From assembly GCA_017428725.1 (NCBI GenBank), contig JAFRQH010000025.1, positions 30,869-94,868 on the forward strand: DNA of 64,000 nt, given 5' to 3'. The notes below the pieces were generated by a model that worked only from the letters and a program-made list of their open reading frames with translations, was not told the DNA's origin and made no database searches. Shown piece by piece: positions 1-64,000 of the stretch. Positions within the stretch are counted from its first letter, which is position 1, and each line of letters opens with the position of its first letter. Source of the stretch: Bacteroidales bacterium (GTDB lineage: Bacteria; Bacteroidota; Bacteroidia; Bacteroidales; UBA932). The position numbers and the translations under genes are program-made.

Positions 1-173
1 GCGTGCAGCTCTCCGCCGAGCAGCTCGCGGAGCGCCGCCGCGAGGAGGAGGCGCGCGGCCGCAAGGCCTACACGCCGCCCCAGCGCGAGCGCACGGTCTC
101 CAAGAGCCTCAAGGCCTACGCCGCGATGGTCAGCAGCGCTGACAAGGGTGCCGTCAGAATCATAGAGGATTAG
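1..173 (+). CDS. ilvD: Dihydroxy-acid dehydratase, 3' end (partial)
   Basis: Frame from nt 3 reads [56 protein letters not shown], matching the IlvD C-terminal (S)ADKGAVR motif; lies directly upstream of ilvB. Confidence 0.88.
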
Positions 174-176
174 CTT

Positions 177-1895
177 ATGGGGCAGCGGTTGACAGGAGCG
201 GAGATTCTGCTGGAATCCCTTATCGCCGAGGGTGTTGATACGGTCTTCGGCTATCCTGGCGGTTCGATCATCACCGTCTACGACAAGATGTATCACTATT
301 CCGACCGCCTGCGCCACGTGCTCGTGCGCCACGAGCAGGGGGCCATCCACGCCGCCCAGGGCTATGCCCGGGCGACGGGTCGCCCCGGCGTGGTCATCGT
401 GACTTCGGGGCCCGGCGCCACCAACGTGATCACCGGCGTGGCCGACGCGATGGTGGATTCCACGCCCGTGATCGTGATCACCGGCCAGGTGGGCAATGCG
501 ATGCTCGGCACGGACGCCTTCCAGGAGACGGACGTGGTGGGCATGACCGGTCCGATCGACAAATGGACCTTCCAGATCCGCCAGGCCGAAGATGTGGCCA
601 CGGCGGTGGCCAAGGCTTTCCACATCGCCTCCACGGGCCGTCCCGGCCCCGTGGTGCTGGATTTCACGCGCGACGCGCAGGTGGGGCTGGCTGATTTCGA
701 ATACCATCCCTGCACGCACATCCGCAGCTACTCCCTGCCGGCCCCGGCGGACGAAGCGGCCATCGAAGCCGCCGCTCAGCTGATCGACGAGGCGGAGCGT
801 CCGTTCGTGGTCTACGGCCAGGGCGTGGTGCTCTCGCACGCCGAGGAGCAGCTCAAGGCCTTCCTCAAAAAGGGCGGCATCCCAGCGGCCTCCACGATGC
901 TGGGCCTGAGCGCCCTGCCTTCCGACTTCCCGTATTACGTCGGGATGACCGGGATGCACGGCAACATAGCATCCAACATGATGACCCAGCAGTGCGACGT
1001 GCTGATCGCCATCGGAATGCGTTTCAGCGACCGCGTGACCGGCAATCCCTCCACCTACGCCCCCCGGGCCAAGGTCATCCACATCGACGTGGACCGGACC
1101 GAGATCGGCAAGATCATCCCGGTCGACGTGGGGATCCTAGGCGACGCCGCCGAGGTCCTGGAGCGGCTGACGAAGCGCATCCGCTTCTCCTTCCACGACG
1201 AGTGGGCCGCACTGGCGCGCCGCTACGACCGGGTGGAGACCGAGCGTGTGACCACCCCGGAGACCGCCCCGGGCGAGGGCCCCGTCAATATGGGCGAGGT
1301 CGTGGCCAAGGTGGCCGAGCTGTCGGAGCGCCGCGCCGTGATCGTCACGGACGTGGGCCAGAACCAGCTGATGGGTGCGCGCTATTCCCGCTTCTGCCAG
1401 TCGCGCAGCTTCATCTCCTCGGGTGGCCTGGGCACGATGGGCTTCGGCCTGCCCGCCGCGATCGGCGCCAAGATCGGCGTCCCGGAGCGCGAGGTCTGCG
1501 CATTCGTGGGCGACGGCGGCATCCAGATGACCCTGCAGGAGTTCGGCACCATCATGCAGGAGGGGACGCCCGTCAAGGTCGTCCTGCTGAACAACAACTG
1601 GCTGGGCAACGTCCGCCAGTGGCAGGAGCTCTTCTACGGCAAGCGCTACTCGCAGACGAAGATGCTCAATCCCGATTATTCCCTCATCGCGCAGGCCTAC
1701 GGCATCCGCTACCGCTGCGTGGAGAGCCGTGCGGACCTGGAGCCGGCGCTGCGCGAGATGCTCGCCGCCAAGGAGCCGTTCCTGCTCGACGTCCACGTAC
1801 GGGAGGAGGGGATGGTCTATCCGATGGTCCCCGGCGGACGCCGGATGGACGAGATCCTGTTGAACAAAGACGAATGGTATCGCGATGGAGAATAG
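177..1895 (+). CDS. ilvB: Acetolactate synthase large subunit
   Basis: FGYPGG, RHEQGA, TSGPGATN, GTDAFQE motifs and ThDP-binding GDGG...NN motif. Confidence 0.97.
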   Translation: MGQRLTGAEILLESLIAEGVDTVFGYPGGSIITVYDKMYHYSDRLRHVLVRHEQGAIHAAQGYARATGRPGVVIVTSGPGATNVITGVADAMVDSTPVIVITGQVGNAMLGTDAFQETDVVGMTGPIDKWTFQIRQAEDVATAVAKAFHIASTGRPGPVVLDFTRDAQVGLADFEYHPCTHIRSYSLPAPADEAAIEAAAQLIDEAERPFVVYGQGVVLSHAEEQLKAFLKKGGIPAASTMLGLSALPSDFPYYVGMTGMHGNIASNMMTQQCDVLIAIGMRFSDRVTGNPSTYAPRAKVIHIDVDRTEIGKIIPVDVGILGDAAEVLERLTKRIRFSFHDEWAALARRYDRVETERVTTPETAPGEGPVNMGEVVAKVAELSERRAVIVTDVGQNQLMGARYSRFCQSRSFISSGGLGTMGFGLPAAIGAKIGVPEREVCAFVGDGGIQMTLQEFGTIMQEGTPVKVVLLNNNWLGNVRQWQELFYGKRYSQTKMLNPDYSLIAQAYGIRYRCVESRADLEPALREMLAAKEPFLLDVHVREEGMVYPMVPGGRRMDEILLNKDEWYRDGE

Positions 1896-2196
1896 CAATA
1901 TGTACATCATCTCGGTCTATTCCGAGAACCAGGTGGGTCTGTTGAGTTCGATCTCCAATATCTTCACCCGCCGCGGCATCAATATCGAGAGCCTGACGGT
2001 GTTCCCGTCCGAATTCCCGGGCATCCACCATTTTACCTTCCGGGCCATCACCACCGAAAAGGTCGCAAACCAGCTGGTGGGCTTCATCGAGAAGGAGGTG
2101 GAGGTGGTGCGGGCGTTCTGCTTCCTGGACAATGCCACGAGCAGCGCCGAGCACGCGGTCCTCGAAGAAATGCTTATGAGAAACAAAAACCAATAA
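1885..2196 (+). CDS. ilvN: Acetolactate synthase small (regulatory) subunit, ACT domain only
   Basis: ISVYSENQVGLLSSISNIFTRRGINIESLTV ACT motif; between ilvB and ilvC; start could be the ATG at 1900. Confidence 0.88.
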   Translation: MENSNMYIISVYSENQVGLLSSISNIFTRRGINIESLTVFPSEFPGIHHFTFRAITTEKVANQLVGFIEKEVEVVRAFCFLDNATSSAEHAVLEEMLMRNKNQ

Positions 2197-2210
2197 AAAC
2201 AGAGAACGAT

Positions 2211-3254
2211 ATGGCAAAGATGAATTTTGGCGGCGTGGTCGAGAATGTTGTCACCCGCGATGAGTTTACCGTAGAAAAGGCCCGCGAGGTCCTCAAGGAC
2301 GAAGTGGTGGCCATCATCGGTTACGGCATCCAGGGGCCCGGCCAGGCCCTCAACCTCAAGGACAACGGCATCAACGTGATCGTCGGACAGCGCGCCGGCA
2401 AGACCTTCGACAAGGCCGTCGGCGACGGCTGGGTGCCCGGCAAGACGCTCTTCAGCATCGAGGAGGCCTGCGAGAAGGCTACCGTGATCGAGTACCTGCT
2501 TTCCGACGCCGCCCAGATCGAGCAGTGGCCCGTGGTCAAGAAGCACCTGACCCCCGGCAAGGCCCTGTATTTCTCCCACGGCTTCGGCATCACCTTCAAC
2601 GACCGTACGGGCATCGTCCCGCCCAAGGACGTGGACGTGATCATGGTGGCCCCGAAGGGTTCCGGCACCTCCGTGCGCCGGCTCTTCCTGCAGGGCCGCG
2701 GCATCAACTCCTCCTTCGCCGTCTACCAGGACGCCACCGGCCGTGCCTTGGAGCGTACCCTCGCCCTGGGCATCGCCATCGGCTCGGGCTACCTCTTCGA
2801 GACTGATTTCAAGCGCGAGGTCTACTCCGACCTCACCGGTGAGCGCGGCACGCTGATGGGTGCCATCCAGGGCATCCTCTCCGCACAGTACGAAGTGCTG
2901 CGCGAGCACGGCCACAGCCCTTCGGAGGCCTTCAACGAGACCGTCGAGGAGCTGACCCAGTCCCTGATGCCGCTCTTCGCCGAAAAGGGTATGGACTGGA
3001 TGTATGCCAACTGCTCCACCACGGCCCAGCGCGGCGCGCTGGACTGGATGGGACCTTTCCACGACGCTACCAAGCCCGTGTTCGAGAAGCTCTACAACGA
3101 GGTGGCCTGCGGCAATGAGGCCCAGCGCTCGATCGATTCCAACTCCAAGCCCGACTACCGTGAGGGGCTGGAGAAGGAGCTGAAGGCCATGCGCGAGAGC
3201 GAGCTCTGGCGCACCGGCGCCGCCGTCCGCGAACTGCGTCCCGAGAATAAATAA
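2211..3254 (+). CDS. ilvC: Ketol-acid reductoisomerase
   Basis: IIGYGIQG Rossmann motif, [15 protein letters not shown]. Confidence 0.97.
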
Positions 3255-3260
3255 TCACCG

Positions 3261-4760
3261 ATGGACAGCAACAGGATCTATATTTTCGACACCACCCTGC
3301 GCGACGGCGAGCAGGTGCCCGGCTGCCAGCTCAACACCGTGGAGAAGATCCAGGTGGCCAAGGCCCTGGAAGAGCTCGGCGTGGACGTGATCGAGGCCGG
3401 TTTCCCGATCTCCAGTCCCGGCGACTTCAACTCCGTCGTGGAGATCTCCAAGGCCGTGACCTGGCCGACGATCTGCGCCCTCACGCGTGCGGTCCAGAAG
3501 GACATCGACGTGGCCGTGGAGGCGCTGAAGTTCGCCAAGCACAAGCGCATCCACACCGGCATCGGCACGTCCGACTCGCACATCCGCTACAAGTTCAACT
3601 CCACGCGCGAGGAGATCCTGGAGCGGGCCGTGCGTGCGGTCAAGTACGCCAAGCAGTACGTCGAAGACGTGGAATTCTACGCCGAGGACGCCGGCCGGAC
3701 GGACAATGCCTACCTCGCCCAGGTGGTGGAGGCCGTGATCAAGGCCGGCGCCACGGTAGTCAACATCCCCGACACCACGGGCTACTGCCTGCCGGAGGAG
3801 TACGCCGCCAAGATCCGCTACCTGGTCGAGCACGTGGACGGCATCGACAAGGCCATCCTCTCCACGCACTGCCACAACGACCTCGGCATGGCCACGGCCA
3901 ACACCATCTCCGGCCTGCTGGCCGGGGCGCGCCAGTGCGAGGTCACGATCAATGGCGTGGGCGAGCGCGCGGGCAACACCGCCCTCGAAGAAATTGCGAT
4001 GATCCTGCGCAGCCACTCCGACATCCCCCTGACCACCAACATCAACACCACGCGCATCTATCCGGTCAGCCGGATGGTGTCGAGCCTGATGAACATGCCC
4101 GTACAGGCCAACAAGGCCATCGTGGGGCGCAATGCCTTCGCGCATTCCTCCGGCATCCACCAGGATGGCGTGCTCAAGGAGGTCAGCACCTACGAGATCA
4201 TCGATCCCAAGGACATCGGCCTGGACGACAACAACATCGTCCTGACGGCGCGCAGCGGCCACGCCGCCCTGCGTTTCCGCCTGGAAAGCCTCGGCATCAA
4301 GCTCTCCGACGAGAAGCTGGACGCCTTCTACCAGGAGTTCCTCAAACTCGCCGACAAGAAGAAGCAGATCACCGACGAGGACCTGCTGGTGCTGGCCGGC
4401 GCCGAGCGCGCCGAGTTCGCCCACATCAAGCTGGACTACCTCCAGGTGACGAGCGGCAAGGGCCTGCGGCCCGTGGCCAGCATCGGCCTGGACATCGCCG
4501 GCGAGAAATTCGAGGGCGCAGCCCACGGCAACGGCCCGGTGGACGCGGCGATCAATGCGCTCAAGTCCATCATCAAGCGCACGATGACCATCAAGGAGTT
4601 CACGATCCAGAACATCACCAAGGGCTCCGACGACGTGGCCAAGGTCCATATGCAGGTGGAGCACGACGGACACGTCTATTACGGGTTCGGCGCCAATACC
4701 GACATCGTGACCGGCTCCGTGGAGGCCTACATCGACTGTATCAACAAATTCAAGAGCTGA
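3261..4760 (+). CDS. leuA: 2-isopropylmalate synthase
   Basis: [32 protein letters not shown] motifs; C-terminal regulatory domain. Confidence 0.96.
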
Positions 4761-6127
4761 TGAATACGCTTTTCGACAAAATCTGGGATGCGCACGTGGT
4801 CTCGCTCATCGAGGACGGCCCGACCCAGCTCTACATCGACCGGCTCTACTGCCACGAGGTCACGAGCCCGCAGGCCTTCGACGGCCTGCGCGCCCGCGGG
4901 ATCAAGTGCCTGCGTCCGGCGCAGATCTTCTGTATGCCGGACCACAACACGCCCACGCACGACCAGGACAAGCCGATCGAGGATCCCGTGTCCAAGGCCC
5001 AGGTGGATGCGCTCTCGCGCAATGCCGCCGAGTTCGGCCTGACGCATTACGGGATGATGAGCCCGGACAACGGCATCATCCACGTGGTGGGCCCGGAGAA
5101 GGGCCTCTCGCTGCCCGGGATGACCATCGTCTGCGGCGACTCCCACACCTCCACGCACGGTGCGATGGGCGCCGTGGCTTTCGGCATCGGCACGAGCGAA
5201 GTGGAGATGGTGCTGGCCTCGCAGTGCATCCTGCAGCAGAAACCCAAGTCGATGAGCATCCGCATCGAGGGCGAACTCGCCCCGGGCGTGAGCGCCAAGG
5301 ACATCGCCCTCTACCTGATGAGCAAGCTCACCACGAGCGGCGCCACGGGCTATTTCGTGGAGTACCGCGGCAGTACGGTGCGCGCCCTGTCTATGGAGGG
5401 CCGCCTGACGCTCTGCAACCTCTCCATCGAGATGGGTGCGCGCGGCGGGTTCGTGGCGCCGGACGAGACCACCTTCGCCTACCTGAAGGGCCGTGAATAC
5501 GCCCCGAAGGGGGAGGCCTGGGACAAGGCCGTGGCTTACTGGCGTACGCTGGTCAGCGGCGAGGACGCCGTATTCGACCGGGAACTGGTCTTCGACGCGG
5601 CCGACATCGTCCCGATGATCACCTACGGGACCAACCCCGGGATGGGGATGCCCATAGACGGGACCATTCCTTCAGATGCTGCACAGAAAGCGCTTGATTA
5701 TATGGGTTTTGCTGCCGGGCAGAAACTGCTCGGCCATCCTGTGGACTACGTGTTCCTGGGCGCCTGCACCAACGGGCGCATCGAGGACTTCCGCGCCTTC
5801 GCTTCGCTGGTGCGCGGACGCCGCAAGGCGCCCGGCGTGACCGCCTGGCTGGTGCCCGGCTCCTGGGCCGTGAAGCGCCAGGTGGAGGAGGAGGGGCTGG
5901 ACCGCGTGCTCGCCGAGGCGGGCTTCGAAGTCCGGCAGCCCGGCTGCTCCGCCTGCCTGGCGATGAATGACGACAAGATCCCTGCCGGCAAGTATGCCGT
6001 CTCCACCAGCAACCGCAATTTCGAGGGCCGCCAGGGCCCCGGCTCCCGCACGCTGCTCGCCAGTCCGCTCACCGCGGCGGCGGCCGCCGTCACGGGCGTC
6101 GTCACCGATCCACGCACTTTGATATGA
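4760..6127 (+). CDS. leuC: 3-isopropylmalate dehydratase large subunit
   Basis: True start [12 protein letters not shown] overlaps the leuA stop (TGATG); [48 protein letters not shown]. Confidence 0.97.
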
Positions 6128-6720
6128 AACAGAAATTCGACATCATAGAGAGCACCTGCGTGCCCCTCCCGCTGGAGAACGTGGACACGGACCAGATCAT
6201 CCCGGCCCGCTTCCTCAAGGCTACCACGCGCGACGAGAAGTTCTTCGGGGACAACCTGTTCCGCGACTGGCGCTACGATGCGCAGGGCAACCCCAAGCCC
6301 GGCTTCGTGCTCAACGACCCGCGCTACGGCGGCTGTATCCTGGTGGCCGGCAAGAATTTCGGCTCCGGCTCCAGCCGCGAGCACGCCGCCTGGGCCATCG
6401 CCGGTTACGGCTTCCGGGTGGTGATCTCCAGTTTCTTCGCGGACATCCACAAGAACAACGAGCTCAACAACTTCGTGCTCCCCGTGGTCGTCTCGGAGGA
6501 ATTCCTGTCCGAACTCTTTGCGGGCATCGCCGCCGACCCGGGCCTGAAAGTCCGCGTGGACGTCCCTGCCCAGACGGTGACCAACCTCGCAACGGGCCGC
6601 AGTGAGCGGTTCGAACTCAACGCATACAAGAAATATTGTTTGACCCACGCTTTAGATGATATCGACTATCTTCTTGAGCAGAAAGACAAAATAGAAGCAT
6701 TTGAAAGAGACAGGAAATAG
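6124..6720 (+). CDS. leuD: 3-isopropylmalate dehydratase small subunit
   Basis: [24 protein letters not shown] motifs. Confidence 0.97.
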
Positions 6721-8254
6721 GATCGAAATCCTCGACACCACCCTTCGTGACGGCGAGCAGACGGCCGGCGTCTCGTTCAATCCGGACGAGAAGCTGGCCA
6801 TCGCGCAGCTGTTGCTGGAAGAGTTGCACGTCGACCGCGTGGAGGTGGCATCCGCCCGGGTGTCGAAGGGGGAGAGCCAGGCCTTCCGGCGCATCTGCGC
6901 CTGGGCCGCCTCCGCCGGCTGCCTGGACCGTGTCGAGGCCCTCGGCTTCGTGGACGACGGCTTGTCCGTGGACTGGATCGCAGACGCCGGCGGCAAGGTG
7001 GTGAACATCCTGGCCAAAGGGTCCCTGCGCCACTTGGAGAAGCAGCTCAAGAAGAGTCCGGAGCAGCATGCCGAGGACATCATCCGCGTGATCGGCCACG
7101 CCAGCGTGCGCGGCCTCTCGGTCAACCTCTACCTCGAGGACTGGTCCAACGGGATGGCCGATTCGCCCGACTATGTGTACGGCCTGCTGGACCAGCTCCG
7201 CTTCCAGCCGGTCCGCCGCGTGATGCTGCCTGATACCCTGGGCGTGCTCAACCCCTGGCAGGTCGAGGAATACATCGGACGGATCCGGGAGCGCTTCCCG
7301 CAGATGCGTTTCGACTTCCACGCCCACAACGACTACGGGCTGGCCGTCGCCAATACCCTGGCCGCGGCGCGCGCCGGGGTCAGCGGCGTCCACACGACGG
7401 TCAACGGCCTGGGCGAGCGCAGCGGCAATGCGCCCGTGGCCGGGGTCGTGGCCGCGCTCCAGGACCAGCTCGGCTGCGTCGTGAGCGCGGACGAGTCGCG
7501 CCTGACGCACGTCTGCCGCTACGTGGAGAGCATCTCCGGCATCCGCATCCCGGACAATGAGCCCGTGGTGGGGGAGAACGTCTTCACGCAGAGCAGCGGC
7601 GTCCACGCCGACGGCGACAACAAGGCCGACCTCTATTCCAACCGGCTGCTCCCGCAGCGGTTCGGCCGCACTCGCAGCTATGCGCTGGGCAAGATGAGCG
7701 GCAAGGCCAACATCGTCAAGAACCTGGACAAGCTGGGCCTCCGGCTGACCCCCGAGCAGGTCAAACTCGTCACGCAGCGCGTCGTGGAACTGGGCGACAA
7801 GAAGGAAGCGCTGGCCGCGGAGGACCTCCCGTTCATCATTGCGGACGTGCTCAAGACGGCCCACAACCCCACGCAGGACAACATCCACATCGTCAACTAT
7901 TCCCTCCAGCTGGCCCGCGGCATGCGCCCCGTGGCCATCGTCAAGGTCAGCATCCACGGCCAGGAATACGAGGCTTCCTCGCCCGGCGACGGGCAGTACG
8001 ACGCCTTCATGAAGGCGCTCTGGATCATCTACGAGAAGCTCGGCAAGACCCATCCCATCCTGACCGACTACCAGGTCACGATTCCGCCGGGCGGCAAGAC
8101 CGACGCCCTCGTGTCGGCCAGCATCTCCTGGAAGGACGGGGCCAACGAGTTCAAGACCCGCGGCATCGACTCCGACCAGACGGAAGCGGCCATCAAGGCC
8201 ACGGTCAAGATGCTCAACATCATCGAGAACATGGATTTAAACCAACTGAAATGA
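6701..8254 (+). CDS. cimA: Citramalate synthase (LeuA paralogue, CimA type)
   Basis: [10 protein letters not shown] and HAHNDYG motifs; second DRE-TIM enzyme located between leuD and leuB, the usual Bacteroidales cimA position. Confidence 0.8.
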
Positions 8255-9309
8255 AATACGACATTGCCCTTCTCCCCGGGGACGGCATCGGTCCCGAGGT
8301 CATCTGCCAGGCCGTCAAGGCCGTAGACGCAGTCAGCAAGAAGTTCGGACACACGGTGTCCTACAAATTCGCCTATGCGGGCGCCTGTGCGATCGACCGC
8401 TACGGCGACGCCTTCCCGGAGGTCACATACCAGACCTGCCTGGACTGCGACGCCGTGCTGTTCGGCGCCGTGGGCGATCCCAAATACGACAACGACCCCA
8501 CGGCGAAGGTGCGCCCGGAGCAGGGCCTGCTGGCGATGCGCAAGCAGCTCGGCCTGTTCGCCAACCTGCGTCCGGTGGAGACCTTCAAGTCCCTGGTCCA
8601 CAAATCCCCCCTCAAGGAGGAGCTGGTGGACGGGGCGGATTTCCTCTGTATCCGGGAGCTCACGGGCGGGATGTATTTCGGTGAGAAAGGCCGTCTGGAC
8701 GGCGGTGACACCGCCTACGACACCAACATCTACCACCGCTACGAGATCGAGCGCATCCTCAAGCAGGCCTTCGAGTTCGCGATGCGCCGCCGCAAGCACC
8801 TCACGGTGGTGGACAAGGCCAACGTGCTGGAGTCTTCCCGGCTGTGGCGCCAGGTGGCCCAGGAGATGGCCCCGCAGTATCCGGAAGTCACCACGGACTA
8901 TATGTTCGTGGACAACGCCGCGATGAAGCTCATCACCGGTCCCAAGTTCTTCGACGTGATCGTCACGGAGAACACCTTCGGGGACATCCTCACCGACGAG
9001 GCCAGCGTGGTGTCCGGGTCGATGGGCCTGCTCGCCTCCGCCTCCATCGGAGAGAAGACCGGCGTGTATGAGCCGATCCACGGTTCATACCCCCAGGCAG
9101 CCGGCAAGAACATCGCCAACCCCCTCGCGGCCATCCTTTCGGCGGCGATGATGTTCGAATATGCCTTCGGACGGATGGAGGAGGGAGCCGCAATTCGTAA
9201 AGCGGTGGCTCTCAGCATAGAAAACAATATTGTCACCGAAGATTTGGCCGGTTCCGGCCGGGCATATTCCACCATTGAGGTGGGGGATTGGGTAGCTGCA
9301 CACATCTAA
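8251..9309 (+). CDS. leuB: 3-isopropylmalate dehydrogenase
   Basis: [36 protein letters not shown]. Confidence 0.97.
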
Positions 9310-9333
9310 AAATCGATATTATAAGCAATCGTT

Positions 9334-10371
9334 ATGGCACAAATTGATTGGGATTCTTTGGGCTTTGATGCCTACCGCACCCGGACGGTCGTCCTGGCGC
9401 ATTACCGTGACGGGGCCTGGTCCGATATCGAACTGACCGAGACTTTTTCTTTCACGATCGAGCCTTTCATGCAGGGTCTGCACTATGCGATCTCCTGCTT
9501 CGAGGGGCTGAAGGCGTTCCACCAGAAGGACGGCAGCATCATCATGTTCCGCCCGGAGAAGAATGCCGCCCGTATGGCCCGTTCGGCCCGTTTCCTGGGC
9601 CTTCCGGAGCCCTCTGAGGAACTATTCATCCGTATGTGCGAGCTCTGCGTGAAGCACAACCTGGAGTTCCTCCCGCCTTATGGCCACCAGGCTTCGCTGT
9701 ACCTCCGTCCGCTGCTTTTCGCCCCGCATCCGCAGATGCAGCTGGTCCCGTATCCGGAGGTGACCCTGGCCGTGATGTGCGCGCCGGCGGGCTCCTACTA
9801 CGGAGCACACCTGCGTTCGGCGGCGGCCGTGATCCCCGGCGACTTCGACCGTGCGGCCCCCAAGGGGACGGGCAGTTACAAGCTCAGTGCGAACTACGCC
9901 GGGACCTTCGTCCCGTACAAGATCGCCCACGAACAGGGCTATGCAGAGCTCCTCTACCTCAATTCCGCGACCCGCGAGTTCGTGGATGAGTTCGGTTCTT
10001 CCAACTTCTTTGGTATCAAGGGAGGAAACACTTATGTTACCCCTCTTTCCGACAGCGTTTTGCCCTCCATCACCAACCTCACGCTGCAGGAATGCGCCGC
10101 GGATTTCGGGATGAAGGTCGAGAAGCGTCCCGTCCCGCTGGACGAGCTGGACGAGTTCGAGGAAGCGGGCGGCTGCGGCACCGCCGTGGTCATCACGCCG
10201 ATGTCCCACATCGACATCAAGCCCGTGCTGCGCGAGCCGCTGGTCACGCGCAGTTTCCGCTATGAGCCGGACGGCGCCGTGGGGCCCGTCTGCACCAAAC
10301 TCTACAAGCGCATCACCGGCATCCAGTTCGGCGAACTGGAGGACACGCACGGCTGGTGCTACAAGATCTAG
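9334..10371 (+). CDS. ilvE: Branched-chain amino acid aminotransferase (class IV)
   Basis: LHYAISCFEGLKA, FRPEKNAAR, YKLSANY (PLP Lys), LPSITN, GCGTAVVITP. Confidence 0.93.
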   Translation: MAQIDWDSLGFDAYRTRTVVLAHYRDGAWSDIELTETFSFTIEPFMQGLHYAISCFEGLKAFHQKDGSIIMFRPEKNAARMARSARFLGLPEPSEELFIRMCELCVKHNLEFLPPYGHQASLYLRPLLFAPHPQMQLVPYPEVTLAVMCAPAGSYYGAHLRSAAAVIPGDFDRAAPKGTGSYKLSANYAGTFVPYKIAHEQGYAELLYLNSATREFVDEFGSSNFFGIKGGNTYVTPLSDSVLPSITNLTLQECAADFGMKVEKRPVPLDELDEFEEAGGCGTAVVITPMSHIDIKPVLREPLVTRSFRYEPDGAVGPVCTKLYKRITGIQFGELEDTHGWCYKI

Positions 10372-10374
10372 GGA

Positions 10375-11694
10375 ATGAAGATATTCAGCGAAGCGCTTGT
10401 CGCCGAGGCCTGCCGTGCCAACAGCATCGCGGACCTGTCCACCGCCACGATCGGGGAGATCCTGCTGGCGGCGCAGTATCTCGAGCAGAAGACCGGGATC
10501 CCCTTCATCCGGATGGACCAGGGATCTCCGGGCCTGCCCATCAACCGCTACGGCGTGGAGGCCGAGAAGCGGGCGCTGGACAGCGGGATCGGCTCGCAGT
10601 ACCCGGCGGCCGCAGGCGTGCCGGAGCTCAAGGAGGCGGCGTCGGAATTCATCCGCGCCTTCATCGACATCGGCGTGAGCCCGCGCAGCTGCGTGCCCAC
10701 GACGGGCTCGGTGTCCGCTTCCTTCGGCTCGTTCATCGCCTGCACGCAGCGCATTCCCGGCAAGGACAAGGTGCTGTTCATCGATCCGGGCTTTCCGATC
10801 CAGAAGTCGCAGCTGCGCGTGCTCGGGATCGGCTGGCGCGAGTTCGACATCTTCGCCTGGCGCGGCTCCGGACGGCTCCGGACCCGGCTGGAAGAGGAAC
10901 TCGCGGCCGGGGACATCGCCGCCATCGTCTATTCCAACCCCAACAATCCCGCGTGGATCTGCCTGGAGGAGGAGGAATTGCAGGTGATCGGCGAGCTGGC
11001 CACGAAGTATGACGTGGTGGTCCTGGAGGACCTGGCATACTTCTGCATGGACTACCGCCGGCAGCTGGGCCACCCTTACGAGCCGCCGTACGTGCCCACC
11101 GTGGCGCGCTATACCGACAATTACATCCTGATGCTCTCCGCGTCCAAGATATTCAGCTATGCCGGCCAGCGCATTGCGCTTTGCTGCATCTCCGATGCCT
11201 TGTACGAGAAGCAGTATCCCGCGCTGGCGGAGCGTTACCTGGACGCCGGCGTGTTCGGCGTGACGCTCACGGCGTCCATCCTCTATATGATCACGAGCGG
11301 CTGCACGGCCACCACGCAGTACGGCTACGCCGAGATGCTGCGCCTGTCGTGCCAGGGCGCTATCAATTTCGTGGAGGACACGCGCGAGTATGAGCGCCGG
11401 GCCCGGCGGATGAAGGAGATCTTCTGCCGCCACGGCTTCACCGTGCCCTATGAACGCGATGTCACGCAGGCGGTGGGGGACGGCTTCTTCTTCACCTTGG
11501 CCTACGACGGCCTGACGGGCGACGAGCTGGTGGTCGAACTGATGTACTACGGGGTCAGCAGCATCTCCCTCTCCACGACGGGCAGCCGCCAGCAAGGCGT
11601 GCGCGGCTGTACGAGCCGGATGCGCGAGGAGCTCTATCCCGTGCTGGATGAGCGGATGGCCGCCTTCGAGCGGGACCACCCGAAGAAAAGATAG
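10375..11694 (+). CDS. PLP-dependent aminotransferase class I/II, substrate unknown
   Basis: YSNPNNP, EDLAY, SASKIFSYAGQRI fold-type I motifs. Confidence 0.85.
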   Translation: MKIFSEALVAEACRANSIADLSTATIGEILLAAQYLEQKTGIPFIRMDQGSPGLPINRYGVEAEKRALDSGIGSQYPAAAGVPELKEAASEFIRAFIDIGVSPRSCVPTTGSVSASFGSFIACTQRIPGKDKVLFIDPGFPIQKSQLRVLGIGWREFDIFAWRGSGRLRTRLEEELAAGDIAAIVYSNPNNPAWICLEEEELQVIGELATKYDVVVLEDLAYFCMDYRRQLGHPYEPPYVPTVARYTDNYILMLSASKIFSYAGQRIALCCISDALYEKQYPALAERYLDAGVFGVTLTASILYMITSGCTATTQYGYAEMLRLSCQGAINFVEDTREYERRARRMKEIFCRHGFTVPYERDVTQAVGDGFFFTLAYDGLTGDELVVELMYYGVSSISLSTTGSRQQGVRGCTSRMREELYPVLDERMAAFERDHPKKR

Positions 11695-11696
11695 AG

Positions 11697-12722
11697 ATGA
11701 AGAGGAATAAACTTGTCATAGACAAACCCTTCGAGTTTGAGGCGGGTGGTCGGCTCGACCACCTGGAGCTCGTCTACTACACTTCGGACCGGGCTTACCG
11801 GCCGGGGGAGACCGTGGTGTGGATCTGCCACGCCCTGACGGGCAATGCCAATCCCGAGGACTGGTGGCCGCAACTGGTGGGGCAGGGCAAGTTCTTCGCT
11901 CCCGACAAGTATTTCATCGTATGCGCCGCGATGCTCTGCTCGCCCTACGGGGAGACGGGCCCGGCGTCGGTCGACCCGGCCACGGGCCGGCCGTATTTCT
12001 TCCGTTTCCCGCGCACGACGGTGCGTGACATCGTCGCCGCGGAGATCCTGGTGCGCAAGCACCTCGGGATCGAGCGCATCGACATGATGCTGGGGCCGTC
12101 CATCGGCGGTTTCCAGGCCCTGGAGTGGGTGATCATGGAGCCGGAGGTGGTCCGGGACGTGGTGTTCCTGGCCACGGCCACGCGCGTCAATCCCTTCATG
12201 ACCGCGTTCAACGAGTCGCAGCGCATGGCCCTCGAGGCCGATCCCACCTTCCGTGAAGCGAAGGATCTCAAGGGCGGCAGCGTCGGACTCGCCTGCGCGC
12301 GCTCCATCGCCCTGATCTCATACCGAACCTACGAAGGCTACAACCTCACGCAGGCCGAGCCGGACGTGGACACGCTGTTCGCCGACCGCGCGGCGTCCTA
12401 CCAGCGCTATCAGGGGCTGAAGCTGCTCCGGCGCGACTTCGACGCCTACAGCTACTGGTACCTGACCCACGCGCTGGACAGCATGAACGTGGGCCGCGGC
12501 CGGGGCGGGGTGGAGGCGGCGCTCGCGCGCATCCAGGCCGACTGCATGATGATCAGCATCGACAGCGACGTGCTCTTCCCGCCCAGCCACGGCCGGGCCA
12601 CGGTGGCCGCGCTGAAGCACGCCCAGTACCGGGAGATCAACTCCGCCTTCGGCCACGACGGCTTCCTGATCGAGAACGACCAGCTGACCGACATCCTGCG
12701 CCCGCTGCTCCAGAAGTATTAA
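11697..12722 (+). CDS. metX: Homoserine O-acetyltransferase (alpha/beta hydrolase fold)
   Basis: WICHALTG, GPSIGG nucleophile Ser motif, IDSDVLFPP, FGHDGFLIE. Confidence 0.9.
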   Translation: MKRNKLVIDKPFEFEAGGRLDHLELVYYTSDRAYRPGETVVWICHALTGNANPEDWWPQLVGQGKFFAPDKYFIVCAAMLCSPYGETGPASVDPATGRPYFFRFPRTTVRDIVAAEILVRKHLGIERIDMMLGPSIGGFQALEWVIMEPEVVRDVVFLATATRVNPFMTAFNESQRMALEADPTFREAKDLKGGSVGLACARSIALISYRTYEGYNLTQAEPDVDTLFADRAASYQRYQGLKLLRRDFDAYSYWYLTHALDSMNVGRGRGGVEAALARIQADCMMISIDSDVLFPPSHGRATVAALKHAQYREINSAFGHDGFLIENDQLTDILRPLLQKY

Positions 12723-12752
12723 CCGTTAGTTTAGACAGTTTATTGTAAGTAT

Positions 12753-14066
12753 ATGAAAGTGATGAAATTCGGCGGAACTTCCGTAGGCTCCGCCCAGCGC
12801 ATCAAGAACGTCGCGGGACTCATCTGTCGCGGTGGCCGCAACATCGTGGTCCTGTCGGCGATGTCCGGGACGACGAACACCCTGGTGGAGATTTCGGAGT
12901 ATCTCTTCAACCGCAATGCCGACGGCGCACGCGAGACCATCGACCGGCTGGCCGCGAAATACCGCGGTGTCATCGAGGAGCTATATGCCACGGCGGAGGC
13001 GCGCGACAAGGCGCAGCAGTATGCCGACGGCGTGATCGCCTACATCAAGACCTTCACCAAGAAACTCTTCACCCAGGTGGAGTCCAAGATCATCATCGGC
13101 CAGGGCGAGCTGCTCTCCACGACCCTGATGACCCTCTACCTCCACGAGAAAGGCGTTGCCGCCGAATTGCTCCCCGCGCTCGAGTTCATGAAGATCGACG
13201 CGCACGGAGAGCCGGACATCGACTATATCCGCGAGAAACTCCAGGCCCAGCTGGACAAGCACCCCAAAGCGCCGCTCTACATCACCCAGGGCTTCATCTG
13301 CCGCAATACGCACGACGAGATCGACAACCTGCAGCGCGGCGGCTCCGACTACACCGCCTCGCTGATCGGGGCCGTGCTCGGCGCCGAGGAGATCCAGATC
13401 TGGACCGACATCGACGGGATGCACAACAATGACCCGCGCATCGTGGACCACACGGCCGCCGTGCGTCACCTCCATTTCGAGGAGGCGGCCGAGCTGGGCT
13501 ATTTCGGGGCCAAGATCCTGCACCCGACCTGCATCCAGCCGGCCAAGTTCGCCGGCGTGCCAGTGCTGCTGCTCAATACGATGGATCCCGACGCTCCCGG
13601 CACCCTGATCGACAATGTGCCCGAGAACGGCACCATCAAGGCCATCGCCGCCAAGGACAACATCACCGCCATCCGCATCAAGTCCTCCCGGATGCTGCTC
13701 GCGCACGGTTTCCTGCGTAAGGTGTTCGAGATCTTCGAGAGCTACCAGACTTCGATCGACATGATCTGCACCTCCGAGGTGGGCGTGTCGATGTCCATCG
13801 ACAATACGCGCTACCTGGGCGAGATCGTCCACGACCTCAAGAAATACGGCACGGTGGGCGTGGACCTGGATATGTGCATCATCTGCGTGGTGGGCGACAT
13901 GGACTGGGAGAACGTGGGGTTCGAATCCCGCGCCATGGAGGCGATGAAGGACATCCCCGTGCGGATGATCTCCTATGGCGGCAGCAACTACAACATCTCC
14001 TTCCTCGTGAAGGGGGAGGACAAGGCCCGCGCCCTGCGTTCCTTGAGCAAATGCCTGTTTGAGTAA
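12753..14066 (+). CDS. lysC: Aspartate kinase (monofunctional, ACT domains)
   Basis: MKVMKFGGTSVG, RGGSDYTA, WTDIDG, FGAKILHP. Confidence 0.95.
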   Translation: MKVMKFGGTSVGSAQRIKNVAGLICRGGRNIVVLSAMSGTTNTLVEISEYLFNRNADGARETIDRLAAKYRGVIEELYATAEARDKAQQYADGVIAYIKTFTKKLFTQVESKIIIGQGELLSTTLMTLYLHEKGVAAELLPALEFMKIDAHGEPDIDYIREKLQAQLDKHPKAPLYITQGFICRNTHDEIDNLQRGGSDYTASLIGAVLGAEEIQIWTDIDGMHNNDPRIVDHTAAVRHLHFEEAAELGYFGAKILHPTCIQPAKFAGVPVLLLNTMDPDAPGTLIDNVPENGTIKAIAAKDNITAIRIKSSRMLLAHGFLRKVFEIFESYQTSIDMICTSEVGVSMSIDNTRYLGEIVHDLKKYGTVGVDLDMCIICVVGDMDWENVGFESRAMEAMKDIPVRMISYGGSNYNISFLVKGEDKARALRSLSKCLFE

Positions 14067-15223
14067 TGCTGAAGGGTGACTTCCCGATAGAGAGCTTCCG
14101 GGGCCTGCGGACGCCGTTCTACTACTACGACCTGCCGCTTCTGCGTCGTACGCTGGACGCCGTGCAGGCGCAGCTGGACCGCAATCCGACCTTCCGGATG
14201 CACTATGCCGTCAAGGCGAACTTCAACCCGCGCATCCTCGCGGAGATCGCCTCGCGCGGATTCGGCGCCGACTGTGTGAGCGGTGGGGAGGTCCGCGCTG
14301 CCCTGGAGGCCGGTTTCCCGCCGGAGGGCATCGTCTATGCCGGCGTGGGCAAGAGCGACGAGGAGATCCGCCTGGCGCTGGGCGCCGGGATCGCGCGTTT
14401 CAACGCCGAGTCCGCGGCCGAGCTGGAGGTCCTCGACGAACTGGCCGCCCGGATGGGGAAGGTGGCGCCGGTGAGCCTGCGCATCAACCCCGACATCGGG
14501 GCCCACACGCACGCCGGGATCACGACCGGCCTGGCGGAGAACAAGTTTGGCATCAATTACGAGCAGCTCGACGAGGTGATGGACCTGGCCCTGCGCCTGC
14601 CACACGTGCAGTATTGCGGGCTTCATTTCCACATTGGCTCCCAAATCCTGGATATGATGGATTTCCGGGCGCTGTGCAACCGCATCAACGAGCTGGTGCT
14701 GCGCCTGCAGCGTGGCGGCCGCCCGGTCGGCGACATCAACGTGGGCGGCGGCCTGGGGATCAATTACCAGCATCCCAACCACCTGCCGATCGCGGATTTC
14801 GAGGCGTATTTCGGCACTTTCGGCAGGCACCTGCAGCTCCCTGCCGGCACGACCGTGCACTTCGAGCTGGGCCGCAGCATCGTGGCCCCCTGCGGGTCGC
14901 TGATCGCCCGCGTGCTGTACGTCAAGCAGGGCACGCGCAAGCAGTTCGCCATCATCGACGGGAGCATGACCGAACTGGTCCGTCCGGCGATGTACCGGGC
15001 CTATCACCGCGTGGAGAACCTCAGTTCCGATGAGCCGGAGGAGGTCTATGACGTCGTGGGGCCGGTGTGCGAGAGCTCGGACGTCTTCGTCAAGGAGATG
15101 GCCATCGACCGGTGCCGCCGGGGCGATTTCGTGGCCATCCGTTCGGCCGGCGCATACGGCGAGTCGATGGCTTCGCACTACAACTGCCACCCCCTCCCGG
15201 AGAGTTTCTTTTTCGAAGGCTGA
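14066..15223 (+). CDS. lysA: Diaminopimelate decarboxylase
   Basis: HYAVKAN (PLP Lys), ENKFGI, HFHIGSQ, GGGLG, GPVCESSD, GAYG. Confidence 0.96.
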   Translation: MLKGDFPIESFRGLRTPFYYYDLPLLRRTLDAVQAQLDRNPTFRMHYAVKANFNPRILAEIASRGFGADCVSGGEVRAALEAGFPPEGIVYAGVGKSDEEIRLALGAGIARFNAESAAELEVLDELAARMGKVAPVSLRINPDIGAHTHAGITTGLAENKFGINYEQLDEVMDLALRLPHVQYCGLHFHIGSQILDMMDFRALCNRINELVLRLQRGGRPVGDINVGGGLGINYQHPNHLPIADFEAYFGTFGRHLQLPAGTTVHFELGRSIVAPCGSLIARVLYVKQGTRKQFAIIDGSMTELVRPAMYRAYHRVENLSSDEPEEVYDVVGPVCESSDVFVKEMAIDRCRRGDFVAIRSAGAYGESMASHYNCHPLPESFFFEG

Positions 15224-15296
15224 TCCCGGGGAAAAATTTTTTCGTCCTGACATGCACAAATGCCGGACAATTTGTGGTTTTGGATTGTTTTTTTGT

Positions 15297-15304
15297 TATT
15301 TTTG
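15297..15304 (+). promoter_or_regulatory. Bacteroidota sigma-A -7 element (TATTTTTG) for the lipoprotein gene
   Basis: Exact TAnnTTTG match 39 nt upstream of ATG 15344 in an AT-rich intergenic region. Confidence 0.6.
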
Positions 15305-15343
15305 TGAGACACTGAAAATTCAAACCATTTAATATTTAATCGT

Positions 15344-15823
15344 ATGAAGATTTTCAAGTACATCATCGCGGCAGCGGCCTCCATCGCCCTGCTGTCCTCC
15401 TGCTCTGTTCTCAAGAGCGTGGCTACCAATGCTATGAAGGCCGGCTCCAACACCGGTTCCGCCATCAGCGCTCTCGCTGACGAACTGAAGGTGTTCAAGA
15501 ACATCGACCTGGGCAGCATCACCAACGTGATCAACCTGGGCCAGGTCCTCACGGGTGCCAAGAGTGTCGCCGGTGCCAGCAAGTCCTTCGTGGACAACTT
15601 CACCAGCGGTCTGATCAGCGGCGCTGCCGGCAAGATCAACAACTCCAACGCCGCCAACGTGGTCAACGGCCTGACGGCCCTCACCAAGATGGACACCAAG
15701 GCGCTGAAGAGCGCTGCGCTCAAGGCTGCGATGACCGGTGTGGTCAACAAGGTCAGCACCAACGACCCCGGTGTCTCCGACACGATGAACCAGATCAGCA
15801 GCATCCTGGGCATGCTCAAGTAG
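15344..15823 (+). CDS. Hypothetical lipoprotein (Ala/Gly/Asn/Ser-rich, probably helical)
   Basis: Signal II lipobox LLSSC; strong codon bias; own promoter and terminator. Confidence 0.8.
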   Translation: MKIFKYIIAAAASIALLSSCSVLKSVATNAMKAGSNTGSAISALADELKVFKNIDLGSITNVINLGQVLTGAKSVAGASKSFVDNFTSGLISGAAGKINNSNAANVVNGLTALTKMDTKALKSAALKAAMTGVVNKVSTNDPGVSDTMNQISSILGMLK

Positions 15824-15844
15824 TCGCTGACTGAATATCAATTC

Positions 15845-15890
15845 GTTACGAAAAGACCTTCGGAGAGATCTCCGAAGGTCTTTTCGTAAC
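15845..15890. terminator. Bidirectional intrinsic terminator
   Basis: Perfect 22-bp inverted repeat GTTACGAAAAGACCTTCGGAGA-ga-TCTCCGAAGGTCTTTTCGTAAC with A4/T4 tracts, between convergent genes. Confidence 0.9.
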
Positions 15891-15912
15891 TTGCTCATTG
15901 TCAGCGCCCGGT

Positions 15913-16842
15913 TCAGAGGGTCAGCCGGCGGCCGCCCCGGACCATCGGGTCGAGCAGGACGGCGGGGATGATGGAGCGGATGGCGTCCACGACAACGTTG
16001 AGCAGGGCTTCGTGGATGAAGTCCTTGCGGACCGCCAGTACGATGGTGCGCTGCGGTTCGGTCCCTTCGATGGGGCGCAGATGCTTCTGCAACCCGTCCT
16101 GGAGCAGGGAGAGGTGGGTCTGCGGGATGATGGTGATCCCGCCGATCTCGTTGACGATTTGGATCAGGATGCCCACGCGTCCGCCCTCGAAATAGCGTTC
16201 GTAGGAGAAATCCTCGCCCGGTGCGAGCTGGCTCCGGTCGAAGAGCCTCAGGCCGTTCTTCATGATCCAGATGGGCTGGTCCAGCAGGGCGTCCGCCTGG
16301 AAACTTTCCCGGGTGTACAAAGGATCCCGCTCCGAGATATAGGCGTAGAAACGCTCGTGATAGAGCGGGATCTCCAGCAGGTCCGGCTCGCCGACCGGCT
16401 GTGAGAGGATGCCGAGGTCCACGTCGGCCTTGCGGAGCCGGTCTATGATGGTGTCGGTGAGCATCTCTTCCGTCCGCAGGGAGATGGAGGGGTAGTGCCG
16501 GCTGACGAAGGAGAAGATGCCCGGCACAAGGACCGGCGCCACGGTGGAGATCAGTCCGATGTGCAGCGGTCCCGAGAGGATCTGCTTCTCGCTGCGGGTC
16601 ATCTCCGGGATCTGGGCGGCGTTGAAGAGCACGACACGCGCCTGGTCGATGACCTTGCGGCCGATGCTGGTGGGTGCGACCGGGTGTGCATCCCGGTCGA
16701 AGATCCGCACGTCCAGTTCTTCTTCGAGCTTGCGGACCAGCAGGCTCAGCGTGGACTGCGTGAGGCCGCAGGCCTCGGCCGCCCGGCCGAAATGCCTGTG
16801 GTCGTCGATGGCGACGATGTATTTGAGCTGTTGCAGGGTCAT
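15913..16842 (-). CDS. LysR-family regulator, OxyR-like but lacking the redox cysteines
   Basis: MTLQQLKYIVAIDDHRHFGRAAEAC..TQSTLS..RKLEEELDVRIFDR LysR HTH; TATATTTG -7 element at 16863-16870 on the minus strand. Confidence 0.9.
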   Translation of the reverse strand: MTLQQLKYIVAIDDHRHFGRAAEACGLTQSTLSLLVRKLEEELDVRIFDRDAHPVAPTSIGRKVIDQARVVLFNAAQIPEMTRSEKQILSGPLHIGLISTVAPVLVPGIFSFVSRHYPSISLRTEEMLTDTIIDRLRKADVDLGILSQPVGEPDLLEIPLYHERFYAYISERDPLYTRESFQADALLDQPIWIMKNGLRLFDRSQLAPGEDFSYERYFEGGRVGILIQIVNEIGGITIIPQTHLSLLQDGLQKHLRPIEGTEPQRTIVLAVRKDFIHEALLNVVVDAIRSIIPAVLLDPMVRGGRRLTL

Positions 16843-16937
16843 TTTGATTGATTTTATCAATGCAAATATAAAAAATATTGTATTGATAAATGATATGGGC
16901 GGCGATATCTTTGTTCCGTTTTTCCATCTTGCTGAAT

Positions 16938-18392
16938 ATGAATGCCAAGATCGTCGTCTATTATATCGGGGTTTCGCTGCTGTTGGTAGCGGCCTTGATG
17001 GGCGTTTCGGCCGTCATCGCCTGGTGTACGCCCGGCGATCCGAGCCGCCTGCCGTTGCTGTTTTCGGCTTTCGTGACACTGGTGACCGGCGGGTTCCCGC
17101 TGCTGTTTGTGCGGCGCGGGTCCGGACGGCTCCGTTTCCGGGAGGGCAACAGCGTGGTGGTCTTCTCCTGGCTGGCCGTCTGCGTGTTCGGGATGCTTCC
17201 GTACCTGCTGTACGGACAGGAATTCAACCTGCTGGATGCGCTCTTCGAGAGTGTGTCGGGATTCACGACCACGGGCGCCTCGATCTTGGATGACGTGGAG
17301 GCGCTCCCGCGGGGGCTGCAGTTCTGGCGGATCTCGACAGCCTGGGTCGGGGGCGTGGGGATCGTGACGCTCTTCTCGATGCTTATCACGCGCGTGGGCG
17401 ACCGCTCCGCCCTCTCCGGTGCGGAGATCTCCGACGTGGCCCGCTCGCCTTTCACGGGGGAGCGGATCTCGCTCTTCGCCAACCGCCTGCTCGTCGTCTA
17501 CGTGTCCCTGACCGTGCTGACGCTGCTGGCTTTGAAGGCCGTAGGCCTGGGTTGGTTCGATGCGGCGGCGCACGCGATGTCCGCGTGCAGCACCTGCGGA
17601 TTCAGCACGCGTAACGCTAGCATCGCCTCCTTCGAGAATCCGGCGGCCGAGATCGTGCTGACCGTGGCAATGCTCTGTTCCGCCATCAATTTCGGCCTCA
17701 TCTTCATGTCCTTCGTGCGGGGGAGCAGGCAGCGGGTGTGGCGCTCCGAGACCGTGCGGGTCTTCCTCGCTCTCGTGGCGCTGTTCATCGTGGCGATCAC
17801 GGTGGACCTGCTCATCAGTTTGGACTATGACTCGCCGTGGCTGGCCCTGCGGGACGCTTCTTTCCAAGTGGCGTCGCTGTCCACGACCACCGGCTTCGCC
17901 ACGCGCGACACCGTCCTCTGGCCGCCGCTCAGCATGGCCCTGCTGTGGCTCTGCTCGTGGGTATGCGGCTGCTCCGGGTCCACCTCCGGCGGCATCAAGA
18001 TCGACCGCCTGCTGCTGGGGATGAAAGGGATCCGCGCACGGATCCGGAACGCCGTTGATCCCGGCCTGATGCGCAGCGTCCGGGTGGACGGCATCGTGCG
18101 CACCCCGGAACAGGTGGGGGACGCGTGCGTGTATATCTTCTGCTATCTGCTCATCGCGGCGCTGTTCACGGTGATCAACGTGGCCGGCGGGCTGGACTTC
18201 ATTACGGGCCTGACGGCCTCCGTGGCGTGCATCGGCAACGTAGGACCGGGTTTCGGCGACGTGGGATCGATGGCCAATTATGCCGACATCCCGGAACTGC
18301 TGAAGGTCTCGGGAATCGTCGAGATGCTGCTGGGACGCCTGGAGATCTTCCCCGTCCTCTACATCATCGGGGCGCGTTTCCTGGCCAAGTAG
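16938..18392 (+). CDS. trkH: TrkH-family potassium uptake membrane protein
   Basis: Four filter motifs SGFTTTG, STCGFS, STTTGF, GNVGPG; GSTSGGIK; -7 element TATCTTTG at 16906-16913. Confidence 0.92.
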   Translation: MNAKIVVYYIGVSLLLVAALMGVSAVIAWCTPGDPSRLPLLFSAFVTLVTGGFPLLFVRRGSGRLRFREGNSVVVFSWLAVCVFGMLPYLLYGQEFNLLDALFESVSGFTTTGASILDDVEALPRGLQFWRISTAWVGGVGIVTLFSMLITRVGDRSALSGAEISDVARSPFTGERISLFANRLLVVYVSLTVLTLLALKAVGLGWFDAAAHAMSACSTCGFSTRNASIASFENPAAEIVLTVAMLCSAINFGLIFMSFVRGSRQRVWRSETVRVFLALVALFIVAITVDLLISLDYDSPWLALRDASFQVASLSTTTGFATRDTVLWPPLSMALLWLCSWVCGCSGSTSGGIKIDRLLLGMKGIRARIRNAVDPGLMRSVRVDGIVRTPEQVGDACVYIFCYLLIAALFTVINVAGGLDFITGLTASVACIGNVGPGFGDVGSMANYADIPELLKVSGIVEMLLGRLEIFPVLYIIGARFLAK

Positions 18393-18797
18393 CTAGCCCT
18401 CGAGGCTCTCTACGATGGCGGCGTAGAGCTGCGGGAAACGATCCTTGAGGACGACCGGGCGGCCGCCGTCCAGGAAGCAGTGCGTGCTGCTGGCCGTGCA
18501 GGCGAGCCTGCCGCCGACCCGCATCGTGTAGTGGAAACTGATCTTGAGTTCGCTCATCTCCCCGACCTTGACTTCGATCTCGAGGAGGTCCTTGAAGGTG
18601 GTGGGGTGCTTGTAGTTGCAGCTGATGGCGACGACCGGGGAGACGACCCCCTCGGCTTCCATCCGCTCGAAGCCGTAGCCGAGCTGGTCCATCCAGTCGA
18701 TACGCGCCTCTTCCATGAAGCGGATGTAGTTGGAGTGATGGGTCACGCCCATCCGGTCGCACTCGTAGTATTTGATTTCGTGCAGGTAGGGTCTCAT
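18393..18797 (-). CDS. Acyl-CoA thioesterase (4HBT/YbgC hotdog fold)
   Basis: YYECDRMGVTHHSNYIRFMEEAR motif. Confidence 0.9.
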   Translation of the reverse strand: MRPYLHEIKYYECDRMGVTHHSNYIRFMEEARIDWMDQLGYGFERMEAEGVVSPVVAISCNYKHPTTFKDLLEIEVKVGEMSELKISFHYTMRVGGRLACTASSTHCFLDGGRPVVLKDRFPQLYAAIVESLEG

Positions 18798-20278
18798 TGT
18801 TGCAGGGGCTTTTCTTCCTCCCAGGAAGAGGAATCGATCCCGAAATCGGCGGGGCGGAAGACGGGATCCGCTTCGCCGGCCTTCTGCCGGCGCTCATAGT
18901 CGCGCAGCGCTGCCACGCCCTTGGGGCAGAGGAACAGCAGGACCACGACGTTGATCCAGGCCATCACGCCTACGCCGATGTCGCCGAGTTTCCAAATGGT
19001 GTCGGCTTCCTTCAGGGCGCCGAACACCGTGGCTCCGAGCAGCAGGATGCGGAAGACCCAGATGGTGAGGGTCTCGCCGCGCTTGGTGGCGTGCTTGCTG
19101 CGGTAGAACAGGTAGACGATGCTGGATTCGACATAGAAATAGTAGGCCATGATGGTCGTGAAGACGAAGAAGACCAGCACCACGCTGACGAACTGGCTGC
19201 CGACGCCGTGCAGGACGGTGTCGACGGCGGCCTGGGTGTAGCCCACGTAATTGCTGCCGAGTTCCGGGGCGCCAGCCACGAGCATCTCGCCGCTCTGCGC
19301 GTCAAAGATGTTGTAGGTGCCCGAGCAGAGGATCATCAGGGCCGTGGCCGTACAGACCAGCAGGGTGTCCACGTAGACGGAGAAAGCCTGCGCCAAGCCC
19401 TGGCGGGCCGGGTGCGGGACGTCGGCGGACGCCGAGGCGATGGCCCCGCCGCCCTGGCCGGCTTCGTTGGAGTAGATGCCGCGCTTGACGCCCATCATGA
19501 TGGTGGAGCCGAGGATGCCGCCCGCGACGGGCTGGATCCCGAAGGCGTTGGTGACGATGCTTGCCAGCACGGCCGGGACCTGGTCGATGTGCAGGGCGAT
19601 GATCACCAGGGAGAGGAGGATATAGGCGAGGGCCATGAACGGGGTCACCAGGGAGGCCACGCGGGCGATGCCGCGCACGCCGCCGATGATCACGAGACCG
19701 AGCAGGAAGGCGAGTCCGAGTCCGGAGACGAGAGGCGGGATGTTGAAGGCGTTGCCCAGCGCGGACGATACGCCGTTGGCCTGCACGGTGGGCAGGAGGG
19801 TACAGTTGGCCACGACGGTCACGACGGCGAACAGGATGCCGAGCCACTTGAGGTTCAGTCCGTGCTCGATGTAGCTGTAAGGGCCGCCGCGGTAGGTGTT
19901 GCGGTGATGGAACTTGTACATCTGGGCCAGGGTGGACTCCATAAAGGCTGTGGAGGCGCCGAAAAAGGCGATGATCCACATCCAAAATATGGCGCCGGGC
20001 CCGCCGAAGGCCAGGGCCGTGGCCACGCCCACGATGTTGCCCGTGCCCACGCGTCCGGAGAGGGCCACGCAGAAGGCCTCGAACGAGGAGATGCCCTTCT
20101 TGGTGCCGTCAGGATTCTTCTCCCTCTTGGCGAACAGCGAGCGGACCATCTCCTTTAGACGGCGCACCTGGACGAAGCGGGTGCGGAACGTGAAATACAG
20201 GCCGGCACCCACCAGGAGCACGACCAGGACCGGACTCCAGATGATGTCGTTGACGAGGGAGACGATGCGCTCGAACAT
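18794..20278 (-). CDS. Alanine/glycine:cation symporter (AGCS) family amino-acid transporter
   Basis: LSGRVGTGNIVGVA, GGPGAIFWMW, RGIYSNEAGQG, VYVDTLLVCT motifs. Confidence 0.93.
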   Translation of the reverse strand: MFERIVSLVNDIIWSPVLVVLLVGAGLYFTFRTRFVQVRRLKEMVRSLFAKREKNPDGTKKGISSFEAFCVALSGRVGTGNIVGVATALAFGGPGAIFWMWIIAFFGASTAFMESTLAQMYKFHHRNTYRGGPYSYIEHGLNLKWLGILFAVVTVVANCTLLPTVQANGVSSALGNAFNIPPLVSGLGLAFLLGLVIIGGVRGIARVASLVTPFMALAYILLSLVIIALHIDQVPAVLASIVTNAFGIQPVAGGILGSTIMMGVKRGIYSNEAGQGGGAIASASADVPHPARQGLAQAFSVYVDTLLVCTATALMILCSGTYNIFDAQSGEMLVAGAPELGSNYVGYTQAAVDTVLHGVGSQFVSVVLVFFVFTTIMAYYFYVESSIVYLFYRSKHATKRGETLTIWVFRILLLGATVFGALKEADTIWKLGDIGVGVMAWINVVVLLFLCPKGVAALRDYERRQKAGEADPVFRPADFGIDSSSWEEEKPLQQ

Positions 20279-20281
20279 AAG

Positions 20282-22216
20282 CTATTCGGTGGGTTTCCAA
20301 TAAGTTTCGAGATCCGAGGGCAGCCGCAGGTCGCCGCGCGGGGAGAGCGAGACCGAGCCGACCTTGGGGCCGTCGGGGCTGCAGGAGCGCTTGAACTGCT
20401 GCTTGAAGAAGCGCCACAGGAAGGTGCCGAGCCACTTGCGGATGGTCGGCTCGTCATAGACGCCGTCGAAGGCCTTGCGGGCCAGGAAGAGGAGTTTGTC
20501 GGGCCCTGCCCCGGAGCGGAAGAAGTGGTAGAGGAAGAAGTCGTGCAGCTCGTATGGACCGACGGTATCTTCGGTCTTCTGGGCAATCTTGCCGTCCTTG
20601 CCTGCGGGCAGCAGTTCCGGACTGATGGGCGTGTCCACAATGTCCAGCAGGGTCTTGTGGATGTCACCGGAGGCGTCGAACTTGTTGTCGGCCGCCCAGC
20701 GGACGAGCGTGCGCACGAGGGTCTTGGGGACGCTGCAATTGACCCCGTACATGGACATGTGGTCACCGTTGTAGGTGCACCAGCCGAGGGCGAGCTCGGA
20801 CAGGTCGCCCGTGCCGACGACGATGCCGCCCTCCTTCCCGGCGATATCCATGAGAAGTTGCGTGCGTTCGCGCGCCTGGCTGTTCTCGTAGGTGAGGTCG
20901 TGGTCGGACTCGTCCTGCCCGATATCGGAGAAGTGCTGCCGCACGGCGGGGACGATGGAGATTTCGCGGGCGGTGATGCCGAGTTCGCGCATCAGTTCCA
21001 GGGAATTGTCGTGCGTGCGGTGCGTGGTTCCGAAGCCGGGCATCGTGACGCCGATGATGTTCTCGCGTGGAATGCCGAGCGTGTCGAACGCCAGGGCGGT
21101 CACGAGCAGTGCCAGGGTGGAGTCCAGGCCGCCGGATACGCCGATTACGGTTTTCCGGCAGTGGATGTGCTCCAGCCGCGTGACCAGACCCGCTACCTGT
21201 GCTGCGAGGATCTCCCGGCAGCGCATGTCAAGTTCGGCCGGGTTTCCCTGCGGGACGAAGGGATGCGGCTCCACGCGGCGGAGCAGGCATGCCTCGAAAT
21301 CCGTCGGGTTGGCCTCTCCCGAATCCTGGACGCAGTAGGGCGCTACCGGCCCTTCAAAACCGAAACTGTGTTCCTTGGCGCGAAGCGTCTCCAGGCGCTC
21401 GACGTCGATGTCGGCGACGATGTATCGGCTGCCACGGGTATAGCGTTCGGCCTCCGCGAGGATGGAACCGTTCTCGCAGATCAGCGAGGATCCGGCCCAG
21501 ACGAGGTCTGTGGTGGATTCGCCTTCGGTGCAGGAACAATAGACGTAGGCGGCATAGAGCCGCGCCGAGGTAGCGCATACCAGGCTCTTGCGGTATTCGT
21601 GTTTGAAAAGGTAATCGTTGCTGGCGGACAGGTTGATCAGCAATTGTGCACCTGCGAGGGCGGCTTGCGAGCTGGGAGGAATGGGGACCCAGAGATCCTG
21701 GCAGATCTCGATGGCGGCCGTCACGTCGCCGATCCGGAAGAGCTGGCGCGTGCCCAGCAAGATGTCGTCCTGTCCGGCGTAGCGGATGCGGGCGCCGCCG
21801 AAGGGGAGGGCGCGCGCCGGGGCGAACCAGCGCGGTTCATAGAACTCGTTGTTGCCGGCCAGGTAGCTCTTGGGCACGATACCGAGGATACGGCCCCCGC
21901 GCGCCGCCACGGCGCAGTTGTAGAGCCGTCCGGCATGACGCACCGGGGTGCCGATGACGATCATCGCATCCTGACGGGCAGTTTTCGCGACGATCTCGGC
22001 AACCGCCTGTTCCGCGTCGGCGAGCAGCCGGTTCTGCCCGAACAGGTCACCGCAGGTGTAGCCGGTCACGCTCAACTCCGGGAAAACGACCACGGAGGGT
22101 GCCTGATCTGAAAGTTTCCCGCAAAGGTCCATGATTTCCCGGGCATTTGCCGCCGGGTCGGCCACGTGGACGCGCGGCATCGCCGCCGCCACACGGATGA
22201 GTCCAAAGCACTTCAT
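20282..22216 (-). CDS. nadE: Glutamine-dependent NAD+ synthetase
   Basis: N-terminal nitrilase domain (FPELSVTG, VPKSYL, EICQDLW) plus SGGLDST, ENSQARER, GDLSELALG, SPELLP. Confidence 0.96.
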   Translation of the reverse strand: MKCFGLIRVAAAMPRVHVADPAANAREIMDLCGKLSDQAPSVVVFPELSVTGYTCGDLFGQNRLLADAEQAVAEIVAKTARQDAMIVIGTPVRHAGRLYNCAVAARGGRILGIVPKSYLAGNNEFYEPRWFAPARALPFGGARIRYAGQDDILLGTRQLFRIGDVTAAIEICQDLWVPIPPSSQAALAGAQLLINLSASNDYLFKHEYRKSLVCATSARLYAAYVYCSCTEGESTTDLVWAGSSLICENGSILAEAERYTRGSRYIVADIDVERLETLRAKEHSFGFEGPVAPYCVQDSGEANPTDFEACLLRRVEPHPFVPQGNPAELDMRCREILAAQVAGLVTRLEHIHCRKTVIGVSGGLDSTLALLVTALAFDTLGIPRENIIGVTMPGFGTTHRTHDNSLELMRELGITAREISIVPAVRQHFSDIGQDESDHDLTYENSQARERTQLLMDIAGKEGGIVVGTGDLSELALGWCTYNGDHMSMYGVNCSVPKTLVRTLVRWAADNKFDASGDIHKTLLDIVDTPISPELLPAGKDGKIAQKTEDTVGPYELHDFFLYHFFRSGAGPDKLLFLARKAFDGVYDEPTIRKWLGTFLWRFFKQQFKRSCSPDGPKVGSVSLSPRGDLRLPSDLETYWKPTE

Positions 22217-22358
22217 AGACGCAAATATAGCGCATTTGCGCTAGCTATGCAAACGCATTCTCTTCGGCAGTTTTTCATTTTTTTATTCTCGATTACGCAC
22301 TTATTCGCGTGTGGCGGTCGGCTCGAGGAGAAGGACTGCAAAAAAGTGAAAAAAAGTA

Positions 22359-22388
22359 TTGCATTAATAAAATTTCTTCTTAACTTGC
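22359..22388 (+). promoter_or_regulatory. Probable promoter of the glnA leader (-33 TTG, 19-nt spacer, variant -7 TAACTTGC)
   Basis: TTG at 22359-22361 and TAACTTGC at 22381-22388 with Bacteroidota-like spacing; the -7 element deviates from TAnnTTTG. Confidence 0.45.
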
Positions 22389-22412
22389 GATCGAATTTTT
22401 GGTTAAAAAGTA

Positions 22413-22487
22413 GTGAAACACAATCGCAATAATCAGCAGAATCAGTCCTGGAACCAGCAGTCCCAGGTTGTTTCTCTGTGCGTATAA
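22413..22487 (+). CDS. Gln/Asn-rich leader peptide of a putative glnA attenuator (24 aa, MKHNRNNQQNQSWNQQSQVVSLCV)
   Basis: GTG start after an A-rich tract with an in-frame TAA just upstream; 6 CAG (Gln) and 5 Asn codons in residues 4-18; followed by alternative hairpins and a terminator; not in the ORF track. Confidence 0.78.
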   Translation: MKHNRNNQQNQSWNQQSQVVSLCV

Positions 22488-22532
22488 CTCCAGCCGTATG
22501 CGGCACATTATTGAGAAATAACAGAAGATAAT

Positions 22533-22573
22533 AGAGAGGCTGGTCCCGACGGGATCAGCCTCTCTGGCTTTTT
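22533..22573 (+). terminator. Attenuator terminator hairpin upstream of glnA
   Basis: 15-bp stem AGAGAGGCTGGTCCC-gac-GGGATCAGCCTCTCT (one G-U) followed by GGCTTTTT; 42 nt before the glnA ATG, on the same strand. Confidence 0.85.
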
Positions 22574-22615
22574 GATTAAAAGATAACAGTTAGTTTAACA
22601 AATAGTGTATTTATT

Positions 22616-24790
22616 ATGGACAGAATCGATTTAGTCAAGGAATCCTTCGAGAGGAAAGAGGTTCCGGCAGACGTTCCCGCTGGGAAAACTTCCGAGTACT
22701 TCGGCGAACTTGTTTTCGACCGCAAGAAGATGTGCAAGTATCTTGATGCTGAAAGCCTCCACGCCTTGCTTGACTGCATCGAGGGCGGACACGCCCTTGA
22801 CCGCAAGACCGCCGACGGCGTGGCCCGCGGCATGAAGGAATGGGCCATGGAGCACGGCGTGACCCATGTTACCCACTGGTTCCAGCCCCTCACCGAAGGC
22901 ACCGCCGAGAAACACGACTCCCTGATCGACTACGACGGAAAAGGCGGCGTGATCGAATCCTTCGACGGCAAGATGCTCGCCCAGCAGGAGCCGGACGCCT
23001 CGTCGTTCCCCAGCGGCGGCATCCGCGCCACCTTCGAGGCTCGCGGCTACACCGCCTGGGACCCGACCTCCCCGGTCTTCATCCTGGACGACACCCTCTG
23101 TATCCCGACTGTCTTCATTTCCTATACCGGCGAGGCCCTGGACTACAAGACCCCGCTCAAGAAGGCCCTCAAGGCCGTCAGCGACGCCGCCGTGCCCATC
23201 TGCAAACTCTTCGACCCGGACGTGACCAAGGTATATTCCTATCTCGGCTGGGAGCAGGAGTACTTCCTCGTGGACGAGGCGCTCTACGCCGCCCGCACGG
23301 ACCTGATGATCACCGGCCGCACGCTCTTCGGCCACAACTCTTCGAAAAACCAGCAGCTGGACGACCACTATTTCGGTGCCATCCCTACGCGCGTGGCCAA
23401 CTTCATGCGTGACCTCGAGGTGGCCGGCCATCGTCTGGGCATCCCCATCAAGACCCGCCACAACGAGGTGGCCCCCAATCAGTTCGAGCTGGCGCCGATT
23501 TACGGCGAGACCAACCTCGCCAATGACCAGAACCAGATCGTGATGAACCTGATGGGCCGCATCGCCCGCAAGCACGGCTTCGTGGTGCTCCTGCACGAGA
23601 AGCCTTTCGACGGCGTGAACGGTTCCGGCAAGCACAACAACTGGTCGCTCGGCACGAATACGGGCACCTCGCTGCTCGCCCCGGGCAAGGACGCCAAGGG
23701 CAACCTGCAGTTCGTTACCTTCTTCGTGAACGTGCTCGCAGCCGTGCAGAAGCACAACGCCCTGCTGAAGGCTTCCATCGCCAGCGCGACCAACGCCCAC
23801 CGTCTGGGTGCCAACGAGGCCCCGCCCGCCATCGTGTCCGCCTTCCTGGGCCGCACGATGACCGAGGTGCTGCACAAACTCCTCGAGGTTCCTTCCGACA
23901 CCCCGATCGAGATTGCCGGCAAGAAGGGCAAGAGCGTCGGCCTGGTGGAGATTCCGGAGATCTTCGTGGACAACACCGACCGCAACCGCACCTCGCCGTT
24001 CGCCTTCACCGGCAACCGTTTCGAGTTCCGCGCCGTGGGTTCCTGCGCCAACTGCGCCGGGGCGATGACGACGCTGAACGCCGCCGTAGCCGAGCAGCTC
24101 ATCGAGTTCAAGGCCGCCGTTGAGAAGGAACTTGCCGCCGGCAAGGCCACCAACGTGGCCCTGATGGACGCCCTCAAGCCCATCATCAGGTCCATCCTGA
24201 ACGTGGTCTGCTTCGACGGCAACGGCTACACCGAGGAATGGAAGAAAGAGGCGGCGCGCCGCGGCCTCGACATCGAGACAAACGTGCCGAAGATGTTCTG
24301 CGAGTTCACCAAGCCCGCCGCTGTGGAGATGTTCACCAAGACCGGCGTCTATACGCAGAAGGAACTCGAGGCCCGCAACGAGGTGAAGTGGGAGACCTAT
24401 ACCAAGAAGGTCCAGATCGAGTCCCGCGTGATGGTGCGCATGGCCCTGAACCACATCATCCCCGCCGCCCTCGAGTACAAGGCCAAGCTCCTGCAGGAAC
24501 TGACCTTGGCGAAGGGCATCTACGGCAACCTGGACGGCTGTACCACCGAACTGCGCATCCTCGACGATATCAACAAATACGTGGAGGAGGTGCGCGTGAA
24601 GGCGACGGCCATGAAGGAGGCCCGCAAGGCTGCGAACATGATCGAAGGCGAATACGAAAAGGCCCTGGCCTATCACGAGATCGCCGAAAGCCTCTTTGCA
24701 TTGCGCCGCCCGATCGACAAGCTTGAAGAGGTCGTCGACAACAAGATGTGGCCGCTTCCGAAGTACCGCGAACTGCTGTTCATCAGCTAG
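22616..24790 (+). CDS. glnA: Glutamine synthetase type III
   Basis: 724 aa; THWFQPLT..TAEKHD, EPDASSFPSGG, GWEQEYF, HNEVAPNQFE, NGSGKHNNWS, DRNRTSPFAFTGNRFEFR. Confidence 0.97.
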   Translation: MDRIDLVKESFERKEVPADVPAGKTSEYFGELVFDRKKMCKYLDAESLHALLDCIEGGHALDRKTADGVARGMKEWAMEHGVTHVTHWFQPLTEGTAEKHDSLIDYDGKGGVIESFDGKMLAQQEPDASSFPSGGIRATFEARGYTAWDPTSPVFILDDTLCIPTVFISYTGEALDYKTPLKKALKAVSDAAVPICKLFDPDVTKVYSYLGWEQEYFLVDEALYAARTDLMITGRTLFGHNSSKNQQLDDHYFGAIPTRVANFMRDLEVAGHRLGIPIKTRHNEVAPNQFELAPIYGETNLANDQNQIVMNLMGRIARKHGFVVLLHEKPFDGVNGSGKHNNWSLGTNTGTSLLAPGKDAKGNLQFVTFFVNVLAAVQKHNALLKASIASATNAHRLGANEAPPAIVSAFLGRTMTEVLHKLLEVPSDTPIEIAGKKGKSVGLVEIPEIFVDNTDRNRTSPFAFTGNRFEFRAVGSCANCAGAMTTLNAAVAEQLIEFKAAVEKELAAGKATNVALMDALKPIIRSILNVVCFDGNGYTEEWKKEAARRGLDIETNVPKMFCEFTKPAAVEMFTKTGVYTQKELEARNEVKWETYTKKVQIESRVMVRMALNHIIPAALEYKAKLLQELTLAKGIYGNLDGCTTELRILDDINKYVEEVRVKATAMKEARKAANMIEGEYEKALAYHEIAESLFALRRPIDKLEEVVDNKMWPLPKYRELLFIS

Positions 24791-24845
24791 GGAGCGGTAC
24801 TTCCTTTTTATAGCGTTGGTTAGTAGAATTATCAGTTAGAAGTCA

Positions 24846-27800
24846 ATGTCTGACGGTTTATATAATCCGGCATCGGAACACGATGCCTGCGGGGTCGGTA
24901 TGGTCGTAAACATCCGCGGCGACAAGACCCACGAGCTGGTGGACAACGCCCTGACCGTGCTCGAGAACATGAGCCACCGCGGCGCCGAGGGCGCAGACGG
25001 CAAGTCGGGCGACGGCGCCGGAATCATGCTGCAGATCCCGCACGAATTCATTCTCCTGCAGGGCATTCCCGTCCCGGAAAAAGGACGCTACGGCACCGGC
25101 CTGGTGTTCCTGCCCAAGGAAGCGGCCAAGCGGGAGCGCATCCTGGACTGCATCAGGAACGAAGTCGAACACGAGGGCTGCGTGCTCAGCCACGTCCGCG
25201 AGGTGCCGGTGAACTCCGCCTGCCTCGGCGAGGAGGCGGCAAAGGGCGAACCCTTCACGGTGCAGATCTTCGTGACCAGTGCGGAATTCATCGAGGAGGC
25301 GGACTTCGAATGCAAACTTTACCGCATCCGCAAACACGTTGAAAGGCTGGGGGAGGACGGCTACATCTGCTCCTTGTCCACGCGCAACATCGTATACAAG
25401 GGGATGCTCACCAGCCGCCAGCTGCGAGAGTATTATACCGACCTCACGAGCCAGTGGTTCACGAGCGCGATGGCGATCGTCCACTCCCGCTTTTCTACGA
25501 ATACCTTCCCGCAGTGGAGCCTGGCCCAGCCCTTCCGCATGCTCTGCCACAACGGCGAGATCAACACCATCCGGGGCAACCGGAGCTGGATGCAGGCCCG
25601 CCAGAGCGTGCTGAACTCGGGGGCGCTGGGCGATATCAGCGACATCACGCCCATCATCCAGCCGGATATGAGCGACTCGGCCAGCCTGGACAACGCGCTG
25701 GAATTCCTGACCCGGAGCGGGCTCAGCCTGCCGCAGGCCGTCTCCGTGCTGATGCCGGAGAGTTTTGACGGCACGAATCCTATCTCGGAGGACCTGCGCG
25801 CCTTCTATGAATACCATTCCATCCTGATGGAGCCCTGGGACGGTCCGGCCACGCTGCTCTTCAGCGACGGCCGTTACGCCGGCGGCATCTTGGACCGCAA
25901 CGGCCTGCGTCCCGGCCGATACACCATCACCAAGCGCGGCATGCTGGTCGTCGCGAGCGAGGTGGGCGTGCTGGACTTCGACCCCACTGAAATCGAGTGC
26001 AAGGGCCGCTTGGAACCGGGCAAGATGCTGTTGGTGGACACCAAGGAAGGCAAGATATGGTACGACGCCGAGATTAAGGAACAGCTGGCCAGGGAGCATC
26101 CCTACCGCAAGTGGCTGGCCGCGGGACGCATCCAGCTGGAGGACCTGCACAGCGGCCGCCGGATCGAGCACAACGAAGCCGACCTGCTGCACAAGGAACT
26201 CCTGTTCGGCTGCACGGCGGAAGATGTGGAAAACTGCCTCAAGCCGATGTGCCTGCGGGGCATCGAGGCAACCTCTTCAATGGGCAACGATACGCCGCTG
26301 GCCGTGCTGACGGAACGCCCGCAGAGCTTCTTCAACTATTTCCGGCAGCAGTTCGCCCAGGTGACCAACCCGCCCATCGACTCCATCCGTGAGCAGATGG
26401 TGATGTCGCTGTTCGAGTACATCGGACGCGTGGGGACCGGCATCCTGACCCCGGACGAAGAGAACTGCAAGATGGTCCGCCTGCCGCACCCGATCCTGAC
26501 CAATACGCAGCTGGACCTGCTCTGCAACATCCGGTACAAGGGCTTCAACACCGTCAAGCTGCCCATCCTGTTCGAATGTGCGGCGGATTCCGCCGCCGCG
26601 GCGTCGAACCTTCGCCGGGCTCTGAGCAACCTCTGCCGCAAGGCGGAGAAGTGCGTGGACGACGGTGTGAACTACATCATCCTGTCCGACCGTGAAGTGG
26701 ATGAGAACCACGCCCCGATTCCCTCGTTGCTGGCCGTGAGTGCGGTGCATCACCATCTGATCGCCACCGGCAAGCGCGTGCAGACGGCGCTGATCGTCGA
26801 GAGCGGGGAAATCCGCGAGACGATGCACGCCGCTCTGCTGCTCGGTTACGGCGCCTCGGCCATCAACCCGTACCTGTCCTTCGCCATCATCTCCAGCCTG
26901 GCGCACGGCGGAAAACTGCAGCTGAACTACGCCACGGCCCGCACCAATTACATCGAAGCGATGAAGAAGGGCCTGCTGAAGATCATGGCCAAGATGGGCA
27001 TCTCCACCATCCGCTCCTACCGCGGGGCCAAGATCTTCGAGAGTATCGGCTTGGAAGAGGGACTGCTGCGCGAGTACTTCGGCACGGAGACTTCGACTAT
27101 CGGCGGCATCGGCCTGGAGACCATTGCCCGCGACGCGATGTGGTTCCATGCGCAGGCTTATAAGGACGCTCCCATGACGGACTTCCTGCCCAACGTCGGA
27201 CAGTTCCATTACCGTAAAGGTGGTATCCCGCACGCGTGGAATCCCGAGACGATCTCCACCCTGCAGATTGCCACGCGCCTGGGCAGCTACAGGAAATTCA
27301 AGGAATTCACCGCCGCCGTGGACGGAAAGGAGGACCTCATCTTCCTGCGCGACCTGCTGGACTTCAAGCGGGGCAAAGCCGTTCCCATCGACGAGGTGGA
27401 GAGCGTGGAAGACATCGTCCGGCGCTTCGTGGTCAGCGCCATGAGTTTCGGTGCGCTGAGCATCGAGGCCCACGAGGCCATCGCGCTGGCGATGAACCGC
27501 CTGGGCACACGCTCGAACACCGGCGAGGGCGGGGAAGACAGTGCCCGTTACCACAGCGACGTGGACGGCGTCTCGCTGTCCAGCAAGACCAAGCAGGTGG
27601 CTTCCGGACGCTTCGGCGTCACGGCGGAATACCTCGTCAACGCCGAGGAAATCCAAATCAAGGTCGCCCAGGGCGCCAAGCCCGGCGAGGGCGGCCAGCT
27701 GCCGGGATTCAAGGTCAACGCCATCATCGCGAAGACCCGCAACTCCATCCCGGGCATTACCCTGATTTCCCCGCCGCCGCACCATGACATCTACTCCATC

Positions 27801-29324
27801 GAAGACCTCTCCCAACTGATCTTCGACCTCAAGAACGTCAATCCGGCCGCCGCCATCAGCGTGAAGCTGGTGTCGGAAAGCGGCGTGGGCACGATTGCTG
27901 CCGGCGTGGCGAAAGCCAAGGCAGACCTGATCGTCGTGTCCGGTGCCGAGGGCGGCACGGGCGCATCGCCGGCCTCTTCGATGCGTTTCGCCGGTATCAG
28001 CCCGGAAATCGGTCTTGCGGAGGCGCAGCAGACGCTGGTCCGGAACGGCCTGCGCGGATCGGTACGCCTGCAGGTGGACGGCCAACTGAAGACCGGACGG
28101 GATGTCGTCCTGCTCGCACTGCTGGGCGCCGACGAATTCGGCTTCGGCACCCTGCCGCTGATCGTGCTCGGCTGCGTGATGATGCGCAAGTGCAGCCTGA
28201 ACACCTGTCCCACGGGAGTAGCCACGCAGGATCCCGAGCTGCGCAAACACTTCCTCGGCAAGGCGGACTTTCTGGTGAACTACTTCACCTACCTGGCACA
28301 GGAGGTGCGCGAATACCTTTCGGAAATGGGCTTTACGAAGTTCTCCGACATCGTCGGGCACACTGAACTGCTGGTGCGCAAGACCGCCGCGCCGGCTTCC
28401 AAGGCCGCCCGTGTGGACCTGTCCCGGCTGCTTTTCCAGGAGCAAGGCGTGCTCTGCTGGGCCGGTGGCCCGCTGCATGAATTGCCGCCCGTGCTGGACC
28501 GTGAGATCATCAAATCGGCGCAGCCCGCCATCGAGTGGCAGGAGGAGATCAGCCTGGAGTATCCCATCGCGAATACCGACCGGGCCGTGTGTACGATGCT
28601 CAGCGGCCGGATCGCCGCCAAGTACGGCACCGAAGGCCTGCCGGACTCCACCATCAACATCAAGTTCAAGGGTTCGGCCGGGCAAAGCTTCTGCGCCTTC
28701 CTCGCGGGCGGCGTGAACGTGCGCCTGGAAGGTGAGGCCAACGATTACGTGGGCAAGGGCCTGAGCGGCGGCCGGGTGGCCATCCGGCCATCTTCACGCG
28801 CGACCTTCAAGGCGGAGGAGAATATCATCGCGGGCAACACCTGCCTGTACGGAGCCACGGGCGGCGAGATGTATATTGCCGGCCGGGCGGGTCAGCGTTT
28901 CGCCGTACGCAATTCCGGCGCGCGCGCCGTCGTCGAAGGCGCGGGCGACCATTGTTGCGAATATATGACCGGCGGACGCGTGGTCGTCCTGGGGCCCGTG
29001 GGACGCAACTTCGCCGCCGGTATGTCCGGAGGCGTGGCTTATGTCTATGACCCGGAACACGTGTTCGACTACTACTGCAACCTCGACATGGTCGAGATTT
29101 CGCTGGTGGACGACAAGCTGGACCGCAAGGAACTGCACGAACTGATCCGCCAGCACTACCTCTACACCGGCTCCGTCCATGCCCGGACGCTGCTGGACGA
29201 CTGGACCCGTTCCGTGGACGACTTCATCAAGGTCATCCCGATCGAATATAAGCATGTCCTCGAGCAGGAGCGCCTGCGCGCCCTGGAGGAAAAGATGCAG
29301 CAGCACCTCCAAATCCAATACTGA
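24846..29324 (+). CDS. gltB: Glutamate synthase large subunit
   Basis: HDACGVG propeptide/Ntn Cys, HSRFSTNT, HNGEINT, AQGAKPGEGGQL, CSLNTCPTGV cluster motif, GXGXG C-terminal domain. Confidence 0.98.
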   Translation: MSDGLYNPASEHDACGVGMVVNIRGDKTHELVDNALTVLENMSHRGAEGADGKSGDGAGIMLQIPHEFILLQGIPVPEKGRYGTGLVFLPKEAAKRERILDCIRNEVEHEGCVLSHVREVPVNSACLGEEAAKGEPFTVQIFVTSAEFIEEADFECKLYRIRKHVERLGEDGYICSLSTRNIVYKGMLTSRQLREYYTDLTSQWFTSAMAIVHSRFSTNTFPQWSLAQPFRMLCHNGEINTIRGNRSWMQARQSVLNSGALGDISDITPIIQPDMSDSASLDNALEFLTRSGLSLPQAVSVLMPESFDGTNPISEDLRAFYEYHSILMEPWDGPATLLFSDGRYAGGILDRNGLRPGRYTITKRGMLVVASEVGVLDFDPTEIECKGRLEPGKMLLVDTKEGKIWYDAEIKEQLAREHPYRKWLAAGRIQLEDLHSGRRIEHNEADLLHKELLFGCTAEDVENCLKPMCLRGIEATSSMGNDTPLAVLTERPQSFFNYFRQQFAQVTNPPIDSIREQMVMSLFEYIGRVGTGILTPDEENCKMVRLPHPILTNTQLDLLCNIRYKGFNTVKLPILFECAADSAAAASNLRRALSNLCRKAEKCVDDGVNYIILSDREVDENHAPIPSLLAVSAVHHHLIATGKRVQTALIVESGEIRETMHAALLLGYGASAINPYLSFAIISSLAHGGKLQLNYATARTNYIEAMKKGLLKIMAKMGISTIRSYRGAKIFESIGLEEGLLREYFGTETSTIGGIGLETIARDAMWFHAQAYKDAPMTDFLPNVGQFHYRKGGIPHAWNPETISTLQIATRLGSYRKFKEFTAAVDGKEDLIFLRDLLDFKRGKAVPIDEVESVEDIVRRFVVSAMSFGALSIEAHEAIALAMNRLGTRSNTGEGGEDSARYHSDVDGVSLSSKTKQVASGRFGVTAEYLVNAEEIQIKVAQGAKPGEGGQLPGFKVNAIIAKTRNSIPGITLISPPPHHDIYSIEDLSQLIFDLKNVNPAAAISVKLVSESGVGTIAAGVAKAKADLIVVSGAEGGTGASPASSMRFAGISPEIGLAEAQQTLVRNGLRGSVRLQVDGQLKTGRDVVLLALLGADEFGFGTLPLIVLGCVMMRKCSLNTCPTGVATQDPELRKHFLGKADFLVNYFTYLAQEVREYLSEMGFTKFSDIVGHTELLVRKTAAPASKAARVDLSRLLFQEQGVLCWAGGPLHELPPVLDREIIKSAQPAIEWQEEISLEYPIANTDRAVCTMLSGRIAAKYGTEGLPDSTINIKFKGSAGQSFCAFLAGGVNVRLEGEANDYVGKGLSGGRVAIRPSSRATFKAEENIIAGNTCLYGATGGEMYIAGRAGQRFAVRNSGARAVVEGAGDHCCEYMTGGRVVVLGPVGRNFAAGMSGGVAYVYDPEHVFDYYCNLDMVEISLVDDKLDRKELHELIRQHYLYTGSVHARTLLDDWTRSVDDFIKVIPIEYKHVLEQERLRALEEKMQQHLQIQY

Positions 29325-29330
29325 CGCCTT

Positions 29331-30683
29331 ATGGGAGACTACAAAGCATTTTTGACGATACCCCGCAAGGAGGCCGGCTACCGGCCGGTGCGTGACCGCA
29401 TCCAGGATTTCGGGGAAGTGGAGCAGACGCTCAACGAAGGCGACCGCCGTCTCCAGGCGTCCCGCTGCATGGATTGCGGCGTGCCGTTCTGCAACTGGGC
29501 GTGTCCGTTGGGCAATCGCCCTCCCGAGTGGAACGACGCCGTGTTCAACGGGGATTTCGAGCTGGCCTACCGCTTGCTCAACGCCACCAACGACTTTCCG
29601 GAGTTCACCGGACGTGTGTGCCCGGCGCTCTGCGAGAAGGCCTGCGTGCTGAACCTCACGATGCACCAGCCTACCACCAACCGCGAGAACGAGGCGGCCA
29701 TTACGGAGATCGCTTATCGCGAGAATTTCGTCCGGCCCGTGAGTCCGGAGCGCAACGGCTGCAAGGTGGCCGTGATCGGTGCCGGCCCTGCGGGGCTTGC
29801 CGCCGCGAATCGGCTCAACCGGATGGGCTACACCGTGACGGTCTTCGAGAAGAATGAAAAGGCCGGCGGCCTGCTTCGTTTCGGCATTCCGAATTTCAAG
29901 CTCAACAAAAAGGTCATCGACCGCCGCATCGCCCTGATGGAAGCAGAGGGAATCATCTTCCGTTACGGCGAAGAAGTGGCGCCGGACGCCCTCCCGAAGG
30001 GCTTTGACGCCTACGTCATCGCCACCGGTACGCCTGCGGCGCGCGACCTGAGCGTGCCCGGGCGCGAACTGAAGGGCGTCTATTTCGCCCTCGACCTGCT
30101 CGCCCAGCAGAACCGTGTGTTGTACGGCGCCGAAGTGGATGCCGTGCAACGCGTAAGCTGCAAAGGCAAGGACGTCCTGGTAATCGGCGGTGGCGACACC
30201 GGCTCCGACTGCATCGGCACGGCGCACCGCCAGGGCTGCAAGTCCGTGATGCAGATCGAGATCATGCCCAAACCGCCCGTGGGACCGGACGATCCGACGA
30301 ATCCCTGGCCGGCCTGGCCGCGGACGCTCAAGACCTCCTCTTCCCACGAAGAGGGCTGCGAGCGCCGCTGGAACATCAACACCCTCCGTTTCCTCGGAGA
30401 AAAAGGCAAACTGACCGGCGTGGAGATCCAGCCCATTGACTGGAAACCCAACCCGGATGGCGGACGTCCCGTCATGGTGCCCGCCGGAGACCCGGAAGTG
30501 GTCAAGGCGGACATCGTCCTGCTGGCGATGGGCTTCCTGAAGCCGCAGCTGCCCGAGGTGGGGGAGAACGTCTTCTTCGCCGGCGACGTGCAGAGCGGCG
30601 CATCGCTGGTCGTCCGCGCGATGGCTTCCGGCCATGCGGCCGCCGAAACCCTGGATGCATATTGCAAGAAGTTGGGAAAATGA
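29331..30683 (+). CDS. gltD: Glutamate synthase small subunit
   Basis: RCMDCGVPFC..CP, GRVCPALCE, GAGPAGL, GGGDTGSDC. Confidence 0.96.
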   Translation: MGDYKAFLTIPRKEAGYRPVRDRIQDFGEVEQTLNEGDRRLQASRCMDCGVPFCNWACPLGNRPPEWNDAVFNGDFELAYRLLNATNDFPEFTGRVCPALCEKACVLNLTMHQPTTNRENEAAITEIAYRENFVRPVSPERNGCKVAVIGAGPAGLAAANRLNRMGYTVTVFEKNEKAGGLLRFGIPNFKLNKKVIDRRIALMEAEGIIFRYGEEVAPDALPKGFDAYVIATGTPAARDLSVPGRELKGVYFALDLLAQQNRVLYGAEVDAVQRVSCKGKDVLVIGGGDTGSDCIGTAHRQGCKSVMQIEIMPKPPVGPDDPTNPWPAWPRTLKTSSSHEEGCERRWNINTLRFLGEKGKLTGVEIQPIDWKPNPDGGRPVMVPAGDPEVVKADIVLLAMGFLKPQLPEVGENVFFAGDVQSGASLVVRAMASGHAAAETLDAYCKKLGK

Positions 30684-32299
30684 TGAATACCAAGTACATC
30701 TTTATCACAGGCGGTGTGGTTTCCTCCCTCGGGAAGGGGATCATCTCCGCCAGCCTCGGCAAGCTGCTGCAGGCGCGTGGATTCAAGGTCACCATCCAGA
30801 AATTCGACCCCTACATCAACATCGACCCGGGTACGCTCAATCCCTACGAGCACGGGGAATGTTACGTGACTGCGGACGGTATGGAGACCGACCTGGACCT
30901 GGGACATTACGAGCGTTTCACGGGCATCCGTACCACGCGCGAGAACTCCATCACCACCGGCCGCATCTACAAGACCGTCATCGACCGCGAGCGCCGGGGC
31001 GATTACCTCGGCAAGACCATCCAGGTGGTGCCCCATATCACCGATGAGATCAAGCGCCGGATGCTGCGGAAGGACGTGAAGGGAGAGGAACTGGACTTCG
31101 TGATCACCGAGGTGGGCGGTACCATCGGCGACATCGAGAGCGCCCCCTTCATGGAGGCCATCCGGCAGTTGCGCTGGCAGCTGGGCCGGGACGCCGTGTG
31201 CGTCCACCTGACCTACGTGCCCTACCTGAAAGCGGCCGGAGAGTTGAAGACAAAACCTACACAGCACAGTGTCAAGGAGTTGCAGGGAATGGGCATCCAG
31301 CCCGACATCCTGGTCCTGCGTACCGAGCGCCACCTCGACGATGCGCTGCGCATGAAGGTTGCCTCGTTCTGCAACGTGGACCTGGAATGCGTGGTGCAGA
31401 GCGAGGACCTGCCCAGCATTTACGAAGTGCCCGTAAACATGCAGCGGCAGGGGCTCGACGCTGCCATCCTCCGCAAGATCGGCATCCCCGTGGGCGAGAC
31501 GCCCGCGATGGCCTCCTGGCACGCTTTCCTGGAGAAGCAGCGCAATGCCAGCCGCGAGGTGCACGTGGCCCTGGTGGGCAAATACGACTTGCAGGATGCC
31601 TACAAGAGCATCCGCGAGAGCCTCAACCTGGCCGGCATCTACGAAGACGTGAAGGTAAAGATCCATTTCGTCGGCAGCCAGGGAATTACGCGTGAGAACG
31701 CGGAGGAGAAACTCGCCGGCATGGCGGGTATCGTGATCTGCCCGGGGTTCGGCCAGCGGGGGATTCCGGGAAAGATCTTCGCTGCGGAATATGCCCGGAC
31801 GCACGGTGTGCCCTGCTTCGGCATCTGCCTGGGCATGCAGATGATGGTGATCGAATTTGCCCGGAACGTCCTGGGCCTTGCCGATGCCGACAGCAGCGAG
31901 ATGAACCCCAAGACGCCGCACAACGTCATCGACTTGATGGAGGAGCAGAAAGGCATCATCCAGCTGGGCGGCACGATGCGGCTTGGGGAATACCCCTGCC
32001 GGCTTCGGCCCGGCAGCCTCGCCGGCAAGGCATACGACGGGCAGGAAAGCGTCCGGGAGCGTCACCGCCACCGTTACGAGTTCAACAACCGCTATCGCGA
32101 GGATTTTGAGCGGGCCGGCATGCAGTGCGTGGGCGTAAACCCCGATGCCGACCTGGTGGAGATCGTAGAGATTCCTTCGCTGCCTTGGTATCTGGGCACG
32201 CAGTTCCACCCCGAGTATTCTTCGACCGTGCTGCATCCGCATCCGCTGTTCATGAGTTTCATCAAAGCCTGCATCGATCATGGAACAGTTGAAGCATGA
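30680..32299 (+). CDS. pyrG: CTP synthase
   Basis: Start MMNTKYIFITGGVVSSLGKG overlaps the gltD stop; KTKPTQHSV, GICLGMQ, RHRHRYE, QFHPE. Confidence 0.97.
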   Translation: MMNTKYIFITGGVVSSLGKGIISASLGKLLQARGFKVTIQKFDPYINIDPGTLNPYEHGECYVTADGMETDLDLGHYERFTGIRTTRENSITTGRIYKTVIDRERRGDYLGKTIQVVPHITDEIKRRMLRKDVKGEELDFVITEVGGTIGDIESAPFMEAIRQLRWQLGRDAVCVHLTYVPYLKAAGELKTKPTQHSVKELQGMGIQPDILVLRTERHLDDALRMKVASFCNVDLECVVQSEDLPSIYEVPVNMQRQGLDAAILRKIGIPVGETPAMASWHAFLEKQRNASREVHVALVGKYDLQDAYKSIRESLNLAGIYEDVKVKIHFVGSQGITRENAEEKLAGMAGIVICPGFGQRGIPGKIFAAEYARTHGVPCFGICLGMQMMVIEFARNVLGLADADSSEMNPKTPHNVIDLMEEQKGIIQLGGTMRLGEYPCRLRPGSLAGKAYDGQESVRERHRHRYEFNNRYREDFERAGMQCVGVNPDADLVEIVEIPSLPWYLGTQFHPEYSSTVLHPHPLFMSFIKACIDHGTVEA

Positions 32300-34025
32300 G
32301 TGCGGCGTGGCGATGATCCGCCTGCTCAAGCCGCTTTCCTACTACGAGCGGAAATACGGCACGTCCCGTTACGGCCTGGAGAAGCTGTATCTGATGATGG
32401 AGAAACAGCACAACCGCGGGCAGGAGGGGGCCGGGCTGGCTTATGTGGACCTGGAAGCGGAGGTCGGGACGGAGTATATGTTCCGCGAGCGGGCGGAAGG
32501 CCCGGACGCCATCACGGAGATTTTCAAACGGGTGGACGCTTCGGCCAAGGCCCAGCTGTATATGGGCCATCTCCGCTATTCCACCACCGGGAAGAGCGGA
32601 CTGAGTTACGTGCACCCTTATCTGCGCCGCAACAACTGGCGGGCGAAGAACCTTTGCCTGTGCGGCAACTTCAACATGACCAACATCGACGAGGTCTTCC
32701 ATTTCCTGACTGCCCAGGGGCAGTCTCCCCGGTTGTACGGCGATGCATACATCACGCTCGAGCTGATGGGACACAGGCTGGACCGGGAGGTGGAGCGGCT
32801 GTTCGACGAAGCCACGGACAAAGGACTGGAACGGCTTGACCTGACGCGCTACATCGACGACCATATCTGTATGGCTAACGTGCTGCGTACCACGATGTCC
32901 CACTACGACGGGGGATATGTGATGTGCGGGCTCACCGGAAGCGGCGAGATGTTCGCCGTGCGTGACCCATGGGGCATCCGTCCGGCTTTCTGGTACCGCG
33001 ACGACGAGATCGTGGTCCTGGCGAGCGAGCGCCCCGTGATCCAGACGACCTTCAACCTGGAGGCCGGAGATGTGCGCGAACTTCTGCCCGGACAGGCCCT
33101 GATCGTACGGAAAAAAGGTGAGAGCCTGCTCGAGCAGATCCTGCCCGCCAGGAAACTGAGCGCCTGCTCGTTCGAGCGCATCTACTTCAGCCGCGGCTCC
33201 GACCGTGACATCTACCGGGAACGCAAGCGGCTGGGGGAGCAGTTGACGGAACCCATCCTGAAGGCCATCGGCGGTGACGTGGCACATACGGTCTTCTCCT
33301 ATATCCCCAACACGGCGGAGGTGGCCTTCCACGGGATGACGGACGGGATACGCAGGCTCGACCACGACGTGCGCATCGAGAAAGTGGTGTGGAAGGACAT
33401 CAAGTTGCGTACGTTCATCACCGAAGGTGCGGAGCGGGACAACCTGGCCGCCCACGTCTATGATGTCACGTACGGCTCCTTGGTGCCGTACGAAGACAAT
33501 CTCGTGGTCATCGACGATTCCATCGTGCGCGGGACCACCCTGCGGGAGAGCATCTTCAAGATCCTCGACCGCCTGCACCCCAAGAAGATCGTGATGGTGT
33601 CGAGTTCTCCCCAGATCCGCTATCCGGACTACTACGGCATCGATATGTCGCACCTCGAGGAACTCTGCGCCTTCCGCGCGGCCATCGCCCTGATCCGGGA
33701 TCACGGGATGCAACAGAGGATCGCAGACGTTTACCGGGCCTGCAAGGCCTATCCCGCCGCCGCGAACCACGTGCAGGAGATCTATGCCCCGTTCACCGTC
33801 GGACAAATCAATGCGAAAATCGTGGAGATGCTGCGCCCGGAGGGGATGCAGGCGCCTGTCGAACTGGTGTACCAGAGCGTCGAGGGCCTGCACCGCGCCT
33901 GCCCCGACCATCCGGGCGACTGGTATTTTACCGGGAATTATCCGACGCCCGGAGGTGTCCGCCTCTGCAATGAGGCATTCGTGAACTACGTTGAGAATGT
34001 AATGGGATTCCAATTGCAACTGTAG
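32280..34025 (+). CDS. purF: Amidophosphoribosyltransferase-like class II glutamine amidotransferase
   Basis: KHECG Ntn Cys, HNRGQEG, GHLRYST, FERIYFSRG, PRPP motif VIDDSIVRGTT. Confidence 0.82.
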   Translation: MEQLKHECGVAMIRLLKPLSYYERKYGTSRYGLEKLYLMMEKQHNRGQEGAGLAYVDLEAEVGTEYMFRERAEGPDAITEIFKRVDASAKAQLYMGHLRYSTTGKSGLSYVHPYLRRNNWRAKNLCLCGNFNMTNIDEVFHFLTAQGQSPRLYGDAYITLELMGHRLDREVERLFDEATDKGLERLDLTRYIDDHICMANVLRTTMSHYDGGYVMCGLTGSGEMFAVRDPWGIRPAFWYRDDEIVVLASERPVIQTTFNLEAGDVRELLPGQALIVRKKGESLLEQILPARKLSACSFERIYFSRGSDRDIYRERKRLGEQLTEPILKAIGGDVAHTVFSYIPNTAEVAFHGMTDGIRRLDHDVRIEKVVWKDIKLRTFITEGAERDNLAAHVYDVTYGSLVPYEDNLVVIDDSIVRGTTLRESIFKILDRLHPKKIVMVSSSPQIRYPDYYGIDMSHLEELCAFRAAIALIRDHGMQQRIADVYRACKAYPAAANHVQEIYAPFTVGQINAKIVEMLRPEGMQAPVELVYQSVEGLHRACPDHPGDWYFTGNYPTPGGVRLCNEAFVNYVENVMGFQLQL

Positions 34026-34142
34026 TAGGTAATAGTTCTATAAACAATTAATTATAAGGAACTTGCGAAATATGTCGTTTCGCTTGTCAGGGGGGTTATA
34101 TGCCCTTGTGTATGCAGATCAACCCAAAAACAATAGTAGTGT

Positions 34143-34490
34143 ATGAAAAAGATTGAAGCAATCGTCCGGAAGACGAAATTCGAGGAGGTCAAGGAGGCCT
34201 TGCTCGAAGCAGACATCAACTGGTTTGAGTACCACAATGTGCATGGCATCGGCCAGAGCCGGGAGGAGCGCATCTACCGTGGCGTCCAGTATTCTACGGA
34301 TGTGATCGAGCGTGTTGCGCTGACCATCGTCTGCCGCGACCAGTTCGTCGATCCTACCGTCGAAGTGATTCTTAAGACGGCCTCGACCGGCGAGATCGGA
34401 GACGGCCGTATTTTCATCAGCGATGTGATCGATACCTGGTCCATCCGCACCGGTGAGCACGGCGACACGGTCCTGCGCGACAAGAAGTAA
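34143..34490 (+). CDS. glnB: P-II family nitrogen regulatory protein (GlnB/GlnK)
   Basis: MKKIEAIVR, T-loop YRGVQY, TGEIGDGRIF; adjacent to amtB. Confidence 0.94.
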   Translation: MKKIEAIVRKTKFEEVKEALLEADINWFEYHNVHGIGQSREERIYRGVQYSTDVIERVALTIVCRDQFVDPTVEVILKTASTGEIGDGRIFISDVIDTWSIRTGEHGDTVLRDKK

Positions 34491-34528
34491 TGTTAGTAGT
34501 TGTTTAATTCATTCAAAATTATTGCCTT

Positions 34529-35749
34529 ATGGAAGATTTAGCTATTTCCCTCGATACTGTATGGATGTTGTTGGCTGCGATGCTCGTTTTCTTCATGCAA
34601 CCGGGCTTTGCACTGTGTGAGGCGGGTTTCACCCGCAGCAAGAACACGGCGAACATCCTGATGAAAAATTTCGTGGATTTCATGTTCGGCTCCCTGTTGT
34701 TCTGGTTCGTCGGCTTCGGCTTCATGTTCGGCAGCGACGGCGCCGGCTTCATCGGCGCGCCCAACTGGGGCAGCCTGTCTTTTTACAAGAGCGACCTGCC
34801 CGTGGAGGGTTTCCTGGTTTTCCAGACGGTCTTCTGCGCCACTTCCGCGACGATCGTAAGCGGTGCCATGGCAGAGCGTACGAAGTTCTCCATGTACTTG
34901 GTATACAGTGCGTTCATTTCCCTGTTCATCTACCCGATCGAAGGTCACTGGACCTGGGGCGGCGGCTGGCTGAGCGAGCTGGGCTTCCACGATTTCGCCG
35001 GTTCGGCGATTGTCCACAGCGTGGGTGGTGTGCTGGCGCTTATCGGTGCGATCGCACTCGGACCCCGGATTGGCAAGTATGCCCCGGACGGCAAGAGCCG
35101 GGCTATTCCCGGCCACAACCTGACGATGGCTGCTCTCGGTGTCTTCATCCTCTGGATGGGCTGGTTCGGTTTCAACCCGGGCAGCCAGCTCGCCGCCAGT
35201 GGGGAAGTGAACCGTACGGCGATCTCGCACGTCTTCCTGACCACCAACCTCGCGGCGGCCGCTGGCGGTGTGGCAACGATGTTCGCGACATGGTGGAAAT
35301 ACGGTAAACCGTCGCTCTCGTTGACCCTCAACGGAATCCTGGCCGGTCTCGTCGGCATCACGGCGGGCTGCGATCTCGTCTCCCCGCTCGGGGCAGTCAT
35401 CATCGGCCTGATCTGCGGTATCGTGCTGGTCTTTGCCATCGAGTTCATTGACCGAAAACTGCATATCGACGACCCGGTGGGCGCCTCCAGCGTGCACGGT
35501 GTCTGCGGTATCCTCGGTACGCTCATGACGGGCCTGCTGGCTACGGACGGTGGTCTCTTCTATGGCGGCGGCTGGCACTTCTTCGGTGTGCAGGCCCTTG
35601 GCATCGCGGTCATTGACCTCTGGGCCGTTGCGACTGGCTGCCTGCTCTTTTTCGGCATCAAAAAGCTCCACGGTCTGCGTGTCGGCAAGCGTGTTGAGGA
35701 GGAAGGCCTCGATATTTACGAGCACGGCGAAAGCTGCTACAATGCCTAA
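34529..35749 (+). CDS. amtB: Ammonium transporter
   Basis: FMQPGFALCEAG, DFAGSAIVH, GWFGFNPGS, IDDPVGASSVHG (twin His present). Confidence 0.97.
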   Translation: MEDLAISLDTVWMLLAAMLVFFMQPGFALCEAGFTRSKNTANILMKNFVDFMFGSLLFWFVGFGFMFGSDGAGFIGAPNWGSLSFYKSDLPVEGFLVFQTVFCATSATIVSGAMAERTKFSMYLVYSAFISLFIYPIEGHWTWGGGWLSELGFHDFAGSAIVHSVGGVLALIGAIALGPRIGKYAPDGKSRAIPGHNLTMAALGVFILWMGWFGFNPGSQLAASGEVNRTAISHVFLTTNLAAAAGGVATMFATWWKYGKPSLSLTLNGILAGLVGITAGCDLVSPLGAVIIGLICGIVLVFAIEFIDRKLHIDDPVGASSVHGVCGILGTLMTGLLATDGGLFYGGGWHFFGVQALGIAVIDLWAVATGCLLFFGIKKLHGLRVGKRVEEEGLDIYEHGESCYNA

Positions 35750-35782
35750 TTCTTTTGTTTAACTTCTAAAATGTAATTCCTT

Positions 35783-36499
35783 ATGAAAAAGATAATTGCT
35801 ATCATCGCTGCTGTAGTCCTGCCTTTCACTTCCCTGACTTCAGCCAGGGCACAGGACAAGCTGGAAGCTTCTGTCGGTGCTGACTTCGTCAGCCGCTACA
35901 TCTGGCGTGGCTTTGACCTGGGCGGCGTGTCCTTCCAACCGACGCTCGGCCTCGGCTGGAAGGGGCTGAGCCTGTCGGCCTGGGGATCGGTCGGAATCGC
36001 CAATCCGGCCGACACGAAGGAGTTCGACCTGACGCTTAGCTACACGATCGGCGGCTTCAATATCGGTGTGACGGATTATTGGTTCGATGCGGGTCTGGAC
36101 CCGCTGAACCGTTACTTCATGTACCGTTCCGACTGCACGAACCACGTCTTCGAGGCCAATATCGGTTATGATTTCGGCTTCGCCGCCATCCAGTGGTACA
36201 CCAACTTCGCCGGCAATGACGGTGTGAACCCCGCCGGCAAGCGCGCCTTCAGCAGCTATCTGGAACTCAGCGCTCCGTTCACCCTCGGCGGTGCGGACTG
36301 GTCGGCAGCCGTCGGCGTGGTTCCGTTCGCCACGGATTTCTATGGCACGGAGAAGTTCGCGCTGGTCAATCTCTCGCTGACCGCGTCGAAGGAGATCGCC
36401 ATCACGGACAGTTTCTCCATCCCCGTCTTCGCGCAGGTTGCAGCCAATCCGTACAGCCGGGAGGCCTTCTTCGTGATCGGTTTCACGCTGCAGCCGTAG
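35783..36499 (+). CDS. Outer-membrane beta-barrel protein (TorF-like putative porin)
   Basis: Signal peptide, GADFVSRYIWRG..QP N-terminus, alternating aromatic strands, C-terminal GFTLQP; directly after amtB. Confidence 0.75.
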   Translation: MKKIIAIIAAVVLPFTSLTSARAQDKLEASVGADFVSRYIWRGFDLGGVSFQPTLGLGWKGLSLSAWGSVGIANPADTKEFDLTLSYTIGGFNIGVTDYWFDAGLDPLNRYFMYRSDCTNHVFEANIGYDFGFAAIQWYTNFAGNDGVNPAGKRAFSSYLELSAPFTLGGADWSAAVGVVPFATDFYGTEKFALVNLSLTASKEIAITDSFSIPVFAQVAANPYSREAFFVIGFTLQP

Positions 36500-36552
36500 C
36501 GGTACCGTTCAATCGGAGTACAACCGTCGTTTCGTTTTAGTCGTTTATATTT

Positions 36553-36577
36553 ATTCCGGGCATGATCCGGAATCTCC
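36553..36577. repeat. REP-like palindromic element, copy 1
   Basis: ATTCCGGGCATGATCCGGAATCTCC; 22/25 identical to 40704-40728; ATTCCGG/CCGGAAT arms. Confidence 0.6.
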
Positions 36578-36600
36578 AACAGGAACAAACAGTAAAGCCT

Positions 36601-38268
36601 ATGTGTGGAATAATCGGTATTTTCAATGTCAGGGAGCAGTCTGACGCCCTGCGCCGGAAGGCCTTGGAGATGAGTCGCAAGCTCCGTCACCGCGGACCGG
36701 ACTGGAGCGGTGTATGGTGCGGAGGCAGCGCCGTGCTGTGCCACGAACGCCTGAGTATCGTGGATCCGGAGTCGGGTGGACAACCCCTGATTTCTCCGGA
36801 CGGAAAGTTGATTCTGGCCGTGAACGGCGAGATCTACAACCATCAGGAGCTCCGCGGGCGCTATGCCGGGAAATATGAGTTCCGGACAGGCAGTGACTGC
36901 GAGGTCATCCTGGCTCTCTACCGTGACCGGGGGCCGGATTTCCTGGAGGAACTCAGTGGGATTTTCGCGTTCGCGCTCTACGACGTGGAACGGGACGAGT
37001 TCCTGATCGCCCGCGACCCCATCGGGGTGATCCCGCTGTATATCGGTTTCGACGATGCCGACGGGAAGGTGTATGTAGCCAGCGAACTCAAGGCCTTGGA
37101 AGGGCGGTGCGAACGCTACGAGCCTTTCCTCCCGGGGCATCTCTACTGGAGCCGGGAGCCTGGAATGAAGCGCTGGTACACGCGCGACTGGATGGAGTTC
37201 GATGCCGTGCGCTGCAACGCAACCAGCGTCCCGGAAATCCGTGAGGCGCTGATGGACGCCGTGAAACGCCAGTTGATGTCGGATGTGCCTTACGGGGTAT
37301 TGCTGTCCGGCGGTCTGGATTCCTCCGTCATTTCGGCCATCGCCGAAAAGTTCTGTGCGATGCGTATCGAGGACGATTCGCGGTCGCGTGCCTGGTGGCC
37401 GCGCCTGCACTCCTTCGCCGTTGGCCTGAAAGGAGCGCCGGACCTCGAAAAGGCGCGGCGGGTGGCGGAGCATATCGGTACGGTCCATCACGAGATCAAC
37501 TATACCATCCAAGAGGGTCTGGATGCTATCCGGGATGTCATTTATTTTACGGAGACCTATGACGTGACGACCATCCGTGCCTCTACACCGATGTACCTGC
37601 TTGCCCGTGTCATCAAGTCGATGGGCATCAAGATGGTGCTCTCGGGAGAGGGGGCGGACGAAATCTTCGGCGGCTATCTCTATTTCCATAAGGCCCCGGA
37701 CGCGCGTGCTTTCCACGAGGAAACGGTCCGCAAGCTTTCCCGGCTGCACCTATATGATTGTCTGCGGGCCAACAAGAGCCTGGCCGCCTGGGGCGTGGAA
37801 GGCCGTGTGCCTTTCCTGGACAAGGAGTTCCTGGACGTGGCTATGCGCTTGAATCCTGTATCGAAGATGTGCCCCGGCGTGATCATGGAGAAACGCATCG
37901 TCCGTGAAGCGTTTGCAGATATGCTGCCGGAAGAGGTCGTCTGGCGGCAGAAGGAGCAATTCAGTGACGGGGTTGGCTATTCGTGGATCGATACCCTGAA
38001 ACGGATGACCTCCGAGGCGGTCTCCGACGAACAAATGACACATGCGGCGGATCGATTCCCGATCCATCCGCCGCAGTGCAAGGAGGAGTACTATTACCGT
38101 TCGGTTTTCGCGGAACTATTCCCCAGCGAGAGTGCGGCTCGCTCGGTTCCCAGCGAGCCCAGTGTGGCCTGCTCGACCGCAGCGGCCCTTGCTTGGGATG
38201 CGTCGTTCAAAGGCAGGAACGATCCCAGTGGCCGCGCCATCGCAGGTGTCCACGAGCGGGCCTATTGA
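36601..38268 (+). CDS. asnB: Asparagine synthetase B (glutamine-hydrolysing)
   Basis: True start MCGIIG (Ntn Cys2), RHRGPDWSG, NGEIYNH, LLSGGLDSS, SGEGADEIFGGY. Confidence 0.97.
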   Translation: MCGIIGIFNVREQSDALRRKALEMSRKLRHRGPDWSGVWCGGSAVLCHERLSIVDPESGGQPLISPDGKLILAVNGEIYNHQELRGRYAGKYEFRTGSDCEVILALYRDRGPDFLEELSGIFAFALYDVERDEFLIARDPIGVIPLYIGFDDADGKVYVASELKALEGRCERYEPFLPGHLYWSREPGMKRWYTRDWMEFDAVRCNATSVPEIREALMDAVKRQLMSDVPYGVLLSGGLDSSVISAIAEKFCAMRIEDDSRSRAWWPRLHSFAVGLKGAPDLEKARRVAEHIGTVHHEINYTIQEGLDAIRDVIYFTETYDVTTIRASTPMYLLARVIKSMGIKMVLSGEGADEIFGGYLYFHKAPDARAFHEETVRKLSRLHLYDCLRANKSLAAWGVEGRVPFLDKEFLDVAMRLNPVSKMCPGVIMEKRIVREAFADMLPEEVVWRQKEQFSDGVGYSWIDTLKRMTSEAVSDEQMTHAADRFPIHPPQCKEEYYYRSVFAELFPSESAARSVPSEPSVACSTAAALAWDASFKGRNDPSGRAIAGVHERAY

Positions 38269-38276
38269 GTTCGCGT

Positions 38277-39305
38277 CTAGCGGCCGTGGGCGGCGCTGAC
38301 GGCGGCGTGGACGTTGTCGGCGATGTCCAGCGGGGAGGGGACGGAGCAGTCGGCACCGATCATCAGGCGGCCCTTGGGGCCGCTGGCGATGATCTCGCGG
38401 GTCATGGCGGCGATCTTCTCCGGGGACTCCTTGCCGATCTCGGCCTTGCGGTTGAAGCCGCCGAGCACAGGACGTCCGAACATCTCAACGGTCTTGGTCA
38501 GGGTCATCGGCTCGTCCGCAATCTTGAGCGGGACGTTGACGATCTTGCCGGGATAGTCCAGGTAGCGGGTCAGGTCGTCCATCGGACCTTCCCAGTCGCA
38601 GATGTGCAGGATGGTGATCTTGGTGTCCTTGTTGGCCTCGGTCATCACTTCCATATCGTAAGGCTTGATCATCGTCTCGAAGAAGCCGCCGGGGACCTTC
38701 AGGTCATAGAACTTCTGCTCGCCGCCCTGCGTGGCGGTGAAGAAGGCCTCGACGCCGATCTTCTTGCACTCGCGGATGTACCAGAGGATGGCCTTGGTGT
38801 AGGAGTCGAGCATACGCTTGTAGGCCTCGGGGCGCTCCACGGCCCAGCCGGGCAGGCGGTCGTCGCCGAAGCCTTGGCGGGCTACCTGGTGGGTGCTGAG
38901 GATGGTCGGCATCACGTAGACGTCCTTGCCCACGTAGGAGAGGACTTCCTTGATCACCTCGACGGTCGGGGCGTACCAGTCTTCAGGCACGAGCGGGGTG
39001 TCCATCGTCAGGTCCTCGACGCGGGGCATCGGCTGCTCGGTCTGGATCTTGAGCATATCGGCGCCGCCCTTGAGGAACAGGCTCAAGTGGGCCTTGACGG
39101 CGCCCTCACCGAGTTTCTGGTCGCCTCCGAAATGGCCGAAGAACAGGGCGGGGACATAGGAAGGGTCGAGGGTGCCGGCAACGAAGCGGTCCATCACTTC
39201 TTTCTTGTCGGCGGGGATGGGGTCGGAAGCCTGCTTGGGAGCACAGGACACGAAAAGGGAGGCCGCGAGGGCAGCCAGAAGGACGAGGTGCTTGCTCAGT
39301 CTCAT
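38277..39305 (-). CDS. Lipoprotein of the uroporphyrinogen decarboxylase / MtaA-MtbA methyltransferase fold
   Basis: Lipobox LFVSC; ILHICD and IGADCSVP (H-x-C...C Zn-site pattern); VLGGFNR; -7 element at 39362-39369 on the minus strand. Confidence 0.75.
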   Translation of the reverse strand: MRLSKHLVLLAALAASLFVSCAPKQASDPIPADKKEVMDRFVAGTLDPSYVPALFFGHFGGDQKLGEGAVKAHLSLFLKGGADMLKIQTEQPMPRVEDLTMDTPLVPEDWYAPTVEVIKEVLSYVGKDVYVMPTILSTHQVARQGFGDDRLPGWAVERPEAYKRMLDSYTKAILWYIRECKKIGVEAFFTATQGGEQKFYDLKVPGGFFETMIKPYDMEVMTEANKDTKITILHICDWEGPMDDLTRYLDYPGKIVNVPLKIADEPMTLTKTVEMFGRPVLGGFNRKAEIGKESPEKIAAMTREIIASGPKGRLMIGADCSVPSPLDIADNVHAAVSAAHGR

Positions 39306-39404
39306 AGGGAATCGGATGTTTTGTATTAGTTTAAAATTCAGGAAAGTAGTCAGATGGCAGACAAATATAGGGTTTTTTCGCGAAAAGGGAGTATATTTGG
39401 GAAT

Positions 39405-40643
39405 ATGAGACGATTCTTTCTTGCTTTACTGGTCCTGGCGGGCGCAGCCTCCGGGCTCTCGGCCCAGCCGCTGCCCGCGCCGCTGACGGAGCGCACCCTG
39501 CGCGTGGATTACATTTTCTCGGGGACCAATAAGTCCTGCACCATCGCCCTGGACGAGCTCAGCTGTTTGGAGGGATGGGCCGGGCGCCGGGTGCATCTCG
39601 ACGAGCTGGCCCTGCACGGCAACGGCCAGATCCGGATGCACGATGCACAGACGGGCAAGTTGCTGTATTGTAATTCCTTCTCCACGCTCTTCCAGGAGTG
39701 GCAGGCCACGGAGGAGGCCACGCGCGTGCAGAAGAGTTTCGAGAACGTCTTCCTGCTGCCGATGCCTTCCGTGCCCGTGGACGTGACGGTGGTGCTGTAT
39801 GACTTCCACCGGCAGGTGTCGGCGCGGCTGACGCACCGCGTGGATCCCTCGGACATCCTGATCCGCCGCCTCGGCTCCACGCCGCCCGCCACGCACGACA
39901 TCCTGCGCAACGGGACTCCGCAGGAGTGCATCGACGTCGTGATCCTGCCCGAAGGGTACACGGCGGCGGAGATGGAGACCTTCTACAAGGACGCGGCCGT
40001 GGCCGTGGAGAGTTTTATGAACCACCAGGTATTCAGTGAGTTGCGGGACCGCTTCAACTTTGTGGCCGTGGCGCTGCCCTCCGCCGAGAGCGGCGTGAGC
40101 CTGCCGCGGCGGGGGGACTGGAAGGACACGGCCCTGGGCTCGCACTTCGACACCTTCTACTCCGACCGCTACCTGACCACCCTGCAGCTCAAGCGGATGC
40201 ACAACCTGTTGGCCGGGATCCCGTATGAGCACATCATCATCCTGGCCAACACGGACACCTATGGCGGGGGCGGCATCTTCAACTCGTACACGCTCACCAC
40301 GGCGCACCACGCGTCGTTCCGCCCCGTGGTGGTCCACGAATTCGGCCACAGCTTCGGCGGGCTGGCGGATGAGTATGCCTACGACGACCAGTACGAGGAG
40401 CAGTATTTCCCCGGGATCGAGCCGTGGGAGCTCAACATCACCACGCAGGCGGATTTCGGCGCCAAGTGGCAGGGGATGATGGGACGCGACGGCGTGGGCC
40501 TCGTCGAGGGCGCCGGGTACCAGTCCAAGGGGGTTTGGCGTGCCACGGAGGACTGCCGGATGCGCACCAACGCCTTCCCGGATTTCTGTCCCGTCTGTGC
40601 CGAAGCGATCCGCGCGATGGTGCGGTTCTATACCGGAGATTGA
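39405..40643 (+). CDS. M64 family (IgA peptidase-like) secreted metallopeptidase
   Basis: Signal peptide; DVVILPEGYT, HEFGHSFGGLADEY zincin motif, C-terminal CRMR..FCPVC; -7 element TATATTTG at 39392-39399. Confidence 0.9.
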   Translation: MRRFFLALLVLAGAASGLSAQPLPAPLTERTLRVDYIFSGTNKSCTIALDELSCLEGWAGRRVHLDELALHGNGQIRMHDAQTGKLLYCNSFSTLFQEWQATEEATRVQKSFENVFLLPMPSVPVDVTVVLYDFHRQVSARLTHRVDPSDILIRRLGSTPPATHDILRNGTPQECIDVVILPEGYTAAEMETFYKDAAVAVESFMNHQVFSELRDRFNFVAVALPSAESGVSLPRRGDWKDTALGSHFDTFYSDRYLTTLQLKRMHNLLAGIPYEHIIILANTDTYGGGGIFNSYTLTTAHHASFRPVVVHEFGHSFGGLADEYAYDDQYEEQYFPGIEPWELNITTQADFGAKWQGMMGRDGVGLVEGAGYQSKGVWRATEDCRMRTNAFPDFCPVCAEAIRAMVRFYTGD

Positions 40644-41641
40644 CGTTTGAAGTGATCGAAGCCGGCGACGGGGCCTTCTGCGCCGCGCCATTCGATATCC
40701 GTCATTCCGGGCTCGATCCGGGATCTCCTCTCTGTCACTGTCCCTATCACCGTGTGGGGCACGTCCAGCATCTTCTCTGCTTCGGGAGTGCAGGTGAACA
40801 GCAGCTCGTAGTCCTCGCCGCCGCCGGTGGCGAGCGCTGCAGCGTCCCAGCCCAGGCGCGCGCAGGTGCGCTGCAGGGCGGGGGAGAGCGGCAGAGCCGG
40901 CACGTCGATGACGGCGCCCACGCCGGAAGCTTCCAGGATATGACGCAGGTCCGAGCCGATGCCGTCTGAGATGTCCATCATTGCGTGGACGCCGGGCGTG
41001 GCGGCGAGCCGCAGGCCCTCGGCCACGCGCGGCAGCGGCAGATAGTGACGGTTGATAAGTGCCTGGATATCAGCGTCCGTCTCCACCCCTTCGAGGATGG
41101 CCTTCAGGCCAGCGGCGGAGTCGCCCAGCGTGCTCGTCACGCAGACCAGGTCGCCGGCCTGCGCGGCGCTGCGCAGGCGCGCGGCTCCGGCGGGGCACTC
41201 GCCGAGTACGGTTACGTTGATGCAGATGCGGTCGGGCGAGGCGGTGGTATCGCCGCCCAGCAGCGCGGCGCCGAAGCGCGCGGAGATCTCCGCATACCCA
41301 CGCAGGAATTCCCCCATCCAATCCGCCTCAAGGTCTGGCGGCAGCGCCACGGACAGGAAGGTCGCCGTGGGCTGTCCGCCCATTGCGGCAATGTCGGAGA
41401 GGTTGACGGCGGCTGACTTCCAGCCCAGCTGGAAGGGGGAGACCCGGTCCCGTAGGAAATGCGTCCCTTCGACGAGCATGTCCGTGCTCACGAGGGTGTC
41501 CTGTCCGCTGCGCTGGGGGATCACGGCGCAGTCGTCCCCGATCCCCGTGACCCCTTCCGGGGCCGGGAAACGCTTCCGGATCCGGCCGATCAGGCCGAAT
41601 TCGCCCAAGTCCGTCAGGCTCATTTCCTTCGTCGCTTGCAT
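40628..41641 (-). CDS. thiL: Thiamine-monophosphate kinase
   Basis: GEFGLI, GIGDDCA, NLSDIAAMG, GGDTT, MMDISDG, GGEDYELL, GFDHF; start 41641 or 41623. Confidence 0.95.
   Translation of the reverse strand: MQATKEMSLTDLGEFGLIGRIRKRFPAPEGVTGIGDDCAVIPQRSGQDTLVSTDMLVEGTHFLRDRVSPFQLGWKSAAVNLSDIAAMGGQPTATFLSVALPPDLEADWMGEFLRGYAEISARFGAALLGGDTTASPDRICINVTVLGECPAGAARLRSAAQAGDLVCVTSTLGDSAAGLKAILEGVETDADIQALINRHYLPLPRVAEGLRLAATPGVHAMMDISDGIGSDLRHILEASGVGAVIDVPALPLSPALQRTCARLGWDAAALATGGGEDYELLFTCTPEAEKMLDVPHTVIGTVTERRSRIEPGMTDIEWRGAEGPVAGFDHFKRQSPV
40701..40728. repeat. REP-like palindromic element, copy 2, in frame within the thiL 3' end
   Basis: GTCATTCCGGGCTCGATCCGGGATCTCC; forms an 8-bp hairpin; read on the minus strand within RRSRIEPGMTD. 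Confidence 0.6.
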
Positions 41642-41701
41642 AAGGCAAAAATACACAGAAAAGCCCAGCTTTACAACGAGAACCCCCTTTTTCCCCCTGT
41701 A

Positions 41702-41719
41702 ACCACATAATTAGGTGGT
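41702..41719. promoter_or_regulatory. 18-bp palindrome, candidate LuxR-type operator
   Basis: ACCACATAATTAGGTGGT, dyad with a single mismatched pair, about 22 nt upstream of a CATATTTG -7-like element preceding the small luxR gene. Confidence 0.5.
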
Positions 41720-41761
41720 GTTTTTCTCTTGCCAAAACCTCATATTTGTCAAGTAAACACG

Positions 41762-41983
41762 ATGAGAATGGCAATAAGTGGCAAACTATCCGACCCGATG
41801 ACCGAGCGGGAATTGCAGATCCTGCAGCTGCTTGCGCAGGGGCAGTCCTCCACGAAGATCGCGAAAGCGCTGGGACTGAGCCCGAGTACCATCATGTGGT
41901 ACCGCAAGCGCCTGCACCTCAAGTTCGACGTCCACAGTACCCCCGAGCTCGTCGTCGCCGCCACCAAGCAGGGCCTCCTCTGA
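41762..41983 (+). CDS. Stand-alone LuxR/GerE-type HTH protein
   Basis: TERELQILQLLAQGQSSTKIAKALGLSPSTIMWYRKRLHLKFDV; no sensor domain; start 41762, 41768 or 41798. Confidence 0.85.
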   Translation: MRMAISGKLSDPMTERELQILQLLAQGQSSTKIAKALGLSPSTIMWYRKRLHLKFDVHSTPELVVAATKQGLL

Positions 41984-42006
41984 ACTAACACATAAATCAA
42001 ACGGAT

Positions 42007-43311
42007 ATGAAAAGAATCGTATTACTGGTAACCGTCCTCGCGCTCGCATGTGCATCCGCGTCCGCGCAGGGCATGCTTGGGCGCCTGAAAGAGCGCGCCA
42101 AGAATGCCGTCGAGAACAATATCGGCAACAAGGTTGAAGAAGGCATCAACAGCGTCTTCAACAAAAATAAGAACCAGAACCAGGAGCAGGAGGCCGCTAA
42201 ACCTGCCAACCCGCAGGAAGCAGCAGAAGGGGAAGAGGCCGTTGGTGAAACCGTCGATTTTGCCGCGATCCAGGCCAAGAGCGACTTCAAGCGTGGCGGC
42301 ACCGTATTCTTCAATGACGAACTGAAAGGTGAGCAGCTGGGCGAGTTCCCTTCCAAATGGGATCTCCTCAGTGGCTCTGAAGTGGAAGTAGTGAATATCA
42401 AGGGCGTGAATGCCATCAAGATGGAGGGAGGAAGGATTCAGCCTCTGATGGAAGAAAAGTATTATCTGCCTGAAGAGTTCACCATCGAATTCGATGTACT
42501 CTCCCAACCCGCTCTGGAAGGCTCCAGTTGGGATGCTACCCTCGACATTGTCTTGAAAGCTGAAGACGGCTATAACGCCTTCGATATCCGTACCAGCGTG
42601 GAGACTCATACGCTCAACAATCCAAGTGGAGGGTATTATGGTATTGGTTGGGGCTGGGGAGCATACAATCCCAATGGTGATAAAATTGACGGAGAACCCG
42701 GAACAGCTGCTATTGCCAAAGTTTTCAAGAAAAACGACTGGAACCACATTGCCATCTCATTCAACAAGCGGGCTTTCAAGATGTACCTCAATTACGAGCG
42801 CATCGTGAATATCCCGAATATGAAACAGCCGCGCTCTTGGTATATGGAAGGCGATTCAGACAGCAATAAGGGTGTCTATGTTACTAACATAGTGATGGCG
42901 AAGGGTGCTGTGGAACTCTATGATCGCAATGCTACCGACTATTCTTCTGCCGTCGAAAAAGCCATTGTCGAGACGGGTAAGTTCGTGACCAACAATATTT
43001 TGTTTGAGACCGGCAAGGCCACGCTCAAACCCGAGTCGATGGAGGAGATCCAGAAGGTGGCCGACTATATGAAGAAGAACCCGTCCGCCCGTTTCGAGGT
43101 CCAGGGACACACCGACAATTCCGGCTCCGACAAGGTCAATGACCCGCTCTCCCAGGAGCGCGCCGAGGCCGTCGTGAAGGCCCTGGAGGGCCTGGGCGTG
43201 GATCCGTTCAACCTCCGCCCTGTCGGCAAGGGCTCCCACGAGCCGGTGGCCGACAACGGCACCGAAGCGGGTCGTGCTCAGAACCGGCGTGTGGAGTTCA
43301 TTAAGAAATAG
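42007..43311 (+). CDS. OmpA-family exported protein with a central beta-rich domain
   Basis: Signal peptide; C-terminal ILFETGKA, VQGHTD..GS..N..LSQERAEAV, NRRVEF peptidoglycan-binding OmpA motifs. Confidence 0.92.
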   Translation: MKRIVLLVTVLALACASASAQGMLGRLKERAKNAVENNIGNKVEEGINSVFNKNKNQNQEQEAAKPANPQEAAEGEEAVGETVDFAAIQAKSDFKRGGTVFFNDELKGEQLGEFPSKWDLLSGSEVEVVNIKGVNAIKMEGGRIQPLMEEKYYLPEEFTIEFDVLSQPALEGSSWDATLDIVLKAEDGYNAFDIRTSVETHTLNNPSGGYYGIGWGWGAYNPNGDKIDGEPGTAAIAKVFKKNDWNHIAISFNKRAFKMYLNYERIVNIPNMKQPRSWYMEGDSDSNKGVYVTNIVMAKGAVELYDRNATDYSSAVEKAIVETGKFVTNNILFETGKATLKPESMEEIQKVADYMKKNPSARFEVQGHTDNSGSDKVNDPLSQERAEAVVKALEGLGVDPFNLRPVGKGSHEPVADNGTEAGRAQNRRVEFIKK

Positions 43312-43325
43312 CTATCTTTGCGCTT

Positions 43326-44519
43326 ATGAAGCGCATCCTGCTGATACTTGCCGCGATGGTCCCGATAGCCGCCTATGGCTACGGCGACCATCGCGGCCGT
43401 AATCTGGACTCCCTGGAGCGGGTCCTGGCGCGGTACACGCCGGACCGGCTGGCCGTGGCCACGGCGGAGGAGAAGGCGGACTACGTCCAGACCTGCCGCC
43501 AGATGGCCTGGGGCTATCTCCAGTTGGACGGCCCCAAGAGCGTGTATTACGCCCGGCAGGCCATCCGGACCGGGCGGGAGCTGGACAGCCAGGAGTCCGT
43601 TTTCGATATGTCCATCCTCATCGGGCAGTGTTTCTGGGCCCGGGACCAGTTCGACAGCGCCCGGGTGTACTACACCCAGGCCGCCGACGCACTGGCGCAG
43701 ATCGAGGCCCGCTGGGACAAGCCCGACTGGAACGACCTGGAAGCGGACCAGGCGCGCCTGTGGGGCACGCTGGGCAATTTCTATGCGATGCAGGACTCCC
43801 TGGAGCTGTTTGCGTATTATTACGGCAAGGCCGGGGAGATCTTCGAGCGGCGGGGCTGGTGGGAGGATGCCTCCACACTGCACCGCAACATCGGGGAAGT
43901 CTATCAGGATGAAGGGGCGCTCAAGGCGGCGAAGCCCGAATACGAGCGCGCCCTGGAGCTTGCCCGCCAGAGCGGGGATTCACTGATCATCGCCCGGGCG
44001 ATGTACGGCCTGGGACGCTGGTACAAGGAGTCCGGCCGCACGGCCAAGGCCTTGAAGTACCTGGCGCAGGCGGACGAGTACTATGGCAACCATCCCGTGG
44101 AGGAGTCTTCCGGCCGCGCCGACACCCTCGCGGTGATGAACGCTGCACACAGGCAACTCTACCGCAATGCCCTTCTGCTGGCATTCGGCGCCCTCCTGCT
44201 GCTCGCGGCCTGGGTGGTCGCCTGGGTCGTCGTCCGCCGCCTCAAGCGCACGCGCCAGGAACTCTCGGAGACCTCGGCGGTGCTGGACGAGACCATCGAA
44301 GAGCTCCGCCAGGCGCCCGCCGAAGCGGAGCTGCTGACGGAGCAGGAGAAAAGGATCCTGCGGCTACTCGCCCAGGGGCGGACATCGCAGCAGATCGCGG
44401 ACGAGATGTGCCTGGGCTTCAACACGATCCTATGGTATCGCAAGCGCCTGCACGCCAAGCTGGACGTTCACACCACCGGCGCACTCATCGCCGAGGCCCA
44501 GCGGCGGGGCCTGCTGTAA
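43326..44519 (+). CDS. Transmembrane one-component regulator: periplasmic TPR-like region, TM helix, coiled coil, LuxR HTH
   Basis: Signal peptide, TPR-like repeats (LHRNIGEVYQDEGALKAAKPEYERALELA), TM ALLLAFGALLLLAAWVVAWVVV, C-terminal LTEQEKRILRLLAQG HTH. Confidence 0.88.
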   Translation: MKRILLILAAMVPIAAYGYGDHRGRNLDSLERVLARYTPDRLAVATAEEKADYVQTCRQMAWGYLQLDGPKSVYYARQAIRTGRELDSQESVFDMSILIGQCFWARDQFDSARVYYTQAADALAQIEARWDKPDWNDLEADQARLWGTLGNFYAMQDSLELFAYYYGKAGEIFERRGWWEDASTLHRNIGEVYQDEGALKAAKPEYERALELARQSGDSLIIARAMYGLGRWYKESGRTAKALKYLAQADEYYGNHPVEESSGRADTLAVMNAAHRQLYRNALLLAFGALLLLAAWVVAWVVVRRLKRTRQELSETSAVLDETIEELRQAPAEAELLTEQEKRILRLLAQGRTSQQIADEMCLGFNTILWYRKRLHAKLDVHTTGALIAEAQRRGLL

Positions 44520-44538
44520 TCCATTATACAGACAGAGA

Positions 44539-45591
44539 CTACCTTCCGAAGTCCCCGGGGTTCTCGGACCAGCCGGGTTCGCTGAGGATCTGGACGGCCG
44601 TGACGGGGCCGAGGTGTTTCCAGTCCTCGACGGCCCAGACCACCTCTTTGTCCGGGGTCACTTCCACGAGCTGCGCACCGCTGCCGGAGGTGCCGCGCGC
44701 ACACAGGAGGGTGTTGCCGTTGCTGAGCCGGACCACGGTCTGGCATTTGCCGGGACGGTACGGCTCCGGGATCTCGTCCAGGTCGAGCTCCCAGACGGTC
44801 TCCTTGGCCTTGTTGACCTCGATGACCTTCCTGTCCTTCTCCATGCTGATGAGCGTGTTGCCGTTCTTGAGCCGGACCGCCGACCAGGGCTGGCGGCAGT
44901 CGTACTGCCAGATGATGTTCCAGTCTTTGTCGAATTCGACCACCTTGGCCTCGCTGATGTAGCTCAGCAGCCAGGTGCCCTCGTCGGTGTAGCGCATCCG
45001 GCGGCTCTGGCCGTGGGTGGAGCTGTTGGGGAAGTCCAGGGTATGCTCCCAAAGGACCTCGCCCGTGTTGTGGTTGAACATCACGACGCGTCCCGTGGGC
45101 TTGTGGTTGATCAGCATGAATGCCAGGTCCTTGCCGATGGGCTGGAGGGTGTGGAGTTCCTCGCCCTCCTTGCAGTCGTAGCGCCAGATCTCCCGCTTGT
45201 CCGGGGTCACCTTGGCGGCGAAGGTCTGCCGGGAGAAGAGGATCTCGCCGTTGCGGAGCATCCAGATGTCGCCGAGCTCCCAGCCGGGGCCGGTGTCGTA
45301 TTTCCAGACCACCTCTCCCTTGTCTATCAGCAGGATGCGGTTGTAGCCCTCGCCGATGTAGAGCATCGGGTAGCGGGCGAGGCCCTCTCCGGGCCACTCG
45401 TCCGGGGTGACCTTGTCGGACATCCAGGCGAAGTTCTCCCCGATGTTGAGGTCTTCGGCGGGGCCGTTCTCGGGGACATTGTCAGCGGTGAAGAGGGGGA
45501 TCAGCCCGGCCAGCGTGTCCGGGCCCTTGGGACCGGCGCAGGCCAGAAGGCACAGGACCGGTGCGGACAGGAATACTTTTTTGATTTTCAT
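44539..45591 (-). CDS. Hypothetical beta-propeller lipoprotein (PQQ-like/ASST-like repeats)
   Basis: Lipobox LLAC; repeated W-x-Y/F-D...RLxNGNxL...VxEV units. Confidence 0.7.
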   Translation of the reverse strand: MKIKKVFLSAPVLCLLACAGPKGPDTLAGLIPLFTADNVPENGPAEDLNIGENFAWMSDKVTPDEWPGEGLARYPMLYIGEGYNRILLIDKGEVVWKYDTGPGWELGDIWMLRNGEILFSRQTFAAKVTPDKREIWRYDCKEGEELHTLQPIGKDLAFMLINHKPTGRVVMFNHNTGEVLWEHTLDFPNSSTHGQSRRMRYTDEGTWLLSYISEAKVVEFDKDWNIIWQYDCRQPWSAVRLKNGNTLISMEKDRKVIEVNKAKETVWELDLDEIPEPYRPGKCQTVVRLSNGNTLLCARGTSGSGAQLVEVTPDKEVVWAVEDWKHLGPVTAVQILSEPGWSENPGDFGR

Positions 45592-45665
45592 AGGAAAGAT
45601 ATGCAGATAATTCCAACCGTAAACAAAGATAGGGAAAATATCACTTTTTTCTGTACATTTGCGAT

Positions 45666-46043
45666 ATGAAAGCGCCCAAAAATCTTGAGAAATACATCCC
45701 GAACTATGATGTGGAGCGGCTCTGGAAGAAGCTTCGCCGTGTCTTCCGGCGGCTCGGCGCCAAGGCCGTCTATTATGTCCTGATCCTGTATTATGCGATG
45801 CAGGACCCGCAGGTGTCCAAGAAGGACAAGGGGATCATCCTCGGGGCGCTGGGCTACTTCCTGCTGCCCCTCGACCTGATGCCGGACTTCCTGCCGGGTG
45901 TCGGCTACACCGACGACATCGCGGCGCTGGCCTTCGCCATCTACAAGGTTTGGCACTGCATCACCCCGGTGGTCCGGAGCATGGCCGAGGCCAAGGTCTA
46001 CGAATGGTTCGGCGACGTGGACCAGAGCGACCTGGTCCTGTAG
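45666..46043 (+). CDS. YkvA/DUF1232 family membrane protein
   Basis: ALGYFLLPLDLMPDFLPGVGYTDD motif. Confidence 0.9.
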   Translation: MKAPKNLEKYIPNYDVERLWKKLRRVFRRLGAKAVYYVLILYYAMQDPQVSKKDKGIILGALGYFLLPLDLMPDFLPGVGYTDDIAALAFAIYKVWHCITPVVRSMAEAKVYEWFGDVDQSDLVL

Positions 46044-46910
46044 TTATCCGATGACCAGTCCGTCCCAGGCGGGATGGACGTGGGGCGGGAGCATCGCGGC
46101 GAACGCTTCGTGGCAGGGGAGTTGGTGCGACATGTGCGTGATGTAGGATTCCCGCGCGCCCACCCGCGCAAAGAAATCCAACGCCTCCGGCAGGGAGGGA
46201 TGCGAGTGGTGGTCGCCGACCTTGACGCAGCCCAGGGTCACGTATTCCACGCCTTTCAGTTTGTCGAATTCCGCTTCGCTGTCCAGCATCTTGATGTCGG
46301 TCAGGTAGGCGATGTTGCCGAAGCGGTACCCCAGCACGGAGAGTTTCTTCTCGCGGTGGTGCCATCCCTGGATGGGGATGACCTCCGCCGTGGCGTCGGC
46401 ATCCGACTGCGGCGGGAGGTGGTGGTAGCCGAAGCCCCGCTCCCAGCTGAGGACCTCCTCGCCGGCGTTGGAGTGGACGAGGAAAGGATGGGCGCCGTCG
46501 ATCCTGTGCAGGTGCCACTCCGGGGCGCCGGGATACTTCTGCTCGGCGAAGGCGTAGGCGTATTCGCGGTGGAGCGTGTCCTCCACATAAGGCTGGCAAT
46601 AGATGTTGACCGGGTGCCGCTCACACAGGTTGAAGGCGCGGACGTCGTCCAGCCCGGCCGTGTGGTCCTTGTGGTTGTGCGTGAGCAGGATGGCGTCGAG
46701 GTGCCTGACCCCGGCGCGCAGCATCTGCCAGCGCAAGTCCGGGCCGGCGTCCACCAGGATCGTCAAACCGCCGTATTCGACCAGCGCGGCGGCGCGCAGG
46801 CGCTTGTCGCGCGGGTCGGCCGAGCGGCAGACCGCGCAGTCGCAGCCGATCATCGGAATGCCGGACGAAGTGCCCGTGCCGAGGAATGTAAGCCTTGCTT
46901 TCTGCTCCAT
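46044..46910 (-). CDS. MBL-fold metallo-hydrolase (PhnP-like)
   Basis: LGTGTSSGIPMIGCDCAVC, THNHKDHTAGLDD, YLTD, SH, THMSH. Confidence 0.9.
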   Translation of the reverse strand: MEQKARLTFLGTGTSSGIPMIGCDCAVCRSADPRDKRLRAAALVEYGGLTILVDAGPDLRWQMLRAGVRHLDAILLTHNHKDHTAGLDDVRAFNLCERHPVNIYCQPYVEDTLHREYAYAFAEQKYPGAPEWHLHRIDGAHPFLVHSNAGEEVLSWERGFGYHHLPPQSDADATAEVIPIQGWHHREKKLSVLGYRFGNIAYLTDIKMLDSEAEFDKLKGVEYVTLGCVKVGDHHSHPSLPEALDFFARVGARESYITHMSHQLPCHEAFAAMLPPHVHPAWDGLVIG

Positions 46911-46912
46911 AT

Positions 46913-48169
46913 CTAATCTATCACGATGTCAACCAGTTGGTTCACCAGCGCCGGATCGTACGGGCGTGTGATGCGGAGGTAGTTGCCGGTATAGCCCTCC
47001 ATCTGCCCGCCGCGTTGCGTGGACTCGAAGAGCACGCGCTCGTGCACGCCGCGGTTCGCTTCGCGGAACTCCGCGTGCAGGCGCGCGCTGAGCTCTTCCA
47101 GCACGGCCACCCGGTGCTTCTTGGTCGCCTCGTCCACCTGTCCGGGCATGGATGCGGCGGGCGTGCCGGGACGCCGGGAATAGGGGAAGACGTGGATGAA
47201 GGCGGGACGCACGCGGTCGAGGAAATCGAAGGTCTGGCGGAAGAGCGCCGGCGTCTCCCCGGGCAGGCCCACCATCACGTCGATGCCGAAGAAGACCTTC
47301 GGGCCGCCCGGCCGCTCCATCTTGCGCCGGACCATCTCGATGCGTTCCGCGAAGAAGGCGGTGTCATAGTGGCGGCCCATCCGCGCGAGCAGCTCGTCGG
47401 AGCCGGTCTGCAGCGGGATGTGGAAATGCGGCTGGAACTTGGTCCCGGAGACGATCCAGTCCACGATCTCCTCCGTCAGCAGGTTGGGCTCGATGCTGGA
47501 GATGCGGTAGCGCTCGATGCCCTCCACGCGGTCCAGCGCTTTCAGCAGGTCCAGGAACGACTCGCCGCTCGTCCGGCCGAAGTCGCCCGTGTTCACGCCG
47601 GTAAGCACGATTTCGCGGAGCCCCTGCGCGGCGATCCGCTCCGCATTCCGTACGCAGTCGGCGACCGGGATGTTGCGGCTCCGCCCGCGGGCGTAGGGGA
47701 CCGTGCAGTATTTGCAGAAATTGTCGCACCCGTCCTGGACTTTCAGGAACGCACGCGTGCGGGATTCCGCAGAAGAATAGGCCGGGAAGACGGAGCCATC
47801 CGTCTCCGGCTTTCCCGGGGCTTCCAGCCCCAGCAATGCCAGTGTCTCACTGACCACCAGCCCCTTCTCGGCGGCGCCGAACACGCGGCTCACGCCCTCG
47901 ATCCGCTCGATCTCGGCGCGCCGCAGCTCGGCGCTGCAGCCCGTCACGACGACCTTGGCGTCGGGGTTGATCCGGTGGACCTTGCGGACCAGGTTGCGGG
48001 ACTTGCTGTCGGCCGTGGCCGTGACGGAGCAGGTGTTGATCAGGTAGACGTCGGCGCGCTCGGTCCAGGGCACGACCTCCAGGCCCGCGGCCAGCAGACC
48101 GCGTTCGTAGGTGGCCGTCTCGGCGAAATTGAGCTTGCAGCCCAGGGTCAGCAGCGCGAGTTTCATCAA
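46913..48169 (-). CDS. mtaB: tRNA t6A37 methylthiotransferase
   Basis: TLGCKLNFAET, NTCSVT, radical SAM GCDNFCKYC, YSRRPGT. Confidence 0.92.
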   Translation of the reverse strand: MMKLALLTLGCKLNFAETATYERGLLAAGLEVVPWTERADVYLINTCSVTATADSKSRNLVRKVHRINPDAKVVVTGCSAELRRAEIERIEGVSRVFGAAEKGLVVSETLALLGLEAPGKPETDGSVFPAYSSAESRTRAFLKVQDGCDNFCKYCTVPYARGRSRNIPVADCVRNAERIAAQGLREIVLTGVNTGDFGRTSGESFLDLLKALDRVEGIERYRISSIEPNLLTEEIVDWIVSGTKFQPHFHIPLQTGSDELLARMGRHYDTAFFAERIEMVRRKMERPGGPKVFFGIDVMVGLPGETPALFRQTFDFLDRVRPAFIHVFPYSRRPGTPAASMPGQVDEATKKHRVAVLEELSARLHAEFREANRGVHERVLFESTQRGGQMEGYTGNYLRITRPYDPALVNQLVDIVID

Positions 48170-50097
48170 AGGGAAGCGGGAATGACGGCGATGTTGGAGA
48201 GGCTCTGCACGCCGGTCATCGGGGGGAGGGCGGCGCGGATGCGCTTGTCCCGCCCCACGAGCAGGGCGTGCGGCTGGGTGGCACCGCGCTGGTGGCCCTG
48301 CCAGTTGGACAGGTAAAGTCCCTGTCCCTCAATGTATTGAAATCCCGAGCAGAAGCGCAGGGGAGCGCCGGGCAGGTCTTCGTTGGACAGGGTCCAGACG
48401 ATGTCCCAGTCCGCATCGAGTTCGACGATGCGGGGGTTGCGGTCGCGGTCGGCCAGCGAGACGAGCACGTGGCCGTCGGGCAGCTCCTGCACGGAGTGCG
48501 GCCCGCCGGGCAGGTCCTTGCTGCGGAGGGCGCGCCCGCGGGCGTCGTACTCCGTCAGCTTCTGGTCGCCGTAATGTGCCACGAGGTAGTGGCCGTTCCG
48601 GAGTTTGCGGGCATTGCGCATGAAGGCCATCCCGCCGTCCCTGACGCCTTTGGGAAGGATGCTGACCCGCTTGACGATGCGTCCCCGGGTGTCCAGTTCG
48701 AGCAGGCGCCCGCGCTCGCACTCGCCGACGAGGGTCCGCCCGTCCGCCAGGCGCTGGCAGGCGAAGACGTGGCAGGGGGCGTCGTAGCGAAGGACCTCGC
48801 GCCCCTGCGGGTCGAGCTCCAGCACGCCCTCTCCGGTGGAGAAGAGCAGGTTGCCGCCCTCCAGCAACTGGATGTCGTTGCTCAGCGGGGCGTCGTGCGA
48901 CCAGGCGATGCGTCCGTCGCGGAAGCGGAGGACCTTGCCGCCGGAGTAGTCCGTGGCGTAGAAGTCCGGGGCCACGCGGCCCAGCCGGTGCTCATAGATG
49001 CCCGTGCCGAGCAGGAAGGAGCCGTAGGCGGCGAAGGTGCTGATCTCGCGCGGCTGCGCAATGTATTCTTCGTAGCTGCGCTTGATCCCGATGCTGCTGC
49101 AGTCGGTCAGGTTGACGAAGCCGTCGGTGTTGACCACGGCCTTGGTGAGCAGCCCGGCATAGGCCCGGTCCACAACCTCGGCATATTCGTCCGCCGGGAT
49201 ATAGCCTTTCTGGATCGCGCTCTGTATCAGGTAGAGAAACATCCCCGTTCCGGAGGTTTCATTCCAGTTTCCGGGCGCCTGGGGCTTGTCCACGACCTGG
49301 CACCACATCCCGGTGCGGGGATCCTGCGAGGCCTTGAGGCCGCTGCACATCAGGCGCAGCCGGTCCAGCAGCTCCGCGCGGCCTGGCAGGTCCTGGGGCA
49401 GGAAGTCGAACACGTCGGCCCACAGCACGGCCAGCCAGCCCATCCCCTCGCTCCAGACTTCCGGATAGGCGCCGCGGGTCTCGTCCCAGGCGTGGACGAA
49501 ATGCCCGTCGGGTTTGCCGCAGAGTTGGGTGATGACGCTCATCTGCCTGACGACCTCGGCGAAGTCCTCCGGGTGGTTCATCGTCTTGGCGTAGCGTGCG
49601 AGGAAGATCTGGCCCATAAAGACACCGTCCACCCAGGTCTGGCGCATCCGGGCGGAGTGCCAGAACATCCCGTTGGGGAGCCGGGGATAGTCGTCGAATC
49701 CCCGCCGGATGGTCTCGACGGCCTTGGCGTAGCGCTCCTCGCCGGTCAGCTCATACATCAGCAGGCAGACGTAGCCGGGCACGAAATTGTCCAGCGCATC
49801 GGGCTTGAACTGCCGCAGGCGCCCCTCGGCGTCGACGTTCTGGTCGACGTACTTGCGGATGTACCCGAGGTAGGCCGGGTCGGCCGTCCAGCGCCAGAGG
49901 TGCTCCATCGCGAACATCACATAGCCGGCCTGCCAGGTGAAGGAGTTGTCCTGGGTGCCCCAGCGGATCTCGTCGGGGTCGGCGTAGCGGTGGATGAACT
50001 GCCGGGCGGTGGTCTCGGACCAGTTCTGCCGGCGCGGCTGCGCCAGGAGCGTGCAGGCTGCGCTGAGCAGCAGGAGGACTGTCAGGATTCTTTTCAT
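48166..50097 (-). CDS. GH105/GH88 unsaturated glycuronyl hydrolase fused to a C-terminal beta-propeller
   Basis: Start MKRILTVLL overlaps the upstream stop (ATGA); WVDGVFMG, WSEGMGW, ETSGTGMF GH105-type motifs; last ~250 aa carry propeller repeats. Confidence 0.82.
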   Translation of the reverse strand: MKRILTVLLLLSAACTLLAQPRRQNWSETTARQFIHRYADPDEIRWGTQDNSFTWQAGYVMFAMEHLWRWTADPAYLGYIRKYVDQNVDAEGRLRQFKPDALDNFVPGYVCLLMYELTGEERYAKAVETIRRGFDDYPRLPNGMFWHSARMRQTWVDGVFMGQIFLARYAKTMNHPEDFAEVVRQMSVITQLCGKPDGHFVHAWDETRGAYPEVWSEGMGWLAVLWADVFDFLPQDLPGRAELLDRLRLMCSGLKASQDPRTGMWCQVVDKPQAPGNWNETSGTGMFLYLIQSAIQKGYIPADEYAEVVDRAYAGLLTKAVVNTDGFVNLTDCSSIGIKRSYEEYIAQPREISTFAAYGSFLLGTGIYEHRLGRVAPDFYATDYSGGKVLRFRDGRIAWSHDAPLSNDIQLLEGGNLLFSTGEGVLELDPQGREVLRYDAPCHVFACQRLADGRTLVGECERGRLLELDTRGRIVKRVSILPKGVRDGGMAFMRNARKLRNGHYLVAHYGDQKLTEYDARGRALRSKDLPGGPHSVQELPDGHVLVSLADRDRNPRIVELDADWDIVWTLSNEDLPGAPLRFCSGFQYIEGQGLYLSNWQGHQRGATQPHALLVGRDKRIRAALPPMTGVQSLSNIAVIPASL

Positions 50098-50813
50098 ATC
50101 CGATTGTCTGTGGCGAGCAGGATGAAGACGCAGGGGCGCTTGCCGATGGTGAGCGGGCTCCTGCGCCATCCGGCGACGGGGAGGGTCTTGATGTATTGCG
50201 TGGGGAGCGTGAGGTCCGCCGCGACGCAGAGCTGCGTGGCGGGGGAGAGGACCTGGAGCATGTCGGCGAACAGGGCGTCGTTGCGGTAGGGCGTCTCGAT
50301 GAGGATCTGGCTCTGGTTCAAGGCGCGGGACTGCTTCTCCAGCTCCTTGAGCGCGGTGCGGCGCTCCTCGGTCTTGGCCGGGATGTAACCGCGGAAAGCG
50401 AAGGACTGGCCGTTGAGCCCGGAGCCCATCAGGGCCAGCATCAGCGAAGAGGGGCCCACGAGCGGGACGACTTCGATGCCGTGGCGGTGGCAGATGGCTA
50501 CCAGTGCGGCGCCGGGGTCGGCCACGGCCGGCAGGCCGGCTTCGGAGAGCAGGCCGACGTCCTGCCCGTCGAAGAGCGGGAGCAGGGCTTCCACTTCCGC
50601 GGGTGTGGTGTGTTCGTTGAGGACGTGGAAATCCAGCTCGTCAATATGGCCGCGCAGGCCATACGCCGAGAGGAAACGCCGCGCCGTGCGCAGCTCCTCC
50701 ACGACGAAGCAGCGCAGGCTGCAGGCCCGCCCGAGGACGGCCTGCGGCAGGACCTCGGCGGGGTCATTCCCGCCGAGCGGAGTCGGAATCAGGTAGAGTC
50801 TGCCCGGTGTCAT
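50094..50813 (-). CDS. SAM-dependent methyltransferase, tetrapyrrole methylase/RsmI-like
   Basis: LYLIPTPLG, VEELRTARRFL, GLLSEAGLPAVADPG, VGPSSLMLAL, IETPYRN. Confidence 0.88.
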   Translation of the reverse strand: MTPGRLYLIPTPLGGNDPAEVLPQAVLGRACSLRCFVVEELRTARRFLSAYGLRGHIDELDFHVLNEHTTPAEVEALLPLFDGQDVGLLSEAGLPAVADPGAALVAICHRHGIEVVPLVGPSSLMLALMGSGLNGQSFAFRGYIPAKTEERRTALKELEKQSRALNQSQILIETPYRNDALFADMLQVLSPATQLCVAADLTLPTQYIKTLPVAGWRRSPLTIGKRPCVFILLATDNRI

Positions 50814-53800
50814 TGCCTTCTTTGTCTATCTCGATGACGATTTGTTCCTGGGTGGCGGTCTCTTCCTGCTGACGCCTCTTCTTGGGAGTGAACAGGTTGC
50901 GGAAGAACTCACCGATGCTTTTGTATTCCTTCTGGTAGCTCACGCCCACACCGTTGCGCTGCGAGAAGTCCAGGTAGTTGGTCAGCTCGTCGGCGGAATG
51001 GGAGAAGATGTTGAAGCGGAAGCGCCCCTCGGGGTCCAGCTTGACCTGGATGTCCAGGTCGCCGGCGAAGTCGCCGCTGCCGGTGGAGTACCGGCGGTTG
51101 CCGAAGCTGCCGCCCACGATGACCCGGTTCTCGAAGAGCTGGGTGGAGACGGCCACGTCGAAGAGGTTCTGGCCGCCCTGCGCCTCCTGGTAGCCGAAGC
51201 CCACGTCCAGCGGGATGTCGAGGCGCTGGAGAATGCTGTTGATCTGGCCGGACATCATATCCACCACGTTGGAGAAGAGCAGGTTGGACTGGTTCACGAT
51301 GCCGGAGGTCTCGTTGGGCAGGAAACTGCCCAGCAGCAGGAGCGAGACGAACTGCTTCTGGGTCTTGTCGGTCGTGTTGAGGGCGGTTTCGACCTGCGAG
51401 CGCGTGGTCGGGTCGAGGTCCGGGATGTCGATGCTGACGTCGAGCTGGGGGGCCCGGAGACGGTCCGTGACGGTCAGGGCGCATTCGACGGGCCGGCGAG
51501 AGCCGGATTTCGTGCCGAGCAAGGGATCGAGGGAGGTGCGGAGATTGTACGTGGCGGTGATGTCCAGTTCGGTGTTCATGATGTCACCGCCGAACTTGAC
51601 GGTGCTGCCCCTCCGGACGTCGAAGGTCTTGGACAGGATGCCCGGGATGACGAACTGGTAGTTCCCTTCATTGATGTTGTAGTCCCCGTTCAGGTCGAAG
51701 ACGGCCCTGGAGGGCTGAAGGTTGAGGTTGACCGTGCCGGAGCCGCTGAAGGACGCGACGTTGCCGGCGGATTTGTCGATCTCGGCGAATGCCTTGAATT
51801 CAGGATGGAGCGCCAGCCGTCCGCGGATGCGGATGTCGCTGGACTTGACGGTCTCCGTCTCCAGCTCGGCCAGCATCTGCTCGTACGGGTCGAGTTCGCG
51901 GGCGGGCTCGGTGAAGGTCAGCAGGTTGCTCGACGAACTGGACAGGCCGCCCGACAGAGGGATGTGGATGTCGCCCTCGCCGGCCGTACTGACGTTGGCG
52001 TCGATGAGCAGCGCGGAGAAGGGGCCGCTCACGGAGGCCGTGCCGGAAGCCCGTGCCAAGCCGTAGAAGGGGTTCCCGGGCCGTTCGGGTGCATCCACGA
52101 CCTTGAGCCGGTTGAAACTCACCCGGCTGTTGAGGGTGAAGTCCTGCAGGTGGTCGTAGCGGATGGATCCCTGGATGGAGCCGCTGCCGCCGGTGTCGTC
52201 CCGGACCTCCAGTGCATCGAAGAAGAGGCCGCTCTCGTCGATGCGCAGCGGTCCGTGGATGGTGTAGGGCACGCCCGTGGCGGCGATGCGCACGAGGGCG
52301 TTGTCGAGCTGGAGTCCGTCGCTGGAGGGCGCGAAACTCCCGGCCGAACCGGCCAGGCGGATGTTCCCGGAGATCCCGCCGCCCATCTCGGAGAAGATCT
52401 CCGTGAGGAAGGGCGCTCCGACTTCGAGCGGCAGCCGGTCCAGGCTGGCCCGCACGTCCAGCCGCTTGTCACGGATGAAATAGGAGCCGTCGGCGAACAG
52501 CGCATCCCGTCCGTCCAGTTCGTCCCGCAGGAACAGGCCGAGCTCCTTGCCTTCGTCGTTCCACATACTCGAGAGCTGGATGGACCCCGCGTCCACGCCG
52601 CCGACGCGGAGGGTGTCGATCTTGAAGTCCATCAGCATGCCGTGCGGGCGGTTGGGTTCGGAAGTCAGGTAGGCGCGGCCGTTCATCTTGCCTTCGATGC
52701 CGAAGGCCCGGGGCAGGAACTCGTCGACGAGCGCCAGGTCGAAGCGGTCCATCCGCAGCGAGAGGGTATCGCTGAGACTGGAGGAGAATCCGCCGTCGAC
52801 GAGCAACATCTGCGGCCCGTTGCTCAGGTTGAAATTATTGAAATACAAGTCTTTGCCGTGCAGGACGATGTCGGATTCGCCGAGGGTCCATACGTCATCC
52901 CCGGCCACGAGCGAGGAGTTGAGCGGATGGGCCTTGACGACCAACACGTCCAGCGAATCGCGGTAGATCTGGCCGTCCAGGTAGAGGTCGGCATTGCCTC
53001 CGCCACCGGAGAAGCTGTCGTAGTGGATGCCCAGTGCCAGGTCGTTGTCGTCGGCGCTGGCGGTGATGGCGGGATGGCTCATCGCGAAGGACCCGGCCCG
53101 GAGTTCGGAGCTGATGACGGCGGCGAAGAGGCTGCCGTCCAGGTTGTCGAACTCCACGTTGACGTCCTTGAGGAAATTCTTGCCGTAAGCCAGGCGGTCG
53201 GACAGGAGGTTGCCGGTCAGTACGCCATCCCGGTCAATGTCGACGCGCAGCGAGGAGTTGTCCGCCACATATGTGCCCGGGGCCAGCAGCGCGAGGATGT
53301 CCCGCGTGTTGCGGAACAGCAGGCCGACGGAATACTGCCCGGGATCTGCGCTCACGGGGGCCTTGCGCAGCAGGGCGGAGAGGTCGCGGCCGACCGTCAG
53401 GGCCTGGACGTCCCGGATGAAATCCCCGATGGGGCGGCTGCCGGTATAATTGGCTTCGAGGAACGGGGCTTCGAGGTTGAATACCTGTTCATCCTGCTCT
53501 TCGATACGGGCGCCCAGCAGCAGGTCTCCGACCGGGTGCGTGCCCGTGGAGTCGACCAGGCTGAATCCCGGCAGGCTGGCATCGCCCCGGAAGAACTCCC
53601 CGACCTGAACGATATCGGCCTGGATGCCCGAAGAGATGCGGGAGAAGGGCCGCCCGGCCGGCACGCCGAAGGCGGTCAGGTCCAGCTCCGAGAGGGATCC
53701 CTCGATCTGATAACGCCGGCCGGGGCCGCGATCCTGCAGGTCAGCCAGTGCGGTGAGGTCGAAACGCGCGGCGGGATCTTCGCTGCGCAGCCTTCCCTCG

Positions 53801-55332
53801 ACCGTACCGTCCGTGAGGGTGCCGGTCAGGTCAAGGTTGCGGAAATCCCGGCCCAGGGCGCGGGCTTTCTCGATGTGCAGGGTGTCGAGCGTGGCGTTGG
53901 GCAGACCCTTCCCGAGCACGGCCCGGGCCCGGGTATGCAGGGTGACGGGGCCGAGCGATTCGGTGTCCAGGACCCGTCCCAGATCGAATTCCCGCAGGGT
54001 CAGACCGGCGGCGGCTTCCATCGGCCGGCTGGCGTCGAGCAGGTTGCGGAGGTCTCCGTCGAAGGTGGCCTCGCCCTTCGGCGTGGAGAGTTCGCCCGTG
54101 ACGGCCAGCCGGTCCAGCGGACCCTTGGCGGCAAGTTGGAGCGTCATCGGGAGGTCGCGGGCGAAGCGGCCCAGGTCGGCGTGGAAGCCCGGGGCGAGCC
54201 CGGCGATCACGGTACCCAGTCCGTCGGTCGTGGCCTTGAGATCCTGCACGCGCACGTCCAGCAGCATCTTGTTGATGTCGGGCAGCCCCACGCAGGTGCC
54301 GTCTACCGTGGTCGAGACACCTGTCGCCGCTTCCGTGAAGGCGAGTCGGTCCACGCGGAAGTCGTTGATGTAGCCCACCACGTGGCCGCGGCGGATGTCG
54401 AGCAGGGTAGGGGCCCCGTTGAATGCGCCCGTGAAATAGGTCAGGGTCTGCAGGGCCAGGCGGGTGGGCTGCATCTCGGCCTCCAGCTTGACCTCGCCGA
54501 TAAAGTTCTTGAAGGCGATGGCCCAGGGATAGGTCATCGAATAGTAGTCCAGACGGATGTCGGACCAGGGGTCGATGATGTGGATATCCTCGACGAGGGC
54601 TTTGCCCAGACCCACCTCGCAACTGCCGGTGAGGTCGTTGATGATGTAGCCGGATTTCTCGCGGGCGTAGAGATGGTCGCAGGTGGCGTGCATCTTGCCG
54701 CCGGACATCCGCATGTTGTGGCCCGTCACGTCCACGACGATGTCCAGGTCGTCGAAGTCGATCTTGGGCGCGCCTGTATCAGGCGGGATGACCTTGCGTT
54801 CGAGGAAACTGTTGAGCCGGAAGCGGAAGTTCTTGACACGCAGTTTCTTGATGTCGAAGATGTCGGGACCGGGCTCGAGGGGACCGGTCTGCGGGGGCAT
54901 ATTGAAGATGCGGGTGAGGTTGGTCCCGGGCGCGACGGGCTCCGTGACGAGGTGGAAGATGCCGTCTTCGACGGTCACGCGGCCCAGGTGCAGTCCCTCG
55001 CCCTTGAAGAGCCCCCTGAGGGTGAACGTAGCCGTGACGGTCCGGGCCTTGAAGACGGTGTCGACCGGCTCCCAGCCGCGGTTGTAAGGGTCTTCGGAGT
55101 AGGGACTCCCGTCGATGAGGGTCAGGTTGCGGACCAGCAGCACGCCGGAGGTCGTGATCTTGATCTCGTCGTACTGCACGCGGCCGTCCATGATGGCGGC
55201 CAGCTGGTTGAGGGCGACCTTGGACAGGCGGGTCTGCACATAGGGAGTCTGGACGGCCACGAGGACCGCCATCACCAGCACCGCCAGCAGGCCGGCGATG
55301 CGCGCGATGATATACTCCCTTTTTCTATACAT
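50764..55332 (-). CDS. tamB: TamB/AsmA-like translocation-assembly module protein
   Basis: N-terminal TM anchor then QTPYVQT, long beta-taco repeats, C-terminal DUF490-like region; divergent from tsaD as commonly seen in Bacteroidota. Confidence 0.85.
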   Translation of the reverse strand: MYRKREYIIARIAGLLAVLVMAVLVAVQTPYVQTRLSKVALNQLAAIMDGRVQYDEIKITTSGVLLVRNLTLIDGSPYSEDPYNRGWEPVDTVFKARTVTATFTLRGLFKGEGLHLGRVTVEDGIFHLVTEPVAPGTNLTRIFNMPPQTGPLEPGPDIFDIKKLRVKNFRFRLNSFLERKVIPPDTGAPKIDFDDLDIVVDVTGHNMRMSGGKMHATCDHLYAREKSGYIINDLTGSCEVGLGKALVEDIHIIDPWSDIRLDYYSMTYPWAIAFKNFIGEVKLEAEMQPTRLALQTLTYFTGAFNGAPTLLDIRRGHVVGYINDFRVDRLAFTEAATGVSTTVDGTCVGLPDINKMLLDVRVQDLKATTDGLGTVIAGLAPGFHADLGRFARDLPMTLQLAAKGPLDRLAVTGELSTPKGEATFDGDLRNLLDASRPMEAAAGLTLREFDLGRVLDTESLGPVTLHTRARAVLGKGLPNATLDTLHIEKARALGRDFRNLDLTGTLTDGTVEGRLRSEDPAARFDLTALADLQDRGPGRRYQIEGSLSELDLTAFGVPAGRPFSRISSGIQADIVQVGEFFRGDASLPGFSLVDSTGTHPVGDLLLGARIEEQDEQVFNLEAPFLEANYTGSRPIGDFIRDVQALTVGRDLSALLRKAPVSADPGQYSVGLLFRNTRDILALLAPGTYVADNSSLRVDIDRDGVLTGNLLSDRLAYGKNFLKDVNVEFDNLDGSLFAAVISSELRAGSFAMSHPAITASADDNDLALGIHYDSFSGGGGNADLYLDGQIYRDSLDVLVVKAHPLNSSLVAGDDVWTLGESDIVLHGKDLYFNNFNLSNGPQMLLVDGGFSSSLSDTLSLRMDRFDLALVDEFLPRAFGIEGKMNGRAYLTSEPNRPHGMLMDFKIDTLRVGGVDAGSIQLSSMWNDEGKELGLFLRDELDGRDALFADGSYFIRDKRLDVRASLDRLPLEVGAPFLTEIFSEMGGGISGNIRLAGSAGSFAPSSDGLQLDNALVRIAATGVPYTIHGPLRIDESGLFFDALEVRDDTGGSGSIQGSIRYDHLQDFTLNSRVSFNRLKVVDAPERPGNPFYGLARASGTASVSGPFSALLIDANVSTAGEGDIHIPLSGGLSSSSSNLLTFTEPARELDPYEQMLAELETETVKSSDIRIRGRLALHPEFKAFAEIDKSAGNVASFSGSGTVNLNLQPSRAVFDLNGDYNINEGNYQFVIPGILSKTFDVRRGSTVKFGGDIMNTELDITATYNLRTSLDPLLGTKSGSRRPVECALTVTDRLRAPQLDVSIDIPDLDPTTRSQVETALNTTDKTQKQFVSLLLLGSFLPNETSGIVNQSNLLFSNVVDMMSGQINSILQRLDIPLDVGFGYQEAQGGQNLFDVAVSTQLFENRVIVGGSFGNRRYSTGSGDFAGDLDIQVKLDPEGRFRFNIFSHSADELTNYLDFSQRNGVGVSYQKEYKSIGEFFRNLFTPKKRRQQEETATQEQIVIEIDKEGNDTGQTLPDSDSARRE

Positions 55333-55433
55333 AATATGCAATCTACAAATATACGAAATACTTTGCGCAAATCCATTGGGGGCCACTTCGGGAATTATTG
55401 CTAAATTTGCAGTCTTAATCCAAGGTGACAGAG

Positions 55434-56456
55434 ATGGCAGACATCATTCTCGGTATAGAATCCTCCTGCGACGACACTTCAGCGGCCGTCATCCGCGACG
55501 GCTGGCTGCTGTCCAACGTCATCGCCAGCCAGGACGTGCACCGCGCCTTCGGCGGCGTGGTGCCGGAGCTGGCTTCGCGCGCCCACGAGCTCAACATCGT
55601 GCCCGTGGTCAGCGAGGCCCTGTCCCGGGCGGGCGTGCAGGCTTCCGAACTCACGGCCATCGCCTTCACCCGCGGCCCGGGCTTGCTCGGATCGCTCCTG
55701 GTCGGCACTTCTTTCGCCAAGGCGATGGGCCTGGCGCTGGATATCCCGATCGTGATGGTCAACCACCTCCAGGGGCATCTGCTGGCCGATTTCATCCGCC
55801 AGCCGGACAAGCCTGTGCGGGAGCCGTCCTTCCCGTATCTGTGCCTGCTGGTGAGCGGGGGCAATTCCCAGATCGTGCGGGTGGATGACCCGCTGCATTT
55901 CGAGATCCTGGGCCAGACCATCGATGACGCGGTGGGGGAGGCTTTCGACAAGTGTTCCAAGATGCTGGGCCTGGGCTACCCCGGCGGTCCCATTATCGAC
56001 AGGCTCGCGCAGCAGGGGGACCCGGCGCGCTTCAAGTTCGCCAAGCCCCACATCGAGGGGCTGGACTACAGTTTCAGCGGAGTCAAGACTTCGCTCCTGT
56101 ATTTCGTCCGGGACGAGATGGCCCGGGATCCGGAGTTCCTGGAGAAGAATAAGGAGGACCTGTGCGCCTCGTTCCAGAAGACCTTGATCGACATTCTGCT
56201 GGACAAGCTCATCAAGGCTTCGAAGCAGACAGGGATCCGCGAGGTCACGATCGGAGGGGGCGTATCGGCCAACAGCGGTCTGCGCAGCCGGATCGAGGCC
56301 GAGGGCCACAAGCGCGGCTGGAATACCTATCTGCCGGAGTTCAAGTTCACGACCGACAACGCCGCGATGATCGCCATCGCCGGCTATTACCACTACCTGG
56401 CCGGGGAGCGCACGCCGCTGGACGTGGCACCTGTGTCCCGGATGTCTGATTTCTAA
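55434..56456 (+). CDS. tsaD: tRNA N6-threonylcarbamoyltransferase
   Basis: ILGIESSCDDTSAA, GGVVPELASRAH, NHLQGH, VSGGNS, GEAFDK, TDNAAMIA. Confidence 0.97.
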   Translation: MADIILGIESSCDDTSAAVIRDGWLLSNVIASQDVHRAFGGVVPELASRAHELNIVPVVSEALSRAGVQASELTAIAFTRGPGLLGSLLVGTSFAKAMGLALDIPIVMVNHLQGHLLADFIRQPDKPVREPSFPYLCLLVSGGNSQIVRVDDPLHFEILGQTIDDAVGEAFDKCSKMLGLGYPGGPIIDRLAQQGDPARFKFAKPHIEGLDYSFSGVKTSLLYFVRDEMARDPEFLEKNKEDLCASFQKTLIDILLDKLIKASKQTGIREVTIGGGVSANSGLRSRIEAEGHKRGWNTYLPEFKFTTDNAAMIAIAGYYHYLAGERTPLDVAPVSRMSDF

Positions 56457-56466
56457 CTGATTCACG

Positions 56467-57975
56467 ATGAAGGAGTTCGAGATTGTCTGCCCGCTCACGC
56501 GGGAGCCCCGTCTCAAGGAGATCGAGGCCAAGGCCGGCGGCCTGAAATGGGTGCTCAAGAAGCGCTCCATCGATGCGCGCAAGGAGCCGGTCTGGCGCTA
56601 TCAGTACGAGGCTTACGGGCCGGGGGAGGAGTATGTCCCCTATGAGCTCCCGGAGTACCTGGATGTGCACGGTGCGGAGCCGGTCATCGTCGTGGGCGCG
56701 GGCCCGGCAGGGATGTTCGCGGCGCTCAAGCTCCTGACCCTCGGGCTGCGGCCCATCGTGCTGGAGCGGGGCAAGAACGTCCACGAGCGCAAGTTCGATA
56801 TGGCGAAACTCTCGCGCGACGGCATCGTGGACCCGGATTCGAACTACTGCTACGGCGAGGGCGGCGCCGGCGCCTTCTCGGACGGCAAACTCTATACGCG
56901 TTCCTCCAAGCGGGGCGACCTCCGCGAGGTCCTGCACCAGCTCGTCAAGTTCGGTGCCTCCAAGGACATCCTCATCGACGCGCATCCTCACATCGGCTCC
57001 GACCGGCTTCCCGTCATCGTGGAGAACATCCGCAATTTCATCGTCTCCCACGGCGGCGAATACCATTTCAACGCCAAGGTCGTCTCGATTTCGGATGGAT
57101 TTGTGGTAAAGACAGCAGACGGGAAGGAGTATCGTTCCCGGAAGGTGATCCTGGCGACGGGGCATTCGGCGCGGGACGTGTACGAGATGCTGCAGGCCGC
57201 GGGTGGGGAACTTGAGGCCAAGGGTTTCGCGATGGGTGTGCGCGTGGAGCACCCGCAGGAGAAGATCAACTGGTGCCAGTACCACGGGCAGTGGAAGCCC
57301 GGCGTGCCGGCGGCGGAGTATTCTTTCGTGGAGCAGGTGGACGGGCGCGGCGTGTTCTCGTTCTGTATGTGCCCCGGCGGCATCCTGGTGCCCTCCTCGA
57401 CCGAGGAGCGCACCGTCGTGCTCAACGGGATGTCCAACTCCGGGCGCAGCGGCAAGTTCGCCAACGCCGGCGTGGTGGTCCAGATCGAGCCGGAGGACGT
57501 TCCGGGGGAGGGCCCCTTCAAGCTGATGGACTTCCAACACGACGTGGAGCGCCGGATGTATGATTACGCGCAGTCGCAGGGTGCGGCGAACCCGATGGCC
57601 GCCCCGGCGCAGCGGATGGAGGATTTCTGCCTCGGCAAGCTCTCGAAGACGATGCCCCCGACCAGCTACCACCCGGGCGTGGTGAGTGCGCCGCTGCACG
57701 AGCTGCTGCCGCCCCACGTGGCGCAGCGCCTGCAGAAGGCCTTTCCGCGGGTGAAGATGCGCAACTATTACACGAATGCCGCGCTGCTGCTCGGCGTGGA
57801 GTCCCGCACCTCTTCCCCGGTGCGCATCCCGCGCGACCCCGAAACCCTCGAATACGTGTCCCTGCCGGGGCTGTATCCGTGCGGCGAGGGCGCCGGATAC
57901 GCAGGTGGCATCGTATCCAGCGCCCTCGACGGCATCAACGTGGCCACGGCAGTGGCGCAAGCTATGGGCCTGTAG
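56467..57975 (+). CDS. Uncharacterised FAD-dependent oxidoreductase (COG2509-like)
   Basis: VGAGPAG, GEGGAGAFSDGKL, HPHIGSD, ATGHSARD, FCMCPGG, GEGAGYAGGIVSSALDG. Confidence 0.88.
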   Translation: MKEFEIVCPLTREPRLKEIEAKAGGLKWVLKKRSIDARKEPVWRYQYEAYGPGEEYVPYELPEYLDVHGAEPVIVVGAGPAGMFAALKLLTLGLRPIVLERGKNVHERKFDMAKLSRDGIVDPDSNYCYGEGGAGAFSDGKLYTRSSKRGDLREVLHQLVKFGASKDILIDAHPHIGSDRLPVIVENIRNFIVSHGGEYHFNAKVVSISDGFVVKTADGKEYRSRKVILATGHSARDVYEMLQAAGGELEAKGFAMGVRVEHPQEKINWCQYHGQWKPGVPAAEYSFVEQVDGRGVFSFCMCPGGILVPSSTEERTVVLNGMSNSGRSGKFANAGVVVQIEPEDVPGEGPFKLMDFQHDVERRMYDYAQSQGAANPMAAPAQRMEDFCLGKLSKTMPPTSYHPGVVSAPLHELLPPHVAQRLQKAFPRVKMRNYYTNAALLLGVESRTSSPVRIPRDPETLEYVSLPGLYPCGEGAGYAGGIVSSALDGINVATAVAQAMGL

Positions 57976-57984
57976 GCCAATTCC

Positions 57985-60900
57985 TTATTTATAGTCTTTG
58001 GGCGACACGCCGAACATCTTCTTGAAACTGGCCGAGAAATTGGAGATGGAGGCGAAGCCCATCATATCCGCGATTTCGGAGACGTTGTGCCTGCCTTCCT
58101 TGAGCATCTTGGCCGCCAGGTTGAGTTTGTAGTGCCGGAAGAACGAGCCCGGCGTGCTCCCGGTGAGCCCCTTGAGTTTGTAGTTGAATTTGGAACGGCT
58201 GATCCGCAGTTCCTCGCAAATCGTGGTCACGCTCAGGTCGGCCTCCGACAGATGTTTGTCCATCAGCTTGTAGAGGTCGTTGATGAAATTGCGGTCCTGC
58301 TCGCTGAGGTTGCCCTCCGACTGGGAGGCCTCCGTGGTTTGGTTGAGGTAGGTGCGGAGGTTCTCCATGTTCTTGCGCTGGGAATCCACCAGGGCGGACA
58401 GGTACTCGGCGGAGAAGGGTTTCGTGACATAGGCGTTCGCCCCGCACTCGAGACCGGACACGGAATCCTCCACGTCGGTCTTGGCCGTCAGCAGGATGAA
58501 GGGGATGTGGCTGTAAGTCAGGTCTGATTTCAGCGTCCGGCAGAACTCGTATCCGGACATCTTGCCCATCACGACATCGCTGATGATGATGTCCGGGTTG
58601 ATCTTGTCGATCTCCGAGAGGGCGGATTCGGCGGAGTACTTGTTGATCACGTTGTAACGATCTTCGAACAAGGTGCGGATGTACTGGCCGACCTGGATAT
58701 CGTCGTCCACTACGAGCAGGACCGGTTTCGTCACGTCTTCGGGCGCTTTCTTCTCCGGGCGGGTGTCCTGTGGGATCTCGATCTGCAGGATACGGTGCAC
58801 ATTGGCATTCTCCCGGTCCGCGTCGGCATAGCATTCCCGGTCGGTGGGGATCACGAAACTGAAGCAGACCCCTTCGGGCGTATTGAACACGCGGATGGCG
58901 CCGTGGTGGACCTGGACCAGCCGTTGGACGAAATAGAGCCCGATCCCGCGCCCCCAGCCGTAGTCGTGGTGGAGGGATGTTTCCGAGGACTGGTAATAAC
59001 GTTTGAAGACGTTGCCGATCTTGTCGTCGGCGATCTGTTTGCCGTTGTTGGTGATGTCGACCTGGAAATAGCGGCTGGAGCCCAGGGAATCCTCTCCGAA
59101 GGCCGCGCGGGCTTCTTCGCCCGTGACGTCATCGAAGGCCATCGTGATGGCTCCTCCGTCCGGTGTGTGTTTCAGGGCATTGGTGAACAGGTTGCTCAGG
59201 ATTTTCTCCAGTTTGTCCAGGTCGACCAGGCTGATGAACGGGTCTTCGAGCCCGTCGTACCGGATTGAAATGTCCCGCAAATTGGCACTTTCCTCGAAAT
59301 TGCCTAGGATCCGCGAGATCTCGTGGGTGACGTCGTGCTCACCCACGCACAGGCGCAGGACATCCATCTCCAACTGGTTGAAATCCAGCATCTGGTCGAT
59401 AAGCCGGAGCATCGAATTGGCGCTGGCCGAAATGGAGAGCAGTTTCTTGTGGGCATCGCTCGGGACGGACTTGTCCTTTAGCAGGGAGGAGAGCGGTCCC
59501 GAAATGATGGTCAGCGGGTTGCGGAATTCGTGGGCGATGTTGGCGAAGAAACTCATGTTCATCTCGTTGGCACGGTGCTCCAGCTCGGTCTTTTGTTCTG
59601 CGACGCTCAGGCGCAGTTTGTCCGACTTCAAGCGGACGATGATACGGATCAGCTGGTTCACTGCGAGCAGGGCGGCGAGAATGTAGAGCAGGATTGCCGG
59701 CCAAGTCAGCCAGGGGGAGGGTTTGACCACGATCTCCATTTGCTGCTCGCTGATGACCCGGTCCGTGAAGGATTGGATCTCACGGAGTTGGAAGCGGTAC
59801 TTGCCTGCGGGAATCTTGGCGTATACGGCGCTCGACTCACGGACGACGTCGATCCAGTCCGTGTTGTATCCGTCGAGTTTGTACTGGATGCTGATCGGCT
59901 GCTGGTCATAGTGGATGGTCCCGAATCCGATCTCGAAGGAATTGTGGTCGTGTCCCAGGACGCAACTGCTTTCGTCCTGTGGGATCCTGACCATGCGGGA
60001 GCCCAGTTGATCCCGGACCAAAACACTGTGGACGGAGAGGTGGTGGTCTGTAGAGGTCATCGGTATGCTGGCGGGCAGCAGGACGCAGCCGTCGTTGCTC
60101 CCGAGGATGACGTTTTTGCCGGAGCGGGCGATGCCTCCCGGGGTAAGCGCCGTGACGGGACTGTCGCTGAGCGAAGGCTGATAGACACGGAGCATATCCT
60201 GGGCGGTATCGTAGTAGACGATCCCTTCTGCAGCTCCCAGGATGAGGGTGTTGTCGGAGAGCGCAACGATGCTTAAGATATGCAGGCCGTCGAGTGCCGC
60301 TTCCCGCCGGAGCTCGTGCGAGTCCAGGTCCAGGATCCACAGCCCGTCCTTGGTAGAGGCAAGCCAGGCCTGGCGCCCGAGCACAAGCCCGGCCACGGTC
60401 CCGCCGATGGGAAGATCTCCCGGACCGGCGACTTTGAAGTCGGAGACTGAGGCCTCCCGGATGTCGAGCAACAGGGGTTGCATCCGCTCGCGGACCACCA
60501 GGACCTTCCCGTCCCCGCAGTCCAGCAACCGGGTCTCGCCTTCGCAGGCGGTGCCGGCGAGCGGAATGCGGTCGATCCGCCCATCCGGGTGGAATACGTC
60601 AACAGATGCCGGCAGCGGCAGATAATAGTCCCCTCCGGCGGAGATACCGCTGGCGCCGGAATAGGGGCCGACGTTCCATTTGTGCAGGACATGGGGCCGG
60701 TCCCGGGAGATGTCGGCGAGCAGGAGCTGATGCCGTGTCCGGATCCAGAGCCGGTCCGTGCCGTCCGGGGCCAATTGCATGGCCTGTGCGTCATCCAGGC
60801 GGTCCGGACCGGATATTTCCTCAATGTCAAGGAATGAGATATCCCCGGAAGCGGATCGCAGGCGGAACAACTTGCGTCCAATGCTGCCCCAGATCGTTCC

Positions 60901-61971
60901 GGATCCGTCTTGGACTAGGGACTGGATGTACTGCCGTTCCGTCAGGCGGTGCGCCGGGCAGTCGTTGAGCAATTCGAGCTCTTTCTGGTCCCGGGGGATG
61001 CATTTCACCCCGTAGTGTCGATACCCGATCCAGAGATTGCCCAGGGGGTCCTGGTACATAAAAGAGATGTCCGTGCGCGACGGTGTTGTCGGAATGTAGG
61101 GGAGTGCGTCATCCACGAAGCGGCGCTGGCGGGTGTCGAAGGCACGGATGCCGGTATCTTCATTCTGGAACAGCAGATAGTGCCCGTCGACCGCGCAGAG
61201 ATTCAACCTGTCCGTCCATGCCCGGTCGAGTCGGAAATCCCGGGCGCCGGTGTTGACGTCCACACAGAGGAGGGCCGCACCGGACAGCATCCACATCCGG
61301 TCCCCGACCCGGACGGCGGCGGGATTCACATTCGCGGAGGGAGACGTGGCCCGGATACTGTCTGCCGGGTTGAAATAGCGGTCGTAATGGACCGATTCCG
61401 TAGCTGTGCATATCCAGAGTCCGCCATTGTCGTCGCAGAGGACCTTGGATTCTGCCGATGGACGTTTCAGGCTCGGAACAAGGTGCAGGTCTTGTGTCTC
61501 GTCGAGACGATAGAAACCTTCGGCGGTCTTGACGAGCAGGACCTGGTCGCTGGTCTCGGCGATTTCCTCGACTTTGCCCAGCCGGGCTCCGTCGCAGTGG
61601 TAGTTGCGGAAGCGCGAGAAGCGTTCATACGTGCAGAGCCCGGCATCCGTGCCGATCCAGACCGTCCGGTTGTGGTCGTTGAAAAGGCAACTGATGGCGG
61701 AGGACGGGAGCGCCTCCTCATCCGAGGGACGTCCGTTGTCCCAGGTCCGCGTATTCTGTCCGTCGAAAGAATTCAGGTTGTGTGTCGTGCCCAGCCAGAT
61801 CAGGTCCTTGGCATCCATTGCAATGCCCGTCACCTGGTAGACCGAGAGGCTGCGCTTGGCATTCTGCGGCATCGCCAGATGGCTGACCATCGTTCTGGGG
61901 GAGAGATCGTTCTCCGGCCGGGAGCAGGCCGAAAGTAAAAAGAGCAGGACCGGGAGGAGGAGTTTCTTCAT
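57985..61971 (-). CDS. Hybrid two-component system (propeller-Y_Y_Y-TM-HisKA-HATPase-receiver-AraC)
   Basis: YKLDGY Y_Y_Y, TM WPAILLYILA, HEFRNPL, NLFTNALKHT, GRGIGL, receiver PDIIISDVVM, AraC GFASISNFSASFKK. Confidence 0.95.
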   Translation of the reverse strand: MKKLLLPVLLFLLSACSRPENDLSPRTMVSHLAMPQNAKRSLSVYQVTGIAMDAKDLIWLGTTHNLNSFDGQNTRTWDNGRPSDEEALPSSAISCLFNDHNRTVWIGTDAGLCTYERFSRFRNYHCDGARLGKVEEIAETSDQVLLVKTAEGFYRLDETQDLHLVPSLKRPSAESKVLCDDNGGLWICTATESVHYDRYFNPADSIRATSPSANVNPAAVRVGDRMWMLSGAALLCVDVNTGARDFRLDRAWTDRLNLCAVDGHYLLFQNEDTGIRAFDTRQRRFVDDALPYIPTTPSRTDISFMYQDPLGNLWIGYRHYGVKCIPRDQKELELLNDCPAHRLTERQYIQSLVQDGSGTIWGSIGRKLFRLRSASGDISFLDIEEISGPDRLDDAQAMQLAPDGTDRLWIRTRHQLLLADISRDRPHVLHKWNVGPYSGASGISAGGDYYLPLPASVDVFHPDGRIDRIPLAGTACEGETRLLDCGDGKVLVVRERMQPLLLDIREASVSDFKVAGPGDLPIGGTVAGLVLGRQAWLASTKDGLWILDLDSHELRREAALDGLHILSIVALSDNTLILGAAEGIVYYDTAQDMLRVYQPSLSDSPVTALTPGGIARSGKNVILGSNDGCVLLPASIPMTSTDHHLSVHSVLVRDQLGSRMVRIPQDESSCVLGHDHNSFEIGFGTIHYDQQPISIQYKLDGYNTDWIDVVRESSAVYAKIPAGKYRFQLREIQSFTDRVISEQQMEIVVKPSPWLTWPAILLYILAALLAVNQLIRIIVRLKSDKLRLSVAEQKTELEHRANEMNMSFFANIAHEFRNPLTIISGPLSSLLKDKSVPSDAHKKLLSISASANSMLRLIDQMLDFNQLEMDVLRLCVGEHDVTHEISRILGNFEESANLRDISIRYDGLEDPFISLVDLDKLEKILSNLFTNALKHTPDGGAITMAFDDVTGEEARAAFGEDSLGSSRYFQVDITNNGKQIADDKIGNVFKRYYQSSETSLHHDYGWGRGIGLYFVQRLVQVHHGAIRVFNTPEGVCFSFVIPTDRECYADADRENANVHRILQIEIPQDTRPEKKAPEDVTKPVLLVVDDDIQVGQYIRTLFEDRYNVINKYSAESALSEIDKINPDIIISDVVMGKMSGYEFCRTLKSDLTYSHIPFILLTAKTDVEDSVSGLECGANAYVTKPFSAEYLSALVDSQRKNMENLRTYLNQTTEASQSEGNLSEQDRNFINDLYKLMDKHLSEADLSVTTICEELRISRSKFNYKLKGLTGSTPGSFFRHYKLNLAAKMLKEGRHNVSEIADMMGFASISNFSASFKKMFGVSPKDYK

Positions 61972-62165
61972 ATCCGCGTGGCTTTTACACAAATTTATAA
62001 AAAATCGGCCATGGTTGGGAGGCTTTGTTAAAATTCATAAAAAATTGACGCAATTCAATACCCCCGTGATTAAAAACAAAAGAAATGAGAAAGAAAAGAA
62101 ACGATGCTTCGTCATTGATTTCGGAAATTTGCAATAAGCAACAATCCATAATTCTAACAACGGTT

Positions 62166-64000
62166 ATGAAACTATTAAGACCAATTTCTCTCGCACTGGC
62201 GCTCGCCACGCTTCTTTCCCTGCCCGTCCTGGCGCAGAACGCCCGGATTTCGGGTACGGTGAAAGACTCGAAAGGGGAGCCGGTCATCGGTGCAAGCATT
62301 TTCGTCAAAGGTACCCAGACCGGAACCGCTTCCGACCTGGAAGGTGCCTTCTCTCTCCAAGTCCCTCAGGGAGCCGTGCTCGAAATCTCGGCCATCGGTT
62401 ACCAGAGTGTCGAACTTCCGGTAGCGGGCAAGAGTTCTTTCGACATCGTGCTCGCGGATGACACCACGCTGCTGGACGATGTCGTCGTGGTCGGTTATGC
62501 CACGATGCGCAAGAAGGATGTCACCGGATCCGTGGTCCAGGTGAAAGCGGGCGACCGTGACAACGAGGCACCCGGCACCGTCCAGGACCTGCTCCGCAAC
62601 GTCCCCGGCATGAACATCGGTGCCAACAACACGGCCCGTGGCGGCGGTGACATCGAGATCCGCGGTGAGCGCTCGATGTCTTCCATGACCTCGACCGCCC
62701 CGATGCTCGTGCTTGACGGCATGCCTTTCTACGGCACGCTCGCCGAGATTAACCCCGAGGATATCGGCCAGATCGACATCCTCAAGGATGCGTCTGCCGC
62801 AGCCGTCTACGGCTCCCAGGCGGCCAACGGCGTCATCATCATCACGACCAAGAAAGGCAAGCAGGGTAAGCCGGTCATCACGTTCAGTTCCAAGATCGGA
62901 CTTGTCCAGATGACGCGCCGCCCCCGGATGATGACCGGAGAGGAGCTGCTGGATTTCGAACGTGATTACCAGAAGCGTCAGACTTATGGATTCTCACCCT
63001 CCGGGGAGTATGGCCCCTATCAGAGCGGCCGCGTGGACCAGCCGGGGTACTATGACCGCTGGGACGATCTCCCCGCCGGGGTCACCAAAGACCAGTGGCG
63101 CGCCTACTCGGGGGCCGATCCCTCTATGAGCGATCCGGAAGTCTGGTTCCGCCGTATCGTTCCCGCCGCTTCCCAGGCCCTCGTCGACGGCTATCTCGCC
63201 GGCAAGACTTTCGACTGGGATGACTATGCCACCCGCCTGGGTCTGAACCAGGACTACACGGCCAGCATCTCCGGTGCCTCCGACCGTACCAATTATTATA
63301 TGTCCTTGAGTTACCTGAAGAACCGCGGCGTCCTGCTGGGTGACGACTACAATACTTTCCGTGCCAACATGAAGCTCACGACCAAGATCACCGACTGGCT
63401 CGAGGTCTCTGCCAACGTGGCCTTCTCCGACCGTTCCGACACGGATATGACAATCCTGTTCTACAACCCCCGCGGCGGTGTCTCCAGCAACAATGTCTCG
63501 CAGAACAACCCGTTCACGTCGATGTATTTTGCCGATGGTTCCCTGAACCCGCATCCCAACGGCGAGACCAACTCCTCCAAGGGCTACAACTACGAATACA
63601 ACCAGAAGTACCAGAATGAAGAGAGCGGTACCACGACCTTGAATTCGATCCTGACGGCCAAACTGCTCCTTCCCTTTGATATTACTTATTCTTTCAATAT
63701 GACGCCGCGTTTCACGTGGGGTTACGACCGCCTCTTTACTTCGGCGGACCATATTGACTATACCGCGAGCCAGCGCGGCGTCAACCGTGACTGGAACAAG
63801 ACTTTCGAGTGGTCGCTCAACAACACGATCAACTGGGACCATACCTTCGCAGGAAAGCATCACTTCACCGTGACGCTCGTGCAGGAGGCTGAGCGCCATC
63901 AGACTTGGAGGGATTACATCCGTGCCCGCAAGATCGAGCCTACCGATGCGCTCGGATTCCACTTTACTTCCGGTGCCGGCAAGCTCGAGAGCTCCTTCGG
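62166..64000 (+). CDS. susC: SusC/RagA-family TonB-dependent transporter, 5' part (runs off the window)
   Basis: Open frame from ATG 62166 to the window end: MKLLRP..AQ, GEPVIGASIFVKGT, DDVVVVGY, LKDASAAAVYGSQAANGVIIITTK plug motif. Confidence 0.95.
   Translation, partial: MKLLRPISLALALATLLSLPVLAQNARISGTVKDSKGEPVIGASIFVKGTQTGTASDLEGAFSLQVPQGAVLEISAIGYQSVELPVAGKSSFDIVLADDTTLLDDVVVVGYATMRKKDVTGSVVQVKAGDRDNEAPGTVQDLLRNVPGMNIGANNTARGGGDIEIRGERSMSSMTSTAPMLVLDGMPFYGTLAEINPEDIGQIDILKDASAAAVYGSQAANGVIIITTKKGKQGKPVITFSSKIGLVQMTRRPRMMTGEELLDFERDYQKRQTYGFSPSGEYGPYQSGRVDQPGYYDRWDDLPAGVTKDQWRAYSGADPSMSDPEVWFRRIVPAASQALVDGYLAGKTFDWDDYATRLGLNQDYTASISGASDRTNYYMSLSYLKNRGVLLGDDYNTFRANMKLTTKITDWLEVSANVAFSDRSDTDMTILFYNPRGGVSSNNVSQNNPFTSMYFADGSLNPHPNGETNSSKGYNYEYNQKYQNEESGTTTLNSILTAKLLLPFDITYSFNMTPRFTWGYDRLFTSADHIDYTASQRGVNRDWNKTFEWSLNNTINWDHTFAGKHHFTVTLVQEAERHQTWRDYIRARKIEPTDALGFHFTSGAGKLESSF

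Follow-up and report, generated by a model that had tools for sequence, protein, structure and literature searches.

Can a ribosome that translates glutamine and asparagine codons decide whether a glutamine synthetase operon is transcribed? The question is raised by the window (the whole stretch of 64,000 nucleotides that was analysed), in which a short open reading frame (uORF) rich in both amino acids and a terminator precede glnN, the gene of a type III glutamine synthetase (GSIII). Attenuation is known from textbooks for the Trp, His, Leu, Thr, Phe and Ile/Val operons. The textbook account of glutamine synthetase is instead one of protein-based control (NtrBC, GlnR/TnrA, NtcA, adenylylation), joined in cyanobacteria by the glutamine riboswitch, and nitrogen control in the Bacteroidetes phylum is poorly understood. 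The earlier note on this DNA had read the leader as a ribosome-mediated Gln/Asn attenuator, and this reading is supported by a comparative test of the uORFs, the terminator and the competing pairing, all of which are conserved. Judged from sequence, the element is with good confidence a ribosome-mediated (leader-peptide) transcription attenuator, with Gln (CAG) and Asn (AAY) as the regulatory codons.

The leader and the genes behind it

The features of the locus are summarized in Table 1. A short translatable ORF lies between promoter-like boxes and the first structural gene. The promoter region forms a conserved column block in the alignment of 14 leaders, and the transcription start is predicted near 22395. 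Three relatives carry perfect matches (TACATTTG, TACCTTTG, TAGATTTG) to TAnnTTTG, which we take from the Bacteroides promoter literature to be the promoter consensus, with TTTGCAT located ~20 nt upstream. The uORF starts with GTG here and with ATG in most of the relatives. An in-frame TAA (22404-22406) shuts the frame upstream, so that GTG 22413 is the sole possible start; it has no Shine-Dalgarno sequence, the lack of which is usual in Bacteroidetes.

Table 1. Features of the leader and of the genes downstream, with positions in the window.
Feature	Position	Strand	Description
Bacteroidetes-type promoter, predicted	22358-22388	+	-33-like ATTG(CAT) 22358-22361; -7-like TAACTTGC 22381-22388; 19 nt between
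Leader peptide gene (uORF)	22413-22487	+	GTG start, TAA stop (22485), 24 codons, peptide MKHNRNNQQNQSWNQQSQVVSLCV
Regulatory codon tract	22422-22466	+	15 codons: 5 Asn (AAT x4, AAC x1) and 6 Gln (CAG x6)
Hairpin P1, predicted	22467-22522	+	RNAfold, -17.8 kcal/mol; 5' strand in last uORF codons; apical loop 22487-22496 shows the box
CCAGCC box, conserved antiterminator strand, predicted	22490-22495	+	complementary to GGCUGG 22539-22544 of terminator 5' arm
Intrinsic terminator (attenuator)	22532-22573	+	16-bp stem 22532-22566, 9 G-C pairs, loop GAC, then GC and T5 (22569-22573)
glnN, type III glutamine synthetase	22616-24790	+	724 aa, first gene; Pfam GSIII_N 1.3e-73, Gln-synt_C, Gln-synt_C-ter
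gltB, glutamate synthase	24846-29324	+	Pfam GATase_2, Glu_synthase, Glu_syn_central, GXGXG
gltD, glutamate synthase	29331-30683	+	Pfam Fer4_20, Pyr_redox_2
pyrG, CTP synthase	30662-32299	+	Pfam CTP_synth_N 8e-123
purF-like amidophosphoribosyltransferase	32280-34025	+	NCBIfam purF 4e-41, under its cut-off
glnK (P-II)	34143-34490	+	NCBIfam P-II
amtB	34529-35749	+	NCBIfam amt
Unknown ORF	35783-36499	+	238 aa, between amtB and asnB
asnB	36601-38262	+	Pfam Asn_synthase 4.5e-87

The claim of a 24-codon uORF in which 11 of the 15 residues 4-18 are Gln or Asn holds codon by codon. Together these two residues make up 46% of the uORF, compared with 6.7% of the residues in long ORFs of the same genome, and they are the amino acids made by the products of genes downstream (Gln by glnN, Asn by asnB). 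Among 361 small ORFs that precede terminator-like hairpins in the whole genome, the uORF ranks first in Q/N density (9/12, with 5/12 for the runner-up); the scan of these 361 uORF-terminator pairs found neither a second Q/N leader nor any other obvious amino-acid leader.

An intrinsic terminator sits between the uORF and the first gene, 45 nt ahead of the latter, and is the single terminator found by the scan. The terminator had been described as a 15-bp stem (22533-22565) followed by T5; it is present before glnN, with 16 pairs and a predicted energy of -29.0 kcal/mol. The leader as a whole folds more stably than 200 of 200 shuffles (z = -6.0). The 5' arm of the terminator reads AGGCTGG in every one of the 14 leaders compared, and the 3' arm drifts through G-U-compatible changes.

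The asnB gene that had been assigned to the cluster is indeed present, behind glnK, amtB and the unknown ORF. These four genes are possibly co-transcribed, because they share a strand and terminator scans predicted no strong terminator within the stretch. We infer that the transcript extends from glnN through purF, and probably to asnB. The products of pyrG and the purF-like gene both use up glutamine.

The CCAGCC box and the competing pairing

The CCAGCC box starts 5 nt past the first base of the uORF stop codon. The antiterminator that had been proposed between this box and the terminator 5' arm turned out to be the conserved pairing, complete with compensatory changes. All 6 pairs of the box:arm core are kept in 19 of 19 distinct leaders (114 of 114 cells), among which there are 2 compensatory double changes and 7 single changes, the latter all to G-U. 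The double changes are A-U to G-C in L091 (CCGGCC/GGCCGG) and C-G to U-A in L063 (CCAGTT/GACTGG); the observed number of such pairs was matched by 7 of 500 shuffles. Pairing amounts to 78% in the true register and to 12-43% in slid registers.

The alternative pairing uses the terminator 5' arm, comprises only 6 bp in this locus and is passed over by minimum free energy (MFE) folding, which favours other partners. The duplex of the box with the arm is predicted at -12.2 kcal/mol, against -29 kcal/mol for the terminator, and the Gln-codon tract is also complementary to the arm (-14.2 kcal/mol). The second partner segment suggested in the earlier note, UUUCUCUG, is likewise complementary to the arm (-12.7 kcal/mol), but the TTTCTCTG pairing occurs at this locus only. 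In ribosome-masked MFE structures of this locus the arm pairs with the Gln-codon tract (CCAGC, 22454-58) or with 22470-78, and never with the box. When the full leader RNA is folded with ribosome masking, the terminator always forms; alternative pairings of the arm are seen in truncated RNA.

The energetics of the antiterminator at equilibrium, weak as they are compared with the terminator, would suit a different route of action of the uORF, through mRNA stability, Rho-dependent polarity, glnN translation or a TnaC-like arrest peptide that senses free glutamine. The conservation of C-terminal residues within clades (..FVCAGLPA and ..VVS(L/A)CV, each up to the stop) points the same way. This conservation, however, falls on the 5' strand of P1 and on the box and is explained by constraints on the RNA; between clades, the C-termini are completely different. 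Moreover, the conserved terminator is a canonical intrinsic one whose stem includes covarying pairs, and tandem regulatory codons are a hallmark of charging-dependent attenuators rather than of arrest peptides. These routes are therefore considered very unlikely.

For the attenuator driven by codon reading, the position of the stop codon matters. The uORF stop codon lies within -9 to +21 nt of the box start in all 20 leaders, as the masking logic of the earlier note requires, and the distance from the last Q/N codon to the downstream box is 24-39 nt. With the generally known size of the ribosome footprint, a ribosome at the stop would mask the box, and one on the regulatory codons would leave it free.

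The upstream hairpin that had been drawn (22467-22476/22513-22522; 22477-22486/22497-22507) is exactly the P1 structure predicted by RNAfold. Of 20 leaders, 19 are predicted to enclose the box in a hairpin, the stem sequences of which differ. RNAalifold yielded no consensus P1 on box-anchored windows, as the register of the stems changes from clade to clade; the support for P1 thus comes from predictions and shuffles of individual sequences, and the significance in these shuffles is only moderate. Covariation, which had been anticipated for the hairpins, is present in two pairs of the terminator stem (GC/AU 7:6; AU/GC 7:5), whereas P1 has no alignment consensus. P1 may serve as a pause hairpin, as an anti-antiterminator similar to the trp 1:2 helix, or as stem 1 of an H-type pseudoknot with the box:arm helix.

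Leaders in related genomes

In relatives (Candidatus Cryptobacteroides and allied genera), about 27 distinct leaders are built alike: a promoter of the Bacteroidetes type comes first, then a Q/N-rich uORF with the CCAGCC box at its stop, and finally a terminator. The recurrence of this layout is not due to chance; as the leaders share descent, counts across them are not independent. A Q/N-rich uORF and a terminator occupy the same position in 14 of ~30 GSIII loci of congeneric genomes. Leaders also precede glnN in two other genera (L062, L065), and others are found in Candidatus Cryptobacteroides and rumen MAGs (L091, L092, L095), before asnB-glnN (L213) and before glnK-amtB (L063, L220). Many congeners are without a leader, which is therefore not essential.

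The exact pattern CCAGYC..AGGCTGG..YYRGCCT, which is too strict to recover all leaders, returned 10 true leaders from 401 family genomes (that of this bacterium included), all within the genus, in addition to chance matches. A covariance model applied to 401 genomes of the order gave, outside the family, only terminator-like or chance matches without Q/N uORFs, and among 80 GSIII loci across Bacteroidota leaders were present in close relatives only. As far as detected, the element appears confined to one family of uncultured Bacteroidales. The conservation of uORFs at GSIII genes that the earlier note had envisaged across Bacteroidales thus extends to many species of the genus and to at least two further genera, but appears limited to one family rather than general in the order.

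The unit of promoter, Q/N ORF and terminator could also be viewed as an independent small gene or small RNA, with glnN transcribed from its own downstream promoter. The unit has promoter-like boxes of its own and a strong terminator, and many congeners express glnN without any leader. In addition, between the terminator and the start of glnN there is a conserved CAGTTAGT motif, present in leaderless loci too; it could belong to an operator or to a second promoter, which may be located there. However, the peptides resemble each other between clades in composition only, not in sequence, and the unit always immediately precedes, in the same orientation, genes of nitrogen assimilation (glnN, asnB-glnN, glnK-amtB). 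The covarying box:arm pairing and the fixed stop-to-box position would have no role in a free-standing gene. Furthermore, the T tract of L213 is ~15 nt from the asnB ATG and the model match of L063 ~10 nt from the glnK ATG, distances that leave no room for a promoter. A separate unit is, in our estimate, very unlikely.

Gln and Asn codons fall into frames 0, 1 and 2 of 24 leaders in the proportion 256:27:34, and CAG outnumbers CAA by 167:4. Apart from the Q/N run, the peptides cannot be aligned between clades. Codon-position analysis of one clade (variable sites 9:10:17) indicates only weak purifying selection on the peptide, which is expected of a leader peptide.

The same codons bear on the proposal that the attenuator is operated by a protein or a ligand, in which the CAG repeats or P1 and the box are read by a metabolite or by an RNA-binding factor, TRAP-like or other, and the ORF is incidental. 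The distances between CAG triplets are multiples of three, which is what a repeat reader of the TRAP type needs, and the complementarity of the Gln-codon tract to the arm (-14.2 kcal/mol, as above) makes an RNA-level role of CAG possible. P1 with its conserved loop CCAGCC resembles a binding hairpin, and in L063 the glnK leader is preceded by a gene of an Lrp/AsnC-type regulator. Against this, AAC and AAT freely replace CAG, some leaders having 8 Asn and 4 Gln, and this equivalence is sensible only at the amino-acid level. Moreover, the tract has a start codon and stays open in all ~27 leaders, the frame ending <30 nt from the box; no Rfam riboswitch, T-box or other family is matched, and Trp-codon leaders that are partly matched by the covariance model of the Gln leaders precede a trpB-like gene within the family. 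A protein- or ligand-operated attenuator is accordingly very unlikely.

Proposed mechanism and comparison with known systems

The host is an uncultured gut/rumen Bacteroidales bacterium, and its genome is a MAG. This genome, 98% complete, lacks GatB and encodes AsnRS and the GlnRS C-domain; tRNA charging would therefore read the free amino acids directly. On the same grounds, indirect sensing via GatCAB transamidation is ruled out for this genome. The tRNA set comprises one tRNA-Gln(CUG), one tRNA-Gln(UUG) and one tRNA-Asn. In E. coli, ribosomes stall at Gln codons under nitrogen limitation (bioRxiv 10.1101/224204).

At the level of sequence, the comparison establishes the parts of the element, their conservation, the reading frame, the box:arm pairing and the geometry. 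Conservation in ~27 related genomes means that the element is most likely similar to the trp attenuator, but reads glutamine supply. We infer that the charging of Gln and Asn tRNAs is the signal and that the position of translation decides termination. In the proposed sequence of events, RNA polymerase would start near 22395, and a ribosome would begin at GTG 22413 and enter the 11 Gln/Asn codons. When Gln, and Asn made from Gln by AsnB, are plentiful, GlnRS and AsnRS would keep the tRNAs charged, and the ribosome would reach the TAA, cover the box and melt P1. The emerging 5' arm would then be without a partner, the 16-bp terminator would form, and transcription would stop at the T tract before glnN. 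When glutamine is low, the ribosome would lag or stall in the Q/N tract, still 24-39 nt short of the box, leaving the latter free to pair with GGCUGG as the arm emerges. The terminator would remain incomplete, and read-through would reach glnN-gltBD-pyrG-purF and probably also glnK-amtB-asnB.

The element shares with trpL, hisL, leuL, thrL, pheL and ilvL of E. coli/Salmonella the order of a promoter, a short uORF with a run of product codons, and a terminator before the first structural gene. As in these classical attenuators, the last part of the uORF already contains the beginning of a hairpin, the terminator 5' arm is contested by an antiterminator strand close to the stop, and low charging leads (here by proposal) to read-through. 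In contrast to them, the amino acids proposed to be sensed are Gln and Asn, and the genes are those of central nitrogen assimilation (GS type III, GOGAT, P-II/Amt, AsnB) rather than of one biosynthetic pathway. The antiterminator is a box of 6-9 nt in the P1 loop rather than a strand of a long 2:3 helix, and the uORF has a GTG start and no Shine-Dalgarno sequence. To our knowledge, no Gln/Asn attenuator has been characterised. The earlier note knew of none for GS/GOGAT, and full-text literature searches agree, having found no Gln- or Asn-codon attenuator for GS.

T-box leaders, which are typical of Firmicutes, resemble the element in their terminator/antiterminator switch and in sensing tRNA charging (here proposed), but they bind uncharged tRNA directly, without translation. 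NtrBC/sigma-54, GlnR/TnrA, NtcA and NitR/ANTAR antitermination have the same output, more GS, GOGAT and Amt at low nitrogen or glutamine; dedicated sensor proteins are used there, in contrast to the translating ribosome proposed here. On informal inspection, no twin hexaloop hairpins of the ANTAR kind were noticed. The glutamine riboswitch (glnA RNA, RF01739) and the Downstream-peptide motif of cyanobacteria and marine bacteria act in cis before GS, P-II, Amt and GOGAT genes (PMC2864571). The riboswitch is likewise a cis-acting RNA that reports glutamine before nitrogen genes, but it binds free glutamine and has no uORF, whereas the element here would use tRNA charging and translation. The glutamine riboswitch (glnA RNA), T-box and other Rfam cis-regulators gave no match at the leader and nothing relevant in six related loci; the Rfam scan of 21500-23500 returned only four chance-level matches (E 1.6-8.9), to unrelated sRNA/miRNA families.

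If the attenuator reading is true, tRNA-Gln and tRNA-Asn charging read by the ribosome can be a nitrogen signal for GS-GOGAT, P-II/Amt and AsnB, and the element would offer a first point of access to the regulation of nitrogen assimilation in an abundant, uncultured rumen/gut lineage. The leader would also be a compact glutamine-responsive genetic part, should the mechanism hold. A wider proposal is tentative and rather doubtful: the family (Candidatus Cryptobacteroides and allies) would sense nitrogen primarily through the translating ribosome, and a Gln/Asn attenuator regulon before glnN-gltBD, asnB-glnN and glnK-amtB would replace or override protein regulators. In the same proposal, the box displayed in the loop would form an H-type pseudoknot with the arm, and the chassis would be re-targeted by codon swap (Trp versus Gln/Asn).

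The Bacteroid-trp motif is associated with tryptophan genes. It is a candidate cis-regulatory RNA of Bacteroidetes (RF01692; Weinberg et al. 2010, PMC2864571). Trp-codon leaders before a TrpB-like gene occur in the genome family studied here; the regulatory codons and regulated genes of the Gln leaders differ. RF01692 had no match at E <= 10 in 21500-23500, nor at E <= 1 in six related loci that include Trp-codon leaders. The covariance model of the Gln leaders, by comparison, partly matches these Trp-codon leaders (..FFFWRAWFWQ..), which appear to provide an internal control and an illustration from nature of the way in which a change of codons may re-target attenuators.

The leader upstream of glnN and its gene block

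The predicted leader peptide gene (uORF) lies exactly where the earlier note had placed it. Its GTG is the sole possible start because an in-frame TAA occurs at 22404, and its 24 codons specify MKHNRNNQQNQSWNQQSQVVSLCV*, in which 6 Gln (all CAG) and 5 Asn fall within residues 4–18. Gln and Asn (Q/N) make up 46% of the uORF vs 6.7% of residues in the long ORFs of this genome (2.63 Mb, 62.5% G+C), whose nearest named relatives are Candidatus Cryptobacteroides and Bacteroidales MAGs of rumen and chicken gut. In a genome-wide set of 361 small ORFs located before terminator-like hairpins, the uORF ranks first for Q/N, with 9 such residues in its best 12-residue window against 5 in the runner-up. 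The terminator that the same note had seen before glnN is recovered as a 16-bp stem with a 3-nt loop, followed by GC and T5; its folding energy is -29.0 kcal/mol, and a pattern scan of 21800–23000 finds exactly this one. RNAfold returns the long upstream hairpin, P1, at -17.8 kcal/mol, with the CCAGCC box, the putative antiterminator strand, in its 10-nt loop. The leader fold has z = -6.0 relative to shuffles, 0 of 200 being as good.

Features of the leader and the downstream gene block (window numbering)
Feature	Position	Strand
nadE, glutamine-dependent NAD synthetase (upstream of leader, divergent)	20282–22216	minus
uORF	22413–22487	
Q/N tract	22422–22466 (Asn codons, 22422–22454)	
CCAGC copy in Q/N tract	22432–22437	
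Q/N tract segment with CCAGC copy, GGAACCAGC	22449–22458	
P1 hairpin	22467–22522	
TTTCTCTG segment	22468–22477	
CCAGCC box	22490–22495	
Terminator stem	22532–22566	
GGCUGG of the terminator 5' arm	22539–22544	
Conserved motif, ACAGTTAGTTTAAC	22590–22600	
Same-strand block, glnN to asnB	22616–38262	plus
glnN (type III GS)	22616–24790	plus
Weak terminator-like hairpin	24789–24805	
gltB	24846–29324	plus
gltD	29331–30683	plus
pyrG	30662–32299	plus
purF-like amidotransferase	32280–34025	plus
glnK	34143–34490	plus
amtB	34529–35749	plus
Unknown ORF, 238 aa	35783–36499	plus
asnB	36601–38262	plus

Apart from the unknown ORF, every gene in the 15.9-kb block serves to produce or use up glutamine or ammonium. 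Because terminator scans predict no strong terminator inside it, the leader may govern the entire block. The weak hairpin in the 55-nt glnN–gltB gap (6 bp, then TTTTAT) might act as a partial terminator and so set the ratio of GS to GOGAT. A CAGTTAGT-like motif is conserved 15–30 nt upstream of the glnN start, at the same position whether or not a locus has the leader (L032, L033, L047, L049, L050, L054 and L091 from related genomes); its possible roles are those of operator, second promoter or translation-initiation element.

Distribution and coding character of the leaders

Residues 1–200 of glnN were used as query against 60 related genomes, and the DNA upstream of the matches was inspected. 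At 14 loci of the same genus the corresponding place holds a Q/N-rich uORF with a terminator after it, and the MAFFT alignment of these leaders runs from a promoter block through the terminator. This block contains a -7 box, which is TAACTTGC in the window and fits TAnnTTTG perfectly in three of the relatives, and ~20 nt before it a TTTGCAT box. With the 14 leaders as input, a covariance model recovered additional ones in other genera of the family, of which L062 and L065 precede glnN and L063 precedes a P-II gene (71% identity with the window glnK), followed by amtB. In this last genome (G204), an Lrp/AsnC-type regulator gene (L063 804–1337) lies directly upstream of the glnK-amtB leader. A P-II search yielded another glnK leader, L220, and named MAGs contributed three more leaders (L091, L092 and L095). 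One congener has asnB preceding glnN, and the leader MTGFSWNKQNNNNQNQNQNQVLGLLCSIHQS*, with its terminator, is placed immediately before asnB.

The conservation of Q/N uORFs upstream of GSIII genes, which the earlier note had proposed to look for across Bacteroidales, holds in the same genus and other genera of the family but not in the other Bacteroidales families examined. No such leader was found upstream of GSIII genes in Flavobacteriales and Cytophagales either, the covariance model run on 401 genomes of the order detects no Q/N leader outside the family, and the species of the genus that carry it are a minority. Two GSIII matches each are present in four congeners (G007, G019, G028 and G030) and in two genomes of other families (G047 and G054), some of the second matches being contig-end fragments; in G028 the leader stands at one copy (L006, a partial contig) and is absent at the other (L034).

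The Q/N run is the sole feature common to leader peptides of different clades (e.g., MILEAHTYRQQQFQQGFQSQNVQALNAFVCAGLPA, MSFVVLNNNNQNNNQNQQVLIASV and MYSVYNNNNQNQQNQQNNQQALRVFVCC..). In 24 distinct leaders, Gln/Asn triplets in frames 0, 1 and 2 number 256, 27 and 34, Gln is encoded by CAG in 167 of 171 cases (CAA in 4), and the share of Asn among Q/N codons ranges from 1/9 to 8/12. Such exchange of CAG and AAY is explicable for two amide amino acids, but not for an RNA motif. All leaders possess a start codon, and their frame is open as far as a stop at -9 to +21 nt relative to the box. Asn codons comprise 44 AAT and 41 AAC in these leaders, and AAT accounts for 4 of 5 in the window uORF and for only 21% in the long ORFs of this genome.

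Pairing of the CCAGCC box with the terminator arm

Across the 14 aligned leaders the 5' arm is AGGCTGG without exception, and the 3' arm varies among CCAGCC, TCAGCC, TCGGCC and CTGGCC with pairing kept throughout. An invariant 5' arm with a drifting 3' arm is as expected if the former has a second partner, and the sequences point to the box at the uORF end as that partner. When 19 distinct leaders are aligned on the box, the pairing proposed in the earlier note is borne out, the six core pairs being standard in 114 of 114 cells. Two compensatory double changes are present (CCGGCC with GGCCGG in L091; CCAGTT with GACTGG in the glnK leader L063), and all 7 single changes yield G-U. Sliding the partner by 1–3 columns lowers the overall pairing from 78% to 12–43%, and only 7 of 500 shuffles attain the observed count of double-change pairs. 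The last Q/N codon is 24–39 nt upstream of the box, which is 42–56 nt upstream of the arm; these distances fit the putative masking logic.

The conserved box:arm helix is short at the window locus, with no more than 6 bp (-12.2 kcal/mol). The arm pairs about equally well with the TTTCTCTG segment, the other partner suggested in the earlier note (-12.7 kcal/mol), and also with GGAACCAGC of the Q/N tract (-14.2 kcal/mol). Minimum-free-energy folds under ribosome masking give the arm these two partners and never the box. The tract is complementary to the arm (GCUGG) because codon strings of the form xxC-CAG-Cxx recreate CCAGC, as AAC-CAG-CAG or TTC-CAG-CAG does in most leaders, and these copies, which may matter in untranslated RNA for example, could act as decoys of the box or as a default antiterminator.

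In 19 of 20 leaders a P1 hairpin around the box is predicted, sequence by sequence, and the 5' strand of P1 lies within the last uORF codons. Its stem sequences differ from clade to clade and RNAalifold finds no common register across leaders, so the support for P1 is per sequence only. The box is flush against the P1 3' strand, with L1 of 2–8 nt (mostly 2–3) and L2 of 0–4 nt (mostly 0–1), a loop geometry that allows an H-type pseudoknot. P1 may either present the box for such a pseudoknot or block it, the latter being the role of the trp 1:2 hairpin.

Proposed attenuation and related leaders

When Gln and Asn are abundant, the ribosome would reach the uORF stop, cover the box and open P1; the terminator would then fold and transcription would halt before glnN. 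At low Gln, a ribosome delayed in the Q/N tract would leave the box to pair with the nascent arm, giving read-through. Charging of Gln and Asn tRNAs is predicted from gene content to be direct, because GatB is absent from this genome and a GlnRS-type C-domain and AsnRS are both present; the tRNA set includes one tRNA-Gln(CUG), one tRNA-Gln(UUG) and one tRNA-Asn(GUU). Asn supply is predicted to depend on Gln via the glutamine-hydrolysing AsnB encoded in the same cluster. In E. coli, ribosomes were measured to slow specifically at Gln codons under nitrogen limitation (bioRxiv 10.1101/224204).

The leader has all the sequence-level defining features of the classical leader-peptide attenuator and, judged by these, is one by design. 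No Rfam family matches it in the window and related loci scanned. A full-text literature search, with one relevant survey beyond reach, turned up neither an attenuator with Gln or Asn codons nor one for GS. We class the predicted system as a familiar mechanism in which the signal (Gln/Asn) and the target (central nitrogen assimilation) are new.

In a sister genus, the covariance model of the Gln leaders also matched leaders with three Trp codons, MMNAQVNNFFFWRAWFWQPSVSVCASPSVQN*, that precede a TrpB-like gene; Rfam Bacteroid-trp (RF01692) does not match them. The sequence common to both groups, GTTTCTGTGTGTGC.. and the AAGGCTGGTC terminator, is sufficient for the match. On this comparison the Trp leaders serve as a built-in positive control, in that a putative uORF-plus-terminator leader with a different regulatory amino acid recurs in the family upstream of a biosynthetic gene. 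NCBIfam NF009057 (689 bits) identifies the downstream product as a TrpB-like PLP enzyme. Trp-codon leaders with a terminator are found at L067, L069, L075 (reverse strand, 1446–1646), L077 and L078 of this sister genus, g47.
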